The position numbers and the translations under genes were made by a program. Below the pieces are notes generated by a model. The model worked only from the letters and a program-made list of their open reading frames with translations. It was not told the DNA's origin and did not search any database. Shown here one piece after another: positions 1-64,000 of a DNA stretch of 64,000 nt. Every line of letters starts with the position of its first letter. Positions within the stretch are counted from its first letter, which is position 1. The stretch comes from an uncultured Bacteroidales bacterium (GTDB taxonomy: Bacteria; Bacteroidota; Bacteroidia; Bacteroidales; P3), in contig CAMHDJ010000007.1 of NCBI GenBank assembly GCA_946183915.1, positions 3,782-67,781 on the forward strand, written 5' to 3'.

Positions 1-1
1 C

Positions 2-826
2 ATTTCTTATCTGGAAAGCATCGGTTATATGAAATACACGCTCGACAAGCATATATCCTTATTCAAGACCATTGTGGGTGTGGCAGAACGGCAAGGTCTG
101 CACAACAATCACCTTGCCGCCAGTTATCTCAAAAGTCCTCAAATCAGAGAAGAGGACAAGGCAAAGGAGATTTACCTTACCAAAGATGAGTTGTCAGCCT
201 TGTATGAAATGCCACTCGAAGGGTTTGAAGAACAAGTTAGAGATGTGTTTCTCATTGGATGCTTCACGGCAATGAGGTTCTCTGATTACAGTCGGATAAA
301 AAAAGAGAACATCGGATTTACAAATAGTGGGACAAAGGTCATACGTATCAAACAGGAGAAGACTGCCGGTACCGTAGTCATTCCAATTTTGGACGAAAGA
401 TTGGAGACTCTGTTGAAGAAGTACGATTACAACGTGCCCGAAGTGCTCGACCAGAGTCTGAACCGTACCATCAAGGAAATCTGCAAAAGATTATCGGAAA
501 CGGTTTCAAGCCTCGGAAAGGAAGAGAGAACAGTGCTCAACTTGAAGGAACGTCGTTCAGAGATGGAGGCACGAAAGAAAGGTATAGAGCTTTTTAAGTA
601 TGACGAGCAAGGATTCCCCATTCGCCCAAGATGGGAGCTTGTGGCAAGCCATACGGCAAGACGGTCTTGTATTACGAATATGTATCTCTCAAAGAAGTTC
701 AGTGTTCAACAGATGATGAGTGTGAGCGGACATAAGACCGAGACGATGTTCTACAAGTACGTTAAACTGAGTTTGGATGAATATGCCGACAGTGTGGCAA
801 GTGCTGCTGTGGATGGGTTGTTTTGA
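2..826 (+). CDS. Tyrosine-type site-specific recombinase/integrase, 5' end cut by the window edge
   Basis: The frame is open from base 2, with the first in-frame ATG at 29. The C-terminal catalytic region carries SHTARRSCITNMY and SGHKTETMFYKYV motifs, typical of Bacteroidota integrases. A hairpin terminator follows. Confidence 0.8.
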   Translation: MSYLESIGYMKYTLDKHISLFKTIVGVAERQGLHNNHLAASYLKSPQIREEDKAKEIYLTKDELSALYEMPLEGFEEQVRDVFLIGCFTAMRFSDYSRIKKENIGFTNSGTKVIRIKQEKTAGTVVIPILDERLETLLKKYDYNVPEVLDQSLNRTIKEICKRLSETVSSLGKEERTVLNLKERRSEMEARKKGIELFKYDEQGFPIRPRWELVASHTARRSCITNMYLSKKFSVQQMMSVSGHKTETMFYKYVKLSLDEYADSVASAAVDGLF

Positions 827-833
827 ACAAATT

Positions 834-861
834 AAGGTGTGCAATGCACACCTTTTTTTGT
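834..861 (+). terminator. Rho-independent terminator after the integrase
   Basis: Inverted repeat AAGGTGTGCA / TGCACACCTT followed by TTTTTTTG. Confidence 0.6.
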
Positions 862-906
862 TTGCAGTAGATGGATAATCAGACAATTAAAACGCATTGA
901 ATATCC

Positions 907-977
907 TTGGCCATATCTTGGCCATATTTTGGCTATTTTTTGGGGGGGCCATATCTTGGCCATATCTTGGCCATATT
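907..977. repeat. Tandem array of six ~11-bp units TTGGCCATAT(C/T)
   Basis: Direct reading gives ttggccatatc ttggccatatt ttggctatttt ttggggggg-ccatatc ttggccatatc ttggccatatt. One unit is expanded by a G run. Confidence 0.9.
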
Positions 978-1095
978 TCGGTAGTACAGGCAAGCATTAT
1001 TATATTATTATATATAAATTACACTCTAAATTACGGGAATACAAATTGTTAGATACGGTGAGTAATGCTTTGGGCGCTACTGTTCCGGGCACCAA

Positions 1096-1129
1096 AGAGA
1101 GAAGCAAAAAATGCTTCTCTCTCTTTTTA
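1096..1129. terminator. Hairpin terminator, bidirectional in appearance
   Basis: AGAGAGAAGC, an A-rich loop, then GCTTCTCTCT, flanked by an A-run on the left and CTTTTTAT on the right. Confidence 0.5.
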
Positions 1130-1234
1130 TGTGTCCTCCACAGTCCTTGCCTGCCTTGCCGTCGCCTCCCGCCGGTCGGCCACAGCCCGGATCGAACACC
1201 CTTGAGTATATGTTTTCAATAAGCCGAGGTATAT

Positions 1235-1279
1235 GTTTTCTATATGCTGATGTATAAGTTTTCTATATGCTGATGTATA
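1235..1279. repeat. 23-bp tandem duplication (gttttctatatgctgatgtata x2)
   Basis: Two identical 22-nt copies are separated by one base. The related word tatatgttttc also occurs at 1207 and 1230. Confidence 0.85.
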
Positions 1280-1483
1280 TGGTAACTATAAGGTAGCGCT
1301 ACCCTGACGCAAAGGTGAGGATACCCCCGGCCGAATACCAGTGCTGGCAGATGGATAGTCAACCAATAGTGCATAGCAGGGCAAGCCCAACAACCCCATT
1401 AAACAGTTACACTCAACCTCAAAACACAACATAAGAGCAACCTTGACAAGTCGCCCTTATGTTCATTTATCCATTTGTTTAAG

Positions 1484-3478
1484 TTATCTCATGACAATAA
1501 CCTTTTGTGCTGGCAGGACGCCAATCTTGACTATATACACACCCGACGGCAAGGAATGGTTCTGCACCATGCGCCCAGTGATGTCGTACACCCGCACCTC
1601 TTCATTCGTGATACCCTCGACGCGGATACGCCCATCGAACACGCCTATATGAATGTCGTTTTCTTCTGCATCACCGATGCCCTGTGTGCTACCTGAGACA
1701 AAATAGGCTATAATGGTGGTGTCGCTGGTGACGGCCAGCGTGTAAGGGTTATCGGTGCTGCCCGTGCTCCAGTGGTCGAAACGATAGCCGTCGGCTGGCA
1801 CTGCATTTAGCACAGCGTTATGGTCGGTGCAGGAAGGTGCGGTTAGAACCTGCACGGTACCCATGCTTGTATCGTCCGAAACGGCAGAGAAACCAACCAT
1901 CGTTTCTACATAGTTGGAGAATTGTGGCATTTGGTTTACGTAATATGCTATCCGACCACAAGGTATATACACAGGAATATCTGTTGGAATTCCCTCAAAA
2001 ACATCAGTGCCGAGTTGTGGCGGCATTTGACATGTGATTTTCATTGATGTCAATCCGCTGCAACCAGAGAAAGCACTATTGCCAATACTGGTAACGGAGT
2101 TTCCAATGGTCACAGTTGTTAATCCACTGCATAAGCCGAAGGCCCCCGTCCCGATTTGGGTGACGGAGTTTGGGAATGACACCGATGTCAGGCCTGTACA
2201 TTCATAAAAGGCATAATTGTCGATGTTGGTAACAGAATTTCCAATTGACACCGATGTCAAGCCTGTACAGCCAGAGAAGGCGTAGTTGCCGATGCTTGTG
2301 ACAGAGTTTGGTATTGTTACCGATGTCAAACCTGTACAGTCAGCAAAGGCATCATACCAGATGTTGGTAACAGAATTTCCAATTGACACCGATGTCAAGC
2401 CGGTACAGCCAGAAAAGGCACGATCCATGATGTCGGTAACAGAGTTTCCAATTGTCACCGATGTCAAACCACTACAACCATAAAAGGCCCAAGACCCGAT
2501 GCTTGTGACGGAGTCTGGGATGGTGACGGAGGTCAGGCCACTGCAACCACAGAAGGCGTAGTTACCGATGCTGGTCACCGAGTTGGGGATTGCAAGATTT
2601 GTAAGGGGACTGCCATTGATGTTCAATGAATGGCTATAGATGGTTGGATTGGAGTTTGAATTGTCGAACAATATATTACACCATTGTTCGATAGTTCCAG
2701 TGTAGTTTACCGTGGTCAGCCCGCTGCAACCAGAGAAAGCACTATTGCCAATACTGGTAACGGAGTTTCCAATAGTGACGGAGGTCAGCCCGCTGCAACC
2801 AGAGAAAGCATTATTGCCAATACTGGTAACGGAGTTTCCAATAGTGACGGAGGTCAGGCCACTGCAACCACAGAAGGCGTAGTTACCGATGCTGGTCACC
2901 GAGTTGGGGATTGCAAGATTTGTAAGGGGACTGCCATTGATGTTCAATGAATGGCTATAGATGGTTGGATTGGAGTTTGAATTGTCGAACAATATATTAC
3001 ACCATTGTTCGATAGTTCCAGTGTAGTTTACCGTGGTCAGCCCGCTGCAACCAGAGAAAGCACTATTGCCAATACTGGTAACGTAGTTTCCAATAGTGAC
3101 GGAGGTCAGCCCGCTGCAACCAGAGAAAGCACTATTGCCAATACTGGTAACGTAGTTTCCAATAGTGACGGAGGTCAGCCCACTGCAATTATGGAAGGCA
3201 AATTTTTCGATCCTAGCCACACAATAAACGTCTCCTTCATTATCTTCTACACTATTGGGAATAACAAGATCCCCTGTAGGCTTTGTAAAAACACTCCAAT
3301 CATCAACATGATAAGTATTGGTGCCCGGAGCGACAACTACAACTAATCCTGGGTAGTCGTCCATATATCTATAGTACAATGTTTGCCCAGAAGGTGCAAC
3401 AACTGAAAAATCATATGAGGCAAATGCCGCTTGACTGAATACTAATGCGGCAAACAAAAGTAATACTTGCTTTTTCAT
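1484..3478 (-). CDS. BspA-like leucine-rich-repeat surface protein with a T9SS type-A C-terminal sorting domain
   Basis: Signal peptide MKKQVLLLFAALVFSQAAFA. More than 15 copies of a ~23-aa repeat (IGNSAFSGCSGLTSVTIGNSVTS). The C-terminal tail VRVYDITGRMV...GVYIVKIG...VIVMR resembles a Por/T9SS CTD. Confidence 0.85.
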   Translation of the reverse strand: MKKQVLLLFAALVFSQAAFASYDFSVVAPSGQTLYYRYMDDYPGLVVVVAPGTNTYHVDDWSVFTKPTGDLVIPNSVEDNEGDVYCVARIEKFAFHNCSGLTSVTIGNYVTSIGNSAFSGCSGLTSVTIGNYVTSIGNSAFSGCSGLTTVNYTGTIEQWCNILFDNSNSNPTIYSHSLNINGSPLTNLAIPNSVTSIGNYAFCGCSGLTSVTIGNSVTSIGNNAFSGCSGLTSVTIGNSVTSIGNSAFSGCSGLTTVNYTGTIEQWCNILFDNSNSNPTIYSHSLNINGSPLTNLAIPNSVTSIGNYAFCGCSGLTSVTIPDSVTSIGSWAFYGCSGLTSVTIGNSVTDIMDRAFSGCTGLTSVSIGNSVTNIWYDAFADCTGLTSVTIPNSVTSIGNYAFSGCTGLTSVSIGNSVTNIDNYAFYECTGLTSVSFPNSVTQIGTGAFGLCSGLTTVTIGNSVTSIGNSAFSGCSGLTSMKITCQMPPQLGTDVFEGIPTDIPVYIPCGRIAYYVNQMPQFSNYVETMVGFSAVSDDTSMGTVQVLTAPSCTDHNAVLNAVPADGYRFDHWSTGSTDNPYTLAVTSDTTIIAYFVSGSTQGIGDAEENDIHIGVFDGRIRVEGITNEEVRVYDITGRMVQNHSLPSGVYIVKIGVLPAQKVIVMR
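2529..3170. repeat. Near-perfect 321-bp (107-aa) tandem duplication inside the LRR gene
   Basis: The block starting ggaggtcaggccactgcaaccacagaaggcg at 2529 recurs at 2850. It is identical over more than 230 bp by eye. Confidence 0.85.
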
Positions 3479-3495
3479 GTCGATAAGGTGTTGTG

Positions 3496-3831
3496 CTATT
3501 TTTTAATTGGATTGTTGAAATCAGAGTATGGATGGTCTTCTCTGTAGTTGTTTCGTTCCAGCTCTCTATTTCTTTCTTCGTCATTCAGAATTTCACGTTG
3601 CTTTTGCCTTTTGATTTCTTCCAAGTTGTGGCTGATTTCTATTAGCTCGGAAAGTTCTGCTTGGGAAATGTGAATGGTTTTGTTCGTGTGGAGAGTTATG
3701 AACACATCGTTGTTACCGTTCCTCTCTAAGACATTCCTTTTCATCTTTTCCAGATACTCCTTTTTCTTTTTGGGGTCTTGTTCTGTCACATACAGAGCCA
3801 AAAGTTCATCGAATTCTTCTGCCGTTGCCAT
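3496..3831 (-). CDS. Hypothetical protein (111 aa, highly charged)
   Basis: ORF only, with no recognisable family. It is co-oriented and ends 17 bp upstream of the LRR gene. Confidence 0.45.
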   Translation of the reverse strand: MATAEEFDELLALYVTEQDPKKKKEYLEKMKRNVLERNGNNDVFITLHTNKTIHISQAELSELIEISHNLEEIKRQKQREILNDEERNRELERNNYREDHPYSDFNNPIKK

Positions 3832-4127
3832 ATCTTTACTTTTTTGTTCTCGGCTCGGAGAGGTTTAACTAATACGAAGAAAGTGGAGCCATCCATTTCC
3901 CTAATCTCAGACGTAGGGCTTGGACTCCCTTTTGTTTGGTACAAAGAAGATAAGGTCTGCTGATGTAACTCCACTTGGTGTATTTCGTTGGAATACGAAT
4001 ACAACACAAGTGAGAAATCATTTGCCTTATTCCGTCTTTGTACCTTCGTGAAGTGTCCAAGTTCACGTCTGCGGAATAGAGAAAATGCGCTTTCTCTCAG
4101 TAAACCTTTCCTGGCGGTTTACGGGTG

Positions 4128-4158
4128 CAAATATATAAATTTTATTTTATTTGACAAA
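4128..4158 (-). promoter_or_regulatory. Candidate Bacteroidota sigma-A promoter (-33 TTTG, -7 TATATTTG) on the minus strand
   Basis: The reverse complement reads TTTG, 19 nt, TATATTTG. It lies about 290 nt upstream of the 3496..3831 ORF. Confidence 0.4.
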
Positions 4159-4311
4159 ATTTCGCGAACAAATTTCTGAAACACATCCATCTAAATAACT
4201 GTCATATAGAGTAGTTACAGAACCAAACCATAAACTTCATCAGATTGGAAATCCACGACTAAAGACTCTATTTTTTCTCTAATTCTTCAAGAAATGTATT
4301 CAAAAATAGTT

Positions 4312-4350
4312 CAAAAAAAAAGAAGACCTTGGCGGTCTTCTTTTTTTTGT
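4312..4350 (-). terminator. Rho-independent terminator of the mnmA-to-DUF4159 operon (bidirectional shape)
   Basis: AAGAAGACC, loop ttggc, GGTCTTCTT, flanked by A8 and T8. It starts 6 nt after the stop at 4356. Confidence 0.75.
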
Positions 4351-4355
4351 TTTTC

Positions 4356-5018
4356 TCACTTGTCGTCGGGTTGGAGGAAGGCGTAGCGGACGATGTTGGA
4401 GCCCATGCGGAGGGCCTTCTGGCGGGTGGCCTGACTGTCGTTGTGCACGTCGGGATCCTCCCATCCGTCGCCCAGGTCGCACTCCCAGGTGAAGAAGCAG
4501 ACCAGACGGCCCTCCCAGATAAGACCGTAGCCCTTCGGCGGCAGGTTGTCATGCTCGTGGATCTTCGGCAGGCCGTTGGGGAAGTCGTAGCGCTGATGGT
4601 AGATCGGGTGGCTGAAGGGAAGCTCGACGAATTCCAGCTCCGGAAAGACTTTCTTCATCTGCGGCACCACAAACTCGCGCAAGCCGTAGTTGTCGTCGAT
4701 GTGCAGGAAGCCGCCACCGATCAGGTAATCCCTGAGGTTCTGCGCCTCGCGGTCGCTGAACTGCACGTTTCCGTGGCCCGTCATGTGGACAAAGGGGTAG
4801 TTGAACAGCTCAGCACTGCCCACATCGACCGTGGCAGGCTGCGGGTTGAGGCCCATCTGCTGATCCTGATTGCAGAAGGCTATCAGGTTCTTGAGCGACG
4901 TAGGGTTGGCGTACCAGTCGCCCCCACCGCCATACTTGAGCAGGGCGATCTGGGTTTGGGCACACAGCGGCCCGGCCAGGCCGCCGAGGAGAATCAGTAT
5001 GTTAAGTATCTTATTCAT
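4356..5018 (-). CDS. DUF4159-like secreted protein
   Basis: The start MNKILNILILLGGLAGPLCAQ is a signal peptide. The LLKYGGGGDWYANPTSLKNL and HMTGHGNVQFS motifs are recalled from the DUF4159 family. Its ATG overlaps the rsmE stop (ATGA). The longer 368-aa ORF extension is GC-rich noise. Confidence 0.7.
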   Translation of the reverse strand: MNKILNILILLGGLAGPLCAQTQIALLKYGGGGDWYANPTSLKNLIAFCNQDQQMGLNPQPATVDVGSAELFNYPFVHMTGHGNVQFSDREAQNLRDYLIGGGFLHIDDNYGLREFVVPQMKKVFPELEFVELPFSHPIYHQRYDFPNGLPKIHEHDNLPPKGYGLIWEGRLVCFFTWECDLGDGWEDPDVHNDSQATRQKALRMGSNIVRYAFLQPDDK

Positions 5019-5734
5019 CGGTTGTTGACATAGTTGTATGCCGCCACGGCATAGAGTGCCGCCGTCTCGGTGCGCAGACGGGCCGTGCCGAAGCTGACCG
5101 CCCGGAAGCCGCAGCCCATGGCCTGCTCGATCTCCTGGCGCGAGAAGTCGCCCTCCGGCCCGATGAGCACCACCGTCTCGCGCCCCTGTTCCAGCACCTC
5201 GCCCAGGGCCACGCGCGGCTGATCGTCCTCGCAATGGGCTATGAAGCGCTGGGCGGAGGGCTGATCGGGCAGCGCCGCGAGCCAGTCGCTGAGCTTCACG
5301 GCGGGCCGGATGGCGGGCAACCAGCAGCGGAGACTCTGCTTCATGGCGCTGACGGCCAGCTTCTCCAGCCGGTCGGTCTTCAGGAACGACCGCTCGGAGT
5401 GGTCGCACTGCAGCAGGGTGATCTCCCCCACCCCCATCTCGACGGCCTTCTCCACCAGCCACTCCATGCGCGAGGGGTTCTTGGTGGGCGCCACGGCCAG
5501 GTGGAGAGTGGGTAGTGGAGAGTGGGTAGTGGGTAGCGAACCGACGCTCTCCACCACACAGGCGCGGTCGTCGGCCGTAACGATGCGGCAGTCATACAGA
5601 TGGCCGCAGCCGTCGGTGACGCTGAGCCCGTCGCCCTCGTGCAGGCGCAACACGCGCACCGCGTGGCGGCTCTCTTCGGCGTCGAGGGTGCAGATGCCGG
5701 GCGCCATTTCGGGACAATAGAACAGATTATTCAT
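5015..5734 (-). CDS. rsmE: 16S rRNA (uracil1498-N3)-methyltransferase
   Basis: The 239-aa product starts MNNLFYCPE and carries RHAVRVLRL, a PSRMEWLVEKAVEMGV segment and a LIGPEGDFS motif typical of RsmE. Confidence 0.85.
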   Translation of the reverse strand: MNNLFYCPEMAPGICTLDAEESRHAVRVLRLHEGDGLSVTDGCGHLYDCRIVTADDRACVVESVGSLPTTHSPLPTLHLAVAPTKNPSRMEWLVEKAVEMGVGEITLLQCDHSERSFLKTDRLEKLAVSAMKQSLRCWLPAIRPAVKLSDWLAALPDQPSAQRFIAHCEDDQPRVALGEVLEQGRETVVLIGPEGDFSRQEIEQAMGCGFRAVSFGTARLRTETAALYAVAAYNYVNNR

Positions 5735-7206
5735 TCCTCTTGTTTCATTTCCACCGTGAACTTGACGGCATTTTTGGGTGTAAACTCGTGGGTGCTGAGC
5801 CTGATCGGTATCTTCACCGGCGCGCCGTTGGGGCGGATGGTCCGGATGCCCTTCAGCTCCACCTGGCTGATGTAGCCGATCTCGCGGCGGAGATCCTTCA
5901 GGTTGTCGTGGGGGTCGTAGGCGTAGAGGGCGCCGACCGTCCAGGGCACGATGACGTCCAGCCCGTCCACGCGCAGGTTGGGCCAGCACTTCTCGCGCAG
6001 CTCGGGCCGCGGGTTTTCGGCCGTGTCCTGCAGGTTGACGCGCACGATGTAGTGGTAGCGCGGCGTGAGCTCGAAGGTGCAATGGCGGATCTCGATGTCG
6101 AACGGCGTGTAGGCGTTGTAGCTCGAGCGCACCCGCACGGGGATGTAGTTCTTGAAGTAGCAATGCTCGAACACCGCCTTGCCGTAGAACGAGGTGTAGA
6201 GCGTCTGGCGCCCCTCGAGGGTGCACTCGCGCAGCGTGGCGTCGCGGCCGTAGCAGTGGATGTCGAAGCGGTCCACCTGGCAGTGCGAGAGGAGGGTCTT
6301 GCTGAGGTTGTTCGTGCCGAAGACGCCCCAGTTGCCCCAGGCGTCGACGTACTCGAAGCGACTGTCGTAGAGATTGTTGAGCGAGAAAGCGTAGCCATAC
6401 ACGTCCGGACGCCCCTTGCCGGAGTAGGTGCCCTCCACGCGGATGTCGCGCAGGGTGACGCGTGCGCTGTGGGTGATCGAGAAGATGCCGTCGGCAATCA
6501 TCTTGCTCTTGGGCGTGGTGACGCGCACATGCTCCACCAGCACGTTGTACTGCCCGCTGACGGCGATCAGGTTGGTGCGGTAGGAGCAGCCCGGGGTGCG
6601 GTGCATCGTCAGGTTGCGAAACACCTTCTGCGCCGTGTCGACCTCGACGTATGAGGCCTTGAGGCGCGTGGAGTCGCTGTTCCACGGCATGACGGGCGCA
6701 TTCAGTCCCAGCCCGTCGTGCACCACCAGCAGGTCGTTCCGGTACTGCATGTAGCCGAAGCCGCGCCGCTCGGTCCAGGGGTGCTGGTCGTTGAGAATCA
6801 GCAGGTGCCATCCGGAGGCCAGCTCGGGCACGGCCCGGTAGTCGAGGCCGTCGACCACCTCCTTGTCCAGCGCCAGCGGCATGGCCGCCTGCACCATCGA
6901 GAAGAGGGCCCCGTGGTGTGCATGGTTGGTCACGTAGATCACCAGCCCGCCGAAGTCGGTCTGCGGCCCCAGGGGGATGGACTGCCAGCTGGGCGGCAGC
7001 TCGAGGTGCAGGGTGTCGATGCCGCTGTAGTCCACCGGCACGCCGCGCCGCAAGGCCTCGCAGTGGGCGTTGTAGAGGGCGAAGTAGCGCCCCATGCCGC
7101 TCGCGGCCTCCAGCAGGCCGTAGTCGGCGGGCCTCACCGCCGCCCCTTCGGCCAGAGCCATGGCCGAAAAACACACCATAAACAATACTGCCGCTATCCG
7201 TTTCAT
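5731..7206 (-). CDS. Hypothetical secreted protein (491 aa), possibly beta-helix-like
   Basis: Signal peptide [19 protein letters not shown]. It has ATGA overlaps with mnmA upstream and rsmE downstream. No family is recognised, and the repetitive beta-strand-rich C-terminal half is only suggestive. Confidence 0.6.
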
Positions 7207-8417
7207 AGCTGATTCATCTCCTTTTCCGCCCCGGCCGGCGACAGCGTCGGCGAGGCCGTGATCATGCCCGACGCCACCACCAGGTGGGCGTCGCGGTCGT
7301 AGAGGGTGGCATACTGGCCGGCGGCGATGCCGTGGATGGGCTCCTCGCTCTCGATGCACACCTGCCCGTCGGCCGTGCGGCGAAGCACACCGCGGTGGAA
7401 CTCAGGCGTGTGGCGTATCTTGAAGGTGACCTCGACGCGCTCGAAGTCGCCCCAGAGGTCGGCGCTCAGGTAGTGGAAGCCCGCCAGCGGGATCAGGCGC
7501 CCGTAGGCCGTCGCCGGGTCGTAGCCCTGGCTGACGTAGAGCACGTTGGCCTCGATGTCCTTCTGCACCACAAACCAGGGGCCGCCGCTGAGGTAGAGCC
7601 CCTTGCGCTGCCCGATGGTGTGGAACCAGTAGCCGCGGTGGGTGCCCAGCACGCGGCCCGTCTCCAGCTCCACGATCTTGCCCTCGCGCTCGCCCAGGTA
7701 GCGGCGCAGGAAGTCGTTGTAGTTGATCTTGCCCAGGAAGCAGATGCCCTGCGAGTCCTTGCGGTCGGCGCTTGGCAGCTTGGCCTGGTGGGCGATGGCG
7801 CGCACCTCCTCCTTCATCAGGTGCCCGATGGGGAACATCAGGCGGCGAATCTGGTCGTAGTCGAGCTGCGACAGGAAGTCGGTCTGGTCCTTCACCGGAT
7901 CCAGAGCCGTGGCCAGAAACTGCCTCACCCCCGGCCCCTCTCCTGGGAGGAGAGGGGAGCAGTTACCCCCGCTCTCCGCACTCCGGTCTCCACTTTCCAC
8001 TCTCCACTCTCCGCTTTCCACGTTCCACTTTCCACGTTCCACTCTCGCATAGTGGCCCGTGGCGATGCGGTCGTAGTCCTTGCCGCGGCGGTCGACGAAG
8101 GCGCCGAACTTGATCAGCTTGTTGCACATCACGTCCGGGTTGGGCGTCAGGCCGCGGCGCACGGTGTCGATCGTGTAGCTCACCACCCGCTCCCAGTACT
8201 CCTGGTGCAGGTTCACCTCCTCGAAGCGGCAGCCGTAGTGCCGCGCCAGCCACTGCGTGATCTCTATGTCCTCCTCGGCCGGGCAGTCGATGTAGCCCTC
8301 CTCGTCCTCCATCCCTATACGTATATAATAGATATCGGGCGTGATGCCCTGCTCCTTCAGCAGATGCACCACCACCGAGCTGTCCACGCCACCCGACACC
8401 AAAGCTGCAACTTTCAT
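7203..8417 (-). CDS. mnmA: tRNA 2-thiouridine(34) synthase
   Basis: Starts [16 protein letters not shown] (PP-loop SGGxDS). Also has [16 protein letters not shown] and [12 protein letters not shown] motifs. It contains an extra repetitive segment (see findings). Confidence 0.9.
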
Positions 8418-8449
8418 ACCGTCGTCAAAACAATGATTACCCCCATGTA

Positions 8450-8572
8450 ACGCACCGCCCCCCCGATTTATTGCCCCGCCGCGCGGAAATCTTGCCTGCG
8501 GCCGCCCCACGGCCACCCCACGAGCACCCCCTGGCCACCCCCTGCCCCCACCCCTAACCCCCTGTCGCCCAC
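8450..8572. repeat. C-rich degenerate ~11-bp periodic tract
   Basis: Reads ccacggccacc ccacgagcacc ccctggccacc ccctgccccca cccctaacccc. It lies in the divergent region between mnmA and the 8712 gene. Confidence 0.7.
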
Positions 8573-8711
8573 TCATAAGGCTCCACCATCTCTTACTCAT
8601 CGACTACTCTCCGCCTTATCTACGATTTATCAAAATTTAATCGAGTAGGCAATAAATAGGCGAAGAGTACGTTATGACATGTAGTAAATAACTCGTAAAT
8701 AGCTCATCATC

Positions 8712-9524
8712 ATGGCAAAACAGCATGGCAGTTACCTTGTGGGCTTCAGCGGACGGCTGGGGCCGGCGATCGGATACATGTGGAACGGGCGCTGGTGTCT
8801 GCGCTCGCGGCCGGCGCACGTACACAACCCCCGCAGCGCCGCGCAGGTGGCCCACCGCACCCTCTTCAAGGCCGAGGTGCAGCTGGCGGCGCGGCTGCGC
8901 TGGGCGCTGACCACGACGCTCACGGCCCAGGCCCGCGCCGCGGGCATGACGGCCTTCAACCTCTTCGTCAGCATGAACCAGCCATGCTTCGCGCTGGCCG
9001 ACAGCGAGTTCTGTGTGGACTGGGAGCATCTGCAGCTGAGCCTGGGGCCGGTGGCGCCGGTGGCCCTGACGGCGGCGGCGCGCACTGCCGACAACCGGCT
9101 GAGCGTCAGCTTCGAGCGCAATCCCCTGGGGGTCGCCTGCCGCAGCCACGACCTGGTGTACCTCTACGTCTACTGCCCCGAGGCGGACGAAGGCTGCCTG
9201 GCGGCGCCGGTCTACCGGCGGGCGCAACGCGTCGAGGTGCTGCTGCCCGACGCCATGCAGGGGCGCGAGGTGGTGCTGTACGCCATGGTGCAGGACGAGG
9301 CCGGCCGCTGGAGCCCCACGGCCTGGGGCGGCGCGCTGGCGGCCGAGGGGACGCTCGCGGCCGCGCTGGCCGACGAGGACGCTCCCCTCGCCTCCCTCTC
9401 CATCGCGAGGGAGACGCCGGCACAGGGCGACGCTACCGCAAACAACACACAGTCAACCCCTTACCACAACAGCCTATCCCTCCCCGGGGTGGGGCCGGGC
9501 ATGGGGGGGCCGGGCCGAGGCTGA
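8712..9524 (+). CDS. Conserved hypothetical protein, paralog of 48273..49100
   Basis: The N-terminus MAKQHGSYLVGFSGRLGPAIGYMWNGRWCLRSRPAHVHNPRSAAQVAHRTLFKAEVQLA closely matches the second copy in this window. No named family is assigned with confidence. Confidence 0.6.
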   Translation: MAKQHGSYLVGFSGRLGPAIGYMWNGRWCLRSRPAHVHNPRSAAQVAHRTLFKAEVQLAARLRWALTTTLTAQARAAGMTAFNLFVSMNQPCFALADSEFCVDWEHLQLSLGPVAPVALTAAARTADNRLSVSFERNPLGVACRSHDLVYLYVYCPEADEGCLAAPVYRRAQRVEVLLPDAMQGREVVLYAMVQDEAGRWSPTAWGGALAAEGTLAAALADEDAPLASLSIARETPAQGDATANNTQSTPYHNSLSLPGVGPGMGGPGRG

Positions 9525-9539
9525 CGGCCGCGGGCAGCG

Positions 9540-10457
9540 CTAGCGCTGTTCGACCGGGGCGGAGGTGCGGTCGGTCTTGCTGAGCACGATGAGTGTCACA
9601 GCACTCAGGATCAGCACAATACCTATCAACAAACGAATGGAAAACGGCTCGCCGAAGACGAAGATGCCGATGAGGACCGCCGTGGTGGGCTCGAGGGCAC
9701 CGAGGATGGCGGTGGGCGTGGAGCCGAGGTACTTGGCGGCGTAGACCATCATCACCAGCGCCATGATGGCGGGCACCACGGCCAGCCACGACACCCAGAG
9801 CCAGGCCCTGGGCGAGGGCGGCAGCATCAGGTGCTGGCCGCTCAGCAGGGCGAAGAGCGCCATGCCGGCGGCACAGTAGAAGAGCACGTAGAAGTTGATT
9901 TTGAACGACGACATGCGCAGTGGCGACTTGTCGACGACGATGATGTAGAGCGCATAGGTGAGCGCCGAGACGAGCACCAGCACGACGCCGACGGTGCTCA
10001 GGGCGCCGCCGGGGTCGCCCCAGTAGAGCAGCAGCACGCCCGCCAGCGCCAGGGCGATGGAGACCACCGTGGCCAGGCGTATCTTCTCCTGGAAGAAGAG
10101 GGCCATGATGGCGGCCGTCATGACCGGATAGGTGAAGAGGATGGTCGACGCCACGCCGGCAGGCATGTGGTGGAAGCTGAGGTAGAGGGTGAGCGACGAG
10201 GCGATGAAGAGCAGGCCGAGGGCGGTGAGGGTGCGGAACTCGGTGCGCGTCACGCGGAGGCTCTCTTTGCCCCGCAGCGCCTTGAAGGCCATGACGAGGG
10301 CTATCAGGACCCAAGCCAGGCCGAAGCGGTAGAAAAGAACCGAGGGCGTGTTCATGCCCTCGGCGTATAGGTTCAAGGCTCCCAGCGGGTTGGTGCCGTA
10401 GCATACGGCGGCACCCACGGCGCATACGGTGCCGATGAGTTTACGGTTGAGTGTCAT
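9540..10457 (-). CDS. EamA/DMT-family transporter
   Basis: A 305-aa polytopic membrane protein with ten hydrophobic segments in a two-EamA-repeat layout. It starts directly after the ftsZ stop. Confidence 0.8.
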   Translation of the reverse strand: MTLNRKLIGTVCAVGAAVCYGTNPLGALNLYAEGMNTPSVLFYRFGLAWVLIALVMAFKALRGKESLRVTRTEFRTLTALGLLFIASSLTLYLSFHHMPAGVASTILFTYPVMTAAIMALFFQEKIRLATVVSIALALAGVLLLYWGDPGGALSTVGVVLVLVSALTYALYIIVVDKSPLRMSSFKINFYVLFYCAAGMALFALLSGQHLMLPPSPRAWLWVSWLAVVPAIMALVMMVYAAKYLGSTPTAILGALEPTTAVLIGIFVFGEPFSIRLLIGIVLILSAVTLIVLSKTDRTSAPVEQR

Positions 10458-12068
10458 TTAGTCGGCTTGATCGCGGAAATAGGGGTTTTGCACCATGCGG
10501 CCGTCGGGGCGGATGGTGGCGTTGGACGATTCGCGCACCGACGAGTTGCGACCCTCAAAGAGCATCTCGTCGCTGATTTCGCGGGTGGTCATGCTTTGCA
10601 CGATGTCGGCACCGTTGGCGTTGTTGCGCAGCAAGTCGTGGATGCGGCGGATGCGCTCGGCGGCGGTGGTGACGTCGTTGTCGTTGCGGAACACGTTGAC
10701 GGGGTTGGCCTTGGGCTGCGGGGCGGGCTCGGGCTGGGAGGCCACCTCCTGGCGGGGCTCGCTGACGAGGTGGATCTCGTCGACCATGACGTCAACCTCG
10801 GTCTTGAACTCTTCCGCCTGGGGTTCGCTGGCGTGGCGCGGCTTCTCGAAGACGGGGTCGTCGTCGAGGGTGAAGACGTGCTTCTCGGCCGGGGCGGACT
10901 GTTCGACGACGGGGGCCACGGGGGCCACGACGTCGACCGGAGCGGGCTCCGGACGGTGGATGATCTCCATGCCGTCGGGGTCTTCGACCTTGGCGACGGG
11001 CTGCTCGACGGCGGCCTTGGGCTGCTCCTCGGGCAGGACGAAGGTCTTGGGCTCCTCGGGAAGGATCTTGCCCTTCTCGAAACCGGTGGCGATGAGGATC
11101 ACCTTCAGCTCGTCGCCGAGGCTCTCGTCGGGGCCGGCGCCCCAGATGATGTCGGCGGTGCCGTCGGTCTTGTCGAGCACATAGTCGGTGATTTCGGCCT
11201 GCTCGTCCATGGTCATCTCGTGCTCGGTGGAGTAGGTGAAGTAGAGCAACACGTTCTTGGCGCCGCTGATGTCGCTGTCGTCGAGGAGGACACTGGTGGT
11301 GGCAGCCTCGATGGCGTCGTGGGCGCGGTTCTCGCCGCGGCCGCTGCCGGTGCCCATGAGGGCGGTGCCGCTGTGCTCCATGACGGTGTTGACGTCCTGG
11401 AAGTCGCGGTTGACATAGGCGTTTTCGGTGATGATCTCGGCGATGCCTTTGGCGGCGGTGAGCAGCACGTCGTCGGCCATGCCGAAGGCTTCGCTGATGC
11501 GCATGTTGCCGAAGGTGCGGAGCTTGTCGTTGTTGATGACGATGATGGAGTCGACATGCTTGCGGAGCTCCTCGATGCCGGCCTCGGCCTGCTCGCGGCG
11601 GCGCTTGCCCTCAAAGCTGAAGGGGCGCGTGACGATGGCGACGACAAGGATCTTCTTGTTCTCGTCGTTGTCGAGGTCGATGCTCTTGGCGATCTCGGCG
11701 ATGACGGGGGCAGCGCCGGTGCCAGTGCCGCCGCCCATGCCGGCGGTGATGAAGAGCATCTGGGTGTTGTGGGCCAGGGCTTCGCGGATGTCGTCGGCTT
11801 TGTCCTGTGCGGCCTTGCGGGCGCGCTCGGGTTTGTTGCCGGCACCCAGGCCGAGGTCGCCCAGCGGGATCTTGTTGGGCACGGGCGAGGCGTTGAGGGC
11901 CTTCATGTCGGTGTTGCAGACGATGAAGTCGACACCCTCGATGCCGCGGTCGTACATGTGGTTGACGGCGTTGCCGCCACCGCCTCCGACACCGATCACT
12001 TTGATGTAGGACGACTGCCCTTTGGGCGAATCAAAGGTAAAAAAGGTGGAATTTGTGTTCTCTTCCAT
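10458..12068 (-). CDS. ftsZ: Cell division GTPase FtsZ
   Basis: GVGGGGGNAV and the GGTGTGAAP tubulin signature, followed by a long Pro/Glu-rich linker. Confidence 0.95.
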   Translation of the reverse strand: MEENTNSTFFTFDSPKGQSSYIKVIGVGGGGGNAVNHMYDRGIEGVDFIVCNTDMKALNASPVPNKIPLGDLGLGAGNKPERARKAAQDKADDIREALAHNTQMLFITAGMGGGTGTGAAPVIAEIAKSIDLDNDENKKILVVAIVTRPFSFEGKRRREQAEAGIEELRKHVDSIIVINNDKLRTFGNMRISEAFGMADDVLLTAAKGIAEIITENAYVNRDFQDVNTVMEHSGTALMGTGSGRGENRAHDAIEAATTSVLLDDSDISGAKNVLLYFTYSTEHEMTMDEQAEITDYVLDKTDGTADIIWGAGPDESLGDELKVILIATGFEKGKILPEEPKTFVLPEEQPKAAVEQPVAKVEDPDGMEIIHRPEPAPVDVVAPVAPVVEQSAPAEKHVFTLDDDPVFEKPRHASEPQAEEFKTEVDVMVDEIHLVSEPRQEVASQPEPAPQPKANPVNVFRNDNDVTTAAERIRRIHDLLRNNANGADIVQSMTTREISDEMLFEGRNSSVRESSNATIRPDGRMVQNPYFRDQAD

Positions 12069-12215
12069 GTGCTTTTATATTTCTATCTTACTGATAAAGA
12101 TGTCGTTACTTACTTTTTAACCACTACTATTGGCAACGTAAAATTACTAATAATTGCGCGAACAGGAGTCGTCTTTCTTGATTAGTTTTCAACAGTTTGC
12201 TGTGGATTTCGAATT

Positions 12216-13598
12216 TCACTCGTCGATACCCTCGTCGAAAACCGTCTTGAAGAAGTCGGTAAGCGCCTTGCCGAAGTCGCCCTCGCCGCGTTTCTTCTTC
12301 TTGCTCTTGGGGCTTTCGGCGGGCTGCTCGACGACCGGAGCTGCCGGTGCGGCGGGCATGTCGTCCATGTCGGCGAAGATGTCGAAGCCGCTTTTCTTCT
12401 TCACCTCCTTGGCGGGCTCGGGCTCGAGGTTCTCCTCGGCCTTCTCGAGACCGTAGAGCACCAGGCCGATACCGGTGGCATACATCGGGTGCATGAGCTC
12501 GTTGTAGTTGACGCTGTCGGGCTCGAGGTGCTCGTTGGGGATGCCGATGCGGGTGTCGGTGGCGGTGACAAGCTCGCAGAGGTCCTTAATGTTCTTCAGC
12601 TGGGCGCCGCCACCGGTGAGCACGATGCCGGCGATGAGCTTCTTGCCGAAGCCCGAAAGCTTGATCACATAGTCGATCTGCTCCATGATCATCTTGGTGC
12701 GGGCGTTGATGATACCGGCGAGGGTCTTGACGTAGATCTCGCGGGGAGCCTGGCTGCGGATGCCGGGAATGGAGATGATGTCGTTCTCGGAAACGGCCTG
12801 CACCAGGCAGGAACCGAACTTCACCTTGAGGCTCTCGGCCTGCTTGCGGAGGATGTTGCAGCCCTCGCGGATGTCGTTGGTGATGGCATTGCCGGCCAAC
12901 GGGAGGACGGTGGTGTCGCGGATGATGCGGTCGTGGAAGATGGCGATGTCGGTAGTGCCGCCACCGATGTCGACCATGGCCACGCCGGCGTCGCGGTCGC
13001 TGTCGTCGAGGACAGCCTTGGCCGAGGCCACAGGCTCGAGGACCACGCCTTTGATCTTCAGACCGGCACGCGAGACGGCCAGCTTGATGTACTGAAGATT
13101 CTGCACATTGCCGGTGACCATGTGGAAGTCGGCCTTGAGCACCTTGCCGGCCACGCCCACGGGGGGCACCTCGCGGCTGAGGGCCTCGTTGTCGACATAG
13201 TACTGCTGCGGGAAGACATGGATGATCTCCTCGCCGGGTTCGAGCATGGTGTTGTACTGGTCGTTGGTCAGATGGTCGACGTCCTCCTGCTCGATGAGCT
13301 CGTGTTCGGGCGGTATCATCACGCTGCCCTGGCTGGGACGCGACTTGATGTGCTGGCCGGCGATGCCGACCCACACCTCGTCGATGTCGACGTTGGCCTG
13401 CTCGGCGGCCTCGTCGACAGCGCGGCGAATGGCCTCGGAGGCATCTTTCACATTCTTGACCACCCCGTGTTCGACGCCGGTTGACTCGGTCTTGCCGAAG
13501 CCGAGGATTTTCACTCGTTCATTCTCGCCACGAACACCCACGAAGCATGCGATCTTGGTGGTGCCGATGTCGAGACCTACAATGATTTCAGTTCCCAT
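12216..13598 (-). CDS. ftsA: Cell division protein FtsA
   Basis: Actin-fold motifs VGLDIGTTKI and VDIGGGTTD. Located between ftsQ and ftsZ. Confidence 0.95.
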   Translation of the reverse strand: MGTEIIVGLDIGTTKIACFVGVRGENERVKILGFGKTESTGVEHGVVKNVKDASEAIRRAVDEAAEQANVDIDEVWVGIAGQHIKSRPSQGSVMIPPEHELIEQEDVDHLTNDQYNTMLEPGEEIIHVFPQQYYVDNEALSREVPPVGVAGKVLKADFHMVTGNVQNLQYIKLAVSRAGLKIKGVVLEPVASAKAVLDDSDRDAGVAMVDIGGGTTDIAIFHDRIIRDTTVLPLAGNAITNDIREGCNILRKQAESLKVKFGSCLVQAVSENDIISIPGIRSQAPREIYVKTLAGIINARTKMIMEQIDYVIKLSGFGKKLIAGIVLTGGGAQLKNIKDLCELVTATDTRIGIPNEHLEPDSVNYNELMHPMYATGIGLVLYGLEKAEENLEPEPAKEVKKKSGFDIFADMDDMPAAPAAPVVEQPAESPKSKKKKRGEGDFGKALTDFFKTVFDEGIDE

Positions 13599-13610
13599 AA
13601 TGTCTGTTGT

Positions 13611-14399
13611 TTATTTTGTTTCGTTTCTTTTCGTACAAACCACCTGATCGCGGTACTTGAGGCTGATGCGCGAGTAGGTGTCCCAGCCGGCGCGCGGCAT
13701 GCCCTTCCGGTAGAAGGAGAGCAAATTGGCAAACTTCTCCTCGAGGTTGTCGGCGTCGCCCAGCTCCACGACGTGGTTGCCCAGCTTGGGCACCATGAGC
13801 AGGTCGCCGTCGCGCTCGACGTACAGTTGGTCGATCAGGTCGCCATACTTGCTCTCGCTGTCGAGGAAGCAGGCCACACGCCAGAGGTCGGCCAGCTGGC
13901 GGTTGCCCGCCGCCGTGGCGGCAACGGTCCAGAGGCTGTCGGCCGGTACCGGCATGCGGAAGTCGCCCCCGGCCACCAGCACGTCGCACGAGCCGAGGTT
14001 CGAGGCGGGCATCAGGCAGCCTTCGGCGTCGAGGTAGAACTCGCGGCCCGCGTAGTAGAGGCGCACGATGGGGCGACGCTGTTTGGCACGCACCACCACC
14101 TGGCCGCTGACGCTGACCGAGGCGCTGACATCGCTGAGGTATGGCACCCGGGAGGCGGCCTGCACCACGGCATCGCGGTCGACCCCACCCACCGAGTGCT
14201 GCAGCAACGCCGGCACGGCGGCCAGGATGCTGTCGCGCACCGTCTGGTCGTCGACCAGCGGAGGGGTCTTGCCATAGCGGATGTTCACCTCGATCCCCCG
14301 CACCGCCGAGCGCGAGCGACTGACGTTGGCCACCACCACGAGCACCGCCAGCACGACGGCTCCCAGAAGGATCAGTAGTATTTTGACAGGGCGTTTCAT
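13611..14399 (-). CDS. ftsQ: Cell division protein FtsQ
   Basis: An N-terminal single TM segment followed by a POTRA-like region. Located between murC and ftsA. Confidence 0.8.
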   Translation of the reverse strand: MKRPVKILLILLGAVVLAVLVVVANVSRSRSAVRGIEVNIRYGKTPPLVDDQTVRDSILAAVPALLQHSVGGVDRDAVVQAASRVPYLSDVSASVSVSGQVVVRAKQRRPIVRLYYAGREFYLDAEGCLMPASNLGSCDVLVAGGDFRMPVPADSLWTVAATAAGNRQLADLWRVACFLDSESKYGDLIDQLYVERDGDLLMVPKLGNHVVELGDADNLEEKFANLLSFYRKGMPRAGWDTYSRISLKYRDQVVCTKRNETK

Positions 14400-15841
14400 A
14401 GCACTTGTTCTCTTAATACCGTTTCGAGACGCGGCACAAGCCGGTCGATATCGCCCGCGCCGAGGGTGACCACTACATCGGGACAGAGGGCGGGCACCAG
14501 CTCGAGCACCTGGTCGGGGGTGCAGAGGTACTTCGACATGGAGTCGACCTTGCGGAGCACCATGCTCGACGTGACGCCCAGGATGGGCTTCTCGCGGGCC
14601 GGATAGATGGGCATCATGATGAGCTCGTCGAGGGTGCCCAGCACCTCGGCAAACTGGTCGGCCAGGTCGCGCGTGCGGCTGTAGAGGTGGGGTTGGAAGA
14701 TACCCACGACACGCTTGCCCGGGTAGAGGTAGCGGATGGATTCCAGCGTGGAGGCAATCTCACGCGGATGATGGGCATAGTCGTCGATGTAGACCAGATC
14801 CTTCTCGCGGATGCGGTAGTCGAAGCGGCGCCGCACGCCGGCAAAAGTCTTCAGGCCGTGGCGCAGCTGGAACTGGTCGAGGCCACAGCTGAGGGCCACC
14901 GCAGCGGCCGCCACGGCATTCTCCACGTTGAAGAGGGCCGTGCCGTCGAGCTCGAGATCGAAGAGGACCCCGTCGGGAGTGCGCAGGTCGAAGAAGAGGT
15001 TGCCGTTATAGGTGCGCACGTTGATGGCATAGTAGTCGGCCTCGATGCCGCGGGCGGTGTAGGTAGAAATCGGGGTATGGAACTCGGGCTGGGCGGGATG
15101 ATGGGGTGCCAGCGGCGAGTGCTCGTGGTCATGGTCGTGGTCGTGATGGTGGTGAGCGCCGAACTCGACGTAGGGCTCACCATCCTGACGGACGAAGATT
15201 CCCTCTTTGAAGAAGAGCTTTCCGTCAGCATCCACCTGGTTGGCAAACTGGAGGTAGGCCTCGAGCATGTGCTCGTGGTCGCCGTAGACGTCCAGATGGT
15301 CGGGGTCGGTGGCGGTGATGACCGCCATGTGGGGGTGCAGCTGCAAGAAGGAGCGGTCGTACTCGTCGGCTTCGACCACCACGAAGTCGCTCTTGTTGTC
15401 GACATGCAGGTTGCTGTCGAAGTTCTTGCTGATGCCGCCCAGGAAAGCCGAGCAGCCACAGGGGGCCTGGCTCAGGAGGTGGGCAATCATGGTGCTCGTG
15501 GTGGTCTTGCCGTGGCTTCCGGCCACAGCGATGCAGCGTTTGCCACGGGTCAGTTCGCCCAACACCTGCGAGCGCTTCTCCATGCGCACGCCGCGACGCA
15601 GCAGTTCCTGCATCTCGCCGAGCTCGGCCGGCACGGCGGGGGTGTAGACCACCAGGTCGATAGCCTCGGGCAGCAGGTCGGGCCGGTCGTCGTAGTGCAC
15701 GGCAATCCCCTCGGCCTCCAGCTCGGCCGTCAGCGCACTCGGCGTGCGGTCATAGCCGCTCACCGTGTCGCCCCGCTGGTGGAAGAACCGCGCCAGCGCG
15801 CTCATCCCGATGCCTCCGATGCCTAGAAAGTAGTATCTCAT
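14396..15841 (-). CDS. murC: UDP-N-acetylmuramate--L-alanine ligase
   Basis: GIGGIGMSALA, AGSHGKTTTS (P-loop) and DDYAHHP motifs. It contains a His/Asp-rich extra segment. Confidence 0.95.
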   Translation of the reverse strand: MRYYFLGIGGIGMSALARFFHQRGDTVSGYDRTPSALTAELEAEGIAVHYDDRPDLLPEAIDLVVYTPAVPAELGEMQELLRRGVRMEKRSQVLGELTRGKRCIAVAGSHGKTTTSTMIAHLLSQAPCGCSAFLGGISKNFDSNLHVDNKSDFVVVEADEYDRSFLQLHPHMAVITATDPDHLDVYGDHEHMLEAYLQFANQVDADGKLFFKEGIFVRQDGEPYVEFGAHHHHDHDHDHEHSPLAPHHPAQPEFHTPISTYTARGIEADYYAINVRTYNGNLFFDLRTPDGVLFDLELDGTALFNVENAVAAAAVALSCGLDQFQLRHGLKTFAGVRRRFDYRIREKDLVYIDDYAHHPREIASTLESIRYLYPGKRVVGIFQPHLYSRTRDLADQFAEVLGTLDELIMMPIYPAREKPILGVTSSMVLRKVDSMSKYLCTPDQVLELVPALCPDVVVTLGAGDIDRLVPRLETVLREQVL

Positions 15842-15853
15842 AGTGGATTGTTG

Positions 15854-16966
15854 TCAGTTGACGGATATCAGTTTAGCAATTTGGTCCACAATCTTGTCGG
15901 CCGCGCCGCGGACAGCGAGGCGTTGCAGGGCAGCGCTCATCTGCTCGCGCTTGACGCTGTTCTCGAAGAGGTCGAGCACTTGCGGCAGGCAGTTGTGCTC
16001 GCAGTCGGCGTCGGGCACCATCAGGGCGGCCCCCTTGTCGACCAAGGCCATGGCGTTTTTCGTCTGGTGATCCTCAGCCACGTTGAGCGACGGCACCAGC
16101 ACCACGGGCTTGCCGACGATGCACAGCTCCGAGATGGCGATGGCGCCGGCCCGCGACACCACCACATCGGCCGCCGCATAGGCCATGTCCATGCGCTGAA
16201 TGAACTGGTGCACCTTGACCCATTCGCTCACGCCCGCCTCCTCGACGGCACGCACCGCCTCGTCGTACTGCCAGCGACCCGTCTGCCAAAGCAGTTGTAT
16301 CTTGTTCTCACGGAAGAAGTGCAAGTGGTTCATCACCATCGTGTTGATGGTGCGAGCCCCCAGACTGCCACCCACCGAGAGGAGCACACGCCCCTCGGGC
16401 GCGAGGCCGAAGTGGGCACGCCCTTCGGCGCGGCCGACCGTCATGTTCTCGATGTCGGCCCGCACAGGGTTGCCGGTGAAGACAATCTTCTGCGGAGGGA
16501 AGAAGCGATCCATGCCGTCGTAGGCCACACAGATGACCTTCGCCTCGCGAGCCAGAAGCTTGTTGGTCAGGCCGGCATAGGAATTCTGCTCCTGCAGCAG
16601 CGTGGGGAAGCCCAGCTGGGCCGCCGCCTTCAGGGTGGGCTCCGAAGCGAAGCCCCCCACCCCGACCACCACGTCGGGCTGGAACTCGCGCAGGATGGCC
16701 TTCACCCGGTGGTTGCTCTGCATCATGCGGAACGGGAGCTGCAGGTTCTTCACGATATTCCGGGGGGTCAGTTTGCGCTGCAAACCCGCAATGGGCAACC
16801 CCTTGATCTCGTAGCCGGCCGCCGGCACCTTCTCCATTTCCATGCGTCCCTCGGCGCCGACAAACAGAATGTCGGCCTCGGGCCAGCGCTTCTTGATCGC
16901 GTTGGCGATGGCCACCGCCGGGAATATATGTCCACCCGATCCTCCTCCACTTACGATTGCTTTCAT
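15854..16966 (-). CDS. murG: Undecaprenyldiphospho-muramoylpentapeptide beta-N-acetylglucosaminyltransferase
   Basis: GGGSGGHIFPAVAIA N-terminal motif, with a length and position typical of murG. Confidence 0.95.
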   Translation of the reverse strand: MKAIVSGGGSGGHIFPAVAIANAIKKRWPEADILFVGAEGRMEMEKVPAAGYEIKGLPIAGLQRKLTPRNIVKNLQLPFRMMQSNHRVKAILREFQPDVVVGVGGFASEPTLKAAAQLGFPTLLQEQNSYAGLTNKLLAREAKVICVAYDGMDRFFPPQKIVFTGNPVRADIENMTVGRAEGRAHFGLAPEGRVLLSVGGSLGARTINTMVMNHLHFFRENKIQLLWQTGRWQYDEAVRAVEEAGVSEWVKVHQFIQRMDMAYAAADVVVSRAGAIAISELCIVGKPVVLVPSLNVAEDHQTKNAMALVDKGAALMVPDADCEHNCLPQVLDLFENSVKREQMSAALQRLAVRGAADKIVDQIAKLISVN

Positions 16967-16994
16967 ATCTTCAGTTTCTTTTATTGTCTATAAT

Positions 16995-17052
16995 TCATCT
17001 TTTTTGTGCATCATCTCTGCATCCCCTCTGCATCATCTCTGCATCATGTCTG
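16995..17052. repeat. GCATC-phased 11-bp tandem repeats (same family as 25933..26075, opposite orientation)
   Basis: GCATC occurs at 17008, 17019, 17030 and 17041. The reverse complement contains gatgcagagatgatgcagaggggatgcag, identical to 26022-26050. Confidence 0.85.
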
Positions 17053-18252
17053 CTCTTCGGCAGCCAAAGGGCTGGGTTGAAGGGGGTCTGATGCCTGTTT
17101 GGAAACGGAGGGGTCACTGTTTTCAACTGCATAGACGTCGGCCGCCACCGACTGGATGATTCCAAGAGCCACACCCATAAACAGGTAGGCCGTACCGCCA
17201 TAGCTGATAAACGGGAGCGTCTGTCCCGTCACAGGCAGCACACCTACAGCCACACTCATGTTGACCAGCGCCTGCAGGTAGATCACCGTGCCGAGGCCGG
17301 CCACGGTGAGGGCTCCGAAACGGCCTTTGCAGCGCCAGGCCAGACGAATACAGCGGAAATAGAGTATGCTGTAGAGCAGGAAGACCACGATGCCGCCCAC
17401 CATACCCATCTCCTCGATGATGATGGCATAGATGAAGTCGTTGTGGGCCTGCGTCATGAGGCGGGCGTGGACCGTGTTGCCGATGCCCGCGCCGAAAACG
17501 CCTCCGCGGGCGATGGCCATACGGGCCATGTTCTCCTGCGTCAGCGCGTCGGGGTCGGGGTGCATCCAGTTGTCGATACGCTCGGCCCAGATGCCACTGC
17601 GGTGCAGCACCTCGCCGCCCTCGGCCTCGGCGCCGCTGTTGCCGCCGCGCGACATCAGAAGGAGCGCCACCATTCCCACAAAGACCACTCCCAGCAAGAG
17701 GCGCCACCAGTACTTGCGGTTGACGCCGCCGATGAGCATCATCAGATAGCACACCAGGAAGATAAGGGCCGCCATGGAGAAGTTCTCCGGCAGGATGAGG
17801 GCCACCACAATACCGACGTAGAGGAGCAGTTGGAGGAAGGTGCCCAGCTCGGCCACCTGGTCTTTCTTGATGGCCAACATGCGGGCCACGAAGACCACAA
17901 GGACAATCTTTGCGATCTCCGACGGCTGGAACTGACCGATGACGGGGATGCGGAACCAGCGGCCTCCCTGCAGCGCCAGCATCACCGCCAGCAGCACCAG
18001 CGTCAGCCAGTAGCCCAGCATGGCAAAGCGCGAGAAGAAGCGATAGTTGACCCGCGACATCAAGATGACTACCACATAGGTGGCCGCCACAATCACGAGG
18101 TGCTTCAGGAAGAGACCCGTGGGCATGGTGCCGGGTAGCGAATAGGCGTAGAGGCCGATCGAGCTGTAGACCTCGACCAGCGAGATGATGCTGAGCAGCA
18201 GGAATACCACCCAGATCGTCTTGTCTCCACGGAATGCTTTTGATATCTTCAT
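17044..18252 (-). CDS. ftsW: Lipid II flippase / SEDS protein FtsW
   Basis: Starts MKISKAFRGDKTIWVVFLLLS. It is a polytopic SEDS-type protein with a PFISYGGTA motif. The upstream 48 codons of the ORF are rejected as an extension. Confidence 0.9.
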   Translation of the reverse strand: MKISKAFRGDKTIWVVFLLLSIISLVEVYSSIGLYAYSLPGTMPTGLFLKHLVIVAATYVVVILMSRVNYRFFSRFAMLGYWLTLVLLAVMLALQGGRWFRIPVIGQFQPSEIAKIVLVVFVARMLAIKKDQVAELGTFLQLLLYVGIVVALILPENFSMAALIFLVCYLMMLIGGVNRKYWWRLLLGVVFVGMVALLLMSRGGNSGAEAEGGEVLHRSGIWAERIDNWMHPDPDALTQENMARMAIARGGVFGAGIGNTVHARLMTQAHNDFIYAIIIEEMGMVGGIVVFLLYSILYFRCIRLAWRCKGRFGALTVAGLGTVIYLQALVNMSVAVGVLPVTGQTLPFISYGGTAYLFMGVALGIIQSVAADVYAVENSDPSVSKQASDPLQPSPLAAEEQT

Positions 18253-18791
18253 AGTTCGTTGACTTCGCGGCGGAAAGATTCGCCCTGTTGACGGGTCGAA
18301 AGACCGTTGTAGCAAGCCGGCGAGTAGACGACCCGTACCTCGTCGTCGGTCTGGTAGCGATAGGCCTGTTGCAGGGCTTCGGCCAGGGTGGCACAACGCA
18401 CGATGGTGGGGATGATTCCGCGGAAGGTGTGCTGCATGCGGTCCTCGGCGTCGCCGACCACCAAGAGCATACGCACCTTGCGCAACGCCGGAGGCACGAG
18501 GCGGCTGTAGTCGGCCGTCTGGTCGTTAGCGTCGGCAATCCAGATCAGGCCACCCTGGAGGGTCTCGAGGGTGTACCACGTGGCATTGATGGTGCGGGCA
18601 GCGGCATCGTTGATATACTCACGTCCCCGGATGCGTGCCACAAACTCGAGGCGGTAGCGGGTGTTCTCCAGGTGGTTGAAGCAGGAACGCAATCCGGCAT
18701 CGCGCATGGCCTTCAGCCGTTGCACGTCGATCCCGGCCAGCCCGGTGTGTACTCTGTCGCGGCCCTGTAAGGCCATAGTTTCAATAGTCAT
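18249..18791 (-). CDS. MurD C-terminal-domain-only protein (truncated murD homolog, 180 aa)
   Basis: It occupies the murD slot between mraY and ftsW. It aligns by eye to the last third of MurD (YINDAAARTIN versus INDSKATN; VVYSPACYNGLS...QGESF versus LLSPACAS.DQF..RG..F). No Rossmann or P-loop domain is present. Confidence 0.6.
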   Translation of the reverse strand: MTIETMALQGRDRVHTGLAGIDVQRLKAMRDAGLRSCFNHLENTRYRLEFVARIRGREYINDAAARTINATWYTLETLQGGLIWIADANDQTADYSRLVPPALRKVRMLLVVGDAEDRMQHTFRGIIPTIVRCATLAEALQQAYRYQTDDEVRVVYSPACYNGLSTRQQGESFRREVNEL

Positions 18792-18830
18792 AACGATAGG
18801 TTGATCTATGATGGGTATGTTGTTTTGTTT

Positions 18831-20027
18831 TTATCGCAGCTTGAGGGTCGAGAGGGTGAAGATGGCTAGCAAGATAGAGATGATGATGAACCGCATGACT
18901 ACCTTCTCCTCGGCCACCCCTTTTTTCTGGTAGTGGTGATGGAGGGGAGTCATGAGGAAGGGCCGCTTCTCGACCGGCACCGGCACGCCGACAGGCAGTT
19001 TGTGCTTACGGCGATAGCGCTTGCAGCCAGTGGTCTGAATGATAACCGAGAGGTCCTCGACCAGGTAGATTCCACAAAGCAGGGGCAGCAGGAGCTCCTT
19101 GCGAATGAGAATGGCAAAGACAGCAATGATGCCGCCGATGGCCAACGAGCCCGTATCGCCCATGAAGATCTCGGCCGGATGGGTGTTGAACCAGAGGAAG
19201 CCTAGGGTGGCTCCCACAAAGGCAGAGCTGAAGATGGCCAGCTCGCCGATGTTGGGAAGGTACATAATGTTGAGGTAACCGGCCATGATGACGTTGCCGC
19301 TGACCCATGCCAAGAGAGCCAGGGCGCCACCGTTGACGGCGGCCACTCCGGTGGCAATGCCGTCGATGCCATCGGTCAGGTTGGATGCATTGCTCACAGC
19401 GGTAATGACCAATATCACCACAAGAACGAAGATCACCCAGGCATATTGCGTGGCCCACGGGCCCATCCAGCTGACGAGCCACGTGTAGTCGAACTCGTTG
19501 TTCTTGACAAAGGGTATGGTGGTCTTCAGCGGATCGGTGATGTCGGGGTGGAACGTGATGAGCAACCCCACCACCAGGCCCAGCAGCACCTGTCCCAAAA
19601 CCTTGTACTTGCCCGGCAGACCGGCCTTGCCACGGGTTTTCTTCAGGTAGTCGTCCAGGAAGCCGACCAGTCCCATCCACACCGTTGTACCCAGCATGAT
19701 CTGGACATAGATGTTGTCCAACTTGGCAAACAGGAGTGTAGGTATAACGATGGCCATCAGGATGAGCAGACCGCCCATGGTGGGAGTCTTGGCCTTACGG
19801 CTGGCCCCTTCGAGGCCCAACTCGGTGCGCACCTCGTCCATCATGCCCAACTTGTTCTGCATCCAGCGGATAAACGGACGTCCCAGGAGGAGCATGATGA
19901 GAAGCGACGTCACCATGCTGGCCGCCGCACGGAAGGAGATGTACTGGAATACACCCGCTCCCGGGAAATCCACCGCGCTGTTCAACCAATCAAATAGTGA
20001 ATATAACATATCTATTGTATATTTCAA
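18831..20027 (-). CDS. mraY: Phospho-N-acetylmuramoyl-pentapeptide transferase
   Basis: PGAGVFQYISFRAA, TPTMGG, NLTDGIDG and a C-terminal TLKLR. Confidence 0.95.
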   Translation of the reverse strand: MKYTIDMLYSLFDWLNSAVDFPGAGVFQYISFRAAASMVTSLLIMLLLGRPFIRWMQNKLGMMDEVRTELGLEGASRKAKTPTMGGLLILMAIVIPTLLFAKLDNIYVQIMLGTTVWMGLVGFLDDYLKKTRGKAGLPGKYKVLGQVLLGLVVGLLITFHPDITDPLKTTIPFVKNNEFDYTWLVSWMGPWATQYAWVIFVLVVILVITAVSNASNLTDGIDGIATGVAAVNGGALALLAWVSGNVIMAGYLNIMYLPNIGELAIFSSAFVGATLGFLWFNTHPAEIFMGDTGSLAIGGIIAVFAILIRKELLLPLLCGIYLVEDLSVIIQTTGCKRYRRKHKLPVGVPVPVEKRPFLMTPLHHHYQKKGVAEEKVVMRFIIISILLAIFTLSTLKLR

Positions 20028-21469
20028 TTAGCTAATTCCTTTTCCAGTTCCTCCACATCGTCGAAGTGGGAGCGCACTCCGTTCACCTCTTGGTACTTCT
20101 CGTGACCCTTGCCGGCCACCAGCACGATGTCGCCCTCGCGGGCCATCATGCAGGCCGTGCGGATGGCCTGACGGCGGTCGGTAATACGGACCACATGGCT
20201 GAGCTGTTCAGCGCTGAGGCCTGCTTCCATTTCGTCAAGGATGGCATCGGGGCTCTCTGTGCGGGGGTTATCGCTCGTGAGCACCACTTTGTCACTCCCC
20301 TCGACAGCAATCTTGGCCATCTCGGGCCGCTTCGTGCGGTCGCGGTCACCGCCACAACCCACCACGGTGATCAGCAGTTGGCTGGAACGGCGTATCTGGT
20401 CGATGGTCTCAATGACGTTTTGAAGGGCGTCGGGAGTGTGCGCATAGTCGACGATAGCAGTGATGCCTCGGCCACTGACATACTGGAACCGTCCCGGGGC
20501 GGCCTCGAGAAGACTCAGCAGACGCAGTGCGTCGTCGTCACCAATGCCGCTGAGGACAGCGGCAGCATAGATGGCGGTGAGGTTGTAGGCATTGAAGCGC
20601 CCCACCAGACGGCACCACAGCTCGCGGCCGTTGATGGAGAGATGCATTCCTTCGAAAGTGTCCTCAATCACCCGGCAGTGGTAGTCGGCCTGGTGTTGCA
20701 GACCGTAGGTGTACACCTTGGCCTGCGTGTTCTGTACCATCACCCGGCCGTTCTTGTCATCCACATTGACCAGTGCCCAGGCGTCCTTGGGCAGCGAATC
20801 GAAGAATCCCTTTTTGGCAGCAATGTAGTTTGCCATCGTCTTGTGGAAATCCAAGTGGTCATGGGTGATGTTGCTGAAGATGGCACCCGCAAAACGTACC
20901 CCTGCGATACGGTGCTGCACCACGGCATGGCTACTGACCTCCATGAAAGCATACTGGCAACCAGCGTCAACCATGCGGCGAAGCAACTGGTTTAACTCCA
21001 GCGCATCAGGGGTAGTATGTCCCGTGGCAAGCTCCTCCTCGTCGATTTTATTGACGATGGTCGAGACCAGTCCCACATGATAGCCCATCATGCGGAACAT
21101 ACGGTGCAGCAGCGTGACGGTGGTCGTCTTGCCATTGGTTCCGGTGATGCCGACCAACTTCAGCTGTTCCGACGGGTGTCCATAGTAGTTGGCGGCCATC
21201 AGTCCCAGTGCACGACTGCTGTCCGGCACCTTGACATAACTGACACCGTCGGTTGTCGATGCGGGTAATTCTTCACACACAATGGCCACAGCCCCACTCT
21301 CGATGGCTCCACCAATGAAGGTGTGCCCGTCGACCTTGGTGCCACGCTGGGCCACAAAGAGGGTTCCTTTGCCCACACGGCGCGAATCGAACTGAAGATC
21401 GTTCACTTCCACATCGGTCGGGCCACTCACTTCGGCCTCTATTCCTTTTATTATATCTCTCAGTTTCAT
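20024..21469 (-). CDS. murE: UDP-N-acetylmuramoyl-L-alanyl-D-glutamate--2,6-diaminopimelate ligase
   Basis: GITGTNGKTTT P-loop, DYAHTPDAL and a DNPR motif (SDNPRTE). Confidence 0.95.
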   Translation of the reverse strand: MKLRDIIKGIEAEVSGPTDVEVNDLQFDSRRVGKGTLFVAQRGTKVDGHTFIGGAIESGAVAIVCEELPASTTDGVSYVKVPDSSRALGLMAANYYGHPSEQLKLVGITGTNGKTTTVTLLHRMFRMMGYHVGLVSTIVNKIDEEELATGHTTPDALELNQLLRRMVDAGCQYAFMEVSSHAVVQHRIAGVRFAGAIFSNITHDHLDFHKTMANYIAAKKGFFDSLPKDAWALVNVDDKNGRVMVQNTQAKVYTYGLQHQADYHCRVIEDTFEGMHLSINGRELWCRLVGRFNAYNLTAIYAAAVLSGIGDDDALRLLSLLEAAPGRFQYVSGRGITAIVDYAHTPDALQNVIETIDQIRRSSQLLITVVGCGGDRDRTKRPEMAKIAVEGSDKVVLTSDNPRTESPDAILDEMEAGLSAEQLSHVVRITDRRQAIRTACMMAREGDIVLVAGKGHEKYQEVNGVRSHFDDVEELEKELAN

Positions 21470-21480
21470 GTCGTCTTCTG

Positions 21481-23769
21481 TTATTTCATTGTCAATACCA
21501 CCACACTTCCTTTCTTGGCGGCCACACCTGCCTGGGGCTGTTGTGCCGCTACCTTGCCGTATCCGTTGACGCGAGCACGGTAGCCCATCGCCTCCAGCAT
21601 TCCCACAGCGTCTTTGGCTGTCATTCCCTGGCAGTTAGGCACCTGTCCTTCGGTCGGGACGTATGGCACATAGCGGCCGGGGACACTGTCGTTGCCCTCA
21701 CGGAAGACCACCCAGCGGCTGGCCGAATCGGACGAGGGTAGCAGCTGGCGCAACATCCTGTACAGGCGGCGCATCTCGCTCTGGTCGCCACGAGCCACCA
21801 CCGGTCGCTGCTCCGCCTTGGTACTGTCGAGCTCCAGTTGGGGCCATACCGAACGCACCGCGCCGTCACTCAGGCGCTTGTCCACAGCCACCACACAATC
21901 GGAGATCGCCTTGAAGACCTCGGCTGCCTGTCGGCCATAGTAGGGAATGTCCTCCAACACCACCAGGCAGGTGTAGCGGGGATTCTCCGACGGGAAGAAG
22001 CCGCAGAAGGAGGCATTGTAGCGGCGCACATTGGCATAGCTGTGAACAGCCGTACCCGTCTTGCCGGCGATGCCGTAGGTATTGTTCTTGATGTTGTTAC
22101 CCGTACCGTGTTCCACCACCCCTTCGAGCATGGATCGCATCAGCATGGCACTCTCCCGACTGCACATGCGCGGGTTGAGCACCACCGGACGCGTCTCCAC
22201 CAGCCTGTCGCCATGCATCACCCCCTTGCAGAACAGGGGCTTCACCATGCGGCCCCCGGCGCCCAGTCCGTTGTAGAACGTGATGAGCTGCAGGGCCGAG
22301 ATTCGGGTGGAGTAGCCGTAGCAGAAGTTGAGAAAGTCGCGGTTCGAGGCGTGGAGGTCATTAATATATGTATTATATTCTTTAGCCTTCACATCGGGAT
22401 TGAGTTTGCCGTAGGGGAACATCCGCTCCACCAGCTGGCGCAGCGTGTCGCGCCGGTCGGCGTAGAGCTGCCAGCCCAGATCGCTCATACCCACGTTGGA
22501 CGACTGTTCGATCACCTCGCGCACGCTCAGCGAGTCACGCCCCTTGAGGGTATGGTCGTCCTTGATCTCGCCATACTTGCCCCCGAAGTTCTTGTATCCC
22601 GCCTTGAGTTGCATAGCGGTGTCGATCTTGACGCCCGGATCGTTGAGCATTGCCGTGAGGATGACCGTCTTGAAGGTGGAGCCAGGCTCGTAGACGTCGC
22701 TGACCGCCACGTTGCGGTCGCGCACCTCCAGGTAGTCGTGCACCGACGTGTCGACGGCCAGGTTGGCGCAGGCCAGAACATAGCCCGTCTGCATCTCCAT
22801 CAGGATGGCACAGCCTGCCTGCCCGCCAAAGCGGCGCAAGGCACCGCGCAACGAACTCTCTGCGATGTCCTGGTAGCGGGTATCGATGGTCGACACGATG
22901 TCGCGCCCGTCCACTTTGGCCTGCAGCACGATGGTGTCCACACGGTCCTGGTCGGTGCGTTGCGGCACCTCGCGGCGGCCATGCTGCTGGTCGGGAAGCC
23001 AGATACCCTTGGTCAGGCGGCGGCGACGGTAGGTGCCGTCCTGGCCTCGCAGGATGCTGTCGTAGGCTCCTTCCAGGCCGGTGTAGGTGTCGGCGTCGCG
23101 CTGGTTCTGGAATCCGATGGTGTTCTTGGCCATGTTGCCATAGATGTGGGCACGCTCCTGGCGGATGACGCTCTGCCCGTCGACCTCGCGCACCACGCCG
23201 CGCTTCCAGCCCGGAAGACGCATCACCTCGAGCCACACCGAGTAGGGCACGTGGCGCTCGACCAGGAAGCAGCGGCGGGGTTTCTCCTTGCTGCGCTCGG
23301 CGATCAGGCGGTCGCGGTAGTAGAGGGCGTCGTGCTGAGGCATCGCATCGGCCAGCATCACGCACATGCTGTCGAGGTAGAGGTAGAAGTTGGAGTCGGT
23401 GATGGGGCCACTCTCCACGGGGCGTCCCTTGCGGTCGTACTTCGGGTGGCCGTGTTCGTCGAGTTCCACCCGGTTGAAGAGATCCAGATAGAGGTCGCAC
23501 TCGGTGACCGTCGTGGCCAGAATCTTGCCGTCGCTCGAGTAGATGACGCCGCGCCGGGCGGGATCGGTGCGCACATCGGCCTCGCGTTTCTCGCCGCGGG
23601 CGCGCCACTCGTCGCCGTGCACCCACTGTATGTTGATGATACTCGCCACGATGGCCACACCCACCCCCAGCGTCAGCAGCAGGTAGAGCGCCGTCATGCC
23701 GCGCGTCATCCGTTTGTTATTATCTTTATTTTTATTATTGTCGCTCATAGCTCTTGTCTCTTTACTCAT
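21481..23769 (-). CDS. ftsI: Penicillin-binding protein 3-type transpeptidase, with a PASTA-like C-terminus
   Basis: TM anchor, PBP dimerisation region, transpeptidase motifs STFK, SSN and KTGT, and a C-terminal MTAKDAVGMLEAMGY segment. Confidence 0.9.
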   Translation of the reverse strand: MSKETRAMSDNNKNKDNNKRMTRGMTALYLLLTLGVGVAIVASIINIQWVHGDEWRARGEKREADVRTDPARRGVIYSSDGKILATTVTECDLYLDLFNRVELDEHGHPKYDRKGRPVESGPITDSNFYLYLDSMCVMLADAMPQHDALYYRDRLIAERSKEKPRRCFLVERHVPYSVWLEVMRLPGWKRGVVREVDGQSVIRQERAHIYGNMAKNTIGFQNQRDADTYTGLEGAYDSILRGQDGTYRRRRLTKGIWLPDQQHGRREVPQRTDQDRVDTIVLQAKVDGRDIVSTIDTRYQDIAESSLRGALRRFGGQAGCAILMEMQTGYVLACANLAVDTSVHDYLEVRDRNVAVSDVYEPGSTFKTVILTAMLNDPGVKIDTAMQLKAGYKNFGGKYGEIKDDHTLKGRDSLSVREVIEQSSNVGMSDLGWQLYADRRDTLRQLVERMFPYGKLNPDVKAKEYNTYINDLHASNRDFLNFCYGYSTRISALQLITFYNGLGAGGRMVKPLFCKGVMHGDRLVETRPVVLNPRMCSRESAMLMRSMLEGVVEHGTGNNIKNNTYGIAGKTGTAVHSYANVRRYNASFCGFFPSENPRYTCLVVLEDIPYYGRQAAEVFKAISDCVVAVDKRLSDGAVRSVWPQLELDSTKAEQRPVVARGDQSEMRRLYRMLRQLLPSSDSASRWVVFREGNDSVPGRYVPYVPTEGQVPNCQGMTAKDAVGMLEAMGYRARVNGYGKVAAQQPQAGVAAKKGSVVVLTMK

Positions 23770-24191
23770 AGTTCATACGGCGGGCCGCTGGTGATGCCGA
23801 CACCGGTTCCCTTGAGGTCCTCGGCAATCTGCGAGATCTTGACGCTCTGCTGGTATTGCTTCTGCATCTGGATCCGGTGCTCGCGCAGGTAGTTGATGCG
23901 CTCCTCGGTGGCCGCCTTCTCGCGGCTGAGATTCTCCACGCGGTAGCGGTTGCCGACGATGAGCAGCAGGTAGAGGAGACACAGCAGCACCAGCGGTATC
24001 TGCTTGAGGACCACACGCGCGCTGAGGGCATCGCCACCCAGCACACGACCCAGGCCACGGGCGGCCTTGGCGCTGCGCCGGGGGGTGCGGGGCGCTGCCG
24101 CAGCGGCCGGCGACGGCGACGCCGCCTCCACCTGCGGACGCGGCTCCTCGAGGCCTTCTTCGACCACTTTATCCCTGAACTTGTTTCCCAT
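23766..24191 (-). CDS. ftsL: FtsL-like cell division protein
   Basis: A small bitopic protein with a single TM (IPLVLLCLLYLLLIV) followed by a coiled coil. It lies between rsmH and ftsI, and its stop overlaps the ftsI start (ATGA). Confidence 0.7.
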   Translation of the reverse strand: MGNKFRDKVVEEGLEEPRPQVEAASPSPAAAAAPRTPRRSAKAARGLGRVLGGDALSARVVLKQIPLVLLCLLYLLLIVGNRYRVENLSREKAATEERINYLREHRIQMQKQYQQSVKISQIAEDLKGTGVGITSGPPYEL

Positions 24192-24220
24192 CTTTATCTT
24201 TAAACTTTAATCCTTCATCT

Positions 24221-25168
24221 TTAATCCTTTAACCTTCTCATCCCCACCCTCAGGCGAGCGCTGCGGGCGCGGCTGTTGACAGCCACCTCCTCGTCGCTGG
24301 CCTGCACGGCCCCGCGACTCACCATCTGCATCGTCGACAGGGGGTTGCCGTAGAAGTCTTTTTCCACCCGCCCCTCGAAGTTGCCCGTCTTCATGAAGTT
24401 CTTTACCAGGCGGTCTTCGAGCGAGTGGTAGCTGATCACCACCAGGCGTCCCTCGGGGGTCAGCAGCTCGGCGGCCTGCTCGAGCATGGCTTTCAGGGCC
24501 TCCAGCTCGCCGTTCACCTCGATGCGGAGGGCCTGGAACAGCATGGCCAGGTACTTGTTCTCCATGCCTCGGGGCAGGTGGCGGCCGACGGCGTCGCGCA
24601 GCTGGCCCGTGGTGTCGATCGAGGCCAGGGCGCGGGCCTTCACGATAGCGCGGGCCATCTGGCGCGCATTGGGCAGCTCGCCGTAGAGGTGCAGCAGGCG
24701 TGCGAGCTCCTCTTCGTCGAGGCTGTTCACCAGGTCGCGGGCCGACACGGGCGACTGGCGGTCCATCCGCATGTCCAGCTCGCCGTCCAGGCGCGTGGAG
24801 AAGCCCCGCTCGGCGGTGTCGAACTGGTGGCTGCTCACCCCCAGGTCGGCCAGCACCCCGTCGACCTGCCGCACGCCGTGCAGCCGCAGAAACGACTTCA
24901 GGTACCTGAAATTCTCGCCGATGAACGTGAACTCGGCCTCGCTCTCGCAGCTCTCCGCTCTCCACTCGCCGCTCTCCACGCGGCGGGCGGCGTCGGGATC
25001 CTGGTCGAAGGCATAGAGGCGGCCGCCGCGTCCCAGCAGCTCCAGGATGGCACGCGAATGGCCGCCGCCGCCGAAGGTCACGTCGACATAGGTGCCTTCG
25101 GGGCGGATCTGCAATCCGTCAATCGCTTCGGTGAGCATCACCGGCCTGTGGTAGTCATTGTTCGTCAT
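24221..25168 (-). CDS. rsmH: 16S rRNA (cytosine1402-N4)-methyltransferase
   Basis: HRPVMLTEA, DVTFGGGGHS, DLGVSSHQFD and ISYHSLEDR motifs. Confidence 0.95.
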   Translation of the reverse strand: MTNNDYHRPVMLTEAIDGLQIRPEGTYVDVTFGGGGHSRAILELLGRGGRLYAFDQDPDAARRVESGEWRAESCESEAEFTFIGENFRYLKSFLRLHGVRQVDGVLADLGVSSHQFDTAERGFSTRLDGELDMRMDRQSPVSARDLVNSLDEEELARLLHLYGELPNARQMARAIVKARALASIDTTGQLRDAVGRHLPRGMENKYLAMLFQALRIEVNGELEALKAMLEQAAELLTPEGRLVVISYHSLEDRLVKNFMKTGNFEGRVEKDFYGNPLSTMQMVSRGAVQASDEEVAVNSRARSARLRVGMRRLKD

Positions 25169-25613
25169 CGTGCAACCGTCCCAGCAGCTCCTCCGCCCGC
25201 ACAGCGAAGTCGCCTGATTTAGCGTTCATTTCGTCGTAGGTCTTGCGGTCCCAGAGCTCGATGAACTTGCCGGTCGATTGCAGCACTACCTCCTTGGCCC
25301 CCGCCACCAGGGCCTTCTGCTCGGCAGGCACCAGCAGGCGGTCGTTCGAGTCGAGCTCGATGATGTTGCCTTCGGTGAGCTTGCGCAGCAGTTCGCGGTC
25401 CTCGCGGCGGTAAGGATTCAGTCTGTCTTGGAGTTTTTCCACTTCCTCCCTGAAACTGGCATAGGTCCACAGCTCCAAACACTCGGCATAGATACTCTGG
25501 CGGATCACAAAGCGCCCGTCCTCGCTCTCCAACTGCCTCTTCAGGGCAATCGGGAACTTGAAACGGCCGTTCGAATCGACCTTACAGTACTCTTTTCCAA
25601 GTATTAACGCCAT
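25155..25613 (-). CDS. mraZ: Transcriptional regulator MraZ
   Basis: A 152-aa product with two SpoVT/AbrB-like halves (DSNGRFKFP and DSNDRLLVP). It is the first gene of the dcw cluster. Confidence 0.95.
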   Translation of the reverse strand: MALILGKEYCKVDSNGRFKFPIALKRQLESEDGRFVIRQSIYAECLELWTYASFREEVEKLQDRLNPYRREDRELLRKLTEGNIIELDSNDRLLVPAEQKALVAGAKEVVLQSTGKFIELWDRKTYDEMNAKSGDFAVRAEELLGRLHDDEQ

Positions 25614-25932
25614 TTTTACCTACTTTTTTCAGGTTGTAAAATTACGAAGAAAAACCCAATTTTTGACAAAAATTTCCTTTTTTTGTTTTTTTTAACCAAT
25701 TTTTGTTGTTCATAACCCATAACGCAATTCGCAGAAAAAAGTTTCATCCGACGGGGAATTTATTTTTCAAACCAACACTACAAGCCTTGTTATCAGCAGA
25801 ATACACATCATCTTTTAACACTTCGAAAGCATCATTTCGAGGGCCCGGAAGGGGGTGCGGGCGGGTGTTGAAAACTTTTGCCTCCGGTCGACTTGGCTCA
25901 AAAGCCACTCCCAGACCGCATTTCGGAGGCTG

Positions 25933-26075
25933 GATGCCTGGATGATGCCTAGTTGATGCCTAGTTGATGCCTAGTTGATGCCTGGTTGATGCCTGGATGA
26001 TGCCTGCCAGGATGCAGAGATGATGCAGAGATGATGCAGAGGGGATGCAGGGAGGATGCAGGGAGGATGGATGGA
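25933..26075. repeat. Array of about 13 degenerate 11-bp units with phased GATG(C/G)
   Basis: GATG starts at 25933, 25944, 25955, 25966, 25977, 25988, 25999, 26011, 26022, 26033, 26044, 26055 and 26066. Unit types are gatgcctagtt, gatgcagagat and gatgcagggag. Confidence 0.9.
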
Positions 26076-26135
26076 AGATATTATTTCGCACGGGACACAA
26101 TAATACATCGCGCGCGACGTTAACGAGGTGAAAAC

Positions 26136-28328
26136 ATGAAACATTGCGCCATACCGATGCTGGTGCTGCTGGCACTGCTGGCCATCCCCCTGGCGGGACG
26201 GGCCCAGAGCCCTTATGCGATGACCAACATGGCGCGCGACTTCTGGGTGATGTTCCTGCCCAACACGGGCGGCACTCTCATGAGTCCGTTCGACGAGTGC
26301 TCGCTGGTCATCACGGGTCCCGACGACGCACGGGTGACGGTGACGAGCGGCGAGGACTCGGTGGCGATCGACTTCAGCGGCGGAGACCTCCTGAACCACC
26401 TCTGCGGCACCAACGAAGCGGTGCGGGGCCGGGCCTACCACGTCACCGCGACGGCCGACATCGCCCTCTATGCCCGCAACGCCACCAGCGGCAGCCACGA
26501 CGTGGCGATGATCATACCCACGTTTTGCCTCGGCACCAAGTACATAGCCCAGTCGGCCGCCGCCTCCCAGGGCGACACCGAGATGCTGGGCATCATAGCC
26601 ACCGAGGACAGCACGGTGGTCACCGTGCATCTGGTCAATCCCAACGGCGTGCCCATCCCGCCTGACGACATCGACGCCCCGGCCGACGGCCGGCTGCACA
26701 TACCCCTACAGCGGGGCGAAGCCTACATCGTCGGCACCCAGCAGCACCGCACCTTCGGCGCCTTCAGCGGCATGGAGGTCACCTCCAACGGGCGCCCCTT
26801 CGCCCTCTTCCAGGGCAACGGCGCGGCCCATGTGCCGACGGCCGACGAGTACCACGGCGGCCACCTCTACGAGCAGGCCGTCCCCTACAGCCAGTGGGGG
26901 CAGCTGCACCTGGTGGGGTGCGTCGGCGAGCAACAGAGCATCTACTACCTGATGACCTCGGCCGACGACGGCAACATGATCTTTTTCAACGCCTCGTCGC
27001 CCAACGGCCCCACAGGGCCGGTGATGGACCGGCTCCGCTCGCAGACCTACCAGATGCACCCCCACCCCTACAACGCCGCTTCGATTGCCACCACGGGCCG
27101 CATGGGCTTCACCCTGCTGCTGACCAGCTACGGCGCCAGCGGCTTCTGCGGAGGCCCCTCGTCGGTGATGCTGCCGTCGGTGGAGCACGGCGTGCAGCGC
27201 GCCTGGTTCACGGCCCAGATGTTCGACCCCTATCAGGAGAACCACCTCGTCATCTTCTGCGACACAGCCCTCGTCCACGGCCTGCGGCTGGACGGGGTGC
27301 CCATCAACGACAGCAGCACGTGGGACTACCTGCGCGTGCAGGCCTACCGCACCACCGTCGGCATCGGCGCCCACCGCCTGGAGGCGGACAGCGGCACCTT
27401 CGTGGCCTTCCTCTACGGCCTGCGCGACGGCTACATCGACAGCTACGCCAACCCCGTCGGCATGGCCCTCGACCCCTACCCGCGCGACACCCTGGTGCGC
27501 ACGGATACCACCTGCCGCTACGAGGCCTACCGCTGGGGCCCCTTCCACTGGGAGGAGGGCGCGCTGGCCGACACCGGCACCCTCCACCTGGAGCGCAAGG
27601 TCTACGACCCCGACACGGTGCACCTCTACCGCCTCACACTCTGTGTGTTGCCCGCCTACCGCAGCGAGGAGCGCTACACCCTGGTGCCGGGCGACACGCT
27701 GGCCATCGCCGACACGGTGCTCGCCACCCCGGGCACCTACACCTTCCGCTACCCCACCATCACCGGCTGCGACTCGGTGCTCACCGTGGTGATCGACCAC
27801 TGCACCGCCCCGGAGCCCTGCCTCGAGGTGAGCCGACCCTTCGTCGACTTCGACTACCCGGTGGTGACCTTCAGCGACCGCACCCCCGGCGACCACAGCG
27901 TCGAGTGGCGCTTCAGCGACGGCGAAGTCTATCGCAGCGCCTCCGTCAGGCGCCAGCTGCACCACCCACTGCCCGACACGCTGGGGGTGACCCTGCGCGT
28001 CTGCGACAGCGTGGGCTGCTGCGCCGACACCCTCGTCCGGCTGCCCTCGCGGGTGCGCTCGGCGTGGTTCCCCGACGTCTTCACCCCCGGCGAGGCCGAC
28101 AACCGCAGCTTCGGCTGCCTCACCACCGTCGACGCCGACCGCTACAGCCTCGACATCTACGACCGCCACGGCCAGCGCGTCTTCAGCACCGACCGCGTCG
28201 GCGACCGCTGGGACGGCACCCGCGACGGCCGCCCCTGCCCCCAGGGGGCCTACGTCTACCATTGGTTCATCGCCGACGCCTACGGCTTCCGCCAGAGCGG
28301 CACCGGCACGGTAACACTGCTGCGATAA
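26136..28328 (+). CDS. T9SS type-B cargo protein with an IgGFc-binding-like N-terminal module, PKD-like domain and gliding-motility-type C-terminal domain
   Basis: Signal peptide, then DFWVMFLPN and GGHLYEQAVPYSQWG motifs, a GCDSVLTVVI motif, and a C-terminal WFPDVFTPGEADNRSF...WDGT...GAYVYHW...GTVTLLR. Confidence 0.8.
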   Translation: MKHCAIPMLVLLALLAIPLAGRAQSPYAMTNMARDFWVMFLPNTGGTLMSPFDECSLVITGPDDARVTVTSGEDSVAIDFSGGDLLNHLCGTNEAVRGRAYHVTATADIALYARNATSGSHDVAMIIPTFCLGTKYIAQSAAASQGDTEMLGIIATEDSTVVTVHLVNPNGVPIPPDDIDAPADGRLHIPLQRGEAYIVGTQQHRTFGAFSGMEVTSNGRPFALFQGNGAAHVPTADEYHGGHLYEQAVPYSQWGQLHLVGCVGEQQSIYYLMTSADDGNMIFFNASSPNGPTGPVMDRLRSQTYQMHPHPYNAASIATTGRMGFTLLLTSYGASGFCGGPSSVMLPSVEHGVQRAWFTAQMFDPYQENHLVIFCDTALVHGLRLDGVPINDSSTWDYLRVQAYRTTVGIGAHRLEADSGTFVAFLYGLRDGYIDSYANPVGMALDPYPRDTLVRTDTTCRYEAYRWGPFHWEEGALADTGTLHLERKVYDPDTVHLYRLTLCVLPAYRSEERYTLVPGDTLAIADTVLATPGTYTFRYPTITGCDSVLTVVIDHCTAPEPCLEVSRPFVDFDYPVVTFSDRTPGDHSVEWRFSDGEVYRSASVRRQLHHPLPDTLGVTLRVCDSVGCCADTLVRLPSRVRSAWFPDVFTPGEADNRSFGCLTTVDADRYSLDIYDRHGQRVFSTDRVGDRWDGTRDGRPCPQGAYVYHWFIADAYGFRQSGTGTVTLLR

Positions 28329-28334
28329 AAAACA

Positions 28335-28366
28335 TTTGCCCACGTGAGTAAAAAATCGTATCTTTG
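28335..28366 (+). promoter_or_regulatory. Bacteroidota sigma-A promoter (-33 TTTG, 20 nt, -7 TATCTTTG)
   Basis: TTTG at 28335-28338 and TATCTTTG at 28359-28366, immediately upstream of the ATG at 28371. Confidence 0.55.
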
Positions 28367-28370
28367 CATC

Positions 28371-31300
28371 ATGAAACACATGGCGATATACCTGCTGCTG
28401 ACGCTGACGGCCTCGGTCACGATACAGGCCCAGACCGCCACAATGTGCCACACCATGACCAACCGTGGTAACGATTTCTGGTTCATGTTTCTGTACAACA
28501 TGAACATCTACAGCGATACGTGGGAAAGCCATCGCCAACTGATTGTATCTGGCGACCAAAGTGCCACGATCAATATTGTGGGACCTTCCGTTAACGAGAG
28601 CTTCAATCTCACTGGAAATAGTTACAATGACCAGCATGAATACGGGAACAACCAACTGATTGTTGCCACCCCCTATAATGGCGGCTACCACTTGACATCG
28701 TCGAATGACATTTATGCCTATACCCGCAACTACGTCTCCGGCACACACGACATCGCCACACTATTGCCAAGCTCGGCCCTGGACACCATTTACATTGTAC
28801 AAGATTTCCCTTCACAGCAGTACGGCGGCGAAGTTGGATTTGTCGCCACCGAGGACAACACCGTACTCTCCATGACCGTCCCCTGCAACATCAGCGGGAC
28901 AACCATCACCGCTGGCACAACATTGAACCCAGTGCTGCAACAGGGACAGGCTTATCTGCTGCTAGGTGTCGGTTCGCTGTCGAACATGGTAGTCACCTCC
29001 AACGGAAAACCCTTTGCAATGTTCCAAGGAGCGTGGAACCCTGCTGTTCCAGAGTATAGCGGCGGTCGTGACCACATGTATGAACAGGCGTTGCCAATCA
29101 AATACTGGGGAACTGACTTCATCGTACCCTGTGCTGCGGCACAAACCGGCAACAACTGCATTCGAATCACCGCTTCCGAGGACAACTGCACCGTTACACT
29201 TGACAGCATTAGCCAAGGGATCATCAATGCAGGGCAAACGCTGCAATTATATAAGCCTGCCTCCGGGATATATTCTATCCATACAAGCAAACCTGCAATG
29301 GTGGCGCTCTACCTCACCAGCTATGCTGTCAGCGGTGGCGACCCTGCCTCGGTCATCATTCCTCCTCTTGACCGTGGTGTGTGCGAAAGCCATTTTGTAC
29401 TGCACAACACCTCTGTCATCAATTCCCATTACGTTAACATTGTATGCGACAGTTCCTACAGCAATGGTTTACACTTCGATGGGAATCCGGTTCCCGCCAC
29501 GCCCACTACCCATGGGCGCTACAAGATATATCGCTTCTCCACAACGGCAGGCTACCATCAGATAGAGAATTCATCGGGTCCATTCGTTGCCTATGCGTAT
29601 GCTGTAGCTTACTATGAAGGCTGCGCCTTCCCGTTGGGCTTCGGATTGGACACCGTGGTACCGACGCCACCTGTTGTCAACCCCAACTGTTCGGAGAGGA
29701 CACTGACGAGCACCGACTTCTGGGTGACGTTCATCACCAACGGCACACTGTCCGAGACGCAGTTCTCGCTGCTCGTCACGGGGCTGGACGACGCCACGGT
29801 GAACGTCGTCAACCCCCGGACCGGATGGAGCACCAGCGCGACCCACACCGGCGGCAGCCAGACCCACATCACGCTGCCGTCGCCGGCCAGCCTCCCCTCG
29901 GCTTCGGCGGCCGACTTCGGCTTCCACGTCACCTCGACGGCCGACATCTCGCTCTTCGAGAGCAACTACCGGCCCGACTCGTGGGACCTCTGCTGCGTGA
30001 TTCCGACCGAGTATCTCTCCACGACCTACCTCGTGCAGGACTACCCGAACAACAGCAACTACCCGGGCGGTATGGCCCTGCTGGCCATCGAGGACGGCAC
30101 CACGCTCACCATGACGCTGCCCTGCACGGTGAACGGCCTCAGCCTGCCGGCGGGAAGCACCTACACCGTCAGCCTCAACGCGGGCCAGTCGCTGGCGTTG
30201 CACAGCCCCACAGGGCAGGCCTTCAGCGGCATGAGGGTCACCTCGAACGGCAAGCCCTTCGCCCTCTTCCAGGGCCACTCCTGCGCTCGCGTGGGCACCG
30301 ACGACGAGCAGCGCGGCCGCGACCACATGGTGGAGCAGGCCATACCGCTCGACTGGTGGGGGCAGGAGTTCGTGGTGGTGTCGGAGCAGGCCCGCACCGA
30401 GGGCGACCGCATCCGCATCACCGCGGCCACCGACAACAGCCACGTGCACATTGCGGAGGCCTCGGGCAACGTGGACGTGACCCTCCAGGCCGGCGAGACC
30501 CACGAGTACCACCTGCCGCCGCACTCGGCCGCCTACATCACCTCCGGCCATCCGGTCTACGTCTGCAAGTACCTCATCAGCTTCGACAAGTTCAACCCCA
30601 CGTCGCTCGGCGACCCCGCGTCGGTAGACATACCGCCGGTGCACAACTGGCTCTGCTCGACCACCTTCCCGGTCTACGACTGCAACACCGACCACAACAG
30701 CGAGCACTACATCCAGTCCGGGCACCACTACTTCGACCTGGTGACCACCGTCGACGCGATCCCGACCATGCAGCTCGACGGCACGACGCTCCCCGCCGCG
30801 GGTTTCACCTTCCTGGGCGGCACCCCCTACTGCTACTACCACGGCACCGTCAACCCCGGCGCCCACACGCTGAGCAACAACGCGGGCCCGTTCTACGCCA
30901 CCGTCTCCGCCCACAGCCGCTGGGTGGCCTACTCCTTCCTGACCGGCATGGCGCTGGAGCCCCTGCACCAGCAGCTGATACACGACACGGTGCACGTCGA
31001 CGACACCGTGTGCCAGGGCGAGCCCTACAGCCTCGACGCCGGCGGCATCGAGGGGCTCATCTTCATCCCGACCGACTCCACCGCCCAGCCCGGCACCCTC
31101 GAACGATGGGCCGACTGGGTGGAGGACGACACGCTGGTGCACCACATCCACCTGCTGCTCACCGTGCTGCCCGCGGCCACCGTCGACACCGCGGCCACCA
31201 TCATCCTGGGCGACACGCTCCTCTTCCAGACCGACACCCTGACGCGCGCCGGCGACTACACCTACCGCTTCACGGCCGCCAACGGGTGCGACTCGACCCT

Positions 31301-32075
31301 GACGCTGCACCTCGCCTACGAGTCCATCGCACTCACGGCCAGCGCCGACGGCCTCTGCCCGGGCGACTCGGCCATCCTCACCGCCAGCGGCGTCCACTAC
31401 GCCTGGTGGAGCGCCACGCCGCCCGACCCCGCCCTCGGCGCCCAGCAGGGGCAGACCGCCATCGTCGTGGCCCCGGACACCACCACCGTCTTCGCCCTCT
31501 GCGCCGACAGCACGAGCGGCCCGCTGGCCGTGATCACCGTCGGCGTCGAGCCCCCGCCCGCGCTCTGCGTCGAACTGAGCCGACCCTTCATCGACTTCGA
31601 CCACCCAGTGGTGATCTTCACCGACTGCAGCCAGGGCAGCGACCACTCGCTCTGGACCTTCAGCGACGGCTACACCATCGGCACCCCGCGGGCGCGCCGC
31701 CAGTTCCACCACCCGCTGCCCGACAGCGTCGAGGTGACCCTCCGCAGCTGCAACCAGTGGAACTGCTGCCGCGACACCACCTTCAGCATCGACTCGCGCA
31801 TCCGCTCCGTGTGGTTCCCCAACGTCTTCACCCCCGGCGGCGAGAGCAACCAGCGCTTCGGGGCCACCCTCTCGTTCGAGGCCGTGGAGTTCGAACTGCT
31901 GATCTTCAACCGGTTGGGACTGCTCATCTACCGCACCGACGACCCCGCCGCCACTTGGGACGGCACCCACGACGGCCGTCCGGTGCCGCAGGGGGCCTAC
32001 GTCTACCACTGGCACGTGCGCGACACCTACGACTACAACCATACGGGCATCGGCACCGTCACCCTCCTTCGCTGA
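28371..32075 (+). CDS. T9SS type-B cargo protein with two tandem IgGFc-binding-like modules (paralog of 26136..28328)
   Basis: Start MKHMAIYLLLTLTASVTIQAQ, chosen downstream of the promoter box (the ORF track starts at 28344). GNDFWFMF and TDFWVTFI module starts, DHMYEQALP and DHMVEQAIP motifs, GCDSTLTLHL, and a C-terminal WFPNVFTPGGESNQRF...GTVTLLR. Confidence 0.8.
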   Translation: MKHMAIYLLLTLTASVTIQAQTATMCHTMTNRGNDFWFMFLYNMNIYSDTWESHRQLIVSGDQSATINIVGPSVNESFNLTGNSYNDQHEYGNNQLIVATPYNGGYHLTSSNDIYAYTRNYVSGTHDIATLLPSSALDTIYIVQDFPSQQYGGEVGFVATEDNTVLSMTVPCNISGTTITAGTTLNPVLQQGQAYLLLGVGSLSNMVVTSNGKPFAMFQGAWNPAVPEYSGGRDHMYEQALPIKYWGTDFIVPCAAAQTGNNCIRITASEDNCTVTLDSISQGIINAGQTLQLYKPASGIYSIHTSKPAMVALYLTSYAVSGGDPASVIIPPLDRGVCESHFVLHNTSVINSHYVNIVCDSSYSNGLHFDGNPVPATPTTHGRYKIYRFSTTAGYHQIENSSGPFVAYAYAVAYYEGCAFPLGFGLDTVVPTPPVVNPNCSERTLTSTDFWVTFITNGTLSETQFSLLVTGLDDATVNVVNPRTGWSTSATHTGGSQTHITLPSPASLPSASAADFGFHVTSTADISLFESNYRPDSWDLCCVIPTEYLSTTYLVQDYPNNSNYPGGMALLAIEDGTTLTMTLPCTVNGLSLPAGSTYTVSLNAGQSLALHSPTGQAFSGMRVTSNGKPFALFQGHSCARVGTDDEQRGRDHMVEQAIPLDWWGQEFVVVSEQARTEGDRIRITAATDNSHVHIAEASGNVDVTLQAGETHEYHLPPHSAAYITSGHPVYVCKYLISFDKFNPTSLGDPASVDIPPVHNWLCSTTFPVYDCNTDHNSEHYIQSGHHYFDLVTTVDAIPTMQLDGTTLPAAGFTFLGGTPYCYYHGTVNPGAHTLSNNAGPFYATVSAHSRWVAYSFLTGMALEPLHQQLIHDTVHVDDTVCQGEPYSLDAGGIEGLIFIPTDSTAQPGTLERWADWVEDDTLVHHIHLLLTVLPAATVDTAATIILGDTLLFQTDTLTRAGDYTYRFTAANGCDSTLTLHLAYESIALTASADGLCPGDSAILTASGVHYAWWSATPPDPALGAQQGQTAIVVAPDTTTVFALCADSTSGPLAVITVGVEPPPALCVELSRPFIDFDHPVVIFTDCSQGSDHSLWTFSDGYTIGTPRARRQFHHPLPDSVEVTLRSCNQWNCCRDTTFSIDSRIRSVWFPNVFTPGGESNQRFGATLSFEAVEFELLIFNRLGLLIYRTDDPAATWDGTHDGRPVPQGAYVYHWHVRDTYDYNHTGIGTVTLLR

Positions 32076-32095
32076 CCCTTCCAACCCCCGTGAAA

Positions 32096-32299
32096 CCCTG
32101 CCTGCTCCCTGATGGCTCCCTGATGACTCCCTGATGACTCTCTTAAAACCAGGGTAAAATCCTTGCCCTGTCAGCGTTTTGCGAGTTTTCCAGCATGGTT
32201 TGCACACTTTCAAAGTGCTAGATGCCTCGTTCAGAATGTTTTAAAGGTGCAAATTAGATCGTGCACGATCTAATTTTTTGACTTAAATTAACTTAAATT
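32096..32299 (+). repeat. Dispersed repeat family, copy A (core with 26-bp palindrome at 32251-32276)
   Basis: About 200 bp collinear with 38938-39140, and with 57176-57372 in reverse. It starts with phased ccctgatggct ccctgatgact ccctgatgact and contains aaattagatcgtgcacgatctaattt. Confidence 0.85.
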
Positions 32300-32503
32300 G
32301 AAGAAAACGGCGAACCGTTCGCCGTTAAAATCTTTGTGTGGAACGGGCTGTTCTCCGTTTTGCCATCCTGCCGACACCTCTGCCTCCAACGGGGCCGCGG
32401 AGGGGCATGTTCCCGCTGCACCTTCGGGTGCCCTCGCCGGGGGATGCCTTCGCCATCCGCACATTTTTTTCGGCAAAAAGGCGTCCAATTCGAAAAAAAG
32501 TCG

Positions 32504-32511
32504 TATATTTG
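32504..32511 (+). promoter_or_regulatory. -7 box TATATTTG upstream of the S46 peptidase gene
   Basis: It matches TAnnTTTG, 48 nt before the ATG at 32559. Confidence 0.45.
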
Positions 32512-32558
32512 CACCTCGTTAGAAAAGGCGAAAAACAATAATAAAAACAAATAAAACA

Positions 32559-34721
32559 ATGAAAATTCGTACATTAGTGATTGCAATGGCCCTGATGGTG
32601 CTGGCACCGAGTGTGGCTCGCGCCGACGAGGGCATGTGGCTCCTGTCCCTGATCGGGAAGAACTACGACGACATGCGTCGTGCCGGCTTCCAGCTGACGC
32701 CGGAGGATATCTACAGTGTGAACCAAAGCTGCCTGAAAGACGCCATCGTAGGTCTGGGCAACGCCGGCAGCCCCTTCTGGCACTTCTGCACGGGCGAGAT
32801 CATCTCGTCGAAGGGCCTCATCTCCACCAACCACCACTGCGGCTACGGCAAGCTGCAGGAGCACTCGACCGTGGAGCACGACTACCTGCGCGATGGCTTC
32901 TGGGCCTACACCCTGGAGCAGGAGCTGCCCAACCCGGGCCTGACGGCCTCGATCCTGGTGAGGATGGAGGATGTGACCGCCCGCGTCAAGGAGAACCTCA
33001 GCGACGACATGAGCGAGGCCGACCGCGCCGCCGCCATCAAGAAGGTGTGCCGCGTGATCGAGGACGAGGCCACCGAGGGCACCCCCTATGCTGCCCAGGT
33101 GAAACCCATGTTCAACGGCAACCAGTTCTTCCTCTTTGTGCACATCATCTATCGCGACGTGCGCCTCGTGGGTGCTCCCCCGTCGTCGATGGGCAAGTTC
33201 GGCGGCGACACCGACAACTGGTCGTGGCCGCGTCACACGTGCGACTTCTCCCTCTTCCGCATCTACACCGCCCCCGACGGTAGCCCGGCCGACTACAGCA
33301 AGGACAACGTGCCCCTGCAGCCCAAGCACCACCTGCCCGTGAGCGCCGGCGAGATCAACGACGGCGACTTCGCCATGGTGATGGGCTTCCCCGGCACCAC
33401 CGACCACTTCCTCACCTCCTACGGCCTGGCCGAGACCATGGACGTCACCAACAAGCTCCGCTACGAGATCCGCACCGTGAAGATCAACATCCTGCGCGAA
33501 GAGATGGCCGCCGACCAGGCCACCCGCATCAAATACGCCTCCAAGTATGCCTCCTGCTCCAACTACTGGAAGTACAGCCACGAGCAGAACAAGGCCCTGA
33601 AGAACCTCAACACCATGGGCGTCAAGCAGCAGGTGGAGAAAGAATACAGCGACTGGGCCCGCTTCCAGAAGGCTCCGAAGTACAACGACGCCCTCGGACT
33701 GATCCGCCAGGGCTACGCCGCCCGCCGCGACGTGGAGGAGGCCCAGCAGTACCTCTACGAGGGCATCCTGGCCGGTGCCGAGGCACCGCTCTTCGCCGCC
33801 CGCCTGAGCCGCACCTTCGCCAAAGAGCTTGGCGAGGACAAGAAGGCCGACCTCAGCCGCTACCGTGGCTACATAGCCAACTTCTACAAGGACTATGACG
33901 AGCAGGTGGACCGCCGCCTGGCCGCCGCCCTCTTCGGCTACGTCTACTCGCACATGGATCCCGCCAAGTGCCCTGAGTTCCTCACCAAGGCCCAGAAGAA
34001 GTACAAAGGCGACTGGAACAAGTACGTCGACCAGCTCTACAAGGGCAGCATCTTCGCCAACGCCGAGGCGCTGGCCAAGTTCATGGAGAAACCCAACGCC
34101 AAGAAGGCCGAGAACGACCCGCTGGCCGCCGTGGGTAGCCAGGCCCTCGACTACTACCTCGCCCTCAACGCCGCCGTGCCCCAGCAGACCACCGACAACC
34201 TGCAGCGCGGCATTCGCGACTTCACCGACGGTATCCTCCAGATCAACGACGGCAAGAAACTCATGTCGCCCGATGCCAACTCCACCATCCGCCTCACCTA
34301 CGGCAACGTGATGAGCTACGACCCCAAGGACGGCGTCTCCTACCACTACTACACCACCATGGACGGCGTCATCCAGAAGGAAGACCCCGAGAACGCCGAG
34401 TTTGAGGTGCCCGCCCGCCTGAAAGAGCTCTACGCAGCCAAGAACTTCGGCCCCTACACCAATAAGAAGGGTGAGATGCCGGCCTGCTTCATCACCAACA
34501 ACGACATCACCGGTGGCAACAGCGGCTCGCCCGTCATCAACGGCAAGGGCGTCCTCATCGGCCTGGCATTCGACGGCAACAGCGAGGCCATGAGCGGCGA
34601 TATCGACTTCGAGGAGAACCTGCAGCGCTGCATCTGCCTCGACAGCCGCTACATGCTCTGGGTCATCGATATCTATGCCGGGGCCAAGAACCTCATCGAA
34701 GAAATGGACATTGTCCGATAA
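32559..34721 (+). CDS. S46-family dipeptidyl-peptidase (DPP7/DPP11-like)
   Basis: Signal peptide followed by the hallmark ADEGMWL. STNHHCGYG (catalytic His region) and TGGNSGSPVIN (catalytic Ser). Confidence 0.9.
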   Translation: MKIRTLVIAMALMVLAPSVARADEGMWLLSLIGKNYDDMRRAGFQLTPEDIYSVNQSCLKDAIVGLGNAGSPFWHFCTGEIISSKGLISTNHHCGYGKLQEHSTVEHDYLRDGFWAYTLEQELPNPGLTASILVRMEDVTARVKENLSDDMSEADRAAAIKKVCRVIEDEATEGTPYAAQVKPMFNGNQFFLFVHIIYRDVRLVGAPPSSMGKFGGDTDNWSWPRHTCDFSLFRIYTAPDGSPADYSKDNVPLQPKHHLPVSAGEINDGDFAMVMGFPGTTDHFLTSYGLAETMDVTNKLRYEIRTVKINILREEMAADQATRIKYASKYASCSNYWKYSHEQNKALKNLNTMGVKQQVEKEYSDWARFQKAPKYNDALGLIRQGYAARRDVEEAQQYLYEGILAGAEAPLFAARLSRTFAKELGEDKKADLSRYRGYIANFYKDYDEQVDRRLAAALFGYVYSHMDPAKCPEFLTKAQKKYKGDWNKYVDQLYKGSIFANAEALAKFMEKPNAKKAENDPLAAVGSQALDYYLALNAAVPQQTTDNLQRGIRDFTDGILQINDGKKLMSPDANSTIRLTYGNVMSYDPKDGVSYHYYTTMDGVIQKEDPENAEFEVPARLKELYAAKNFGPYTNKKGEMPACFITNNDITGGNSGSPVINGKGVLIGLAFDGNSEAMSGDIDFEENLQRCICLDSRYMLWVIDIYAGAKNLIEEMDIVR

Positions 34722-37001
34722 ATGAAGCAAATACAGCGACAGCAACTGCAACAGAAACTCTCGCCTCAGCAGATCCAACTGATGCGACTGTTGCAGTTGC
34801 CCGTCACTGACCTCGAACAGGCCATCAAAGAGGAGGTGGAGAAAAACCCCCTGCTCGAGGCCGAAGCCACCGACACCGAACCCCTCCCCACCCCGGACAA
34901 CGACACCAGCGACTGGGACGCGCCGGACGACGACGGGTTCGACTACGACTATCGCGAGCACCTGGAGAGCGACCCCAACGTCGCACACCGCGAGTTCGTG
35001 GTCAGCGACACCCTCTCATTCACCGAACGGCTCCTCGGACAACTGGCCCTTCGCCAGCTCACAGAGCGCCAACAAGCCATCGCCACCGAGATCATCGGCA
35101 CCCTCGACGACGCCGGATACCTGGGGCGCGACCTGGCCCTCCTGGCCAACGACCTGGCCTTTCGCCAGGGCATCGAGGCCGACGAGCAGGAGATGGAGCA
35201 GGCCTTGCACATCGTGCAGAGCCTCGACCCTGCCGGCATCGGTGCCCGCAACCTGCAGGAGTGCCTTCTGCTGCAGCTGCAACGCGACGACCAACCCGCC
35301 GATCTTGACCACATCAACGCCACAGCAATCGTGCGCAACCACTTCGGCGACTTTGCCAGTCACCGCTACGAACGCATCTGCTCCGCCCTCAACATCGACG
35401 AAGAAGCCTTCGATCGCGCCAGCAACATCATCCGTCACCTCAACCCCAAGCCCGCCGGTTCGACCGACGTCGACAGCGACACCGCCGCCACAGTCATCCC
35501 CGACATCATCCTCACACAGCATGACGGGCAGCTTCAGTTCTACCTCAACGACAGCCATCTGCCCCGTCTGAGCCTCAACGAGTACTACACCGACATGCTG
35601 CACGAAATGGAAAACAGCAAGGGTGACAAGGCTACCATCCAGTTTCTGCGTACCAAGCAGGCCGATGCCCAGGGCTTCATCGACCTTCTGCGGCAGCGTC
35701 ACGACACCATCGTGCGCGTCATGCGCTACATCGTCAAGCACCAACGCCGCTTCCTCCTCAGCGGTGACCCCGACCAACTGCAGCCCCTGCGGCAGCGTGA
35801 AGTGGCCGAAGCCACCGGCCTCGACATCAGCACGGTCTCCCGCATGGCCAACAGCAAGTACCTTCAGACCGACTTCGGCACCATACCCCTCAAGGATTGC
35901 TTCTCCAAAGGCATGGCCACCGACAGCGGCGACGAGGTATCGGTCGAGACCATCAAGCAGCATCTGGCCGACATCATCGGGCGCGAAGACAAGCAGAACC
36001 CCCTCTCAGACGACGCCATCGCCAAGCTTTTCAACCAGCAAGGGCTGCCCCTGGCCCGCCGCACGGTGGCCAAATACCGCGAGCAACTGGGCATTCCTGT
36101 GGCCCGCCTGCGCCGCGTGCTGCTGCTTTTGCTGCTGGTCGCCTCCCCCCTCTGGAGCCAAGCCCAAGCCTCATACTACGACTCTATCATAGCCATCCGT
36201 CTCGAAGCCGGCGCCCGACAGCAGGCCCAACAGAAGCGTGCCACCGTCAAAGCCCAGGCTCTCGTCGAGGCTCCCAAGCCCGTCAAAGGGGGTGGCCGCA
36301 CAGCAAGCGCCGACCCAGCCCCCGCCCCGGCGGCCACCACGGCCGAGGCCTTCACGGTACCGCTCTGGTACGACGGCTTCCCACACCACCGCGTCAACCC
36401 CCTGGGGCGCACCCAACTCGACCAGTTGCCCGACGAGATCAACCTGCTGCTGGCACGCGACACGGCCGATTTCTGCTTTCCGGTGCACGGATCCAAGACC
36501 AGTCCCTACGGCTGGCGCTGGCATCGGGGCCACCACGGCGTCGACATCGCCCTGCGCACGGGCGACCCGGTGCACGCAGCTTTCAGCGGCACCGTGCGGG
36601 TGGCCACCCGCATGGGCGGCTACGGCAACTGCGTCGTCATACGCCATGCCAACGGCCTCGAGACCCTCTACGGACACCTCTCGAAGATCAACGTCGCCAC
36701 CAACCAGCCCGTCGAGGCGGGCGACGTCATAGGCCTCGGCGGTTCGACCGGCAACAGCACCGGCCCACACCTCCACTTCGAGTGCCGATTCCTCTACCAG
36801 ACCTTCGACCCCGAGTGGATTCTCGACTTCAACAGCCACTCGCTCCGCACCCGGCGGCTGCACCTCGACAAGAGCTACTTCGGCATCCGCCAGCCCCGCC
36901 AGGGCGAGAAGCTGGCCTACAAGGCCGACGAGAGCATCATACGCGAGAGCCGCAAACGCTCCAAAAAACAACCCACCACCCACACCCAAAAAGACTTCTG
37001 A
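34722..37001 (+). CDS. rpoN: RNA polymerase sigma-54 factor ORF that continues in frame into an M23 peptidase (RpoN homology ends near 36119)
   Basis: Gln/Leu-rich region I MKQIQRQQLQQKLSPQQIQLMRLLQLP and RpoN box ARRTVAKYREQLGIPVARLRR. There is no stop codon before 37001. Confidence 0.8.
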   Translation: MKQIQRQQLQQKLSPQQIQLMRLLQLPVTDLEQAIKEEVEKNPLLEAEATDTEPLPTPDNDTSDWDAPDDDGFDYDYREHLESDPNVAHREFVVSDTLSFTERLLGQLALRQLTERQQAIATEIIGTLDDAGYLGRDLALLANDLAFRQGIEADEQEMEQALHIVQSLDPAGIGARNLQECLLLQLQRDDQPADLDHINATAIVRNHFGDFASHRYERICSALNIDEEAFDRASNIIRHLNPKPAGSTDVDSDTAATVIPDIILTQHDGQLQFYLNDSHLPRLSLNEYYTDMLHEMENSKGDKATIQFLRTKQADAQGFIDLLRQRHDTIVRVMRYIVKHQRRFLLSGDPDQLQPLRQREVAEATGLDISTVSRMANSKYLQTDFGTIPLKDCFSKGMATDSGDEVSVETIKQHLADIIGREDKQNPLSDDAIAKLFNQQGLPLARRTVAKYREQLGIPVARLRRVLLLLLLVASPLWSQAQASYYDSIIAIRLEAGARQQAQQKRATVKAQALVEAPKPVKGGGRTASADPAPAPAATTAEAFTVPLWYDGFPHHRVNPLGRTQLDQLPDEINLLLARDTADFCFPVHGSKTSPYGWRWHRGHHGVDIALRTGDPVHAAFSGTVRVATRMGGYGNCVVIRHANGLETLYGHLSKINVATNQPVEAGDVIGLGGSTGNSTGPHLHFECRFLYQTFDPEWILDFNSHSLRTRRLHLDKSYFGIRQPRQGEKLAYKADESIIRESRKRSKKQPTTHTQKDF
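36099..37001 (+). CDS. M23/LytM-family metallopeptidase (candidate internal GTG start in the rpoN frame)
   Basis: A GTG at 36099 would give MARLRRVLLLLLLVASPLWSQAQA (a Sec signal). M23 motifs HRGHHGVDIA, GYGNCVVIRHANGLETLYGHLS and GSTGNSTGPHLHFE. The start is uncertain. Confidence 0.55.
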   Translation: MARLRRVLLLLLLVASPLWSQAQASYYDSIIAIRLEAGARQQAQQKRATVKAQALVEAPKPVKGGGRTASADPAPAPAATTAEAFTVPLWYDGFPHHRVNPLGRTQLDQLPDEINLLLARDTADFCFPVHGSKTSPYGWRWHRGHHGVDIALRTGDPVHAAFSGTVRVATRMGGYGNCVVIRHANGLETLYGHLSKINVATNQPVEAGDVIGLGGSTGNSTGPHLHFECRFLYQTFDPEWILDFNSHSLRTRRLHLDKSYFGIRQPRQGEKLAYKADESIIRESRKRSKKQPTTHTQKDF

Positions 37002-37004
37002 CCC

Positions 37005-37487
37005 ATGAAAAAGACCAACCTCTCCGACTACGACCCCGCGGCAGTGCCCGACGGAAGCCCCTATACCATCGGCGTCATCGCGGCCGAATGGAACCCCCAG
37101 ATCACCGACGCCCTGCTTGCCGGCGCCGTCGACACCCTGCGCCAGCACGGCGTCCGCGAGGAGAACCTCCTCGTGCGCCGCGTGCCCGGCACCTTCGAGC
37201 TCAGCTCGGCGGCCGACATGATGATCCATTTCAGCCAGGTCGACGCCGTGATCTGCATCGGTTGCGTCATCCAGGGCGAGACACGCCACTTCGAGTTCAT
37301 CTGCCAAGCCGTGGCTCAGGGCATCACCAACGTGGCCCTCAAGCACGAACGGCCCGTCATCTTCAGCGTGCTCACCTGCGACACCATGGAGCAAGCCCTC
37401 GACCGCGCCGGCGGCCGCCACGGCAACAAAGGCGTCGAAGGCGCCGTCACCGCCCTCAAGATGCTCGCCTACCGCGCCTCGGTCTGA
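37005..37487 (+). CDS. ribH: 6,7-dimethyl-8-ribityllumazine synthase
   Basis: A 160-aa product with IGVIAAEWNPQIT, RVPGTFEL and the GCVIQGETRHFEFI motif. Confidence 0.9.
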   Translation: MKKTNLSDYDPAAVPDGSPYTIGVIAAEWNPQITDALLAGAVDTLRQHGVREENLLVRRVPGTFELSSAADMMIHFSQVDAVICIGCVIQGETRHFEFICQAVAQGITNVALKHERPVIFSVLTCDTMEQALDRAGGRHGNKGVEGAVTALKMLAYRASV

Positions 37488-37517
37488 CCCACACACAAGC
37501 CATCATCTACTAATCTA

Positions 37518-38453
37518 ATGAAGACAATCTTCTTCGGCACGCCCGATTTTGCCGTCGAGAGCCTCGACGCCATCCTGCATTCGACCCACGAGGTCTGCGC
37601 CGTGGTCACCGTGCCCGACCGGCCAGCCGGCCGCGGGCAGAAGGTGATCTACAGCGCCGTGAAGCAGTACGCCCTCGACCACAGCCTGCCCCTGCTGCAA
37701 CCCGAGCGGCTGCGCGACGAGGCCTTCCTCGCCGCCCTGCGCGCCTACGGGGCCGACTGCTTCGTCGTGGTGGCCTTCCGCATGCTGCCCGAGGTGGTGT
37801 GGGCCATGCCGCCCCGCGGCACCTTCAACCTGCACGCCTCGCTCCTGCCCCGCTACAGAGGCGCAGCCCCCATCAACTGGGCCATCATGCGCGGCGAGCG
37901 CGAGACCGGCGTCACCACCTTCCTGCTCAACCACCGCATCGACGAAGGCTCGATCCTGCTGCAGCGCTCCACCCCCATCGCCCCCGACGACACCGCCGGC
38001 ACGCTGCACGACCGGCTGGCCTCCATGGGGCGCTCGCTCGTCGTCGACACCCTCGACGGCCTGGCCGACGGCAGCCTCACCCCCCGCCCCCAGCAGGGCG
38101 ACCCCTGCCCGGCCCCCAAGATCTTCAAGGACGACTGCCGCATCGACTTCGACCGTCCCGGCGAGGAGGTGGTCGACTTCGTGCGCGGCCTGGCGCCCTA
38201 CCCCGCCGCCGTCATGACCCTCCGCTCGCCCAAGGGCGAAAGCATCCCCTTCAAAGTCTTCGACGTGCGCTTCCACAGCGCCCCGACAGGCAGCGAAAAG
38301 AGGCTCCAAACCGACGGAAAAAAAGTGCTAAAAGTCGTTGTGGCAAACGGTTTCGTGGAAATTTTGAGCCTACAAATGGCCGGAAAAAAGAAAAACAACA
38401 TCGAAGAATTCCTGCGCGGAAATCAGTTAACAGGTTGGGAATTAGATATTTGA
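37518..38453 (+). CDS. fmt: Methionyl-tRNA formyltransferase
   Basis: IFFGTPDFAV, NLHASLLPRYRGAAPINWAI and a C-terminal formyltransferase domain. Confidence 0.9.
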   Translation: MKTIFFGTPDFAVESLDAILHSTHEVCAVVTVPDRPAGRGQKVIYSAVKQYALDHSLPLLQPERLRDEAFLAALRAYGADCFVVVAFRMLPEVVWAMPPRGTFNLHASLLPRYRGAAPINWAIMRGERETGVTTFLLNHRIDEGSILLQRSTPIAPDDTAGTLHDRLASMGRSLVVDTLDGLADGSLTPRPQQGDPCPAPKIFKDDCRIDFDRPGEEVVDFVRGLAPYPAAVMTLRSPKGESIPFKVFDVRFHSAPTGSEKRLQTDGKKVLKVVVANGFVEILSLQMAGKKKNNIEEFLRGNQLTGWELDI

Positions 38454-38494
38454 TTTTAGAGCGAGAAAAATTTTGAAAAAATTTGAAAAAAAAA

Positions 38495-38527
38495 TTTGCT
38501 CCATTTGAAAAAGTTTTCATACATTTG
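38495..38527 (+). promoter_or_regulatory. Candidate promoter (-33 TTTG, 21 nt, -7 TACATTTG) for hup
   Basis: TTTG at 38495-38498 and TACATTTG at 38520-38527, within an AT-rich TTTGAAAAA-repeat region. Confidence 0.5.
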
Positions 38528-38575
38528 CATCGTGAAATTAAGTAAGTAATTTTAAACCTTTTAAACATAATCATT

Positions 38576-38860
38576 ATGAACAAAACCGAACTTGTTAACG
38601 CCATGGCCGCCAAGGCCGGCATGACCAAAGTAGCCGCCAAAGAGGCTGTGAACGCCTGCTTCGCCACCATCGCCGAGCAGCTGAACAAAGGTGAGAAGGT
38701 GACCCTGATTGGTTTCGGCACCTTCAACGTTGTGGAGCGCAAAGCCCGCACCGCCAAGAACCCGCAGACCGGCAAGGCCGTCAAGGTTCCCGCCAAGAAA
38801 GTTGCCAAATTCAAAGCCGGCAGCAACCTCATCTCCCAGAAAAAGACCAAAAAGAAATAA
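38576..38860 (+). CDS. hup: HU-family DNA-binding protein
   Basis: MNKTELVNAMA...GFGTF...RTAKNPQTGKAVKVPAKKVAKFKAG. Confidence 0.9.
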   Translation: MNKTELVNAMAAKAGMTKVAAKEAVNACFATIAEQLNKGEKVTLIGFGTFNVVERKARTAKNPQTGKAVKVPAKKVAKFKAGSNLISQKKTKKK

Positions 38861-38882
38861 GGTCGCTCTGGTCACAGACATG

Positions 38883-38918
38883 AAGACGGATCCCCCGAGG
38901 ATCCGTCTTTTTTTGCAC
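38883..38918 (+). terminator. Rho-independent terminator of hup
   Basis: GACGGATCC, loop, GGATCCGTC followed by TTTTTTTG. Confidence 0.8.
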
Positions 38919-38937
38919 CCCCTCCCACCCCCTGATT

Positions 38938-39297
38938 CCCTGCCTGCTACCTGATGGCTCCCTGATGACTCCCTGATGACTCTCTTAAAACCAGCGTGAA
39001 ATCCTTGCCCTGTCAGCGTTTTGCAAGTTTTCCAGCATGGTTGACACACTTCCGGAAGGCTAGACATCTCGTTCTGAATGTTTTAAAGGTGTAAATTAGA
39101 TCGTGCACGATCTAATTTTTTGACTTAAATTAACTTAAATCGGCTGTTTTGGGCTGCGTTTTCGGATCGCAGCATCGGCGCCCTGCGCCGACGGCACCGC
39201 GGAGGGTGCCGTTCTCCGCTTCGCTATCGGAAGCCTCCACTGGAGGCTCCCTTCACGCGCACGATCTAATTTTTTGACTTTAATTAACTTAAATTGG
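38938..39297 (+). repeat. Dispersed repeat family, copy B (core, 115-bp GC-rich module, duplicated half palindrome and AT-rich tail)
   Basis: The core 38938-39140 is collinear with copy A, with the palindrome at 39093-39118. 39141-39255 is a GC-rich module shared with copy C. 39256-39297 repeats cgcgcacgatctaattttttgactttaattaacttaaatt. Confidence 0.85.
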
Positions 39298-39441
39298 CTA
39301 TTTTTGCATTCGCACATCATATTTTAGGCCTTTCGACGTTATTAGTTTCAGACTACGGTGAAAAAGTTTTTTTGCCGTCGAGTGTAAGATTTACCCCCCT
39401 CGATGCGACAATATAGTATAGGAACAATAAAACCAAACAAG

Positions 39442-39945
39442 ATGAAACAGAAACTTCACCTGCTGGCCATGCTCTTCGTGGCCTCGACCATGACCCTGGG
39501 CCTGGTGGCCTGTCAAGACGACGAACCCGAGCAGCCCGCAGTGCGCAACCTGGCGGGCACCACCTGGGAAAACCAGACCGAACACACCCACTACCAGGAG
39601 GTTCAACCGGGCTACGCCATCGAGATGAACGTCAGCCTGAACGCCGTCCTCGACATCCTGGACGGCGAGAACGCCGACCTCTTCATGGACATTGCCGTCG
39701 AGGTGCCCGCCGTTCCGGCAGCCAACCAGAACGTCACGCAGGACGACACCTGCGCCTACACCTTCGACGGCACCACGCTGGTGCTCCACAACCAGGAGGA
39801 CGAGGGCTTCAACGGCGGAAACGACACGCTGACCTACCACGCCGATGCCAACACCTTCACCCTGCACATCTACAATCCCGATGCGAAAGAGATGCTGGGC
39901 GTCAGCGAGTTGACATTCCACCAAACCCGGGGAGGTCAGCAATGA
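39442..39945 (+). CDS. Small lipoprotein (167 aa), candidate cognate inhibitor or partner of the downstream C10 protease
   Basis: Lipobox LGLVAC in MKQKLHLLAMLFVASTMTLGLVACQDDE. Its stop overlaps the protease ATG (ATGA at 39942-39945). The functional call is by analogy only. Confidence 0.6.
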   Translation: MKQKLHLLAMLFVASTMTLGLVACQDDEPEQPAVRNLAGTTWENQTEHTHYQEVQPGYAIEMNVSLNAVLDILDGENADLFMDIAVEVPAVPAANQNVTQDDTCAYTFDGTTLVLHNQEDEGFNGGNDTLTYHADANTFTLHIYNPDAKEMLGVSELTFHQTRGGQQ

Positions 39946-41921
39946 AGCGGCTGGCATTGGCGGCAGCGCTGCTGCTGAGCCTGGGAGCCACGGCGGCGCC
40001 GGTATCGGCCGGACGCGCGGCGGCGGCAGCGGCAGCCTTCTGGCAGGCCGTAGGGCCGCAGGGGCCCCGCGCCGCGACCCTCGACGCGCAGCCCACCCCC
40101 TGGGCCTACGACGGCATCTACCTCTTCCGCTCTGAGGCGGGCGGCTGGGTGATGGTGGCGGCCGACGATGCGGCCTACCCCATCCTGGGCTACGCCACCA
40201 CGGGCACCCTCGACCCCGCACGCCTGCCGGTGCAGCTGGAGGAATGGCTCACGGGCTACCAGCAGCAGATCGACTGGCTGCGCGACAACGACGGCCAGCC
40301 CTACGCCGAGACGGTGGACCTCTGGGCCGAGCTCGACCGGGGCAGCGTGCCGCCGGCACCCAAGAGCGGCAGCGTCGCGCCGCTGCTCACCACCCGCTGG
40401 GACCAGACGGCCCCCTACAACGAGCAGTGCCCGCCGGCGACCGTCACCGGCTGCGCCGCCACGGCCCAGGCCCAGATGATGAAATACTGGAACCATCCCG
40501 CCATCGGCACCGGTAGCCACCGCTACCTGCACCCACGCTACGGCGAGCTGATCGCCGACTTCGGCCACACGCCCTACGCCTGGTCGCTGATGCCGGACGA
40601 GCCCACCCTGGCCTCGCCCGCCGCCGAGCGCGCCGCCGTGGCACAGTTGATGTACCACGTGGGCGTGAGCCTCGAGATGATGTACGGCACCGCTGCCGAC
40701 GGGGGCAGTTCGGCCATCGGCCTGGTCGGCATGCCGGGCTACGCCAGCATCGACAACTCGCTGCAGGACTACTTCGGCTACAGCCGCGAGATGTATTCCA
40801 TCTTCCGCGACAACGGCTACACCGACGACCTGTGGCGCGCAGCGCTGATCGACGAGCTCGACCAGCGGCACCCCGTGATCTACGCCGGCGCCGCCGAGCA
40901 GGGCGGCCACGGCTTCGTGTGCGACGGCTACGACGAGCGCGAGTACCTCCACTTCAACTTCGGCTGGAGCGGCATCGGCGACGGCTACTACCGCGTGGAC
41001 TCCATCAGTCCAGGTGTGGGCGGAGCCGGCGGCAACGTGACCTACACCTTCAACCTGCAGAACTCGGCCCTCATCGGCGCCGTGCCGGTCTACCGCATGA
41101 TGGTCAGCGACACCGTCTTTTCTTTCGGGCGCGATGGAGGTGTCGACTCGGTGCTCTTCGCCCCCAACGCAGCCATCAACAGCATGTGGGAGGTCAGCAG
41201 CACAGCCGACTGGCTCAGCGTGGAGTCGTCCCAACCGGGCAGTGGCATGTGGGTGCACATCGTCACCTCGCCCAACACGAGCGGAGCTGGACGGGTAGCC
41301 TGGCTGAACTTCGTGCAAGGCACGGATACACTGAAGGTCAAGGTGGCCCAGACAGCCTACAGCGAAGAGGAGATGTGTCCCGTGAAGGTGGTCATGGAAT
41401 CGACCCACGGCAGCGGCTGGCAGGGCGGCGCCTACCTCAGCCTCGAGTCGCTTGACGGCTTCGTCTTCGGCACCGCCACCCTCGAGAGCGGCTCCGAAGG
41501 GGTGGTCTCCATCCCGGTGGCTCCGCACGACGTGCGCGCGGTGTGGCATCGCGGCGGCGGCACCGACCGCTACATCAACTACCTGGTGCGCAACCAGTAC
41601 AACGAGACGCTGGTCGAGGTGAACTACGCCTACCAGAACGGCGGCACCCACTTCATCGAGTGGCCTTGCTCACATGTGGGCATCGAGACGCCCAGCACGA
41701 GCCGCGCCCCGAAGATCGAAGTGTACCCCAACCCCGCGGGTGACCAGCTGCACGTCCGCGCCGACGGCCTGACGCTTGTCGAGTTGCTTGATGTCAGCGG
41801 ACGTCGGGTGCTCAGCACCGACCGCGCCGACATCGACCTGCGTACCCTCCCGGCCGGTCCCTACTTCGTGCGCCTCACCACAGAAGGCACCACCACCGTC
41901 AAACGTATCGTCAAACGGTAG
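39942..41921 (+). CDS. C10-family cysteine protease (streptopain/interpain-like) with propeptide and T9SS type-A CTD
   Basis: Catalytic Cys context TGCAATAQAQMMKYWNHP and His context GGHGFVCDGYD...HFNFGWSGIGDGYY. The C-terminus is IEVYPNPAGDQLHV...GPYFVRLTT...KRIVKR. Confidence 0.9.
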   Translation: MKRLALAAALLLSLGATAAPVSAGRAAAAAAAFWQAVGPQGPRAATLDAQPTPWAYDGIYLFRSEAGGWVMVAADDAAYPILGYATTGTLDPARLPVQLEEWLTGYQQQIDWLRDNDGQPYAETVDLWAELDRGSVPPAPKSGSVAPLLTTRWDQTAPYNEQCPPATVTGCAATAQAQMMKYWNHPAIGTGSHRYLHPRYGELIADFGHTPYAWSLMPDEPTLASPAAERAAVAQLMYHVGVSLEMMYGTAADGGSSAIGLVGMPGYASIDNSLQDYFGYSREMYSIFRDNGYTDDLWRAALIDELDQRHPVIYAGAAEQGGHGFVCDGYDEREYLHFNFGWSGIGDGYYRVDSISPGVGGAGGNVTYTFNLQNSALIGAVPVYRMMVSDTVFSFGRDGGVDSVLFAPNAAINSMWEVSSTADWLSVESSQPGSGMWVHIVTSPNTSGAGRVAWLNFVQGTDTLKVKVAQTAYSEEEMCPVKVVMESTHGSGWQGGAYLSLESLDGFVFGTATLESGSEGVVSIPVAPHDVRAVWHRGGGTDRYINYLVRNQYNETLVEVNYAYQNGGTHFIEWPCSHVGIETPSTSRAPKIEVYPNPAGDQLHVRADGLTLVELLDVSGRRVLSTDRADIDLRTLPAGPYFVRLTTEGTTTVKRIVKR

Positions 41922-41958
41922 CTTCTCCAACCAGAGAAGATCTCTATGGATAACCCCT

Positions 41959-41990
41959 AACGGCGGGCTAATGCCCGCCGTTTTCCTTTG
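41959..41990 (+). terminator. Rho-independent terminator after the C10 protease
   Basis: AACGGCGGGC, loop taat, GCCCGCCGTT followed by TTCCTTTG. Confidence 0.7.
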
Positions 41991-42052
41991 CATCCTGGCG
42001 CTCCTTTTAACTACCTTTAACAAAATAACGTTATCATTTCTAAAAAAGTTCG

Positions 42053-42060
42053 TATCTTTG
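42053..42060 (+). promoter_or_regulatory. -7 box TATCTTTG upstream of gpsA
   Basis: It matches TAnnTTTG, 61 nt before the ATG at 42121. Confidence 0.45.
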
Positions 42061-42120
42061 CAGTGTCAATTGTCAGGAGACACACAGCCTTCCGACCATT
42101 GGTAACGAAACAGTATCAGA

Positions 42121-43083
42121 ATGATAGGAATAATTGGCAGCGGCAGTTGGGCCACTGCGATTGTTAAAATATTACTCGAAAAACCGCAACGTACCCTCCA
42201 CTGGTGGGTTCGACAGCCTTCGGTGAGCGATAGTTTGCACACTACCGGACGCAATCCCCTGCATCTTTCCTCTACCACCCTCGACCGACATCGCATCCAC
42301 GTCAGTTGCGACCTTGCCGCTGTGGTGGCCGCTTCCGACACACTGGTGCTCGCCGTGCCTTCGGTCTATGTGGCCCAAGTGCTGGACACCCTCCCCAAGG
42401 GTGCCCTTCAAGGCAAGCGCATCGTCTCGGCGGTCAAGGGGTACATCCCTGATTGCCAACTGAGTGTCACCGAATACCTACACACCGTGCACGGCCTTCC
42501 TGCGGATGCCCTTTGCGTTGTCAGCGGTCCAAGCCACGCCGAAGAGGTTGCTATGGAGCAACCAACCTTCCTCACCGTCGCCTCGAGCAACCAGATCCTG
42601 GCTACCGAGGTGGCCGAACTCCTGCGGTGCCGCTACATCCACACCCTGGTGAGCGACGAGGTGCACACCATCGAACTCTGCGGTCTCACCAAGAACGTCT
42701 ACGCCATCGCTGCCGGATTGGCCGCCGGATTGGGCTACGGCGACAACTTGATAGCGGTGTTAACCACTGCTGCCGCCCACGAATTGCAGGACATCTTTCC
42801 CGAGACCCGGCTCTCCTTCCGTCTGCTCAGCGACCTGATTGTCACCTGCTTCTCACGCCATAGCCGCAATCGGGCCCTCGGCGAAGCCGTGGCTCACGGC
42901 ACCCTCCCCGACGATCACTTCCGCCACACCGGTATGGTGGCCGAAGGATACTATTCGGCTAAGGTCATGCACCTGATGGAAAAACACCACGCCACCCCGA
43001 TCGCCGAGGCCGTATATCAGGTGCTCTACTGCGGTGCAGACCCCAAGCAGACGGTTGATCAACTGATAGATAGCATTAACTGA
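42121..43083 (+). CDS. gpsA: NAD(P)H-dependent glycerol-3-phosphate dehydrogenase
   Basis: IGSGSWATAI N-terminal Rossmann motif, SGPSHAEEV and GLTKNVYAIAAG. Confidence 0.9.
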   Translation: MIGIIGSGSWATAIVKILLEKPQRTLHWWVRQPSVSDSLHTTGRNPLHLSSTTLDRHRIHVSCDLAAVVAASDTLVLAVPSVYVAQVLDTLPKGALQGKRIVSAVKGYIPDCQLSVTEYLHTVHGLPADALCVVSGPSHAEEVAMEQPTFLTVASSNQILATEVAELLRCRYIHTLVSDEVHTIELCGLTKNVYAIAAGLAAGLGYGDNLIAVLTTAAAHELQDIFPETRLSFRLLSDLIVTCFSRHSRNRALGEAVAHGTLPDDHFRHTGMVAEGYYSAKVMHLMEKHHATPIAEAVYQVLYCGADPKQTVDQLIDSIN

Positions 43084-44183
43084 TGGACAACTTCGACGAC
43101 ATACGCCCTTTCAACGACTCCGAGCTTCCGGCCGCTCTGCAACGCATCACCGCTTGGGACATGTTCCCTCAGGTGATCCGCTTCATCTACCCCAACGCCG
43201 ATATCAACGAACTCAAGCACAGGTTGCTGGAGGTTACCAGTATACATCAGTTCCAGTCCACCCTCATGCGCGATGCCATTCGCCGCATCATCGACACCAC
43301 CACCACCAGCTTCACCCACTCTGGCCTGAAACATCTGCGCCGTGGAGTCCCCTACCTCTTTATCTCCAACCATCGCGACATCACCCTCGATGCTTTCCTG
43401 TTGCAGCTTCTACTGCTCGACCACCGTGGCGACACCTCGCACATCGTCTTTGGAAACAACCTCTTAGCTATGCCTGCCGTCGAAGACCTCTTCCGCAGCA
43501 ACAAGCTGATTCCCATGCCTCGCAACGGCTCTCCCAGGGCCTTCTACAACAGTTTGCACCACCTGTCGGACTACCTTACCGACCTGATCACCCGGCAACA
43601 CCAGTCGGTATGGATCGCACAAAACAACGGACGAGCCAAAGATGGACACGACATGACGGCCCCTGCCCTGATCAAAATGCTCATACTCGGCGCCAACGGC
43701 ACCGACCCCATCAAAGCATTGGCCGACCTGCACATCGTCCCCGTCACCATGAGCTACGAATGGGACCCCTGCGATATCATGAAAGCCAACGAGCTGTACT
43801 GCAAGCAGAACGGCGGATACCAAAAAGCACCGTTGGAAGACCTGAAGAGCGTCGTCACCGGCATCATCAGCCCCAAAGGCAAGGTTCATCTCGCCATCGG
43901 GACACCCCTGACGCCTAGTGACATGCGCCCTGAGCCTGGTGAAGACCTCTGCAACCATGTGGCCAGTCTCCTCGACCGCAAGATCCAGGGCAACTACCAT
44001 TTGATGCCCACCAATTATGTGGCTTACAGTCTTCTGACAGGTCAGGATCTTCCTGGACGATACACCGAACTCACCCGCACGCGCTTCCTCCAACACCTCG
44101 ACACACTACCCCACCCCGACATGCGGCGAATCATGATCGAAACCTACGCCGCCCCCGTAGAGGCCATCCGTACCCTCCAGTAG
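43083..44183 (+). CDS. PlsC-family acyltransferase (lysophospholipid acyltransferase-like)
   Basis: HX4D motif in FISNHRDITLDAF. Its start overlaps the gpsA stop (TGATG). Confidence 0.7.
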   Translation: MDNFDDIRPFNDSELPAALQRITAWDMFPQVIRFIYPNADINELKHRLLEVTSIHQFQSTLMRDAIRRIIDTTTTSFTHSGLKHLRRGVPYLFISNHRDITLDAFLLQLLLLDHRGDTSHIVFGNNLLAMPAVEDLFRSNKLIPMPRNGSPRAFYNSLHHLSDYLTDLITRQHQSVWIAQNNGRAKDGHDMTAPALIKMLILGANGTDPIKALADLHIVPVTMSYEWDPCDIMKANELYCKQNGGYQKAPLEDLKSVVTGIISPKGKVHLAIGTPLTPSDMRPEPGEDLCNHVASLLDRKIQGNYHLMPTNYVAYSLLTGQDLPGRYTELTRTRFLQHLDTLPHPDMRRIMIETYAAPVEAIRTLQ

Positions 44184-44185
44184 GA

Positions 44186-45619
44186 CTACTCTTCAAAGAA
44201 ACGAGACTCGAAATTAAGCAGATAGACACGCTCGGTTGCACGGGTAAATGCCGTGTAGAGCCAGCGTAGCCACTCGCGGTCCAGCGGCATATCCGGCGGC
44301 AAAAAGCCCTGATCCACAATCACCGTGCGCCATTGACCACCCTGAGTCTTGTGGCACGTGAGGGCATAGGAGAACTTCACCTGCAGGGCATTATAGTACG
44401 GATTCTGGCGCAGTTCGCGCAGACGATCGGCCTTGTGAGGCAAGTCTGCATAGTCCTCCAGCACCGTCGTGTAGAGACGTGCCTGCTCATCACTGGTCAA
44501 CGAGGGCGACTCACTATAGAGAGTCGAGAGGAGCAGCTTGCAATCATGTGGCTCCTCGTCGGGGTAATCGACAAAACGAAGCGTAGCATCGGCGAAGCGG
44601 AAACCATACAATTCCTGCACGTTGCGCACCCCGAGCACCTCCACGATGTCACCATTGGCAATGAATCCGATCGTACTATCATCGTCGAGCCAGTAGTAGT
44701 TGTTTTTGACCACCATCAGGTAGTCGCCAGCATTGACCTCCTCTTCGCGAAAGAGCACACTGTTCCTGACTCCCTGATTGAAAAGATTGGCGCGCTTGTT
44801 GCTTCGGGTGACAATGACGACATCCTCCAACGCATACGAGTCGTACTCCCGGAAGAGGGTCTCCATGAGATCCTCCCCCTTGAGATTCACCACGTCAGCC
44901 GCCGTCTGAAAAAGCGGCAGCCGGGCCTCGTCGCCACCGGTCATTTCCGCAATCTGCCCCCTCAACGCCGTAGCATTTACCAGAATGCCAGAAAGTTGCT
45001 GCTGACGAACCACCTCGGTAAGTTCTCCCATGGTGACCGTCAGGCTGAAGGCTGACCGCAGATAACGCTCGTCGAGAGCCGGACTTTCGCTCTGTCCCAC
45101 AGGAGGCAACTGGGCCGAGTCGCCGATGAGCATCAGACGGCAATGGTTGCCGTCGTAGACATAGTCCACCAGATCCTCCAGCAGGCTGTGGCGCGTGCTG
45201 GTAGGTTCAAGGCCGATCATAGAGGCCTCGTCGACAATGAAAAGCGTATAGGCGTGCTTGTTGATGGCGCGCACCGTGCGGATGGCCCCCGAGGCATCGG
45301 TGGCCGTCATGTAGATCTTCTTGTGGATGGTGTAGGCCGGTCGATGGGCATAGCCACTGATCACCTTGGCCGCCCGCCCCGTGGGAGCCAGCAGCACGCA
45401 GTTGACCCTCAGCTGCGGCAGCACCGCAATCAGGGCCGAGACAAGCGATGTCTTACCCGTACCGGCATATCCGCGAAGCAAAAAAGCCGAGCGAGCGTCG
45501 GCATCGAACAGGAACTGAGACATAGCAACACACACTTCCCGCTGCCCATCAGTGGGGGTATGCGGGAAGTGCGAAAGGATGAGCTTGGTGACCGCCGAAG
45601 TAACGTTCGGGGCAGCCAC
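44186..45619 (-). CDS. RecD/Pif1-like ATP-dependent DNA helicase
   Basis: Walker A GYAGTGKTS, DEASM (Walker B) and the C-terminal motif ALTCHKTQGGQW. A GTG start lies 3 nt after the secG stop. Confidence 0.8.
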   Translation of the reverse strand: MAAPNVTSAVTKLILSHFPHTPTDGQREVCVAMSQFLFDADARSAFLLRGYAGTGKTSLVSALIAVLPQLRVNCVLLAPTGRAAKVISGYAHRPAYTIHKKIYMTATDASGAIRTVRAINKHAYTLFIVDEASMIGLEPTSTRHSLLEDLVDYVYDGNHCRLMLIGDSAQLPPVGQSESPALDERYLRSAFSLTVTMGELTEVVRQQQLSGILVNATALRGQIAEMTGGDEARLPLFQTAADVVNLKGEDLMETLFREYDSYALEDVVIVTRSNKRANLFNQGVRNSVLFREEEVNAGDYLMVVKNNYYWLDDDSTIGFIANGDIVEVLGVRNVQELYGFRFADATLRFVDYPDEEPHDCKLLLSTLYSESPSLTSDEQARLYTTVLEDYADLPHKADRLRELRQNPYYNALQVKFSYALTCHKTQGGQWRTVIVDQGFLPPDMPLDREWLRWLYTAFTRATERVYLLNFESRFFEE

Positions 45620-45622
45620 GGC

Positions 45623-45955
45623 TTACTGCTGGTCGGCGGTGGGGGCGGGCGTAGCGGCAGGAGCGACCGGACTGGTCACAGGAGCCTCGGCACTCGTCGT
45701 CACCTCGGTATTAATGCCGCTGTCGGCGCTGCGATGGGGGATGGATACCGTGGCAACCAGGCAGAGCACCACCAGGATGATGGCGAGCCACCAGGTGGCC
45801 TTCTCGATGAAGTCGGCCGACTGACGGGCACCCAGCACCTGGGTCGGAGCCGAGAAGTTGGCGGCCAGACCGCCACCCTTCGAGTTCTGGACAAGAACCA
45901 CCAGCGCAAGCAACACGCAGACAATGATAATCAGGATGACAATAAAGGTGTACAT
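45623..45955 (-). CDS. secG: Preprotein translocase subunit SecG
   Basis: MYTFIVILIIIVCVLLALVVLVQNSKGGG is typical of the SecG N-terminus. A second TM segment is present. Confidence 0.85.
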   Translation of the reverse strand: MYTFIVILIIIVCVLLALVVLVQNSKGGGLAANFSAPTQVLGARQSADFIEKATWWLAIILVVLCLVATVSIPHRSADSGINTEVTTSAEAPVTSPVAPAATPAPTADQQ

Positions 45956-45978
45956 GCTTCTATTATTATATTTATTAC

Positions 45979-46563
45979 TTATTCATTTAACAGCGAGCGC
46001 AAACGCTCAATTCGGGGTGCAAAAATACTATTTTTTTCGGGATTACGCGCCAACAAATTCTCATAAATCGCCAACGCCTTGTCGTATTTGCCCTGTTGCT
46101 CCAGAATAACTGCAAGAGTTTCAGTACCTAACGACACATCTGCCGCCAGGCTTTTTTTCTCCTTGCCCTCGGCTGGCAGCGGTTCCTCGGTGCCCGTTTC
46201 CTGCCCTTCAGACGTGGCGATCTGCAGAAAATTGGACAGTATGACGCTCTTGGGGGCCGTCTTGAAAGAAATCTCCTGGAAGGTATTGATCTCGTTGAGG
46301 ATATCAAAGCTCGGCGCCTCGGCCACCCCTTGGCGGGCAGCAGCCAAGAGTCCGTTGAGCCCCTGGGAGTTGCACATCGACAGAGCCACAGCACGACGCT
46401 GGTCGGCCGTGTCGAAACTGAAGGCATGGTCGGCCAACAAGGCCAGCACACCGACTGCCGACGAGTAGGGATACTTCGCCAACATCGCCCGGAGCCAACC
46501 CCGATCCTGCGAAGTGAACTGCTCGGGACGCGCCACCCGATCGTTAAATTCTTTCTTGTCCAT
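45979..46563 (-). CDS. Hypothetical protein with a C-terminal TPR-like motif
   Basis: A 194-aa ORF upstream of secG. LAVILEQQGKYDKALAIYENLLARNPE is TPR-like. Confidence 0.6.
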   Translation of the reverse strand: MDKKEFNDRVARPEQFTSQDRGWLRAMLAKYPYSSAVGVLALLADHAFSFDTADQRRAVALSMCNSQGLNGLLAAARQGVAEAPSFDILNEINTFQEISFKTAPKSVILSNFLQIATSEGQETGTEEPLPAEGKEKKSLAADVSLGTETLAVILEQQGKYDKALAIYENLLARNPEKNSIFAPRIERLRSLLNE

Positions 46564-46616
46564 CTATCAACTTTTTAGACCAATTTAACAACTTTTCACA
46601 CTGAAAATTGGATTTG

Positions 46617-46624
46617 CAAAGGTA
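46617..46624 (-). promoter_or_regulatory. -7 box TACCTTTG (minus strand) for the 45979..46563 / secG / helicase operon
   Basis: The reverse complement of caaaggta matches TAnnTTTG, 54 nt upstream of the ATG at 46563. Confidence 0.45.
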
Positions 46625-46724
46625 CAAATTATTTTTGAATTGGAGAAAAAAGAATTTATTTCGGTTCCGTTACCGACTTATTAACAGTGTTTTAAACAGA
46701 AATATTAATAATTCTAAAGAAATT

Positions 46725-46758
46725 TTTGTTTCCATATTGAAATTTTTGCGTACTTTTG
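46725..46758 (+). promoter_or_regulatory. Candidate promoter (-33 TTTG, -7 TACTTTTG) for rpmH
   Basis: TTTG at 46725-46728 and TACTTTTG at 46751-46758. Confidence 0.5.
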
Positions 46759-46803
46759 CACTCCAATTTTGACGAGAAAAAGAAACAAATAAAGCAACAT
46801 ACT

Positions 46804-46950
46804 ATGAAGAGAACATTCCAACCCTCGACGAGAAAAAGAGTCAACAAGCACGGTTTCCGCAAGAGAATGTCTACCGCCAACGGTAGAAAAGTGCTGGCTG
46901 CACGCCGCCGCAAAGGCCGCAAGAGACTGACCGTCTCCGATGAGCGCTAA
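46804..46950 (+). CDS. rpmH: 50S ribosomal protein L34
   Basis: [44 protein letters not shown]. Confidence 0.95.
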
Positions 46951-46971
46951 GATGTAACGGCATCGCTGAAC

Positions 46972-47005
46972 AAAAGAAGTACCGGAAGATACTTCTTTTT
47001 TTTAT
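46972..47005 (+). terminator. Rho-independent terminator after rpmH
   Basis: AAAAGAAGTA, loop, TACTTCTTTT followed by a T-run. Confidence 0.75.
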
Positions 47006-47021
47006 ACCCTCTAAACAAACT

Positions 47022-48446
47022 ATGAGCCGCAGAAAGAAAGAGTTACCCCTGTATGAGCAGGTGGAGATTGCCGACGCCGGAGCCGAAGGGATGGCGGTGG
47101 CACGCGTCGACGGCCTGGTGGTCTTCGTGCCCTTCGTGGTGCCGGGCGACATCGTCGACATACAACTGTACAAGAAAAAGAAGAACTACGCCGAGGGACG
47201 TGCCGTCAAATTGCACCGTCCCAGCCCCTTGCGCGTCGATGCCGCCTGCCCCCACTTCGGCACCTGCGGCGGATGCAAGTGGCAGACCATGAGCTACGAA
47301 GCCCAACTCGCCGCCAAGCAGCGGCAGGTGCGCGATGCCCTGGAACGCCTCGGCGGGGTCGACTGCTCACAGATGCAGCCCATCTGCGGCTCGGAACAGA
47401 TCTACTACTACCGTAACAAGCTGGAATTCACCTTCTCCACGCGCGCCTGGCGCGACGACCCTGCCGCCGAACCCGACCCGCGCGGCGCCCTGGGCTTCCA
47501 CGTGCCGCAGCTGTTCGACAAGGTGATCCCCATCGAACACTGCGTGCTGCAGGCCGACCCAAGCAACGCCATCCGCTTGGCAATCAGGGACTACGCACAA
47601 GAACACGCCCTCCCCTACTACGACATACGCAACCACACGGGCCTGCTGCGCAACGTGATTGTCCGCAACAGCTCGATAGGCCACTGGATGGTGATCGTCG
47701 TCGTGGCCCAGGAGGACCCCTCGCCGGTGCTGCCGATGCTCGACATGCTGCACGAGCGGTTCCCGCAAATCACTTCTCTTCAGTACATTATCAACACCAA
47801 ACTGAACGACTCATACGGCGACCTGGAGGTGTACACCTACCTCGGCGACGACCACATCGAGGAGCGCATGCGCGCATGGCACCCCGACGAGCAGGAGGAT
47901 CTGCGCTTCATCATCAACCCCAAGTCGTTCTACCAGACCAACTCAGCCCAGGCCCAACGGCTCTACAGCCACGTGGCCGACCTGGCCGACCTGCGCCCCA
48001 CAGACACCCTCTACGACCTCTACACCGGCACCGGCACCATAGCCCTCTTCCTGGCGCGCCAGGTGAGCCGCGTGATCGGCATCGAATATGTCGAGGAGGC
48101 CATCGCCGACGCGCGCGTGAATACCAAGCGCAACGGACTGGAAAACACCGAGTTCTTCGCCGGCGACATGGCCCGCGTGCTGACCGAGGAGTTCATCGCC
48201 GCCCACGGCCGCCCCGACGTGGTGGTGACCGATCCGCCGCGTGCCGGCATGCACGAGAGCGTTGTGCGGCAGCTACTGGCCGCCGCTCCCCGCAAGATCG
48301 TCTACGTCAGCTGCAACCCCGCCACCCAGGCGCGCGACCTGCGCCTGCTGGCCGAGCGCTACGACGTGCGGCGCATCCAGCCCGTCGACATGTTCCCCCA
48401 CACCCAGCACGTGGAGAACATCGCCGAACTGGTGCTGCGCGGCTGA
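47022..48446 (+). CDS. rlmD: 23S rRNA (uracil1939-C5)-methyltransferase
   Basis: N-terminal TRAM domain, Fe-S Cys cluster CPHFGTCGGCKWQ, a SAM motif DLYTGTGT, and C-terminal VSCNPAT...DMFPHTQHVE. Confidence 0.9.
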   Translation: MSRRKKELPLYEQVEIADAGAEGMAVARVDGLVVFVPFVVPGDIVDIQLYKKKKNYAEGRAVKLHRPSPLRVDAACPHFGTCGGCKWQTMSYEAQLAAKQRQVRDALERLGGVDCSQMQPICGSEQIYYYRNKLEFTFSTRAWRDDPAAEPDPRGALGFHVPQLFDKVIPIEHCVLQADPSNAIRLAIRDYAQEHALPYYDIRNHTGLLRNVIVRNSSIGHWMVIVVVAQEDPSPVLPMLDMLHERFPQITSLQYIINTKLNDSYGDLEVYTYLGDDHIEERMRAWHPDEQEDLRFIINPKSFYQTNSAQAQRLYSHVADLADLRPTDTLYDLYTGTGTIALFLARQVSRVIGIEYVEEAIADARVNTKRNGLENTEFFAGDMARVLTEEFIAAHGRPDVVVTDPPRAGMHESVVRQLLAAAPRKIVYVSCNPATQARDLRLLAERYDVRRIQPVDMFPHTQHVENIAELVLRG

Positions 48447-49100
48447 CGCATCGGCAGCCCCCTCAACCAGAGGCCCATAGCCCACATAGACGGTGGTCGA
48501 CCAGCGCCCCTGCCGGTCGCGCACCATGCCCCACAGTTGCACCTCGCGCCCGGCAAAGTCGTCGGGTAGCGACACCTCGATCCGTTCCGTGCGTCGGGCG
48601 ACGGGCGCCGCCAGATAGCCCCGCTCGAGCGACGGACAGTAGAGGTAGAGAAACACCTCGTCGAAGGCATCGGCCCGCTGGTGCGTGGGATTCTTTTCGA
48701 ACTTGACAGTCAGCACGTTGCCGGGCAGCACCTGCAGGTCGTGGAAGCGCACCGGGGTGACGGGGCCCTCGCTGAGCACGAGCGACGACCACTCGACGGC
48801 AAGCTCGCCGTCGACGAGCGAGAAGGCGTGCTGGTTCCTCTGCACGAAGTAGTTACACTGCGTCATGTGCCGCTCGTAGGAGCGGTCGAAGAAGGTGTCG
48901 CGCAGGAGGAGGTTCATGCGGCCAGCGAGCTGCACTTCGCGCTTGAAGAGCTGGCGATGAGCCTGTTGACGCTCGGTTCGGGGGTTGTGCACGTGCACAG
49001 GCCGGCTGCGCATACACCACATGCCACGCCACCGATACCCTATTGCGGGCCCGAGAACGCCCTGGAAACCACCCATATAGCCTTCCGATATCTTTGCCAT
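48273..49100 (-). CDS. Conserved hypothetical protein, paralog of 8712..9524
   Basis: Starts MAKISEGYMGGFQGVLGPAIGYRWRGMWCMRSRPVHVHNPRTERQQAHRQLFKREVQLA. The first stop in frame is at 48273, so the last 174 nt are antisense to rlmD. Confidence 0.6.
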   Translation of the reverse strand: MAKISEGYMGGFQGVLGPAIGYRWRGMWCMRSRPVHVHNPRTERQQAHRQLFKREVQLAGRMNLLLRDTFFDRSYERHMTQCNYFVQRNQHAFSLVDGELAVEWSSLVLSEGPVTPVRFHDLQVLPGNVLTVKFEKNPTHQRADAFDEVFLYLYCPSLERGYLAAPVARRTERIEVSLPDDFAGREVQLWGMVRDRQGRWSTTVYVGYGPLVEGAADASAAQHQFGDVLHVLGVGEHVDGLDAPHVVALGQQAQVARLGGGVAADVDDLAGSGGQ

Positions 49101-49223
49101 AAGTCTGTTTGTTTTACGTTCGAACTGATATCCATAACGTCGGCTTTGAAGCTTTATTGTGTGGTCATATAAGATTTTTTTAGTGGTGCAGTAGCAGTTA
49201 GGTAAGAGATGGTGGCGGATCAT

Positions 49224-49522
49224 GCGGAGGATGTGGGGGTTGCGGCGGGAGGAAATCGGGGCGGTGAGGAGAAAATGGCAGGAAATCGGCGGGTCGGAGG
49301 CGGCGGGGAGGCGGCAGGGTGGCGGTAGAGAGGCGGGGCACTGGTGAGAGGGGAACGGCAGGAAGGCGGCGGGGAGGCGGCGGGGAGGCGGCCCCTTGGA
49401 GAGAGGGGAACGGCGGGGAGGCGGGGGGGCGGCGGGGAGGGATGGGGGCCGGATGGGGACCGGATGGGGGCGGGATGGGGACCGAACGGTGGCGGGTCGG
49501 TGGCGGGACGGTGGCGGGATGG
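49224..49522. repeat. G-rich degenerate ~11-bp periodic array (about 300 bp)
   Basis: Examples are ggcggggaggc ggcggggaggc and ggccggatggg gaccggatggg ggcgggatggg gaccgaacggt ggcgggtcggt ggcgggacggt ggcgggatgg. Confidence 0.85.
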
Positions 49523-49566
49523 AAAAGATTTAAATTATCATAAAAAGCGGGACGTTTTGAACAATT

Positions 49567-49599
49567 TTTGTTTCATATCAAAAAAAAGTGTTATCTTTG
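49567..49599 (+). promoter_or_regulatory. Candidate promoter (-33 TTTG, 21 nt, -7 TATCTTTG) for the 49690 gene
   Basis: TTTG at 49567-49570 and TATCTTTG at 49592-49599. Confidence 0.55.
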
Positions 49600-49689
49600 C
49601 ATGTTCAACGTCGCGGTCCCGAGAGGGGATTTGCGGTTGCAACCAACTAATAGATAAAAAGATAATAAATAATAAAAACATACACAAAC

Positions 49690-51999
49690 ATGATGAAAAA
49701 AGCATTATTGAGTCTGTTGATGGCCTTTGTATGCCTGCCGGCGGTCTACGCCCAGTCGGCTCCGACGCTGACCCTGAAGGTGGATTCCGTTGAGTCCTGC
49801 CAGAATTACAGATGGCCCCGAAACAACCAAGAGTACACGCGCGACACCGTGGTGATGCACACGGTGGGTGACACGGCCTATGTGCTGAACTTCACCAAAC
49901 TGGATGAGCACGTGGACACGACGACGATTATCCCGGTGACGGGCGGCTGCAGCGCCAACTGGAACGGCAAAGTGTGGGAGAGCGCCGGCTTCTTCACCGA
50001 CACGCTGACGACGGTTCTGGGTTGCGACAGCATTGTGAAGATCAAAGTGACGCTGGGTGTGAACGACACGGTGGTGGACACGACGGTGTGCGGCAGCTAC
50101 ACGGCCCCGTGGGGCACGGTGTACACCACGTCGCAGGTGATCGACACGACGGTGGACGAGGGCGAATGCACCTACCACAACGTGATCAACCTGACGGTGA
50201 ACGCCGAGTATAAGGACACGGTCGACATTGTGACGACGGCGGGTTGCTACTACCGCTGGGACAACATGACGATCACCGACACGTCGGCCCACGTCAAGGT
50301 GTTCCAGACGGTCAACGGCGGCTGCGACAGCATTGTGCGCCTGCGCATTACGTCCTACACCGGCCACCAGTACGAGGAGTTCGACACGGTGCGTTGCGAC
50401 TTCTTCCGTCCCCTCTGGCGTACCGATACGATCTTCACTAGCGGCGACTACGTGCGCGAGCACGTCGAGGGCTACTACCGCCCGACGCCCGACGCCGAGA
50501 TGGCCCAGTGTGTCCGCCACGACACCTACCATGTGACCATCGTCCGCAGCGTCAACGACGAGGACTCGGTGGAGGTGCAGACGGTGAACGCCGGTTGCAG
50601 CTACACCTGGGAGGGCACGACCTACACCGACACCGACACTCACTACCACATGTATACGAGCGTCATCGGCGGTTGCGACAGCCTGGTGGGCATCCAGATC
50701 AACTACAGCGGCCACCAGTACGACACAACCCGCGTGGACTACTGCGGCGACAAGTACAACTGGAAGACCAACTACCCCGCCCTGCCGCTGCCCGGCGCCG
50801 ACAGCAACTACCTGTTCACGCACAGCATCGACACCACGGTGAGCGTGTATGACAGCGCCAGCGAGTGCATGACGCACTACACGCTGCTGCTCAACATGTA
50901 CGACAAGCGCGACACGGTGAACCAGTACTACTGCGGCGAATACTACACAGCCACCTATCAGCGCTGGAACGCCGCCAACAACAACTGGCAGAACACGACG
51001 ACGCGCCTCACCGCCAGCGGCCTCTACTCGATGAGCGCCGACGGTCAGGACTCGCTGATCATCGTCACCGCCGGTACGAACTGCAAGACCTACCGCACGA
51101 TCAACCTCGACCTCAACGTGCCGGAGATGCGCTATCGCACCGACAGCATCGACACGACGGTGTGCGTGCGCTTCCGCTTCCGCATTGACCGCAAGTACGG
51201 TGCCGACACCTACATCACGGCCAGCTGCACCGACTCCAACTTCCACCATCAGGAGCGCTACCAGAGCAACCGCAACCGTTGCTACGACTCGATCGTCAAC
51301 GTGACCGTGGTGGTGAACCCCAACACCATCCTCAGCCGCACGCAGACGGCCTGCGACGAGTATGTGTGGACCGAGTTCGACGGCAAGACCTACACCGAGA
51401 CCGGCACCTACCGCGACACCCTCTCGGAGCGCGACGCCAACGGCTGCCTGCAGATCGGCACGCTGAAGCTGACGATCAACAAGACGCCTACGGTCAACGT
51501 GGAAGGCAACTGGATGCTGCACCCGGGCGAGAGCACGACCCTGACGGCCCGTGCCACCGCCGACAGCGACCCCATCCGCACAAACGGCTTCAAGTGGAGC
51601 TGGAACACTGGCTCGCGTGACACGGTGGTGCGTGATTCGATGATCACGCTGAACAACGTGACCGCCAACACCGATATCCGCCTCGAATCGACCAGCACCA
51701 AGAACTGCACCGCCACCAACTGGATCACCATCACGGCCAACGTGGGCATCGACGAGGTGGAAGCCCTGCAGGTGAACATCTACCCCAACCCCGCCAGCCG
51801 CTACATCCACATTGAGAGCGCCGAGGCGATGAGCGATGTGGTGATCTACAACGCTGTGGGTCAGCAGGTGATGCGCAGCAACGTCGAGGGCGAACACACG
51901 ACGCTCGACCTGGGCAACCTGGCCACCGGCACCTACACGCTCCGTATCAACGGCGCCAACGGTGTTCAGACCACCCGCAAATTCATTGTCAATAAATAA
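49690..51999 (+). CDS. Modular Cys-repeat T9SS type-A cargo protein
   Basis: Signal peptide MMKKALLSLLMAFVCLPAVYAQ. About 9-10 modules end in GCDS(I/L)V..(I/L).(I/V)T-type motifs. The C-terminus is VNIYPNPASRYIHIE...GTYTLRING...RKFIVNK. Confidence 0.85.
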   Translation: MMKKALLSLLMAFVCLPAVYAQSAPTLTLKVDSVESCQNYRWPRNNQEYTRDTVVMHTVGDTAYVLNFTKLDEHVDTTTIIPVTGGCSANWNGKVWESAGFFTDTLTTVLGCDSIVKIKVTLGVNDTVVDTTVCGSYTAPWGTVYTTSQVIDTTVDEGECTYHNVINLTVNAEYKDTVDIVTTAGCYYRWDNMTITDTSAHVKVFQTVNGGCDSIVRLRITSYTGHQYEEFDTVRCDFFRPLWRTDTIFTSGDYVREHVEGYYRPTPDAEMAQCVRHDTYHVTIVRSVNDEDSVEVQTVNAGCSYTWEGTTYTDTDTHYHMYTSVIGGCDSLVGIQINYSGHQYDTTRVDYCGDKYNWKTNYPALPLPGADSNYLFTHSIDTTVSVYDSASECMTHYTLLLNMYDKRDTVNQYYCGEYYTATYQRWNAANNNWQNTTTRLTASGLYSMSADGQDSLIIVTAGTNCKTYRTINLDLNVPEMRYRTDSIDTTVCVRFRFRIDRKYGADTYITASCTDSNFHHQERYQSNRNRCYDSIVNVTVVVNPNTILSRTQTACDEYVWTEFDGKTYTETGTYRDTLSERDANGCLQIGTLKLTINKTPTVNVEGNWMLHPGESTTLTARATADSDPIRTNGFKWSWNTGSRDTVVRDSMITLNNVTANTDIRLESTSTKNCTATNWITITANVGIDEVEALQVNIYPNPASRYIHIESAEAMSDVVIYNAVGQQVMRSNVEGEHTTLDLGNLATGTYTLRINGANGVQTTRKFIVNK

Positions 52000-52023
52000 T
52001 GAATAGAGACACTCACCCAAGAA

Positions 52024-52054
52024 ACGTCCGGCACTCCGGTGTCGGACGTTTTTT
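52024..52054 (+). terminator. Rho-independent terminator after the 49690..51999 gene
   Basis: ACGTCCGGCAC, loop tccg, GTGTCGGACGT (one G-U pair) followed by TTTTT. Confidence 0.75.
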
Positions 52055-52061
52055 AGTTTGG

Positions 52062-53039
52062 ATGCCCCTGCTGCTGGCCCTGGTCGGCTGCCATCCGGCC
52101 GCAGAACCGGTGCGCCTCTACGGCGCGGCGCAGGGCACCTACTACAGCATCCAATACCTCGACCCCGAACGGCGCAACCTGCAGCCGCAGGTCGACTCGC
52201 TGCTCGCAGCCTTCGACCAGTCGGCCTCGCTCTGGGTCGACAGTTCGCGGCTGCGTCAACTCAACGCAGGCCTCACCGACAGCCTGGACGACGTGCTGCT
52301 CTTCCTCCTCTCCCGCTCGCAGGAGATGATGGACTACACCGGCGGCGCCTTCGACCCCCGCGTGGGACGGCTGGTGCAGATGTGGGGTTTCAGCTTCCGT
52401 CAGCGCAGCGAACCCGACAGCGCCACGCTGGCCGACCTGCTCCGCGCCGCCCGCGGCGACATCGGATGGCACGGCCACCGCTACCATCGCCAGTATGAAG
52501 ACACGGAGCTCGACTTCAACGCCATCGCCCAAGGCTACGCCTCCGATCTGGTGGCAAAGCTGCTCGAGGGCTATGGCATACGCAACTACCTGGTCGACAT
52601 CGGGGGCGAAGTGGTGGCCCACGGCGACAAAGGGCACGGGCGCGCCTGGCACGTCGGCATAGAACGGCCGGCGGCAGACTCGCTGAGCGCCCCCGAGGTG
52701 CAGACCGCTATCGCGCTGCATGACGCCTCGGTGGTCACCTCGGGCAGCTATCGCAAATACTATGAACGCGACGGCGCCCGCTACTCCCACACCATCGACC
52801 CCGCCACGGGCCGCCCCGTGGAGCACACACTGCTGAGTGCATCGGTAGTGGAACGCGAGGCATGGCTGGCCGACGCCATGGCCACGGCCTATATGGTCAT
52901 GGGCCTCGAGCGTGCCAAAGAGTTCATCGCCGCCCATCCCGACGGGCCTGGGACGGCCGCAGTCTACTTCATCTACGACAGCTGCGGCAGCCTACAGACC
53001 TATGCCACCCCTGAATTCAAGAATCTAATAACAAAATAG
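52062..53039 (+). CDS. apbE: FAD:protein FMN transferase (ApbE family) lipoprotein
   Basis: The start MPLLLALVGC (lipobox) was chosen downstream of the terminator. FDPRVGRLVQMWGF, AIAQGYASD, VDIGGEV and SGSYRKY...HTIDPATGRP motifs. Confidence 0.85.
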   Translation: MPLLLALVGCHPAAEPVRLYGAAQGTYYSIQYLDPERRNLQPQVDSLLAAFDQSASLWVDSSRLRQLNAGLTDSLDDVLLFLLSRSQEMMDYTGGAFDPRVGRLVQMWGFSFRQRSEPDSATLADLLRAARGDIGWHGHRYHRQYEDTELDFNAIAQGYASDLVAKLLEGYGIRNYLVDIGGEVVAHGDKGHGRAWHVGIERPAADSLSAPEVQTAIALHDASVVTSGSYRKYYERDGARYSHTIDPATGRPVEHTLLSASVVEREAWLADAMATAYMVMGLERAKEFIAAHPDGPGTAAVYFIYDSCGSLQTYATPEFKNLITK

Positions 53040-53043
53040 GACT

Positions 53044-53904
53044 ATGAAATCAATGACTGGATATGCCAAGGTGCCATGCATCCTGGGCGAAAAGAAACTG
53101 AATATCGAGATAAAGACCCTGAACAGCAAGCAGCTGGACCTGATAGTGAAGCTGCCTGCCACGCTGCGCTCGCACGAGCTGGAGGTGCGCAGCCGCCTGA
53201 ACCGGCTGGAGCGAGGCAAGGTGGAATGCACGGTTAGCGAGGAGACAGGGAGCACTGTGGCCACCCTGAATGCCGATCTGCTAACGGCCCGCTACGAGGC
53301 TTTGCGACAGGTGGCCGAGCGCCTGCAGGCCCCGAAGGACGATCTGCTGGGGAGGCTGTCGACGATGAGCGACCTGTGGAACGGCGGCAGCGAGAGCGAG
53401 CTGAGCGAGCAAGAGTGGGAGACCTTCTGCCAGGGGCTGGAGCAGGCCATCGATGAGACCGACGCCTTCCGCAGCCACGAAGGGGCGGTGCTGGAGCAGG
53501 ACTTCCACCGTCACGTGGACCTGATCGAGGAGATGCTGGGCAAGATCCCGGCCTACGAGGCCGAGCGGATCGACACGGCCAAGGAGCGCATACGGCGTTG
53601 GATGGCCGAAGCCGACGTGAAAGAGGTGGACGAGAACCGCTTTGAGCAGGAGTTGATCTACTACCTGGAGAAGCTTGACATCACCGAAGAGAAGGTGAGG
53701 CTGCAGAAACACATCGACTACTTCCGGCAGACGATGGCCGAGGAGGCAACCTGCGGCAAGAAGCTGGGCTTTGTGGCGCAGGAGATGGGGCGGGAGATCA
53801 ACACGACGGGCTCGAAGGCGAACCACGTGGAGATCCAGCGCCTGGTGGTGGTGATGAAGGATGAGCTGGAGAAGATCAAGGAACAGCTAGGGAACGTGCT
53901 GTAG
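53044..53904 (+). CDS. yicC: YicC-family protein
   Basis: MKSMTGYA N-terminus and the C-terminal EMGREINTTGSKA motif. Confidence 0.85.
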   Translation: MKSMTGYAKVPCILGEKKLNIEIKTLNSKQLDLIVKLPATLRSHELEVRSRLNRLERGKVECTVSEETGSTVATLNADLLTARYEALRQVAERLQAPKDDLLGRLSTMSDLWNGGSESELSEQEWETFCQGLEQAIDETDAFRSHEGAVLEQDFHRHVDLIEEMLGKIPAYEAERIDTAKERIRRWMAEADVKEVDENRFEQELIYYLEKLDITEEKVRLQKHIDYFRQTMAEEATCGKKLGFVAQEMGREINTTGSKANHVEIQRLVVVMKDELEKIKEQLGNVL

Positions 53905-53923
53905 GGAAAGCGAGGGAGAGAGA

Positions 53924-53968
53924 CAAAAAGAGCGAGGGCTGCCGGATGGCAGCCCTCGCTTGTTTGTG
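53924..53968. terminator. Bidirectional terminator between convergent genes
   Basis: A 13-bp stem AGCGAGGGCTGCC / GGCAGCCCTCGCT with loop ggat, an A-run on the left and TGTTTGTG on the right. Confidence 0.75.
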
Positions 53969-53987
53969 TCAGCTAGTCGGGGTTCGA

Positions 53988-56798
53988 TTAGCGGACGATG
54001 AGTTTCTCAACCTTGCTGAAGGCGGCATTGGTGACGCGGACGAAGTAGGCGCCAGCGGGGATGCCGTTGAGGCTGACGGTGGTGTTGCCATTGCTGATCT
54101 CGGTGCTGTAGACCACGCGGCCGCTCATGTCGATGATGCTGCAGTCGGCCTTGCCGCTGAAGCCATTGATGTTGACATTGACGGAGCTGGTGGCGGGGTT
54201 GGGAGCGAGAGTCATGTTGATGGCATCCTCGACATCACCAATACCGAGGGCACGGTACTCGGTGGTGGCACCGATGCGGTGGTCGGCGGTGATGGTACGG
54301 AGGGTGACCTCATAGTACTTACGCACCATGGCAGGGGCCCAAGGCTCAGCATCGTTGGGGGTGTGGCCTTCCCAGTAGTGGACATAGTCGACCGGGGTCA
54401 CGATGGTGGTATCGTCGATGATGGAGACACCGTCGAGGGTGATGTCGGTGATGACGCGGCTGGGGATGAGCTGGTCGGGACCACCGGTGACGAGGTTATT
54501 GTAGTCGTCGGTCTGGCCCTCCTCGTCCATGAGGCCGGGGAAGACATAGTAGGTGACGGTGGACTGCTCGGGCACGGAGTCGGCGAAGCCGCAGATGACG
54601 CCACCGCGATAGATAGCGTAGTTGGTGTCGCCCTCGGCGCACTCACCAAAGATACCGTAGTTGGGGAGAACCATCTTGGGTCCAACGATGACGCGGATCA
54701 TGGGATAGTAGTCGATGTTGTAGGCCCAAACGCTGTGGTTTTCGGGGTTGGAACGGGCACCCTGGAGAGGATCGTAGGCGTGGGCATCGTAGGGCTTCAT
54801 CGAGGGGCTGACCTGGTTGTAGTAGGGAGCGTAGTCCTCGTTGTTGGTGTAGCGCGAGGCGGTGTCGGGATCGATGGTGCGGAGGTAGCTGTAGCTGGTG
54901 CGAGCCACGGCGAAGCGGGTACCGTCGGAGTGGTTGACATAGCCGAAGCGATACATGTGGTTGGGCTCGATGACGGGCTGCTCGGGGAAGAGGATGTTGA
55001 CAGCGTAGTAGGGCTGGTCGGGCAGGAGGGCGCCGGAAGCCTTCTCGAGAGGAGCGGACTCGCGGCCGATCTCGAAGATACCGTCGTCAGAACCCGTACC
55101 CATGAAGTAGAATCCGGTGTCGGCAACGGCCCGATCGGTGCCGGGGAGGATCTCGCCGGCGAAGCGGTAGATGACAGCGTAGGGCTCGATGAGCGAACCT
55201 TCGACCTCGTCGGCGGTGAGCTTGGTCGAGGTGACGAGCTCAAGACCGCGGAAGCGCCAGTCGGTGGGGACCACGGCGGGGGTGTTGTAGCGGGTGGTCA
55301 CCATGTAGCCGTTGGCATACTGGTGGTTGTCGTATTGACCACCACCGGCCGAGACGTAACCGCTGCGGAGGGGGTTGGTGGGATCGGTAGTGAACTGGTA
55401 GGCGAACTCGCTGCCGCTGGGGATCAGACCGTTATCGGTAGCCCAACGGTAGCCGGGGATGGTGCGGCCCATGGCGGAGTCGCGGGCGCTAACCTCCATG
55501 TTCTCGCTGACGGTGTAGGCAATGGTGTCGAGCTCGTAGACGTTCTCGCCGCTGCGAACCTGGAGCGAGTACTGGTGCATACCGGTACCGGTGGTGGGCA
55601 GGCCGACCTTGCCGTAGCTGGCGGGAATGGTCTGCTGGCCATAGTAACTGTAGTTGTCGGGGATGGCGTGGTCGTAGTAGGCGTCGTTGTTGTCGAAGCC
55701 GGTGTTGGGCACCATGTAGCCGCTCTCATCGAGGATGAGTGTGTAGCGGGTGCTGGGGTCCATACCGGGCATGTTGGCCTGGTTGCGGCTGATGAAGGCG
55801 TCGGCATCCCAAACGCCGTTGTAGGCATGGACACCGTTGAGGGTGACGTTGTTCATGGCGTTCAGGCCGAGGTTGCGGCCGGTCATGGCGAAGGCCAGAG
55901 GCACGCTGAAGCCCTCAGGCTGCATGCCGTAGAAGCCGTTGAGGTAGCCCAGGTTGGAGAAGGTCCAAGCGTTGGAAGGGCTGGCGACAACCGAGACGTC
56001 GTCGAGCATCCAGTGGTAGCCGTAGGGCACATCGCCCTCGGAGAAGAGACGGAAGCGGATCTGCAGCGAGCCGGTGGCAACAGCGTCGAGCGGGAGGGTG
56101 GCGCTGATGTAGGCAGGAGCAAGACCGGTCACTTCGCAGTCGACGCCGGTCACATTGACCTCGAAGGACTGCCAGCCGGAGCCGGTGTTGTAGTCGACGT
56201 AGCAGAGATCGTAGTATTTACGATAGAGCTGACGCCAACGGACGTCGATCATCTGCTCACCGGTGACGGTGATGTTCTCGTTGATGGTAAAGTAGGTGTT
56301 GATGGCGGTGTTGTCCTCGTCGAGCTCAGTGACGTCGAGGAGCATGAAACCGTCGTTGCCCTGCACGTTGTTGGCGGAGCCCATGTAGGCGACGATGGTT
56401 TGCGGAGAGACATAGTTCATCAAGTAGGAATACTCAGCGGCGAAGGCGTCGGAGAGGACCGTGTTGGTGTCGGCGATGCGGCGCCAGCGGAAGATGGGTT
56501 CCGTGCGGTTGTGTGCGTTGGTGGCACCCACAGCGGCACCGTCGATCTGGTCGGTGGCGTTGACGACGTTGATGGTGATCTTGGCCATGTCAGCCTCAGA
56601 GAAGGTGTAGGTGGCGAGGACGTCACCGGGAGCCTTCGTGAAGATGGAGGCCTTGTAGTCGACCGGGGCAGCTTTCTCCTCCGAGAAGGCGATGTCGGCC
56701 TTCTTGGGCATGCCGAGCTGGCGGGCGAGCTTCGAGGTCTGGGCCATGGACATCGTGGTGCACATGGCAAGACCCAAAACGATTAGTACTTTTTTCAT
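53988..56798 (-). CDS. Large T9SS type-A cargo protein of unknown function (936 aa)
   Basis: Signal peptide MKKVLIVLGLAMCTTMSMAQ. The C-terminus is LAPNPATSSVNVNINGF...GAYFVRVTN...KLIVR. The YGYHWMLDDVSV motif is reminiscent of choice-of-anchor-J-type domains, with low confidence. Confidence 0.8.
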   Translation of the reverse strand: MKKVLIVLGLAMCTTMSMAQTSKLARQLGMPKKADIAFSEEKAAPVDYKASIFTKAPGDVLATYTFSEADMAKITINVVNATDQIDGAAVGATNAHNRTEPIFRWRRIADTNTVLSDAFAAEYSYLMNYVSPQTIVAYMGSANNVQGNDGFMLLDVTELDEDNTAINTYFTINENITVTGEQMIDVRWRQLYRKYYDLCYVDYNTGSGWQSFEVNVTGVDCEVTGLAPAYISATLPLDAVATGSLQIRFRLFSEGDVPYGYHWMLDDVSVVASPSNAWTFSNLGYLNGFYGMQPEGFSVPLAFAMTGRNLGLNAMNNVTLNGVHAYNGVWDADAFISRNQANMPGMDPSTRYTLILDESGYMVPNTGFDNNDAYYDHAIPDNYSYYGQQTIPASYGKVGLPTTGTGMHQYSLQVRSGENVYELDTIAYTVSENMEVSARDSAMGRTIPGYRWATDNGLIPSGSEFAYQFTTDPTNPLRSGYVSAGGGQYDNHQYANGYMVTTRYNTPAVVPTDWRFRGLELVTSTKLTADEVEGSLIEPYAVIYRFAGEILPGTDRAVADTGFYFMGTGSDDGIFEIGRESAPLEKASGALLPDQPYYAVNILFPEQPVIEPNHMYRFGYVNHSDGTRFAVARTSYSYLRTIDPDTASRYTNNEDYAPYYNQVSPSMKPYDAHAYDPLQGARSNPENHSVWAYNIDYYPMIRVIVGPKMVLPNYGIFGECAEGDTNYAIYRGGVICGFADSVPEQSTVTYYVFPGLMDEEGQTDDYNNLVTGGPDQLIPSRVITDITLDGVSIIDDTTIVTPVDYVHYWEGHTPNDAEPWAPAMVRKYYEVTLRTITADHRIGATTEYRALGIGDVEDAINMTLAPNPATSSVNVNINGFSGKADCSIIDMSGRVVYSTEISNGNTTVSLNGIPAGAYFVRVTNAAFSKVEKLIVR

Positions 56799-56910
56799 TT
56801 TGTTTGATTTTTGATGATTAATATTTTGTCATTCCAAAGTTATCCTATTCTGTTCTCTTACAGACCCTTCGGCGCGTTTTCGAGCTTTCGGGGCCTATTC
56901 TTTTACGGTG

Positions 56911-56918
56911 CAAATATA
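56911..56918 (-). promoter_or_regulatory. -7 box TATATTTG (minus strand) for the 53988..56798 gene
   Basis: The reverse complement of caaatata matches TAnnTTTG, 113 nt upstream of the ATG. Confidence 0.45.
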
Positions 56919-56970
56919 GGCATTTTTTTTTACGTGGCAAAAAAATTGTGATATTTTAGGATTGTTTAAC

Positions 56971-57041
56971 GTGTGCGGAGGGGCTGCGGGGAGGGGCCGC
57001 GGGGGGCGCGGAACGGGGGGACGGGGCGGAGGGGAGGGTTG
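56971..57041. repeat. G-rich degenerate periodic tract
   Basis: Reads gtgtgcggagg ggctgcgggga ggggccgcggg gggcgcggaac ggggggacggg gcggaggggag. Confidence 0.7.
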
Positions 57042-57047
57042 GAAAAA

Positions 57048-57372
57048 TAGATCGTGCACGCGAAGGGAGCCTCCAGTGGAGGCTTCCGATAGCGAAGCGG
57101 AGAACGGCACCCTCCGCGGTGCCGTCGGCGCAACGCGCCGATGCTGCGATCCGAAAACGCAGCCCAAAACAGTCAATTTAAGTTAATTTAAGTCAAAAAA
57201 TTAGATCGTGCACGATCTAATTTGCACCTTTAAACCGTTCTAAACGAGATGTTTGGTCTTCCGGAAGTGTGTCAACCATGCTGGAAAACTCGCAAAACGC
57301 TGACAGGGCAAGGATTTCACCCTGGTTTTAAGAGAGTCATCAGGGAGTCATCAGGGAGTCATCAGGGAGCCA
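57048..57372 (-). repeat. Dispersed repeat family, copy C (inverted relative to A and B; carries the 115-bp module)
   Basis: The palindrome is at 57198-57223. 57061-57175 is the reverse complement of the copy B module. The copy ends with gagtcatcagg gagtcatcagg gagtcatcagg gagcc. Confidence 0.85.
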
Positions 57373-57416
57373 CCTAGTAACCATGGGCATTTCGGAGGGG
57401 TCGACACGAGAGTATT

Positions 57417-57686
57417 TTAAACGGCGAATGACTCGAATTACTCGAAGCTACGCAAGTTTTTTTAACGGCGAATTACTCGAATTACTCGAAGCTACGCAAG
57501 TTTTTTTAACGGCGAATTACTCGAATTACTCGAAGCTACGCAGGTTATTTGGGCTAATTACTCGAAGCTACGCAGGTTACTCTGTTTCATTTTTTAACGG
57601 CGAATTACTCGAATTACTCGAAGCTACGCAGGTTATTTGGGCTAATTACTCGAAGCTACGCAGGTTACTCAGTTTCGAGTAATTAG
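57417..57686. repeat. Complex tandem repeat (44-bp units and an 87-bp higher-order unit)
   Basis: The unit ttaacggcgaattactcgaattactcgaagctacgca(a/g)g occurs four times. The word attactcgaagctacgca occurs six times. 57505-57591 is repeated at 57592-57678. Confidence 0.9.
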
Positions 57687-57772
57687 ATTTGATGTCGGTG
57701 TCGGAGGTCAAATAAATCTAAAAAATGTACCATACACAATAAAAAGGGCGTTTTGGAGTTAATGGGGTTGAT

Positions 57773-59416
57773 ATGAAAGCAATGAGACTGACGATAGCGC
57801 TGGCGCTGGTGGCGCTGTGCGGCTGCGGGTCGCCGCGGCCGACGGCCGACACGTCGGCGGGCGCGCGGCGGTGGCAGCGGCCCCCGATACGCGAGGTGGA
57901 CGAGTCGCAGCTGAAGCAGGACGGGCGCCTGATCGACGCCGTGGCGCTGCAGGAGACGGGCCACCCCGACGAGGCGCTGGCGGCCTATGCAGCCCTGACG
58001 CACGACGAGCCGACGACGGCGGCGGCCTGGTACGGGCAGGCGGTGCTGCTGATGGAGCGCGGCTGGACCGACAGCGCGCTGCACTGCGCGCAGCGTGCCG
58101 TGGCGCTGCAGGGCGAGAACGAGTGGTACCTGCTGGCGCTGGCGCAGGCCGCCAAGCTGGCGGGCCGTCCGGCGGAGCACGTGGCGACCTGGGAGCGCCT
58201 GGCGGCGCTGCGGCCCGAGCGGCTGGAGTACAGCTACGAGCTTGCGACGGCCCACCTGGCCAACGGCGATGCGGCCCGTGCCGTGGAGGCGCTGAACCGC
58301 GTGGAGCGCCGCGTGGGGGTCACGGAGCCGGTGTCGCTGCGCAAGCAGCAGATCTGGGACGCCGCGGGCAAGCCCGACAAGGGGCTGCGCGAGCTGGAGG
58401 CCCTGGCCGACGCCATGCCGCAGGAGAAGCGCTACCAGGCCATCCTGGCCCAGCGCGCCATGCAGCAGAAGAACTACCGCAAGGCCAAACAATACTACGA
58501 CCGCATCCTGGCCTCGGATCCGGCCGACGACTACATACACCTGCAGCTGGCCGAGTATTACAAGGCCGTGGGCCAGCCGGCGGCGGCCGACAGCGAGATG
58601 GTGCAGGCCCTCGCCAACCCGCGGCTCGACACGCGAACCAAGCTGCAACTGCTCACATCGTTCTACACGGAGGAGGAGTTCTACGGCAGCCGGCGCGAGG
58701 TGTGCCTGCGGCTGATGGAGCAGGTGGCGCGCGAGAGCGACCAGCCCGAGGCGACGGCGGTCTACTACGGCGACGCGCTGATGCGCCAGGGCAAGTACGC
58801 CCAGGCCGCGGAGCAGCTGGAGATGGCCGTGGCCTACGACAGCTCGCGCTACGAGGTGTGGGAGGCGCTGCTGATCAGCCTGACCGAGGTGCCGGAGCGC
58901 GAGGCGGCGCTGGCCGACTATGCGCGGCGGGCCGAGCGGCTGTTTCCGATGCACACCCTGCCGCACCACCTGACGGGCCTCGTGGCCCTGCGCCACGAGC
59001 GCTACGACGAGGCCGTGGCGGCCCTGGAGAAGGCCGTCAAATGGGGCTTCACGAAGGGCTACCTGGAGGCCGAGACCTACAGCCTGCTGGCCGAAGCGCA
59101 CTACCGCAGCGGCCACTACGACCAGGCCTGGCTGGCTTTCGACCACTACCTGGCCCTGCGGCCCGACGACTGGAGCATGCTGAACAACTACGCCTACTAC
59201 CTGGCCGAGCAGGGCACCCAGCTGGAGAAGGCCGAGCGCATGAGCCGCCGCACCGTGGAGGCCGAGCCGCAGAACGCCAACAGCCTGGACACCTACGCCT
59301 GGATCCTGCACCTGATGGGCCGCGACGGCGAGGCGCGCCCCTACGCCGAACGGGCCGTGCGGCTCGATCCGCAGAACGCGACGCTGCGGCGTCACCTGGA
59401 GGAGATCGTCCGATGA
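57773..59416 (+). CDS. TPR-repeat lipoprotein
   Basis: Lipobox LVALCGC, followed by multiple TPR-like units through the rest of the protein. Confidence 0.8.
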   Translation: MKAMRLTIALALVALCGCGSPRPTADTSAGARRWQRPPIREVDESQLKQDGRLIDAVALQETGHPDEALAAYAALTHDEPTTAAAWYGQAVLLMERGWTDSALHCAQRAVALQGENEWYLLALAQAAKLAGRPAEHVATWERLAALRPERLEYSYELATAHLANGDAARAVEALNRVERRVGVTEPVSLRKQQIWDAAGKPDKGLRELEALADAMPQEKRYQAILAQRAMQQKNYRKAKQYYDRILASDPADDYIHLQLAEYYKAVGQPAAADSEMVQALANPRLDTRTKLQLLTSFYTEEEFYGSRREVCLRLMEQVARESDQPEATAVYYGDALMRQGKYAQAAEQLEMAVAYDSSRYEVWEALLISLTEVPEREAALADYARRAERLFPMHTLPHHLTGLVALRHERYDEAVAALEKAVKWGFTKGYLEAETYSLLAEAHYRSGHYDQAWLAFDHYLALRPDDWSMLNNYAYYLAEQGTQLEKAERMSRRTVEAEPQNANSLDTYAWILHLMGRDGEARPYAERAVRLDPQNATLRRHLEEIVR

Positions 59417-59985
59417 AGAGCGAACACACGACATATCACCCCCCCGCGGGCCAGCGGGGCCTGCCGGCGGCGCTGGCCGCGGCGCTGCTGCTGGCGGTGC
59501 TGGCGGCGGGCTGCCACGCGGGGCGCAAGGCGGCGGCGCCGAAGGTGCCGCCCGCCGACGGGACGACCGACACGGCGGTGGCCGTCGAGCTGCCGCCGCG
59601 GCCATACACGGTGATCAACTTCGAAGCCACGGTGCAGGGCCTCGTCGTCGACGGGCAGCTGCGGCTGGCCGAGGACAGCGTCCTCTGGCTGTCGGCCACC
59701 AAGGTGGTCGAAGTGGGGCGCGCCCTGGCGACGCCCGACTCGCTGTGGCTGCGCGCACCCCTGCTGGGGCGCGACGAGGCGATGGACTACGCCGCCCTGC
59801 GCCGCACCACCGGGGTGGCCATCACCTTCGACGAGATGCAGCAGATGCTGCTGGCCGACGACGCCGAGGAGCGTCTCAACGCCCTGGCCCGCCGCCTGGG
59901 CCTCGAGGCCACACTGCGCATCAAGGCGCGGCGACGCGTCGACCGCTTGACATTCCCTTACCCCAAAACCATACGACAACAATGA
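59413..59985 (+). CDS. Lipoprotein (190 aa), DUF4292/LolB-like by gene context
   Basis: Starts MKSEHTTYHPP...LLLAVLAAGCHAG (lipobox). It has ATGA overlaps with both neighbours. The family call rests on the TPR-gene context recalled from Bacteroides and is tentative. Confidence 0.6.
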   Translation: MKSEHTTYHPPAGQRGLPAALAAALLLAVLAAGCHAGRKAAAPKVPPADGTTDTAVAVELPPRPYTVINFEATVQGLVVDGQLRLAEDSVLWLSATKVVEVGRALATPDSLWLRAPLLGRDEAMDYAALRRTTGVAITFDEMQQMLLADDAEERLNALARRLGLEATLRIKARRRVDRLTFPYPKTIRQQ

Positions 59986-60716
59986 AAAAGAGACTGATAG
60001 CACTGATGCTGACCCTGCTGCCGCTGGCGGCCGGGGCTCAGGACACGGCCGTGGCCATCGTGGAACGCTACCTGCAGATGATCAACAGCGACGGCCTGCG
60101 GCCGGACAGCACCCTGGTGGTGGAGACGGAGATCACCTTCCACGGGTCGACCGACACGCTGCGCATGCGGCGCATGGAGGCCCGCGGGGGCATGCATCGC
60201 GTCGAGATGTGGCGCGGCGACAGCCTGACGATGGGCTTCTGCACCAACGGCACCACGCGCTTCCGCAAGTACGCGGCCCACATGGGATGGTGGAACGACG
60301 TCGACAGCCTGGAGATGGTCCGGCTCCTGGAGCCCTACGACCTCTGGGGACCGCTGCACGGCTGGCGCGAGAAAGGCATCGCGCTGGAGTACCGCGGCAC
60401 GAGCTCGCTCAAAGGGCAAACCCTGCTGGTGGTGCGCGCCCGGCAGCAAGACCGCTACACGCGCCAGTACCTCTTCGAGCAATCGAGCGGCCTGCTGCTG
60501 ATCATCCTCGAGGAGGACGACCTGCCGGTGACCGACGAACGCCTGAAAGCACTGCGCATCAGCCCGCTGCAGTACAAGATCTACCACGAATACCAGCCCG
60601 TGGGCGAGAGCCTGGTGACCTCGCAGGAGAGCTACATGCGCGACAACCTGCTGACCATCATGGAGAGCAAAGCCCGCTACGAAGCCTTCAACCCCCTGGT
60701 GTTCAACCAGGACTAA
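59982..60716 (+). CDS. Hypothetical secreted protein (244 aa)
   Basis: Signal peptide MKKRLIALMLTLLPLAAGAQ. The ATG overlaps the upstream stop. No family is recognised. Confidence 0.6.
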   Translation: MKKRLIALMLTLLPLAAGAQDTAVAIVERYLQMINSDGLRPDSTLVVETEITFHGSTDTLRMRRMEARGGMHRVEMWRGDSLTMGFCTNGTTRFRKYAAHMGWWNDVDSLEMVRLLEPYDLWGPLHGWREKGIALEYRGTSSLKGQTLLVVRARQQDRYTRQYLFEQSSGLLLIILEEDDLPVTDERLKALRISPLQYKIYHEYQPVGESLVTSQESYMRDNLLTIMESKARYEAFNPLVFNQD

Positions 60717-60735
60717 CCCCCCGAAAGAGCGCCCT

Positions 60736-61185
60736 ATGAGCATCTTTGACAATCCGGACGAATACTACATGCGCGAAGCGCTGCGCGAAGCACGGGCGGC
60801 CGCCGCCGAGGACGAGGTGCCCATCGGGGCCGTCATCGTCAGCGGCGAGCGCATCATTGCCCGCGCACACAACCAGACGGAGCGCCTGCACGACGTCACG
60901 GCCCACGCCGAGATGCTGGCCTTCACGGCCGCCGAGGAGCACCTCGGGGCCAAATACCTGCAGGAGTGCACCCTCTACGTCACCGTCGAACCCTGCCCCA
61001 TGTGCGCCGGAGCGGCAGGCTGGACGCAGGTGGGCCGCATCGTCTACGGCGCCGCCGACCCCAAGCGGGGCTACTCGCTGCTGACCGGACCGGTGCTGCA
61101 CCCGAAGACCGAGGTGGTCGGTAGCGTGCTGGCCGACGAGTGCGAGGCTTTGATCAAGGAATTCTTCAAACGTAAACGTCAATAA
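60736..61185 (+). CDS. tadA: tRNA adenosine(34) deaminase
   Basis: The HAEMLA and PCPMCAGA zinc-binding motifs of the CDA fold. Confidence 0.9.
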   Translation: MSIFDNPDEYYMREALREARAAAAEDEVPIGAVIVSGERIIARAHNQTERLHDVTAHAEMLAFTAAEEHLGAKYLQECTLYVTVEPCPMCAGAAGWTQVGRIVYGAADPKRGYSLLTGPVLHPKTEVVGSVLADECEALIKEFFKRKRQ

Positions 61186-61186
61186 T

Positions 61187-62077
61187 ATGAAACCAACACT
61201 ACTAGTTCTGGCTGCCGGCATGGGCAGCCGTTACGGCGGACTGAAGCAGATGGACGGCGTAGGCCCCCACGGCGAGACGATCCTCGACTACAGCGTCACC
61301 GACGCCATCCGCGCCGGCTTCGGCAAGGTGGTCTTCGTCATCCGCAGCTCGTTTGCCGAGCAGTTCAAGCAGCACGTCAACGCCGACCACTACGGCAACC
61401 GCATCGAGGTGGAGTATGTCTACCAAGAGCTGGACAAACTGCCCGCCGGCTTCAGCGTGCCCGAAGGGCGTGAGAAACCCTGGGGCACCAACCACGCCAT
61501 CCTGATGGCCAAAGATGTCATCCATGAACCCTTCGCCATCATCAACGCTGACGACTTCTACGGCCGCGACGCCTTCGAGGTCATGGCGCGCCACCTGGAG
61601 ACCCTCAGCGGCACCGAAGGCCGCTACTGCATGGTGGGCTACCGCCTGGAGAACACCCTCTCGGAGAACGGCACCGTCAGCCGCGGCGTCTGCGAGACCG
61701 ACGCCCAAGGCCTGCTGGTGGGCATGACCGAGCGCACCGCCATCGGCCGCACCCCCAACGGCATCGAGTACAAGGACACCGACGGCACGATGCACCCCCT
61801 CAGCGCCGACGCCACGGTGAGCATGAACCTCTTCGGCTTCACGCCCGACTACTTCGCCAAGAGCGAAAAGCTCTTCGTGGACTTCCTCAAAGAGCACGGC
61901 CAGGAGCTGAAGAGCGAGTACTACATCCCCTTCGCGGTCAACACCTTCATCCACCGCGGCGAGGCCACCATGACGGTGCTGAAGACCACCGCCCAGTGGT
62001 TCGGCGTCACCTACAAGGAGGACCGCCCGATGGTGGTGGAGCGCCTGGCCCGCCTGCACGCTGAGGGTGTGTATTAA
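61187..62077 (+). CDS. Sugar-phosphate nucleotidyltransferase family protein
   Basis: N-terminal LVLAAGMGSRYGGLKQ (GxGxR nucleotide-binding loop). Confidence 0.75.
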   Translation: MKPTLLVLAAGMGSRYGGLKQMDGVGPHGETILDYSVTDAIRAGFGKVVFVIRSSFAEQFKQHVNADHYGNRIEVEYVYQELDKLPAGFSVPEGREKPWGTNHAILMAKDVIHEPFAIINADDFYGRDAFEVMARHLETLSGTEGRYCMVGYRLENTLSENGTVSRGVCETDAQGLLVGMTERTAIGRTPNGIEYKDTDGTMHPLSADATVSMNLFGFTPDYFAKSEKLFVDFLKEHGQELKSEYYIPFAVNTFIHRGEATMTVLKTTAQWFGVTYKEDRPMVVERLARLHAEGVY

Positions 62078-62095
62078 AACTCCCCGCCTGCGGCG

Positions 62096-62624
62096 GAGAT
62101 CTTGGAAATCTTGGAAATCCGTATGAATCTGAATTTATCGGACCGAGAACTGCTGGATGCCCTTTCGTATGAAATCCGAGGGGCGGCTATGGAGGTGTAC
62201 AACCATTTAGGGCCGGGTTTGCTGGAATCGCTTTACGAAAAAGCTCTTATGATCGAACTGCATATGCGCGACATAAAGGTCAAATCGCAGATTCCAATAA
62301 AAGTGGCCTACAAAGGGGTACCTATCACCGGCGACTACAGGTTGGACCTCCTGGTTGAAGACACCATCATTCTGGAGCTTAAATCAGTGAGCGAGCTGAA
62401 CGCCTTGCACTATAAGCAACTGCGGAGCTATCTGAAGCTGATGAACAAACCGCTGGGATGGCTCATCAACTTCAACGAAGATGATTTTGCCCACGGCATG
62501 ATTAAAGTTCCCAATCGGTTCTACCATCCATAACGGCGCAAGCCCATCAGATTCCTCTAGATTTCCAAGATTTGCCATGAGCCATCAGAAAGAGACAAAT
62601 AATTTCCAAGATTTCCAAGATCTC
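62096..62624. mobile_element. Low-GC cassette carrying a GxxExxY gene, bounded by 24-bp terminal inverted repeats
   Basis: IR-L at 62096-62119 is gagatcttggaaatcttggaaatc. IR-R at 62601-62624 is aatttccaagatttccaagatctc (23 of 24 complementary). The interior is visibly AT-richer than the flanks. Confidence 0.45.
62123..62533 (+). CDS. GxxExxY-family protein (PD-(D/E)XK nuclease superfamily)
   Basis: GPGLLESLYEKAL (the GxxExxY motif), then DLLVEDTIILELK (D...ExK). The ATG at 62123 is preferred over the TTG at 62102. Confidence 0.8.
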   Translation: MNLNLSDRELLDALSYEIRGAAMEVYNHLGPGLLESLYEKALMIELHMRDIKVKSQIPIKVAYKGVPITGDYRLDLLVEDTIILELKSVSELNALHYKQLRSYLKLMNKPLGWLINFNEDDFAHGMIKVPNRFYHP

Positions 62625-63794
62625 GCGGAGCGGGAGATAACTGCATTCGCCAAGGAACACGAAGATGAGGATACCGCGCGGCTGCTGCTGAGTGATGCGC
62701 GGTATCCTGCTATCGACATGCCGCTGGCGGTGCAGCAGATCGAGGGGCGACGGACGGCACGCGAGAAGTGGCCGTCGCTGCTGGAGTGCGAGGACTTCCT
62801 CTACCCTCCGCGGCTGAACCGCGAGCAGGCCTCGTCGGACGAGACGGCGCTATACAAGGCCCGGCTGGTGCACGGCCGGGTGGCCGACCTCACCGGCGGC
62901 ATGGGCGTGGATACGCTGGCCTTCGCCCGCCGGGCGGAGAGGGTCGACTATGTGGAGCGCAACGAAGAGCTCTGCCGCTTGATGGAGCACAACTGCAAGG
63001 CCCTCGGGCTGGAGAACATCAGCGTTCACTGCGGCGACAGCCTAGAATGGCTGGACAACGAAGACCTCCGCTTCGACACCCTCTTCATCGACCCCGCCCG
63101 CCGCTCGGCCACGGGGCGCAAGGTGGCCGCCTTCGAGGACTGCGAGCCCGACATCCTTCAACACCTGGACCTGCTGCGTTCGCGCTGCCGACGGCTGATA
63201 GTCAAGGCCTCACCGATGATAGATATCAACCTGGCCTGCCGCCAACTGGCAGGAGTGACCGAGGTGCATGTCGTCTCCGTCAAAGGGGAGTGCAAGGAGG
63301 TACTCTTCGTCTGCGGCGACACCGACGGCGAGACCCGAATCCATTGCATAGCCCTGGGCAGAAAAGACGGAGAGCCCTACAACTGCGACTTCACCCGTAG
63401 CGAGGAAGCCGCCGCCGCGCCACGCTTCTGCACTGCTGTGGGCCGTTACCTCTACGAGCCCGACGCCGCCCTGATGAAAGGGGGGCCCTACAACCTCATC
63501 TGCCACTGGATGAACCTCGATAAGCTGGCACCCAACACCCATCTCTACACGTCCGACACCCTCATCGAAGGCTTCCCCGGCCGCATCTTCCGCGTGCTGC
63601 GCGAGGCAACGCTGAACAGAAAGGCGATAAAAGAGGCCATCCCCGACGGGAGGGCCCATGTGGTCACGCGCAACTACCCCGTGGCGGCAGCCGACCTTCA
63701 GAAGCAGCTGGGGCTGAAAGAGGGCGGCGACCTCTTCGTCGTCGCCACCACCCTCGGCCAGCGCCGACTGGGGCTCGTCTGCGAGCTGCTATAA
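62577..63794 (+). CDS. Class I SAM-dependent methyltransferase with a THUMP-like C-terminal region
   Basis: VADLTGGMGVDTLAFA SAM-binding motif. The start is uncertain because the first 16 codons lie in the right end of the cassette. Confidence 0.75.
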   Translation: MSHQKETNNFQDFQDLAEREITAFAKEHEDEDTARLLLSDARYPAIDMPLAVQQIEGRRTAREKWPSLLECEDFLYPPRLNREQASSDETALYKARLVHGRVADLTGGMGVDTLAFARRAERVDYVERNEELCRLMEHNCKALGLENISVHCGDSLEWLDNEDLRFDTLFIDPARRSATGRKVAAFEDCEPDILQHLDLLRSRCRRLIVKASPMIDINLACRQLAGVTEVHVVSVKGECKEVLFVCGDTDGETRIHCIALGRKDGEPYNCDFTRSEEAAAAPRFCTAVGRYLYEPDAALMKGGPYNLICHWMNLDKLAPNTHLYTSDTLIEGFPGRIFRVLREATLNRKAIKEAIPDGRAHVVTRNYPVAAADLQKQLGLKEGGDLFVVATTLGQRRLGLVCELL

Positions 63795-63798
63795 AAGT

Positions 63799-63831
63799 GA
63801 AGGGGTCCGGCGGTGCAGGCCGAACCCCTTC
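63799..63831. terminator. Hairpin between convergent genes
   Basis: GAAGGGGT ... ACCCCTTC stem with a 17-nt loop. The flanking T/A runs are weak. Confidence 0.4.
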
Positions 63832-63863
63832 GGGTGAATATGTAAGTGCTTGCTAGTTTCCGT

Positions 63864-64000
63864 TCAACTGCATTTGCTCCAGCCACAGTTGGGGCAGCTC
63901 TTGCAGCCGTTGTTGTAGACCAGTTTGCCACCGCAGTCGGGGCACACCTCGTCGGTCTCGGTGCCGTCCTTGATGTAGCGCTTCAGGGCACGGGCCACAC
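63864..64000 (-). CDS. 3' end of a gene ending in a CxxC...CxxC zinc ribbon, resembling the C-terminus of class II (B12-dependent) ribonucleotide reductase; start outside the window
   Basis: The minus-strand translation is ...VARALKRYIKDGTETDEVCPDCGGKLVYNNGCKSCPNCGWSKCS, with the stop at 63864-63866. Confidence 0.45.
   Translation of the reverse strand, partial: VARALKRYIKDGTETDEVCPDCGGKLVYNNGCKSCPNCGWSKCS

Follow-up and report, generated by a model that had tools for sequence, protein, structure and literature searches.

Several kinds of short repeat DNA known from bacteria resemble the insert in mnmA that is described here. Rickettsia palindromic elements (RPEs) are about 150 bp long, belong to families of defined sequence and encode a conserved peptide (Ogata et al., 2000, summarized in PMC10969869). 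RPEs and the insert are alike in being short palindromic repeat DNA that lies in frame in unrelated housekeeping genes, adds peptide at positions compatible with the fold and varies in presence between related genomes. The preliminary description of this locus had drawn the same comparison and, as an analogy for an in-frame repeat at a tolerant loop of a housekeeping gene, it is apt. Unlike RPEs, the arms at the mnmA site are lineage-specific tandem 7-mers (8- or 9-mers in some), and the heptamer families are dispersed but their peptide is not conserved (dN/dS about 0.5–1). In addition, the same codon position of mnmA has been struck repeatedly, many copies are single arrays rather than palindromes, and the hosts belong to another phylum and are not intracellular.

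Heptanucleotide repeats are also known. Examples are cyanobacterial STRR, TAACTGA repeats in Beggiatoaceae, cyanobacteria and Bacteroidetes, and GGGNATC repeats in Xanthomonas and Nostoc (PMC4679880; PMC4692102; Mrazek, 2007). Long simple-sequence repeats of this kind lie mostly between genes and are under-represented within coding sequence (PMC4692102). The arrays in the clade studied here share with them the head-to-tail 7-nt units, a strong excess of period 7 over neighboring periods, a frequent location at gene ends or immediately 5' of start codons, and the presence of several families per genome. By contrast, more than half of the sampled clade tracts (73 of 132, in a sample biased toward mnmA and rsmE) lie in frame in conserved genes, some arrays are paired in inverted orientation around a shared core, and the units are RTKGARA-like rather than TAACTGA or GGGNATC. 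Our literature search returned nothing specific, either for Bacteroidales or for mnmA, on repeats that are heptameric or in frame.

Three other systems share some of these traits. Phase-variable contingency loci of Haemophilus and Neisseria have tandem repeats within open reading frames and a unit that is not a multiple of three, as does the insert. Unlike these loci, the insert shows no frame-shifting copy-number polymorphism among strains, its units are imperfect, and its host is a cytoplasmic housekeeping gene rather than a surface or restriction-modification gene. The CCCCTCTCC/GGAGAGGGG plus GGGGTGAGG module of the insert is an imperfect palindrome, compact and rich in G+C, whose size resembles that of REP sequences, but unlike the extragenic, RAYT-associated REP/BIME palindromes it is intragenic, in a translated frame and single-copy in the DNA sampled. 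PARCELs are coding tandem repeats with DNA dyad symmetry and horizontal exchange, like the insert; however, they encode a defined amphipathic domain of 25 residues, located in surface or membrane proteins of unknown function, and so differ from short arrays of heptamers placed in enzyme loops.

The window, that is, the whole 64,000-nt stretch of DNA that was analyzed, comes from an uncultured Bacteroidales bacterium of gut or rumen and contains an mnmA gene whose product matched the Pfam families PF03054 (E = 5e-58), PF20259 and PF20258 and has the MnmA domain set of a HUP/PP-loop catalytic domain, a PRC-barrel and a C-terminal beta-barrel. A PDB search with the product matched MnmA structures with E about 5e-64. 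The PP-loop is kept as SGGVDSS (SGGxDS) at residues 8–14. As a comparison, the catalytic triad of Escherichia coli MnmA is D99, C102 and C199 (PMC11784392). Alignment to the conserved blocks places the equivalents at D95 and C98 (NPDVMCNK) and at C226 (DSQGICF), and by this alignment the catalytic motifs are intact despite the insert. The insert lies between GHYAR and the next conserved stretch of 15 residues; here the aligned blocks are separated by about 8 residues in solved MnmA structures and by 40 in the window's protein. A structure model, proposed earlier as a means of placing the insert, was run with AlphaFold2. In this model strands 124–132 and 164–170 flank the insert, and residues 143–160 have pLDDT below 50. 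The insert is thus predicted to form the disordered tip of a beta-hairpin on the surface of the catalytic domain. A Pfam search with the insert peptide found no domain.

The claim that a repeat insertion lies within mnmA is borne out, as are its sequence and its in-frame, stop-free state. The features are as had been claimed, although the positions given before (tract at 7971–8047, palindrome at 7937–7959) were off by 1–2 nt from those in Table 1. The insert is 121 nt long. Tandem Repeats Finder (TRF) called period 7 at 7969–8019 and 7989–8043, with 7–8 copies and 79–83% matches; by eye there are 11 head-to-tail units, and alignment of strains shows at least six unit variants among them. This array is of the "left arm" type found in relatives such as L004 and L002. 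For the 10-bp palindrome, no matches were expected in shuffled sequence, and as a DNA fold it is significant (z = –2.7). The L007 insert has the same palindrome module in its right half. The spacer stem sits where relatives have the conserved core, which is degenerate in the window. Folding of the whole insert was no better than that of shuffled sequence (z = –0.65), and a hairpin spanning the whole insert was rejected on this basis, with only the local palindrome being significant. A palindrome or terminal inverted repeats over the whole element were absent from the window's insert and present in those of L004, L007 and L022. A search of Rfam with the insert gave only a sub-threshold chance match (Pab91, 20 bits versus a gathering score of 71).

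Table 1. Positions in the window of the mnmA insert, its parts and related heptamer tracts.
Feature	Position	Strand	Evidence
mnmA CDS, 404 aa, tRNA 2-thiouridine(34) synthase, host of the insert	7203..8417	-	Translation, Pfam, PDB matches
Insert proper, about 40 aa, stands in place of 22 nt (CCGCACCGAGCTGGTGGGCGAC) in a conspecific strain that lacks the insert	7926..8046	-	DNA alignment with L081
Array of 11 imperfect heptamers, GTGGARA-like on coding strand, CNCTNTC-like on plus strand	7970..8046	-	TRF, 15-mer counts, inspection
Perfect 10-bp/10-bp palindrome with 3-nt loop (CCCCTCTCCT ggg AGGAGAGGGG)	7935..7957	.	Palindrome search, folding, comparison with L007
G-rich tail GGGGTGAGG (plus strand CCTCACCCC), closes the palindrome module, encodes GVR	7923..7931	-	Match to GGGGTGAGG at end of L007 element
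Weak 6-bp stem (GAGCGG/CUGCUC), spacer between array and palindrome	7957..7974	-	RNA fold; comparison with L007 and L004
rsmE CDS	5015-5734	-	
rsmE heptamer tract, mnmA family in opposite orientation, encodes LPTTHSPLPTLH, PUA-SPOUT linker	5501..5536	+	TRF, 15-mers, Pfam
rsmH CDS	24221-25168	-	
rsmH heptamer tract, encodes RVESGEWRAES	24940..24979	-	TRF, 15-mers, Pfam
Second heptamer family, GTTAAAG-like on coding strand, at rsmH stop codon and 3' end	24189..24237	-	TRF

From these comparisons, the window's insert is best read as a chimera, one part of which is the left arm of a hairpin of the GTGGAGA type and the other the right half of a G-rich palindrome of the "GEGxGVR" type. Because it joins two arm types, it lacks a long arm-to-arm hairpin and only the small local palindrome remains. 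We presume that the G-rich module resembles widespread "GEGxGVR" repeats. A search for dispersed copies of it over 1.44 Mb (related loci and the window) found none other than at the mnmA site. The preliminary description had seen a single compact element of heptamers plus a hairpin; this is not supported, given that the G-rich module occurs only at the mnmA site, the insert is chimeric and no target-site duplication was found.

To place the insert among strains we compared the window with L081, an insert-free strain of the same species that has 22 nt at the site. The 121 nt of the window replace these 22 nt without a clean boundary, and the alignment contains no flanking direct repeat or target-site duplication. 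The net gain is 99 nt, or 33 codons, so that MnmA is longer, as had been claimed, but the earlier figure of roughly 40 aa is slightly high. The two mnmA genes are 97.8% identical at the nucleotide level overall and 96–100% identical per 100 nt away from the site, and the proteins are 99.4% identical. The same insert is present in five independent contigs of the species from different samples (the window, L082, L083, L084 and L085), which led us to reject an assembly artifact, and P0125, a further protein record, has exactly the sequence of the window's protein, insert peptide included. The tract has the same length in all five contigs but its sequence is hypervariable. Divergence among four strains is 2–11% in the insert (3–13 differences in 123 nt) versus 1–2% in the remaining gene, which means that the insert evolves about 5–10 times faster than the rest of mnmA. 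By the method of Nei and Gojobori (NG86), dN/dS in the five strain pairs with both values above zero is roughly 0.5–1.0 in the insert versus 0.1–0.27 elsewhere; in the sixth pair (the window and L083), dS of the insert is 0. These values suggest that the insert peptide evolves near-neutrally.

Beyond this species, the base state of the site is nine variable codons (xTxxxDGxx) between GHYA and FLATA. Inserts were found there in 33 of 80 species-level Bacteroidales genomes, all of them different, in frame and stop-free, and in 71 of 119 database proteins. In these two sets they add 4–59 codons, come in 71 distinct versions and have differing junction codons. The chance of all being in frame is (1/3)^32, or about 5e-16, with 32 inserts counted, although ranking by tblastn could under-sample frameshifted alleles. 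Judged from this survey, the insertion site in MnmA is a hot spot of extreme variability throughout an entire clade of uncultured Bacteroidales from rumen and hindgut. Many of the relatives' inserts are long hairpins in which tandem arms surround the shared core GCTGAYGCGKCAGC. The arms are heptamers in L004 (dG –76 kcal/mol), L002, L022, L023 and L018, 8-mers in L021 and L080, and 9-mers in L013 and L028, and the insert of L007 is a nested G-rich palindrome (dG –86 kcal/mol). Inserts of the L004 and L007 types occur in backbones that are 96–97% identical. Conversely, identical inserts of 53 and 27 aa occur in backbones that are only about 86.5% identical, with blocks of 100% identity surrounding the insert. 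As shown by these mosaic alleles, mnmA alleles with an insert, without one or with differing arms appear to pass between strains and species by homologous recombination.

Heptamer arrays are not confined to mnmA. GTGGARAGTGGARAG-like 15-mers number 13 in the window versus 0.42 expected, and all of them lie in mnmA, rsmE (5501–5529) and rsmH (24951–24979), in agreement with the prior claim that the three genes share one heptamer family. Many related species have heptamer-derived peptides in the PUA-SPOUT linker of RsmE, which are stable among strains, and similar 11-residue peptides occur at the position of the RsmH tract in most of 120 homologues. Across these 1.44 Mb (related loci and the window), tracts with at least four copies number 129 for period 7, 25 for period 8 and 22 for period 11, whereas periods 4–6, 9, 10 and 12 have 1–5 each (3, 3, 5 and 5 for periods 4, 5, 6 and 9). 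A limitation of this census is that mnmA and its neighbor rsmE inflate the proportion of tracts that are intragenic, because the loci were chosen through mnmA; with this bias, 73 of 132 tracts have conserved protein sequence on both sides and 19 of 132 are just 5' of an open reading frame. The in-frame tracts occupy loops, linkers, signal peptides or tails, and their host genes are of many kinds; the locations in relatives include two linkers of RsmE, the signal peptide of a DUF4159 protein, an AroE-like protein, the tail of a CorC-like protein, a loop of a LolE-like protein and a flippase. With these hosts, and with many tracts in 5' leaders, the proposed specificity for RNA-modification enzymes is not supported. 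Only about 10 of the 129 period-7 tracts pair as inverted arms, and most are single arms without the core.

We think it probable that the insert is near-neutral repeat DNA that is tolerated rather than used, with the reading frame as its only filter and recombination as its means of spread. Under this explanation, the tip of the MnmA beta-hairpin would accept almost any stop-free sequence in this clade, whose genomes would very frequently produce tandem arrays of short period, with units of 7 nt in most cases and of 8 or 11 nt in fewer. The sequence patterns suggest that slipped-strand synthesis is the likely origin of the arrays. Some would pair with their own inverted copy around the core GCTGAYGCGKCAGC to give long palindromes, for which the same patterns make fold-back or template-switch copying the likely route. 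Selection would purge copies that shift the frame, add stops or strike structured parts of proteins, and the copies that survive would therefore accumulate at a limited number of permissive positions (loops, linkers, signal peptides and tails), the same ones each time. Alleles with the insert, without it or with different arms would be exchanged between strains and species through homologous recombination within mnmA, and the window's allele would be such a product. Both the presence of the insert in the protein and the activity of the enzyme are predictions. The recurrent site, the shared frame across the core (DAAA/ADA) and the occurrence of the core in different genes could instead reflect targeted insertion or a selected function.

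Targeted insertion would be expected of a discrete mobile element, a coding-compatible palindrome akin to MITEs or RPEs whose core GCTGAYGCGKCAGC is recognized by a putative enzyme, with the mnmA loop among the preferred targets of its insertion or conversion. We regard this as unlikely. The core 9-mer GAYGCRKCA does adjoin 12 of 132 heptamer tracts versus 1.3% of control positions, but this statistic overcounts, given that many core occurrences in mnmA may be homologous by descent. The core also recurs at sites independent of one another (in the mnmA loop, at two RsmE linkers of L013, and in L064, L067 and L073 at the 3' end of a CorC-like gene) and is kept where the arms differ completely (L004 versus L007, L012, L022 and L037), and presence of the insert differs between near-identical strains. 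Against this stand the replacement of 22 nt with neither target-site duplication nor clean boundary, junction codons that vary by lineage, the preponderance of single arms without the core and the single copy of the G-rich module. A heptamer-armed hairpin is present on one viral contig (L087); however, a scan for (GTGGAGA)4 gave four matches in 2.9 million viral contigs and hence no sign of a phage vector. It is likewise doubtful that, in uncultured Bacteroidales of rumen and hindgut, undescribed self-propagating palindromes, compatible with coding and built of tandem 7–9-mer arms around GCTGAYGCGKCAGC, are installed or overwritten at protein loops and linkers by dedicated machinery or templated conversion. 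If this were true, the MnmA beta-hairpin would be a natural "cassette" position and a continuous source of new peptide in essential enzymes.

A selected function, such as tuning of mnmA expression by a structure in the RNA or DNA, or a variable protein arm that diversifies against, for example, a phage or toxin factor targeting MnmA, seems improbable to us. Such a role is consistent with a loop that is extremely variable even within species in an otherwise highly conserved enzyme, with the persistence of strong hairpins in many lineages and with the retention of the RsmH peptide. Yet the window's allele occurs in five independent contigs without the long hairpin, insert-free alleles coexist in the same species, similar tracts occur in unrelated proteins and in non-coding DNA, and the tip is predicted to be disordered. 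With dS raised, the dN/dS values fit relaxed constraint and hypermutability better than positive selection. The preliminary description had also suggested a contingency locus in which gain or loss of single units by slippage switches mnmA on and off. Since 7 bp is not a multiple of three, a one-unit slip would shift the frame, and in one MAG frameshifts within an insert of the L004 type do split mnmA (MBQ3788109.1 and MBQ3788108.1), although this lone case could be an assembly error in the palindrome. The only length variant seen elsewhere is a difference of three units (21 nt) within one 90% cluster. By contrast, tract length is constant in the five contigs, at least 30 cluster representatives with the TEQVDSGQWTVDSG insert share one length, as do the 15 members of another cluster with an 11-residue peptide, and all 33 insert-bearing species genomes are in frame. 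Slippage would be suppressed because the units are imperfect. This idea is largely refuted and we consider it very improbable.

The explanation by tolerated, near-neutral repeats has several implications. A near-universal and highly conserved tRNA-modification enzyme would be able to bear 4–59 extra, essentially random residues at one loop, which repeat DNA appears to have rewritten repeatedly within and between species. The insert sites may provide a natural map of permissive positions useful for protein engineering and tagging, and the mnmA insert may serve as a sensitive strain marker for this uncultured gut and rumen lineage. For heptanucleotide repeats, described until now as mainly intergenic, the known range grows to include frequent in-frame positions within genes, signal peptides and inter-domain linkers among them. 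The hairpins with tandem-repeat arms around a shared core raise the testable question of how such palindromes originate and spread. These inserts also call for caution in annotation, as they split or lengthen gene calls in MAGs.

Some minor observations were made in the course of this work. The C-terminal tails of RsmH in relatives are also heptamer-derived, for example VESEKWKVEKEK. We considered whether each genome has one heptamer sequence through concerted evolution across sites and rejected this, as single genomes such as L028 and L030 carry several families. An ATAL/ATAK difference had suggested that the insert allele was imported with its right flank, but the insert-bearing L083 and L084 share the insert-free flank and this inference was therefore withdrawn. 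Scanning of metagenomes with the species-specific left flank recovered two contigs, one from a further insert-bearing strain and the other from a relative in the base state.

The minus strand of the window from 8417 to 7203 encodes a MnmA of 404 aa that contains the PP-loop motif SGGVDSS and matches 3 of 3 Pfam domains as well as solved MnmA structures (E about 5e-64). By sequence comparison with these structures, the equivalents of the catalytic Asp, Cys and Cys, whose roles are described in PMC11784392, are intact. The insert peptide follows GHYAR, at a site where the solved structures have about 8 residues between aligned blocks. The preliminary description of heptamers beside a palindrome was correct in content, but its coordinates were 1–2 nt too high. 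The window contains 13 GTGGARA-type 15-mers (0.42 expected), every one of them in mnmA, rsmE or rsmH. In an AlphaFold2 model (mean pLDDT 73), strands 124–132 and 164–170 flank the insert and form a β-hairpin of the catalytic domain; residues 143–160 have pLDDT below 50, and the tip of this hairpin is predicted to be disordered.

Contig L081 gives a within-species comparison. Its mnmA is 97.8% identical to the window gene in DNA (96–100% in 100-nt segments outside the site), the two proteins are 99.4% identical, and L081 is therefore from the same species. At the insert site L081 has 22 nt (R-TELVGD-RQ) versus 121 nt in the window, a net gain of 99 nt or 33 codons, and the alignment of the two revealed no flanking direct repeat at the insert. 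For this species, five independent contigs carry the insert (the window plus L082, L083, L084 and L085), all at exactly one length, and another protein record, P0125, matches the window MnmA exactly. Within species of the clade, both the presence of inserts and their arms are polymorphic. Among four strains the insert differs by 2–11% of 123 nt (3–13 differences) and the rest of the gene by 1–2%; the differences in the insert are concentrated in the heptamers and resemble shuffled unit variants. In the five strain pairs with dN and dS both above zero, dN/dS (Nei-Gojobori, NG86) is roughly 0.5–1.0 in the insert and 0.1–0.27 elsewhere in the gene, with an insert dS of 0 for the window/L083 pair. 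The insert is under relaxed constraint.

This site is a hot spot across the clade. Among the 120 closest MnmA proteins (71–100% identity, all from uncultured Bacteroidales) it could be read in 119. The common state is nine variable codons (xTxxxDGxx) followed by FLATA, and 71 of the 119 depart from it with 4 to 59 extra residues. We also examined 80 species-representative loci from rumen and hindgut MAGs, Candidatus Colimorpha included. An insert is present in 33 and mnmA is intact through the site in all 80; none of the inserts shifts the frame or contains a stop, which by chance would have a probability of about 5e-16 (32 inserts counted). The junction codons vary by lineage (for example R/VESG, RTVQ/VESG, Q/IENL, RTEC/LNVL and QI/SYLP), and in a neighbor-joining (NJ) tree of the MnmA backbone, genes with and without an insert are interleaved throughout. 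In the C-terminal domain of one MnmA record (P0063), the loop before EVKFKIRH holds a second insert, GEGVLHDSQDFAE, and this is related to the main insert's right arm.

Many of the relatives' inserts are long DNA hairpins with arms made of tandem heptamers and their reverse complement. A centre of approximately GCTGAYGCGKCAGC is common to elements with unrelated arms and is translated as ADA or DAAA in every case. Some inserts are chimeras. In locus L012 the left arm is ATTGAAA and the right arm TCTCCAC; in the window an L004-type left arm is followed by the right half of an L007-type module, and the window insert therefore has no long arm-to-arm hairpin, and a small local palindrome alone is left. 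The RNA fold of the whole window insert region was not better than that of shuffled sequence (z = –0.65). Folded as single-stranded DNA, the plus strand stands out (z = –2.7), with the local palindrome dominating.

Mosaic alleles occur. Identical 53-aa and 27-aa inserts occur in backbones that are just about 86.5% identical, and around them blocks of 100% identity give way outward to diverged sequence. Other backbones are 96–99% identical, yet their inserts are unrelated or absent. A single length was found in the 15 members of one insert-peptide cluster and in at least 30 cluster representatives with the TEQVDSGQWTVDSG insert; the sole copy-number change seen was of 3 units (21 nt), with the frame kept. 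The preliminary description proposed a slipped-strand frameshift switch and named an invariant tract as evidence against it. The tract is invariant in length and the idea therefore fails that test. In one MAG (II849), frameshifts within an L004-type insert have split the mnmA annotation into two hypothetical proteins (P0121 and P0156; MBQ3788109.1 and MBQ3788108.1); the gene may be a true pseudogene, or the palindrome may have been misassembled.

We counted tracts of at least 4 copies and at least 85% match over 1.44 Mb (the window and the 80 loci), a sample that over-represents mnmA and its neighbour rsmE. Period 7 is in excess, with 129 tracts compared to 25 for period 8, 22 for period 11 and 1–5 each for periods 4, 5, 6, 9, 10 and 12. 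Of 132 heptamer tracts, 73 have protein sequence conserved in other genomes on both sides, 19 immediately precede a conserved ORF and 40 are intergenic. Two linkers of RsmE, which precede LAVAPTKNPSRMEW and KFIAHCE, respectively, in the orthologues of L001–L080, are overwritten by species-differing heptamer peptides with little change in length; in L013 each linker is a complete hairpin around a GATGCRTCAG core. Peptides resembling the heptamer-derived one of the window's RsmH occupy the same position in most of 120 RsmH homologues, and RsmH C-terminal tails are often heptamer-derived in relatives. Heptamer tracts are also in frame in a DUF4159 protein (signal-peptide core), an AroE-like protein (three loops), a CorC-like protein (C-terminal tail), a LolE-like protein (loop) and a flippase. 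Since tracts occur in these unlike hosts, their presence in mnmA, rsmE and rsmH is no evidence for the link to RNA modification suggested earlier. The hydrophobic core of the DUF4159 signal peptide is encoded by heptamer arrays that vary from species to species, with products such as LFFIFYFSFF and ILSSFLFPLSTLS.

The best-supported account of the insert is frequent production of short-period arrays and palindromes by this lineage. Selection would filter these by reading frame and position alone, so that they would pile up in the small number of places that tolerate them, and the resulting alleles would be reshuffled by homologous recombination. Slippage is the probable source of the arrays and fold-back or template-switch copying that of the paired arms, and the insert is probably neutral for enzyme function. 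Targeted insertion of a mobile element whose core is recognised seems unlikely to us. The core 9-mer does adjoin 12 of the 132 heptamer tracts, rsmE sites and the CorC-like 3′ end among them, versus 1.3% of control positions. The enrichment hints at a discrete element, but many of the mnmA cases may share descent. A selected RNA or protein function of the insert is less likely because the window allele is without the long arm-to-arm hairpin, is found alongside insert-free alleles and changes in a nearly neutral way.

Heptanucleotide repeats are over-represented in bacteria, including cyanobacterial heptamers, TAACTGA in Beggiatoaceae, cyanobacteria and a few Bacteroidetes, and GGGNATC in Xanthomonas and Nostoc, and are described as mainly intergenic (PMC4679880, PMC4692102). 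In-frame palindromic elements are known from Rickettsia (PMC10969869), and PARCELs are coding repeats with dyad symmetry (PMC2996958). The mnmA case unites features of both groups. Unlike these systems, it has tandem-repeat arms and a shared core, uses one codon position repeatedly and often occupies coding sequence. Our literature search found no description of such inserts in Bacteroidales or in mnmA.

Repeat features of the window and of related loci (window positions unless a locus is named)
Feature	Position	Detail
Eleven 7-nt units, mnmA	7970-8046	plus strand; period 7, 79-83% matches (Tandem Repeats Finder)
Perfect 10+10 palindrome, mnmA	7935-7957	3-nt loop; zero matches in shuffled sequence
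C-rich 11-nt array, leader directly upstream of mnmA	8499-8541	CGGCCACCCCA, about 4 copies
Second heptamer family, across rsmH stop codon	24189-24237	GTTAAAG-like on coding strand
Intergenic element, three copies (one inverted)	32096-32140, 38950-38982, 57334-57369	11-nt tandem units CTCCCTGATGA, then CTCTCTTAAAACCAG
Other 11-mer arrays	901-976, 17007-17053, 25933-26069	last is two different adjacent arrays
Long G-rich block	49296-49522	nested 11-, 22-, 55-nt repeats (GGAGGCGGCGG..., GGATGGGGGCC...)
44/88-nt tandem repeat	57411-57676	3-5 copies; sub-repeat CGAATTACT; apparently non-coding
Low-G+C region	1-4000	0.44-0.45 vs about 0.6 elsewhere
69-nt and 321-nt tandem repeats	2159-3188	within low-G+C region
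Hairpin (GTGGAGA)n ... (TCTCCAC)n	L004	dG -76 kcal/mol
Hairpins of L004 kind	L002, L018, L022, L023, L037	tandem-heptamer arms
8-mer arms	L021, L080	
9-mer arms	L013, L028, L059	
Nested G-rich palindrome	L007	CTCACCCC..CCCCTCTCC / GGAGAGGGG..GGGGTGAG; dG -86 kcal/mol
Heptamer tract near mnmA 3′ end	L022 1156-1191	
DUF4159 signal-peptide arrays	L001 13384-13422, L002 3745-3779, L005 3870-3906, L022 3660-3695, L026 13328-13365	
rsmE heptamer linkers, examples	L019 11309-11350, 11565-11597; L013 11404-11515, 11703-11814	
Heptamer-armed hairpin, putative viral contig (IMG/VR)	L087 2700-2870	(GGAGAGT)7, palindromic loop GGCAGATCTGCC, TCTCCAC-type units

The low-G+C region may be a foreign or surface-protein island; in related strains the matching neighbourhood contains LRR_5-type repeat proteins. 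Another viral-contig match, L090, carries a very long GTGGAGA/GTGGATG array.

Follow-up and report, generated by a model that had tools for sequence, protein, structure and literature searches.

The murD position of the dcw cluster in this Bacteroidales genome holds a gene for a protein of only 180 residues, a stand-alone MurD C-terminal domain that, by sequence comparison, represents a single branch within a much larger Bacteroidota family of such proteins, so far undescribed. It is called the short ORF below; the window is the whole stretch of 64,000 nucleotides (64 kb) that was analyzed. Few bacterial gene orders are as conserved as that of murD lying between mraY and ftsW, and the enzyme MurD is regarded as essential and as a target for antibiotics. 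To our knowledge, it has been regarded as universally three-domain. The locus comprises the following features, all on the minus strand.

10458-25613, minus strand: dcw cluster in the order mraZ-rsmH-ftsL-ftsI-murE-mraY-[short ORF]-ftsW-murG-murC-ftsQ-ftsA-ftsZ, from ORFs and Pfam matches
18831-20027, minus strand: mraY, the upstream neighbor, 398 aa (TIGR00445, 284 bits)
18792-18830, minus strand: spacer of 39 nt between the mraY stop and the start of the short ORF
18249-18791, minus strand: short ORF, 180 aa with an ATG start, a stand-alone MurD C-terminal-domain protein (solo form)
18249-18252, minus strand: ATGA overlap of the short-ORF stop and the ftsW start, read from the sequence; translational coupling is probable
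17044-18252, minus strand: ftsW, the downstream neighbor (PF01098, 207.7 bits; TIGR02614, 231.6 bits)

The stop of mraY and the start of ftsW are 578 nt apart, in agreement with the approximately 580 bp given in the first-pass annotation of this DNA, and the interval contains one intact ORF of 180 aa. The approximately 255 missing codons cannot fit in the 39-nt spacer between mraY and the short ORF. The in-frame stop that had been placed 13 codons 5' of the ATG is present and is the mraY TAA, because mraY and the short ORF happen to be in one frame. The ATGA junction claimed for the short ORF and ftsW was likewise seen in the sequence, the TGA being part of it because the ftsW ATG lies at 18252. 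The short ORF thus has the dcw location between mraY and ftsW that is characteristic of MurD. The dcw gene order of the window was kept in the relatives L002-L015, and in L002-L010 the gene either overlapped ftsW by ATGA or was separated from it by 4-40 nt.

Comparison with the murD model TIGR01087 gave 68.5 bits (E=5.6e-19), with residues 23-160 matching model positions 283-419 of 441; the score lies below the equivalog cutoff of 211.95 bits. With Pfam Mur_ligase_C (PF02875) the score of 25.9 bits did not reach the gathering threshold of 28.4 bits, and a precomputed PF02875 match was present in several close relatives. On a profile HMM of 62 full-length MurD sequences from Bacteroidota, the short ORF spans positions 259-449 of 449. 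An AlphaFold model (mean pLDDT 86.4, pTM 0.80) matched MurD domain 3, and a Foldseek search of the PDB with an earlier AlphaFold model returned, for example, 7u35 with an rmsd of 2.1 A over 146 columns (E=5e-9). The first 33 matches in the ranking were all MurD, followed by MurE, MurT, MurC and MurF. The TIGR01087 range and the predicted structure, which has the domain 3 fold of Mur ligases, bear out the earlier by-eye assignment of the ORF to the end of MurD domain 2 plus domain 3, and the protein can be divided as follows.

18738-18791, minus strand: residues 1-18 (MTIETMALQGRDRVHTGL), remnant of the last beta-strand of MurD domain 2 with the degenerate G-K-H-N-x-Y-N ATP loop
18663-18725, minus strand: residues 23-43, last helix of MurD domain 2 (DSSP helix 22-42, from an AlphaFold model that lacks Met1)
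18252-18662, minus strand: residues 44-180, MurD domain 3 fold (Mur_ligase_C), from AlphaFold and Foldseek
18594-18611, minus strand: residues N61-D62-A63-A64-A65-R66, rebuilt pocket loop in place of the MurD invariant N-D-S-K-A-T, from the family alignment

The N-terminal UDP-binding domain and the central P-loop ATPase domain of the three-domain MurD architecture are, as had been stated, absent from the short ORF, and they are absent from all six frames of the window as well. Judged by this domain content, the short ORF cannot act as a ligase alone. Residues 1-18 are among the best conserved of the family (M.95, T.91, I.86, E.71, T.92, L.87, Q.79, G.92); in both AlphaFold runs, model residues 1-17 had a pLDDT below 50. 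The N-terminal strand is therefore predicted to be conserved yet disordered when alone.

The same slot, murE-mraY-X-ftsW-murG-murC, carried an intact gene of 176-181 aa in 14 species-level related Bacteroidales MAGs from yak, deer, sheep, goat, horse, chicken and human gut. The encoded proteins were between 85% and 39% identical to that of the window; all 15 orthologs were intact, and length and both termini were preserved even at 39% identity. The best 120 of 269 homologous protein clusters were all short (152-181 aa, 115 of them at 177-181 aa). For the same genome pairs, dN/dS was 0.05-0.22 for the short ORF versus 0.04-0.31 for murE, mraY, ftsW, murG and murC, which indicates purifying selection as strong as on these essential neighbors. 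The marks of a pseudogene, namely a dN/dS near 1, variable length and frame disruptions, were not seen. The first-pass description of the gene as maintained rather than decaying is thereby upheld, and the gene is neither unique to this assembly nor evolving neutrally.

We refer to the branch of 176-181-aa solo MurD-C proteins that contains the short ORF as the window family, and residue numbers such as K319 are those of E. coli MurD. The alignment reproduced the motif pairing that had been made by eye: Y46/R47 correspond to H301/R302, N61-D62-A63-A64-A65-R66-T67 to N316-D317-S318-K319-A320-T321-N322, and SPACYN to SPACAS, after which positions 416-417 are deleted. H267, N268, N271, H301, S318, K319, T321, N322 and K348 were found in 100% of the 63 full-length MurDs of the analyzed loci and in 99-100% of 181 full-length Bacteroidota MurDs (S318, K319 and T321 in 181/181), and S415 and R425 in 180/181. 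All of these residues are replaced in the window family. H267/N268/N271 are changed to D/R/T, and in the 119 members S318 has become A in 119, K319 A in 117 and T321 R in 118, with ND-A-A-[A/S]-R as the fixed pocket loop. A63, A64, R66, Y46 and A88 are new residues fixed in this family. Among the ATP and D-Glu contacts of MurD, which are conserved in 99-100% of the 181 Bacteroidota MurDs (positions 416 and 422 as aromatic F/Y), only R302 and D317 are kept in the short ORF. N268, N271, H301, K319, T321, K348, S415, L416, F422 and R425 are lost, with R13, T16, Y46, A64, R66, Q91, N162, T166 and Q169 swapped in and L416 deleted; N316, S410 and P411 are retained from MurD as well. Nearly all of the canonical D-Glu and ATP contacts are thus gone, in line with the substituted D-Glu-contacting motifs reported earlier, and the alignment indicates that the pocket of the window family is rebuilt into a new conserved motif, more than merely substituted.

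The solo family as a whole was defined by a length of 176-184 aa, a Met start aligned to E. coli L256, the N-terminal motif MxIExLAxQG, a place as the sole MurD-like gene between mraY and ftsW, and the loss of H267/N268/N271 and K348; the short ORF has every one of these properties. Elsewhere in Bacteroidota, the place of murD is filled by a less altered solo form of 182 aa (examples are P0411 on chromosome OY820914.1, P0154, P0169 and P0200); a complete 5.27-Mb chromosome (5,265,860 bp) is among its carriers. When the solo protein of locus L044 was used as query, the best 120 matches were nearly all 182 aa long. The 182-aa proteins are approximately 30-35% identical to the window protein and share with the window family the conserved-Met start, the slot mraY-X-ftsW, the loss of the H-N-x-x-N ATP loop and of K348, and the derived residues T260, R280, C292 and F293, the last three of which lie in helix 23-43 and are derived relative to full-length MurD. 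They retain, however, NDS[K/R]ATN and SPxCxSFDxFxxYxxRG, whereas the window family has NDAA[A/S]R and a shortened loop. Across 108 diverse members, the 182-aa family keeps S318, T321, N322, S415, F416, F419, Y422, R425, R302, D317 and K/R at 319. The D-Glu-side pocket (T321, S415, F416, F419, Y422, R425) of these proteins is maintained under selection, a pattern that would also fit a still-catalytic two-piece enzyme there.

In a tandem form, seen in 7/83 loci (82 fetched plus the window) and in 6/80 metagenome loci, murD is followed by an open frame of 158-192 aa, measured stop to stop and encoding a MurD-C paralog, and then by ftsW. These paralogs, of approximately 155-175 aa, occur in some Bacteroidia/Flavobacteriales MAGs (L042, L056, L058, L064, L076, L078, L079; L098, L111, L122, L123, L129, L146), and they lack R302, D317, K319 and K348. 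As to the origin of the solo form, a neighbor-joining tree (100 bootstraps, approximately 180 columns) supported only the monophyly of the window family (100/100). The derived residues common to the solo forms suggest common ancestry, contrary to which a MurE+MraY+MurG tree scatters the solo lineages. The isoelectric point showed no systematic shift. The stand-alone MurD-C family is undescribed in the papers and family libraries searched: NCBIfam and PADLOC have no dedicated family for the short ORF, and no truncated, split or stand-alone MurD C-domain was found in the literature on dcw clusters and Mur chimeras. Database labels for its members are "hypothetical protein", "cyanophycin synthetase" or, as though it were the full enzyme, "UDP-N-acetylmuramoylalanine-D-glutamate ligase".

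A normal murD was sought at several scales. MurE, MurC and the short ORF were the sole matches of the MurD HMM in the six frames of the 64-kb window. No alternative ligase emerged when the remaining sequence was annotated with Pfam, and neither Rfam nor tRNA scans gave a match in it. In 20 related solo loci (L002-L015, L025, L044, L072, L076, L082, L083), six-frame HMM searches likewise matched nothing but MurE, MurC and the short gene and showed no N-terminal or middle domain of MurD up to 10 kb from the slot, except at L076, where a full-length murD stands in tandem; an ORF for a split-MurD partner (N-terminal plus middle domain) was found neither in the window nor in the 10 kb on each side in these 20 loci. 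A profile that covers the N-terminal and middle domains of MurD was run against a set of 5.8 billion proteins, where the best 120 of 8000 matches were all ordinary MurDs of approximately 445 aa, bar P0388, and against JGI metagenome contigs, where 80/80 loci were mraY-murD-ftsW and none lay outside dcw; these best 80 to 120 matches are uninformative on a divergent or foreign murD. P0388, the sole match without a C-domain, sits in a frameshift-ridden long-read contig. Among the matches listed, ordinary murD thus appeared in dcw context only, and they give no positive indication that a murD exists outside dcw. The matches listed for the L044 solo protein included no full-length copy on the 5,265,860-bp chromosome. 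Two GC-rich full-length MurDs were considered as copies located elsewhere and rejected: the locus around P0202 is an ordinary dcw cluster of marine origin, and the 1.8-kb contig that carries P0170 is uninformative.

We put about half of our confidence in the reading that the short ORF is a non-catalytic stand-alone MurD C-domain protein that binds a partner, with the D-Glu ligase supplied from outside dcw. The gene would encode an expressed protein derived from the 3' part of murD, in which domain 3 has been kept whole along with the final strand and helix of domain 2 and which would be translated together with ftsW. It would act through binding, not catalysis, with the folded domain 3 presenting the remodeled, Arg-containing pocket and the conserved, unfolded N-terminal strand docking on the partner by beta-strand addition. 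The partner would probably be a peptidoglycan-precursor or divisome component encoded nearby, and the UDP-MurNAc-L-Ala:D-Glu ligase would come from a gene outside dcw, most simply a second, possibly divergent, murD. Historically, an ancestral murD may have shed its first approximately 255 codons after the catalytic role had been covered elsewhere, and its tail would have been kept because stand-alone MurD C-domains are useful in Bacteroidota, as the tandem paralogs beside intact murD suggest. What speaks against this reading is that full-length murD was found neither in the window nor within 10 kb in the 20 solo loci, that the listed matches of the N-terminal plus middle profile gave no hint of one outside dcw, and that the 182-aa family retains its D-Glu-side pocket.

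Alternatively, the short protein could be the C-terminal piece of a two-piece MurD whose N-terminal and ATPase fragment is encoded elsewhere, the conserved strand completing domain 2 of that fragment. The break interrupts domain 2 and does not coincide with a domain boundary, the strand left over is as conserved as in full-length MurD although it is predicted to be disordered by itself, and the 182-aa family retains its pocket residues in 108 diverse members. However, H267, N268 and N271 of the ATP loop, which would be needed from this piece, are lost in every solo form, and the window family also lacks K319, T321, K348, S415-D417, F422 and R425. No ORF with only the N-terminal and middle domains was seen in the window, within 10 kb in the 20 solo loci, among the best 120 proteins (P0388 being a frameshifted assembly) or in the 80 metagenome loci, and adjacent N and C fragments, as in a fission intermediate, were seen at no locus. 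We therefore consider a split MurD unlikely. Of similarly low probability is the proposition that a large, abundant set of uncultured Bacteroidales, including the rumen/gut clade and the free-living lineage with the 5.27-Mb chromosome, lacks conventional MurD, the D-Glu step being carried out by an unrecognized enzyme or by a two-piece enzyme whose stand-alone C-domain would dock via its N-terminal strand on a separate catalytic partner.

It is less likely still that there is no MurD-type enzyme at all, with the second stem-peptide residue added by an unrecognized enzyme or route to which the short protein would be an accessory. The abundance of the solo form, evident from the nearly uniform 182-aa matches to the L044 protein, its presence on a complete chromosome and the lack of a murD outside dcw among the listed matches of the N-terminal plus middle scans are consistent with such a route. 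This is nevertheless absence of evidence, as a divergent or foreign murD would escape listings of the best 80 to 120 matches, and the MurC and MurE of the cluster look ordinary, so that a UDP-MurNAc-L-Ala-D-Glu intermediate is still expected. It is even harder to see the gene as an inert relic, a murD remnant serving as a translated spacer that preserves ftsW expression via coupling or internal promoters. A spacer role would suit the ATGA junction to ftsW and the close packing of the two genes in relatives, but the amino-acid constraint equals that of essential neighbors, length and both termini persist down to 39% identity, new invariant pocket residues arose, and an analogous short paralog is kept beside intact murD, where a spacer is not needed. 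An assembly or binning artefact with a collapsed segment of approximately 800 bp is refuted for practical purposes, since the same structure recurs in 14 other, independent species-level MAGs and in many independent metagenome and Logan contigs, on contigs of up to 577 kb, and no supporting evidence for it was found.

In summary, a conserved domain-3-only protein stands in the place of murD in an entire clade of Bacteroidales that are abundant in rumen and gut and in a much larger set of environmental Bacteroidota. If a normal murD exists elsewhere, the protein would be a clear natural example of how an enzyme domain is turned into a non-catalytic partner in the cell-wall/division cluster, and it would also hint at a second role of the MurD C-domain in Bacteroidota, given the similar paralog beside intact murD in other lineages. 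If there is none, the D-Glu step of peptidoglycan synthesis would be done differently in these organisms. Since the family is unannotated or mislabeled, pathway reconstructions from these MAGs will be wrong at the MurD step under either reading.

Compared with E. coli MurD (b0088; TIGR01087; PDB 1uag/2uag/7u35), the short ORF is homologous to residues ~256-437; the domain 3 fold and the slot between mraY and ftsW are common to both, whereas domain 1 and almost all of domain 2, P-loop included, are absent. The tandem paralogs resemble it as stand-alone MurD domains 3 directly upstream of ftsW that have lost ATP-side residues. They coexist, however, with an intact murD, whereas the window protein is alone in the slot, and they begin at HMM positions 283-312 (solo forms 259-268), without the MxIExLAxQG strand; the neighbor-joining tree sets them apart from the window family, without bootstrap support. 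A further likeness is to MurT of the MurT/GatD amidotransferase (PDB 6gs2, 6h5e), a weak structural match (E~4e-4), which is derived from a Mur ligase and works only with a partner subunit. MurT retains the ATPase middle domain and is catalytic, whereas the short ORF has the C-terminal domain only. A precedent for a reorganized D-Glu step is the MurD2/MurL route of Xanthomonas, in which an L-Glu ligase is combined with an epimerase; MurD2 is a full-length three-domain ligase, unlike anything seen at this locus.

A complete division and cell-wall (dcw) cluster of the Bacteroidota type lies on the minus strand of the window, as identified from open reading frames and Pfam and TIGR matches:

25155-25613, minus strand, mraZ
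24221-25168, minus strand, rsmH
23766-24191, minus strand, ftsL
21481-23769, minus strand, ftsI
20024-21469, minus strand, murE
18831-20027, minus strand, mraY
18249-18791, minus strand, short ORF of 180 aa between mraY and ftsW
17044-18252, minus strand, ftsW
15854-16966, minus strand, murG
14396-15841, minus strand, murC
13611-14399, minus strand, ftsQ
12216-13598, minus strand, ftsA
10458-12068, minus strand, ftsZ

The gap between the mraY stop and the ATG of the short ORF is just 39 nt, and the TGA of the short ORF overlaps the ATG of ftsW as ATGA. The in-frame stop reported by the first-pass annotation 13 codons upstream is present and is the TAA of mraY. Against TIGR01087, the murD equivalog model, the short ORF scored 68.5 bits (cutoff 211.95) and matched positions 283-419 of 441 only; its score against Pfam Mur_ligase_C lay slightly under threshold. 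In a custom HMM built from 62 full-length Bacteroidota MurDs it corresponds to positions 259-449 of 449, and this model found no other MurD-like reading frame in the 64-kb window, cross-matching only MurE and MurC. The short ORF is a MurD homolog with a Mur_ligase_C fold that lacks the UDP-binding and P-loop domains and falls outside the MurD family by score, architecture and catalytic residues. Alignment and residue mapping bore out every detail of the earlier description of a MurD-tail-only ORF in the murD slot, down to the motifs it had paired by visual alignment. No dedicated family exists for it in NCBIfam, Pfam or PADLOC, source annotations of members read "hypothetical protein", "cyanophycin synthetase" or "UDP-N-acetylmuramoylalanine-D-glutamate ligase", and a full-text literature search turned up no account of MurD C-domains in truncated, split or stand-alone form.

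A homologue search of a 5.8-billion-protein collection returned 269 clusters, the best 120 of which are all 152-181 aa long (115 of them 177-181 aa) with 62-99% identity. Scanning one genome per GTDB species brought up 14 other species-level MAGs, all uncultured Bacteroidales from yak, deer, sheep, goat, horse, chicken and human gut, that carry the gene (loci L002-L015). It is intact in all 14 (176-180 aa, 85% down to 39% identity to the window protein), in the order murE-mraY-X-ftsW-murG-murC, which excludes an assembly collapse at the murD slot. Its dN/dS of 0.05-0.22 (Nei-Gojobori, with dS near saturation) lies in the range of murE, mraY, ftsW, murG and murC for the same genome pairs (0.04-0.31). 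The short ORF is under strong purifying selection; a neutrally decaying relic is excluded, and the earlier impression of a maintained gene holds.

Two neighbors of the short ORF showed features of their own. MraY of the window and its orthologs in L002-L015 and the relative L087 measure 380-398 aa in the closer relatives, about 30 residues below the 412-430 aa of other Bacteroidota loci; in L009, L013 and L014, which stand further off within the clade, it aligns over 427-433 columns and resembles those other loci. Despite its shorter length, the window MraY matches TIGR00445 over the whole model. MurC contains, inside its middle domain, a His/Asp/Glu-rich insert (HHHHDHDHDHEH...) at residues ~228-250 of the protein, which looks like a metal-binding loop. 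Similar inserts occur in the window, L002-L008, L012, L014 and L015, weakly in L011, and are absent from L009, L010, L013 and seven other Bacteroidota MurCs compared (L016, L025, L044, L056, L070, L072, L083). Elsewhere in the window, the following features were observed:

1-4000, low-GC island (0.44-0.45 versus ~0.6 elsewhere), probably horizontally acquired, with a phage-type integrase (29-826) and a BspA-type leucine-rich-repeat surface protein (1484-3478)
8712-9524, plus strand, and 48273-49223, minus strand, two DUF6266 proteins 39 kb apart
26136-32075 (IgGFc_binding and CHU_C), 39942-41921 and 49690-51999 (both Por_Secre_tail), T9SS-sorted proteins flanking the dcw cluster
34722-37001, plus strand, one 759-aa ORF in which a complete sigma-54 (AID, core-binding and DNA-binding domains) is followed by a Peptidase_M23 domain at the C-terminus

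The last product was also called in L087 (757 aa, near the dcw cluster) and is either an unusual sigma factor/peptidoglycan hydrolase fusion or a pair of genes that no stop codon separates.

The ATP- and D-Glu-contact residues of E. coli MurD were tabulated with numbering from the literature. H267, N268, N271, H301, R302, N316, D317, S318, K319, T321, N322, G345 and K348 are invariant (100%) in the 63 full-length Bacteroidota MurDs of the fetched loci and 99-100% conserved in a larger set of 181; in that larger set the same holds for S415, R425 and, at 416 and 422, for an aromatic residue (F or Y). Of the tabulated residues, 119 members of the window family, to which the short ORF belongs, retain only R302, N316, D317, D351, S410 and P411. 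S318 is replaced by A (119/119), K319 by A (117/119), T321 by R (118/119), H301 by Y (107/119) and G345 by A (108/119); K348 varies from member to member, and the S415-L416-D417 loop is shorter. Since the replacement residues are fixed across the family, the pocket, judged from these columns, is not merely eroded but rebuilt around a new motif, located from residue mapping and the family columns:

18594-18611, minus strand, rebuilt pocket motif ND-A-A-[A/S]-R (window N61-R66)

The earlier statement that the D-Glu-contacting motifs are substituted was thus correct as to their replacement but missed that a new motif has become fixed.

When 1.84 billion representative proteins were searched exhaustively with a profile, many more 177-184-aa proteins with the same start Met came to light. 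The solo form, with X as the sole MurD-like gene between mraY and ftsW, also occurs with an X of ~182 aa (proteins P0154, P0169 and P0200; genome loci L025, L044 and L072), L044 being located on a complete 5.27-Mb chromosome (OY820914.1). Because the best 120 matches of the L044 protein are nearly all exactly 182 aa long (54-74% identity), the solo form is evidently a large family in environmental Bacteroidota. In 108 of these 182-aa proteins the ATP loop H267, N268, N271 and K348 are gone; S318, T321, N322, S415, F416, F419, Y422 and R425 are conserved and 319 is K or R. The window family and this 182-aa family share the derived residues T260, R280, C292 and F293, not found in full-length MurD, which hints at common descent. 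Bootstrapped trees of the MurD C-domain did not resolve one from several origins of the solo form, and in a MurE+MraY+MurG tree the solo lineages are scattered amid full-length-murD lineages.

In a tandem form, a full-length murD is followed without a gap in gene order by a 158-192-aa MurD-C frame, open from stop to stop, and then ftsW. Of the 83 loci analysed, the window and 82 fetched ones, 7 showed this arrangement, as did 6 of 80 metagenome loci:

~10,000-11,100 in each of L042, L056, L058, L064, L076, L078 and L079, full-length murD, MurD-C paralog, ftsW
L098, L111, L122, L123, L129 and L146, same arrangement

These paralogs start later, without the N-terminal strand; R302, D317, K319 and K348 are gone, and H301, T321, S415, the aromatic residue at 416, F419, Y422 and R425 are kept. 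They constitute a second class of MurD tails that stand alone, likewise undescribed. Their coexistence with an intact murD shows that Bacteroidota maintain a stand-alone MurD C-domain even beside the ligase, and that it has a non-ligase use.

In L076 the full-length murD has itself diverged to an unusual degree: its distance to the short ORF is 1.18, against a median of 0.51 for full-length MurDs. The representative search also brought up P0174 (397 aa), a fusion of a TIR-like N-terminal domain (PADLOC PDC-S66/ThsB-like matches) with a MurD C-terminal domain of canonical type, whose NDSKATN and SPACASFD motifs are intact. This could be a defence protein sensing via its MurD tail, or a chimeric assembly. 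In L086 (ENA contig_83315) nearly every dcw gene is in 2-4 pieces, as is typical of uncorrected long-read assemblies. Short database "MurD" fragments can stem from such broken contigs or from contig ends (P0243, P0492, P0508, P0519, P0530) and are distinct from the genuine short forms.

The AlphaFold model of the short ORF (alignment of 136 sequences) had a mean pLDDT of 86.4 and a pTM of 0.80, and the best PDB matches of the first model were MurD structures throughout, with domain 3 as the aligned part (for example 7u35, rmsd 2.1 Å over 146 columns). Model residues 1-17 had a pLDDT <50 in both runs. By column conservation the N-terminal segment MTIETLAxQG ranks with the best-conserved stretches of the window family; its equivalent in full-length MurD is the last beta-strand ahead of the G-K-H-N-x-Y-N ATP loop, a strand which we take to be part of domain 2, in its small antiparallel sheet, in the E. 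coli structure. In the models, the short ORF is shown as a well-folded domain 3 with a conserved N-terminal segment predicted not to fold alone.

We give about even chances to a non-catalytic, partner-binding MurD-C protein. It would be co-translated with ftsW and act through binding, its N-terminal strand docking on a partner via strand addition. The remodelled pocket, with Arg66 at the Thr321 position and both lysines gone, would hold a different anionic ligand or be closed. The D-Glu ligase would then necessarily be encoded outside the dcw cluster, a conventional murD elsewhere in the genome being the most likely backdrop. The main rival, a split MurD of which the short ORF is one of two pieces, would suit the break inside domain 2, the conserved leftover strand and the pocket preserved in the 182-aa family. 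We nevertheless consider it unlikely: the H-N-x-x-N ATP loop is gone in every solo form, the window family has lost nearly all other contacts, fission intermediates were absent from the loci examined, and an ORF limited to the N-terminal and middle domains was seen neither in the window, nor within 10 kb of the slot in 20 solo-form loci, nor among the best protein and metagenome matches listed. A truly MurD-less route for the D-Glu step is less probable again; no murD outside a dcw context appeared among the best 80-120 matches listed, where a divergent or foreign gene would be missed, but MurC and MurE appear ordinary. That the short ORF is a mere translated spacer for ftsW is very improbable, being contradicted by the amino-acid-level constraint and the new invariant residues. 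As a domain-3-only descendant of a Mur ligase found in the murD slot, the short ORF is surprising for the field.

Follow-up and report, generated by a model that had tools for sequence, protein, structure and literature searches.

How does a sigma factor come to share one uninterrupted reading frame with an exported peptidoglycan hydrolase? This question is raised by a single ORF in the window, the whole 64,000-nucleotide stretch of DNA from an uncultured Bacteroidales bacterium that was analysed here. To our knowledge, sigma-54 is regarded as a soluble protein of ~50 kDa that is controlled only via ATPase activators. The frame found here runs on for 294 codons past the end of RpoN, unlike that of a typical stand-alone sigma-54. 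The original prediction had described a 759-aa ORF with a complete sigma-54, a Sec-signal-like segment and an M23 domain, and had left open whether it is a fusion or a pair of nested genes in the same frame. The features of the ORF, all on the + strand, are as follows.

34722..37001, +: fused ORF of sigma-54, signal-peptide-like segment and M23 peptidase; ATG to TGA, 759 codons plus stop
34722..36116, +: sigma-54 (RpoN) moiety, residues 1-465 (AID 2-46, CBD 93-289, DBD 307-465)
36054..36116, +: RpoN box ARRTVAKYR (445-453) and C-terminal tail EQLGIPVARLRR; unfused relatives mostly stop 0-3 residues later
36099..36101, +: GTG, codon 460, candidate internal start, not conserved as a start codon
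36102..36164, +: internal signal-peptide-like segment, residues 461-481 (n-region ARLRR 461-465, h-region VLLLLLLVASPLW 466-478, c-region SQA 479-481)
36162..36167, +: predicted signal peptidase I site between Ala481 and Gln482, following the Bacteroidetes Q-rule
36165..36998, +: predicted mature periplasmic protein, residues 482-759, 278 aa, from domain matches and alignment
36171..36221, +: SYYDSIIAxRLEA motif just after the predicted cleavage site, kept in most of the fused clade
36222..36356, +: variable linker, Ala/Pro/Lys/Gln-rich, with no consensus in the alignment and pLDDT <50
36528..36812, +: Peptidase_M23 (LytM-type) catalytic domain (HxxxD, H604/D608; HxH, H683/H685)
36999..37001, +: TGA, the sole stop for ribosomes that start at the rpoN ATG

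The window has 60% GC with a GC3 of 0.83, and its spurious antisense ORFs reach 804 aa, so that ORF length alone is uninformative; the reality of this ORF rests on in-frame domain matches, a uniform GC3 across its two halves (0.83 and 0.84) and conservation. Four Pfam domains lie in the single frame: Sigma54_AID (PF00309, residues 2-46, E = 1.8e-13), Sigma54_CBD (PF04963, residues 93-289, E = 2.3e-55), Sigma54_DBD (PF04552, residues 307-465, E = 4.3e-48) and Peptidase_M23 (PF01551, residues 603-697, E = 6e-32, 110 bits against a cutoff of 28.7). The rpoN model TIGR02395 matches residues 7-465 over model positions 1-434 of 434 (415 bits, cutoff 277). The sigma-54 moiety is a complete RpoN, with region I, the core-binding and DNA-binding domains and the RpoN box. 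Across 39 aligned fused sequences, the string ARRTVAKYRE is invariant, as are all five M23 residues H604, D608, H652, H683 and H685. The solved structures closest to the M23 part are 3SLU and 6MUK (E ~1e-26), and its intact active-site residues suggest that it would cleave peptidoglycan cross-links. The predicted architecture is thereby borne out by Pfam, TIGR02395 and the catalytic residues; the features numbered in the original prediction are all present, but its numbering was off by ~1 residue (the RpoN box starts at 445, ARLRR spans 461-465 and the GTG is codon 460).

The fused ORF is flanked by the following features.

32504..32511, +: match TATATTTG to the Bacteroidetes -7 promoter motif TAnnTTTG, 48 nt upstream of the S46 ATG
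32559..34721, +: Peptidase_S46 (DPP7/11-type) with an N-terminal signal peptide (PF10459, E = 1.6e-227)
37005..37487, +: ribH (lumazine synthase), downstream of the fused ORF
37518..38453, +: fmt, after ribH

The TAA stop of the S46 gene directly adjoins the rpoN ATG, and TATATTTG, the sole place from 31500 to 37100 where the + strand fits TAnnTTTG, is likely to be the promoter of the operon. A search of the window for sigma-54 activators (GAFTGA-type bEBPs) returned none. For the sigma-54 site TGGCAC-N5-TTGC, the window held one match with one mismatch against three expected by chance, which is not significant.

Might the open junction simply be an error, with a stop codon overlooked, an indel introduced or the contig assembled as a chimera? 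Such an artefact has a prior expectation only in its favour, as most sigma-54 proteins among the best 150 representatives are 445-545 aa long and stop right past the RpoN box. The same fused ORF was found in at least 120 protein clusters drawn from ENA, Logan, JGI and NCBI (69-100% identity), and the best 120 clusters are all 723-781 aa long and all carry the same four domains; more distant fused representatives share 44-52% identity. At the DNA level, the junction is open in 53 distinct junction DNAs; many metagenomes contributed, and the 46 ORFs that are complete measure 740-793 codons. An independent assembly (L081) has 99.1% nucleotide identity, 21 differences and the same open junction; a scan of contigs yielded another fused locus, L001. 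The ratio dN/dS is 0.11 for RpoN, 0.05 for M23, 0.12 for the SYYDSIIAxRLEA motif, 0.33 for the linker and 0.58 for the h- and c-regions. Both halves are under purifying selection, and the action of selection on either side of the junction also speaks against an artefact. An assembly error is contradicted by more than 50 independent assemblies with an open junction, and we give an artefact of any of these kinds next to no credence. The two genes are genuinely fused at this locus, and selection has maintained the fusion in a large clade of Bacteroidales from the rumen and gut.

The 3′ ends of rpoN were compared among relatives, as the original prediction had proposed. It had named a stop after ...ARLRR on resequencing, or separate genes in all relatives, as results that would speak against it. 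Neither holds: the junction is open in every fused relative examined, and only a sister clade has separate genes. In the sister loci (L146-L160 and L002), rpoN ends in ...RLRKEL and a stop codon, and next comes a separate, orthologous M23 gene with its own ATG, a basic n-region and its own MK...A/Q signal peptide (here and below, the slash within a peptide marks the predicted cut). The stop and start codons at these junctions abut or overlap, as TGATG, ATGA, TGA directly followed by ATG, or TAA directly followed by ATG. Most unfused Bacteroidota RpoN proteins likewise end in ...ARLRKEL, within 0-3 residues of ...RLRK. The unfused pairs resemble the fused locus in orthology, gene order, homology of the h-region and A/Q site, and M23 core, and the order rpoN, M23, ribH, fmt is identical in the distant unfused L002. 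They differ in having an rpoN stop, an M23 ATG and a basic n-region, whereas the fused locus has none of these and forms a single frame. Comparison of these sequences indicates that the ancestor is a translationally coupled rpoN-M23 pair from which the fusion grew, and that the rpoN stop, the peptidase start codon and the peptidase n-region are lost in the fused clade. Deeper fused lineages retain the former Met (for example, ARLRRG-MKLMVLV and ARLRKG-MAVVLAL). The locus clearly records the route by which a gene pair with overlapping stop and start came to be completely fused. In annotation, NCBI names the unfused M23 orthologues 'peptidoglycan DD-metalloendopeptidase family protein', and pipelines label the fused proteins merely 'RNA polymerase factor sigma-54', which conceals both a peptidase gene and an unusual architecture.

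The joint itself looks like a signal peptide in the wrong place. ARLRR is common to the C terminus of RpoN and the n-region, to which it provides positive charge; the h-region follows, then SQA/QA and SYYD. In pattern, shape and hydrophobicity, the segment matches the N-terminal signal peptides of other genes in the window, and it has the features of a Sec and signal peptidase I signal peptide under the Q-rule (positive n-region, short hydrophobic h-region, small residues at -1 and -3, Gln at +1). It sits 460 residues into the ORF, however, and not at the N terminus as ordinary signal peptides do. Under the Q-rule, the products of Bacteroidetes signal peptidase I begin with Gln (PMC5837995, PMC10653852). 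Within a set of 119 fused sequences, RR and A/Q lie 15-18 residues apart in 115. Ala occupies position -1 in 106 (89%), position -3 holds L, A, M, G, S, V, T or I in 114 and Q in the other 5, and all 119 have a Gln one or two residues ahead of SYYDS. We found no conserved Cys after the h-region in the fused relatives that would indicate a lipoprotein signal. A frameshift to an off-frame stop was considered and set aside as unlikely: the +1 frame near the junction stops at 36192 in the window sequence, other frames near the junction show no conservation, and the DNA of the h-region is too variable for a slippery site.

Could the two proteins instead be made from nested genes in the same frame, with M23 arising mainly from an internal start (GTG 460 or nearby) as an ordinary secreted pre-protein? 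Full-length read-through would then be a tolerated by-product, and sigma-54 would work despite its tail or after nonspecific trimming. Initiation at the GTG at 36099 would yield M-ARLRR-VLLLLLLVASPLWSQA followed by Gln, a canonical signal peptide; this codon is GTG in 34 of the 46 complete fused ORFs, most of the others have an ATG, GTG or TTG a few codons away, and the former Met kept in deeper fused lineages fits as well. The start codon is variable, however: codon 460 is GTA in 5 ORFs, ATC in 3, ACG in 2, and GTT and GCG in 1 each, so that GTG is missing from 12 of 46, and in three loci (L107, L112 and L123) the frame offers no codon at which translation could begin until halfway through the h-region. 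GTG makes up 85% of the Val codons at position 460, which is within the range of 15 conserved Val columns and the highest among them. At the junction, synonymous diversity reaches 0.88-0.96 of the expected value, as opposed to 0.53-0.68 at the true 5′ end. Bacteroidetes translation initiation depends on A-rich leaders; the 30 nt before the h-region are GC-rich, with 28% AT and 10% A, the opposite of the real ATG, which is preceded by 60% AT and 36% A. Nor is there an internal promoter motif, as TAnnTTTG has no match in the 300 nt before the junction in the 46 fused loci. Codon conservation, GTG enrichment, synonymous diversity and upstream A/T content all fail to support a conserved internal start, whereas established nested pairs (IF2 alpha/beta, CheA long/short) are recognized by a conserved internal start with its own initiation signal. 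The sequence evidence therefore favours a true fusion over a nested gene pair, which we consider unlikely. As GTG at codon 460 ranks highest of the 15 Val columns, some internal initiation could coexist with the fusion, and extra initiation at the GTG at 36099 could occur in the window's own sequence. In either case rpoN has no stop codon, and its translation can end only at the TGA of the peptidase, as had been claimed, so the fused precursor is made anyway.

Less likely still is a permanent bitopic membrane protein, in which an uncleaved signal anchor ties sigma-54 to a periplasmic M23 domain. The protein as a whole would then act as a single-piece transmembrane sigma factor or sensor, comparable to the hybrid ECF factors that combine sigma and anti-sigma parts, and would be set free only in response to a signal. 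Its N-in, C-out topology would be that of the fused ECF sigma/anti-sigma protein IutY, which is freed by Prc and RseP (PMC8999054), and the linker, which is long and variable (residues ~501-545), could bridge the distance to the peptidoglycan layer for an anchored M23 domain. AlphaFold2, run on the 39-sequence alignment, draws one continuous helix across the junction (residues 458-510), although in a low-confidence model (mean pLDDT 61, much of the M23 half <50). The uncharged run at the junction, by comparison, is 11-18 residues long (mean 13), which is the length of a signal peptide and not of a transmembrane helix, and too short for a stable membrane span. The segment retains its small residue at -1 and its Gln at +1 although the rest of it evolves fast, a pattern that can be understood only under selection for cleavage. 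In the unfused orthologues, the homologous stretch serves as a normal, cleavable signal peptide, and linker length is independent of fusion, being long in the unfused L002 and short in the fused P0124. The architecture would fit a membrane-held sigma factor, but the length of the segment does not, and any tethering may be only transient.

We favour, with a probability of about 0.6, a polyprotein from which signal peptidase I would release a periplasmic M23 endopeptidase, leaving a sigma-54 whose short hydrophobic tail would have to come out of the membrane; the argument for the cut comes from the conserved A/Q site. The fused sigma-54 is probably born as a membrane-targeted precursor. Every ribosome starting at the rpoN ATG makes the 759-aa precursor, and the nascent chain would be brought to the Sec translocon as the hydrophobic segment 466-478 emerges, with ARLRR remaining cytoplasmic and the C-terminal 278 residues passing into the periplasm. 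Cleavage between Ala481 and Gln482 would set free an active endopeptidase of the M23 (LytM) type, and the Gln thereby exposed at its N terminus would probably cyclise, as in other exported proteins of Bacteroidetes. Sigma-54 would keep a 16-residue hydrophobic C-terminal tail; as this tail starts only ~12 residues past the DNA-reading RpoN box, tethered sigma-54 would probably be inactive. Its release may occur when the short tail slips from the membrane, or through a cut by an RseP-type site-2 protease or SppA. RseP is known both to remove signal peptides from the membrane and to liberate sigma domains, whether these are fused to an anti-sigma protein or have one as a partner (PMC8144685, PMC8999054). 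In consequence, sigma-54 and a cell-wall hydrolase would of necessity be synthesized together at 1:1, and sigma-54 would be born at the membrane. The tail could, instead of being harmless, serve as a degradation tag. We infer export, cleavage, release and any regulatory use from sequence. More tentatively, and with doubt outweighing confidence, we suggest that sigma-54 might be gated at the membrane, that is, targeted to Sec, cut by signal peptidase I and held inactive by its tail until an intramembrane protease or extraction frees it.

A second family shows the same design with another partner enzyme and another RpoN lineage. In nine clusters (P0264 and P0274-P0281; locus L161) with 67-100% identity, a basic RpoN C terminus (...ARKILK) is followed by an h-region, A/Q and a periplasmic peptidoglycan enzyme, here Peptidase_S13 (PBP4-type). 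In a neighbour-joining tree without support values, RpoN-S13 falls on a separate deep branch; given this and the different partner, it appears to be an independent fusion. Fusion of sigma-54 to a cell-wall enzyme thus appears to have evolved at least twice, with M23 and S13 partners.

Several known systems share parts of this design. The sigma/anti-sigma hybrid ECF factors (IutY of Pseudomonas putida; ECF48/52/53, such as SCO4117) likewise combine a sigma factor, a C-terminal membrane segment and an extracytoplasmic domain, and the release of IutY by proteolysis involves RseP (PMC8999054). Those factors belong to the sigma-70 family and have an anti-sigma or sensor extension and a stable transmembrane helix, whereas the fused locus encodes sigma-54, which is unrelated in sequence and mechanism, a joint that looks cleavable and a catalytically intact peptidoglycan hydrolase. 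The proposed model resembles pro-sigma-K/SpoIVFB and sigma-E/RseA/DegS/RseP in its membrane-associated, probably inactive sigma state, and a membrane segment left with a short stub by an outer-side cut is the type of substrate that site-2 proteases take (PMC8144685, PMC6242693). Pro-sigma-K, however, has an N-terminal pro-sequence and sigma-E a separate anti-sigma factor, whereas the proposed sigma-54 tether would act in cis and at the C terminus. Its first cut would also be made by constitutive signal peptidase I, unlike those of the regulated pro-sigma-K and sigma-E systems. In the HCV core-E1 polyprotein, an internal signal peptide is cut by signal peptidase and the nucleic-acid-binding core is freed. 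Similarly, iRhom2 has a cytoplasmic part and an internal signal sequence at which the signal peptidase complex splits off the translocated part, releasing the cytoplasmic one (PMC7618786). Neither has homology to the fused sigma-54, and both belong to the eukaryotic ER. Our literature search found no sigma-54 fusion, membrane-tethered sigma-54, bacterial internal signal peptide or SYYDSII peptide, and no bacterial example of a polyprotein built around an internal signal peptide. A membrane-targeted precursor of sigma-54 is previously undescribed, and so is the RpoN-S13 fusion.

Collectively, our results indicate that, in a clade of Bacteroidales abundant in rumen and gut, this rpoN gene can yield sigma-54 only in precursor form, attached to a peptidoglycan hydrolase destined for export, and that the path from stop/start overlap to fusion appears to have recurred with a second cell-wall enzyme. 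If processed as predicted, this precursor would be a bacterial analogue of the polyproteins that signal peptidase divides in viruses and eukaryotes, and a new tie between a global transcription factor and cell-envelope biogenesis. Should the more tentative gating at the membrane also hold, it would couple the sigma-54 regulon to secretion, to the state of the envelope and to the production of a cell-wall hydrolase, and would represent both the first membrane-born sigma-54 controlled by proteolysis and a naturally occurring polyprotein of bacteria that signal peptidase separates into its parts.

A complete sigma-54 reads in frame into an M23 peptidase in a single open reading frame (ORF) of the window, in agreement with the original prediction: the three sigma-54 domains and the peptidase domain match Pfam in one and the same frame, and the NCBIfam rpoN equivalog TIGR02395 matches end to end over residues 7-465 (415 bits versus a cutoff of 277).

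Features of the fused ORF
34722..37001, + strand: fused ORF, ATG to TGA, 759 residues
Residues 2-46: Sigma54_AID
Residues 93-289: Sigma54_CBD
Residues 307-465: Sigma54_DBD
From residue 445: RpoN box, ARRTVAKYR
Codon 460: GTG at 36099
Residues 461-465: ARLRR
Residues 603-697: Peptidase_M23

After ARLRR the chain continues as VLLLLLLVASPLW-SQA-QA-SYYDS, and the junction-spanning stretch of the uncleaved fused protein is ...LRRVLLLLLLVASPLWSQAQASYYDSIIAIR. GC3 is equal in the two halves (0.83 and 0.84), and H604, D608, H652, H683 and H685, the zinc and catalytic residues of the M23 domain, are invariant among the aligned fused sequences. An AlphaFold model of the fused protein was too poor for use. 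The length of an ORF is no guide to coding in this window (60% GC, GC3 0.83) because high GC3 gives very long spurious antisense ORFs; one of 804 aa at 32574-34988 (-) sits opposite the S46 peptidase gene and the 5' end of rpoN. The case for fusion was built on in-frame domain matches, the equal GC3 of the halves and conservation.

At least 120 protein clusters, at the 90% identity level of a protein search, carry the fused ORF (723-781 aa, 100% down to 69% identity). The 120 best, drawn from ENA, Logan, JGI and NCBI assemblies, all have the same four Pfam domains and the same junction layout, in which ...ARRTVAKYREQLGIPVARLRR is followed by a variable hydrophobic stretch, xAQx and SYYDS (AYYDS in one cluster). 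A metagenome scan with a C-terminal motif gave 80 loci; among these were 53 different junction DNAs of the fused type, and 46 of the fused ORFs were complete (740-793 codons). An exhaustive search of representatives added P0121-P0126 and P0128, more distant fusions with 44-52% identity, most of which have a LysM domain at the C-terminus. Every carrier is a MAG of an uncultured Bacteroidales bacterium, and rumen and gut metagenomes are the main source. Purifying selection acts on both halves, with dN/dS of 0.11 for the RpoN part and 0.05 for the M23 region; the ratio is 0.58 in the hydrophobic and cleavage region and 0.33 in the linker. The motif SYYDSIIAxRLEA, directly after the predicted cleavage site (36171-36221; dN/dS 0.12), is strongly conserved in most of the fused clade and absent from the unfused sister clade and the fused P0124/L138 group.

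A missed stop codon or sequence error had been raised as a possible source of the open junction. The same junction is open in L081, which was assembled independently from a near-identical strain (21 nucleotide differences, 99.1% identity), as well as in the best 120 clusters and the 53 distinct junction DNAs; separate genes occur in only some relatives. Together with the purifying selection on both halves, this makes an artefact in this contig exceedingly improbable, and we put the probability that the fusion is real and functional at about 0.95. Gene calls of 357-444 aa that hold the end of Sigma54_DBD plus M23 (P0415, P0417, P0418 and P0430) probably represent fused ORFs that were truncated where a contig ends, or to which the caller assigned an internal start; automated gene calling evidently treats the fused locus inconsistently.

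Unfused Bacteroidota RpoN proteins mostly end 0-3 residues past the same motif (...ARLRKEL*). In the closest unfused clade (L146-L160), an orthologous M23 gene with an ordinary signal peptide of its own, such as MKSFRPAIHRITRHLAAMAASLLLLAALPLSA|QTD, lies immediately 3' of rpoN, and at most of these loci the rpoN stop and M23 start overlap (TGATG in L147, ATGA in L160), abut (TGA|ATG in L153) or lie a few bases apart. The distant, AT-rich Bacteroidales locus L002 reads rpoN-TAA|ATG-M23-ribH-fmt, with the gene order of the window. Judged by the arrangement of the unfused loci, the ancestral state was therefore a translationally coupled rpoN and M23 pair. Fusion did away with the stop of rpoN and with both the start codon and the n-region of the peptidase, and ARLRR, the basic tail of RpoN itself, now stands in place of the former positive n-region. 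In some deep fused lineages the joint is ARLRR-G-MKLMVLV or ARLRK-G-MAVVLAL, as if a former stop had mutated to a sense codon. A neighbour-joining tree of the RpoN moieties (no support values) groups most fused proteins in a single large clade whose sister is the unfused adjacent-pair clade; P0128 and the family of RpoN-S13 fusions described below branch elsewhere. In the same tree, without support values, the unfused P0130 (481 aa, ...ARLRRSVQGEK*) adjoins the fused P0121 inside the fused super-clade; this placement could reflect reversion to separate genes, multiple fusions, or a tree or assembly artefact.

Judged by its residues, the joint is a predicted signal peptide in all respects except its position. 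In 115 of 119 sequences, RR and A|Q are 15-18 residues apart; the uncharged run spans 11-18 residues (mean 13), position -1 is Ala in 89%, and a Gln stands one or two residues ahead of SYYDS in all 119. The hydrophobic segment itself is free to vary, with 93 distinct segments among the 119. N-terminal signal peptides of other genes in the window have a like shape and hydrophobicity (for example, MMKKALLSLLMAFVCLPAVYA|QSAP at 49690), and the joint fits the Bacteroidetes Q-rule for signal peptidase I substrates, in which the cut exposes a Gln that glutaminyl cyclase converts to pyroglutamate (PMC5837995, PMC10653852). Retention of a small residue and Gln while the rest of the segment drifts would be hard to explain without selected cleavage, and the precursor is probably cut by signal peptidase I.

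The peptidase could also be made from a nested gene by internal initiation, for which the GTG at codon 460 had been proposed as the start. Of 46 aligned fused ORFs, 34 have GTG there and the others GTA, GTT, ATC, ACG or GCG, so the codon is not conserved as a start. Among the Val codons at this column 85% are GTG, compared with a mean of 55% (sd 24%) over 15 conserved Val columns; given this wide spread and comparable use at columns 361 and 669 (84% and 79%), the enrichment is mild and not significant. In L107, L112 and L123, three of the fused loci, no ATG, GTG or TTG could give a working signal peptide. Initiation in Bacteroidetes relies on A-rich, unstructured leaders rather than on Shine-Dalgarno pairing. 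The 30 nt upstream of the junction are 28% AT and 10% A, against 60% and 36% at the true rpoN 5' end; synonymous-site diversity (observed/expected) is 0.88-0.96 at the junction, showing no constraint there, against 0.53-0.68 at the rpoN 5' end; and the 300 nt leading up to the junction lack a TAnnTTTG promoter motif in all 46 loci. Ribosomes starting at the rpoN ATG meet no stop before 36999. Nested genes are therefore an unlikely explanation: internal initiation does not appear to be a conserved feature, although in the window's own sequence it may occur as a minor route. An uncleaved bitopic sigma factor or sensor has a precedent in IutY, but the h-region is short, the A|Q site is conserved and the segment is homologous to a cleavable signal peptide, making this reading very unlikely.

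Under the favoured reading of a cleaved precursor, translation would start at the rpoN ATG and the RpoN part would fold in the cytoplasm. Emergence of residues 466-478 would target the chain to SecYEG, with ARLRR held on the cytoplasmic side by the positive-inside rule, and the C-terminal 278 residues would be translocated. A cut at A481|Q482 would free an active M23 enzyme of DD-endopeptidase type in the periplasm and leave sigma-54 as residues 1-481 (about 54 kDa) with a 16-residue hydrophobic tail. About 12 residues would separate this tail from the helix that recognizes the -24 promoter element, so that sigma-54 held at the membrane probably could not bind DNA as part of the holoenzyme. 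The tail falls short of the length of a stable membrane span and may leave the membrane unaided or be cut by enzymes that clear signal peptides. In E. coli, RseP clears spent signal peptides, and it frees sigma domains in RseA, FecR and IutY-type systems (PMC8144685, PMC8999054). Protease-assisted release of sigma-54 is a tentative suggestion, somewhat short of even odds, and regulatory gating of sigma-54 is doubtful. Within the window we found neither a sigma-54 activator gene nor a significant -24/-12 site.

A Bacteroidetes -7 type motif (TAnnTTTG), TATATTTG at 32504-32511, lies 48 nt before the S46 peptidase ATG, and the S46 stop directly abuts the rpoN ATG (taaATG, 34719-34724); therefore the S46 peptidase gene, rpoN::M23 and ribH appear to form a single compact operon. 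The window (1-64000) has no tRNA genes and no Rfam match at the gathering threshold. Other features include a dcw-like gene cluster (cell division and cell wall), judged by inspection of translated N-termini.

Other features of the window
About 10458-25613, - strand: dcw-like cluster, by eye
10458-12068, - strand: ftsZ-like, by eye
12216-13598, - strand: ftsA-like, by eye
25155-25613, - strand: mraZ-like, by eye
26136-28328 and 28371-32075, + strand: tandem large secreted proteins (730 and 1234 aa) with IgGFc_binding domains and a CHU_C type IX secretion sorting domain
39942-41921, + strand: Peptidase_C10 (streptopain-like) protein with Inhibitor_I69 prodomain and Por_Secre_tail (T9SS); weak BACON match, below the Pfam cut-off

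Both modules, RpoN and M23, are ordinary members of their families. What appears to be new is an rpoN without a stop codon, an RpoN C-terminus that doubles as n-region for an apparently cleavable signal peptide inside the protein, and a covalent link between sigma-54 and an exported enzyme; our literature search found nothing on any of the three. The nearest known kind, ECF sigma/anti-sigma hybrids and pro-sigma factors, belongs to the sigma-70 family and carries anti-sigma or pro-sequences, whereas the fused sigma-54 carries a predicted signal peptide and a hydrolase. The closest parallel to the proposed processing is found in viral and eukaryotic polyproteins with internal signal peptides. 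Comparative sequence evidence for the anatomy of the fusion is strong, and we infer the mechanism of export, cleavage and release.

RpoN is also fused in frame to a Peptidase_S13 domain, a PBP4-type D-Ala-D-Ala carboxy/endopeptidase, in nine clusters from three data sources (P0264 and P0274-P0281; 67-100% identity). The junction, ...NIPSAQARK-ILKVLILLMMLPLMMMA|QNFGNAQ, again runs from a basic RpoN terminus through an h-region to A|Q. At locus L161, the fusion gene (8001-10787) lies between folE and lipB, with a dapB-lepB (Peptidase_S26) pair upstream, in surroundings typical of Bacteroidota. By its partner enzyme and RpoN lineage, the S13 fusion appears to be independent of the M23 fusion. Recurrence of the design with another periplasmic cell-wall enzyme and another RpoN lineage speaks for a workable and possibly advantageous arrangement. 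For the M23 fusion, the net effect would be that sigma-54 and a cell-wall hydrolase are made strictly 1:1, with sigma-54 born near the membrane. Sigma-54 regulons have been proposed to centre on the cell exterior, including peptidoglycan precursors, in work that makes no mention of an rpoN-peptidase fusion (PMC3162934); birth of sigma-54 close to the membrane, together with co-synthesis of a hydrolase, would fit that proposal.
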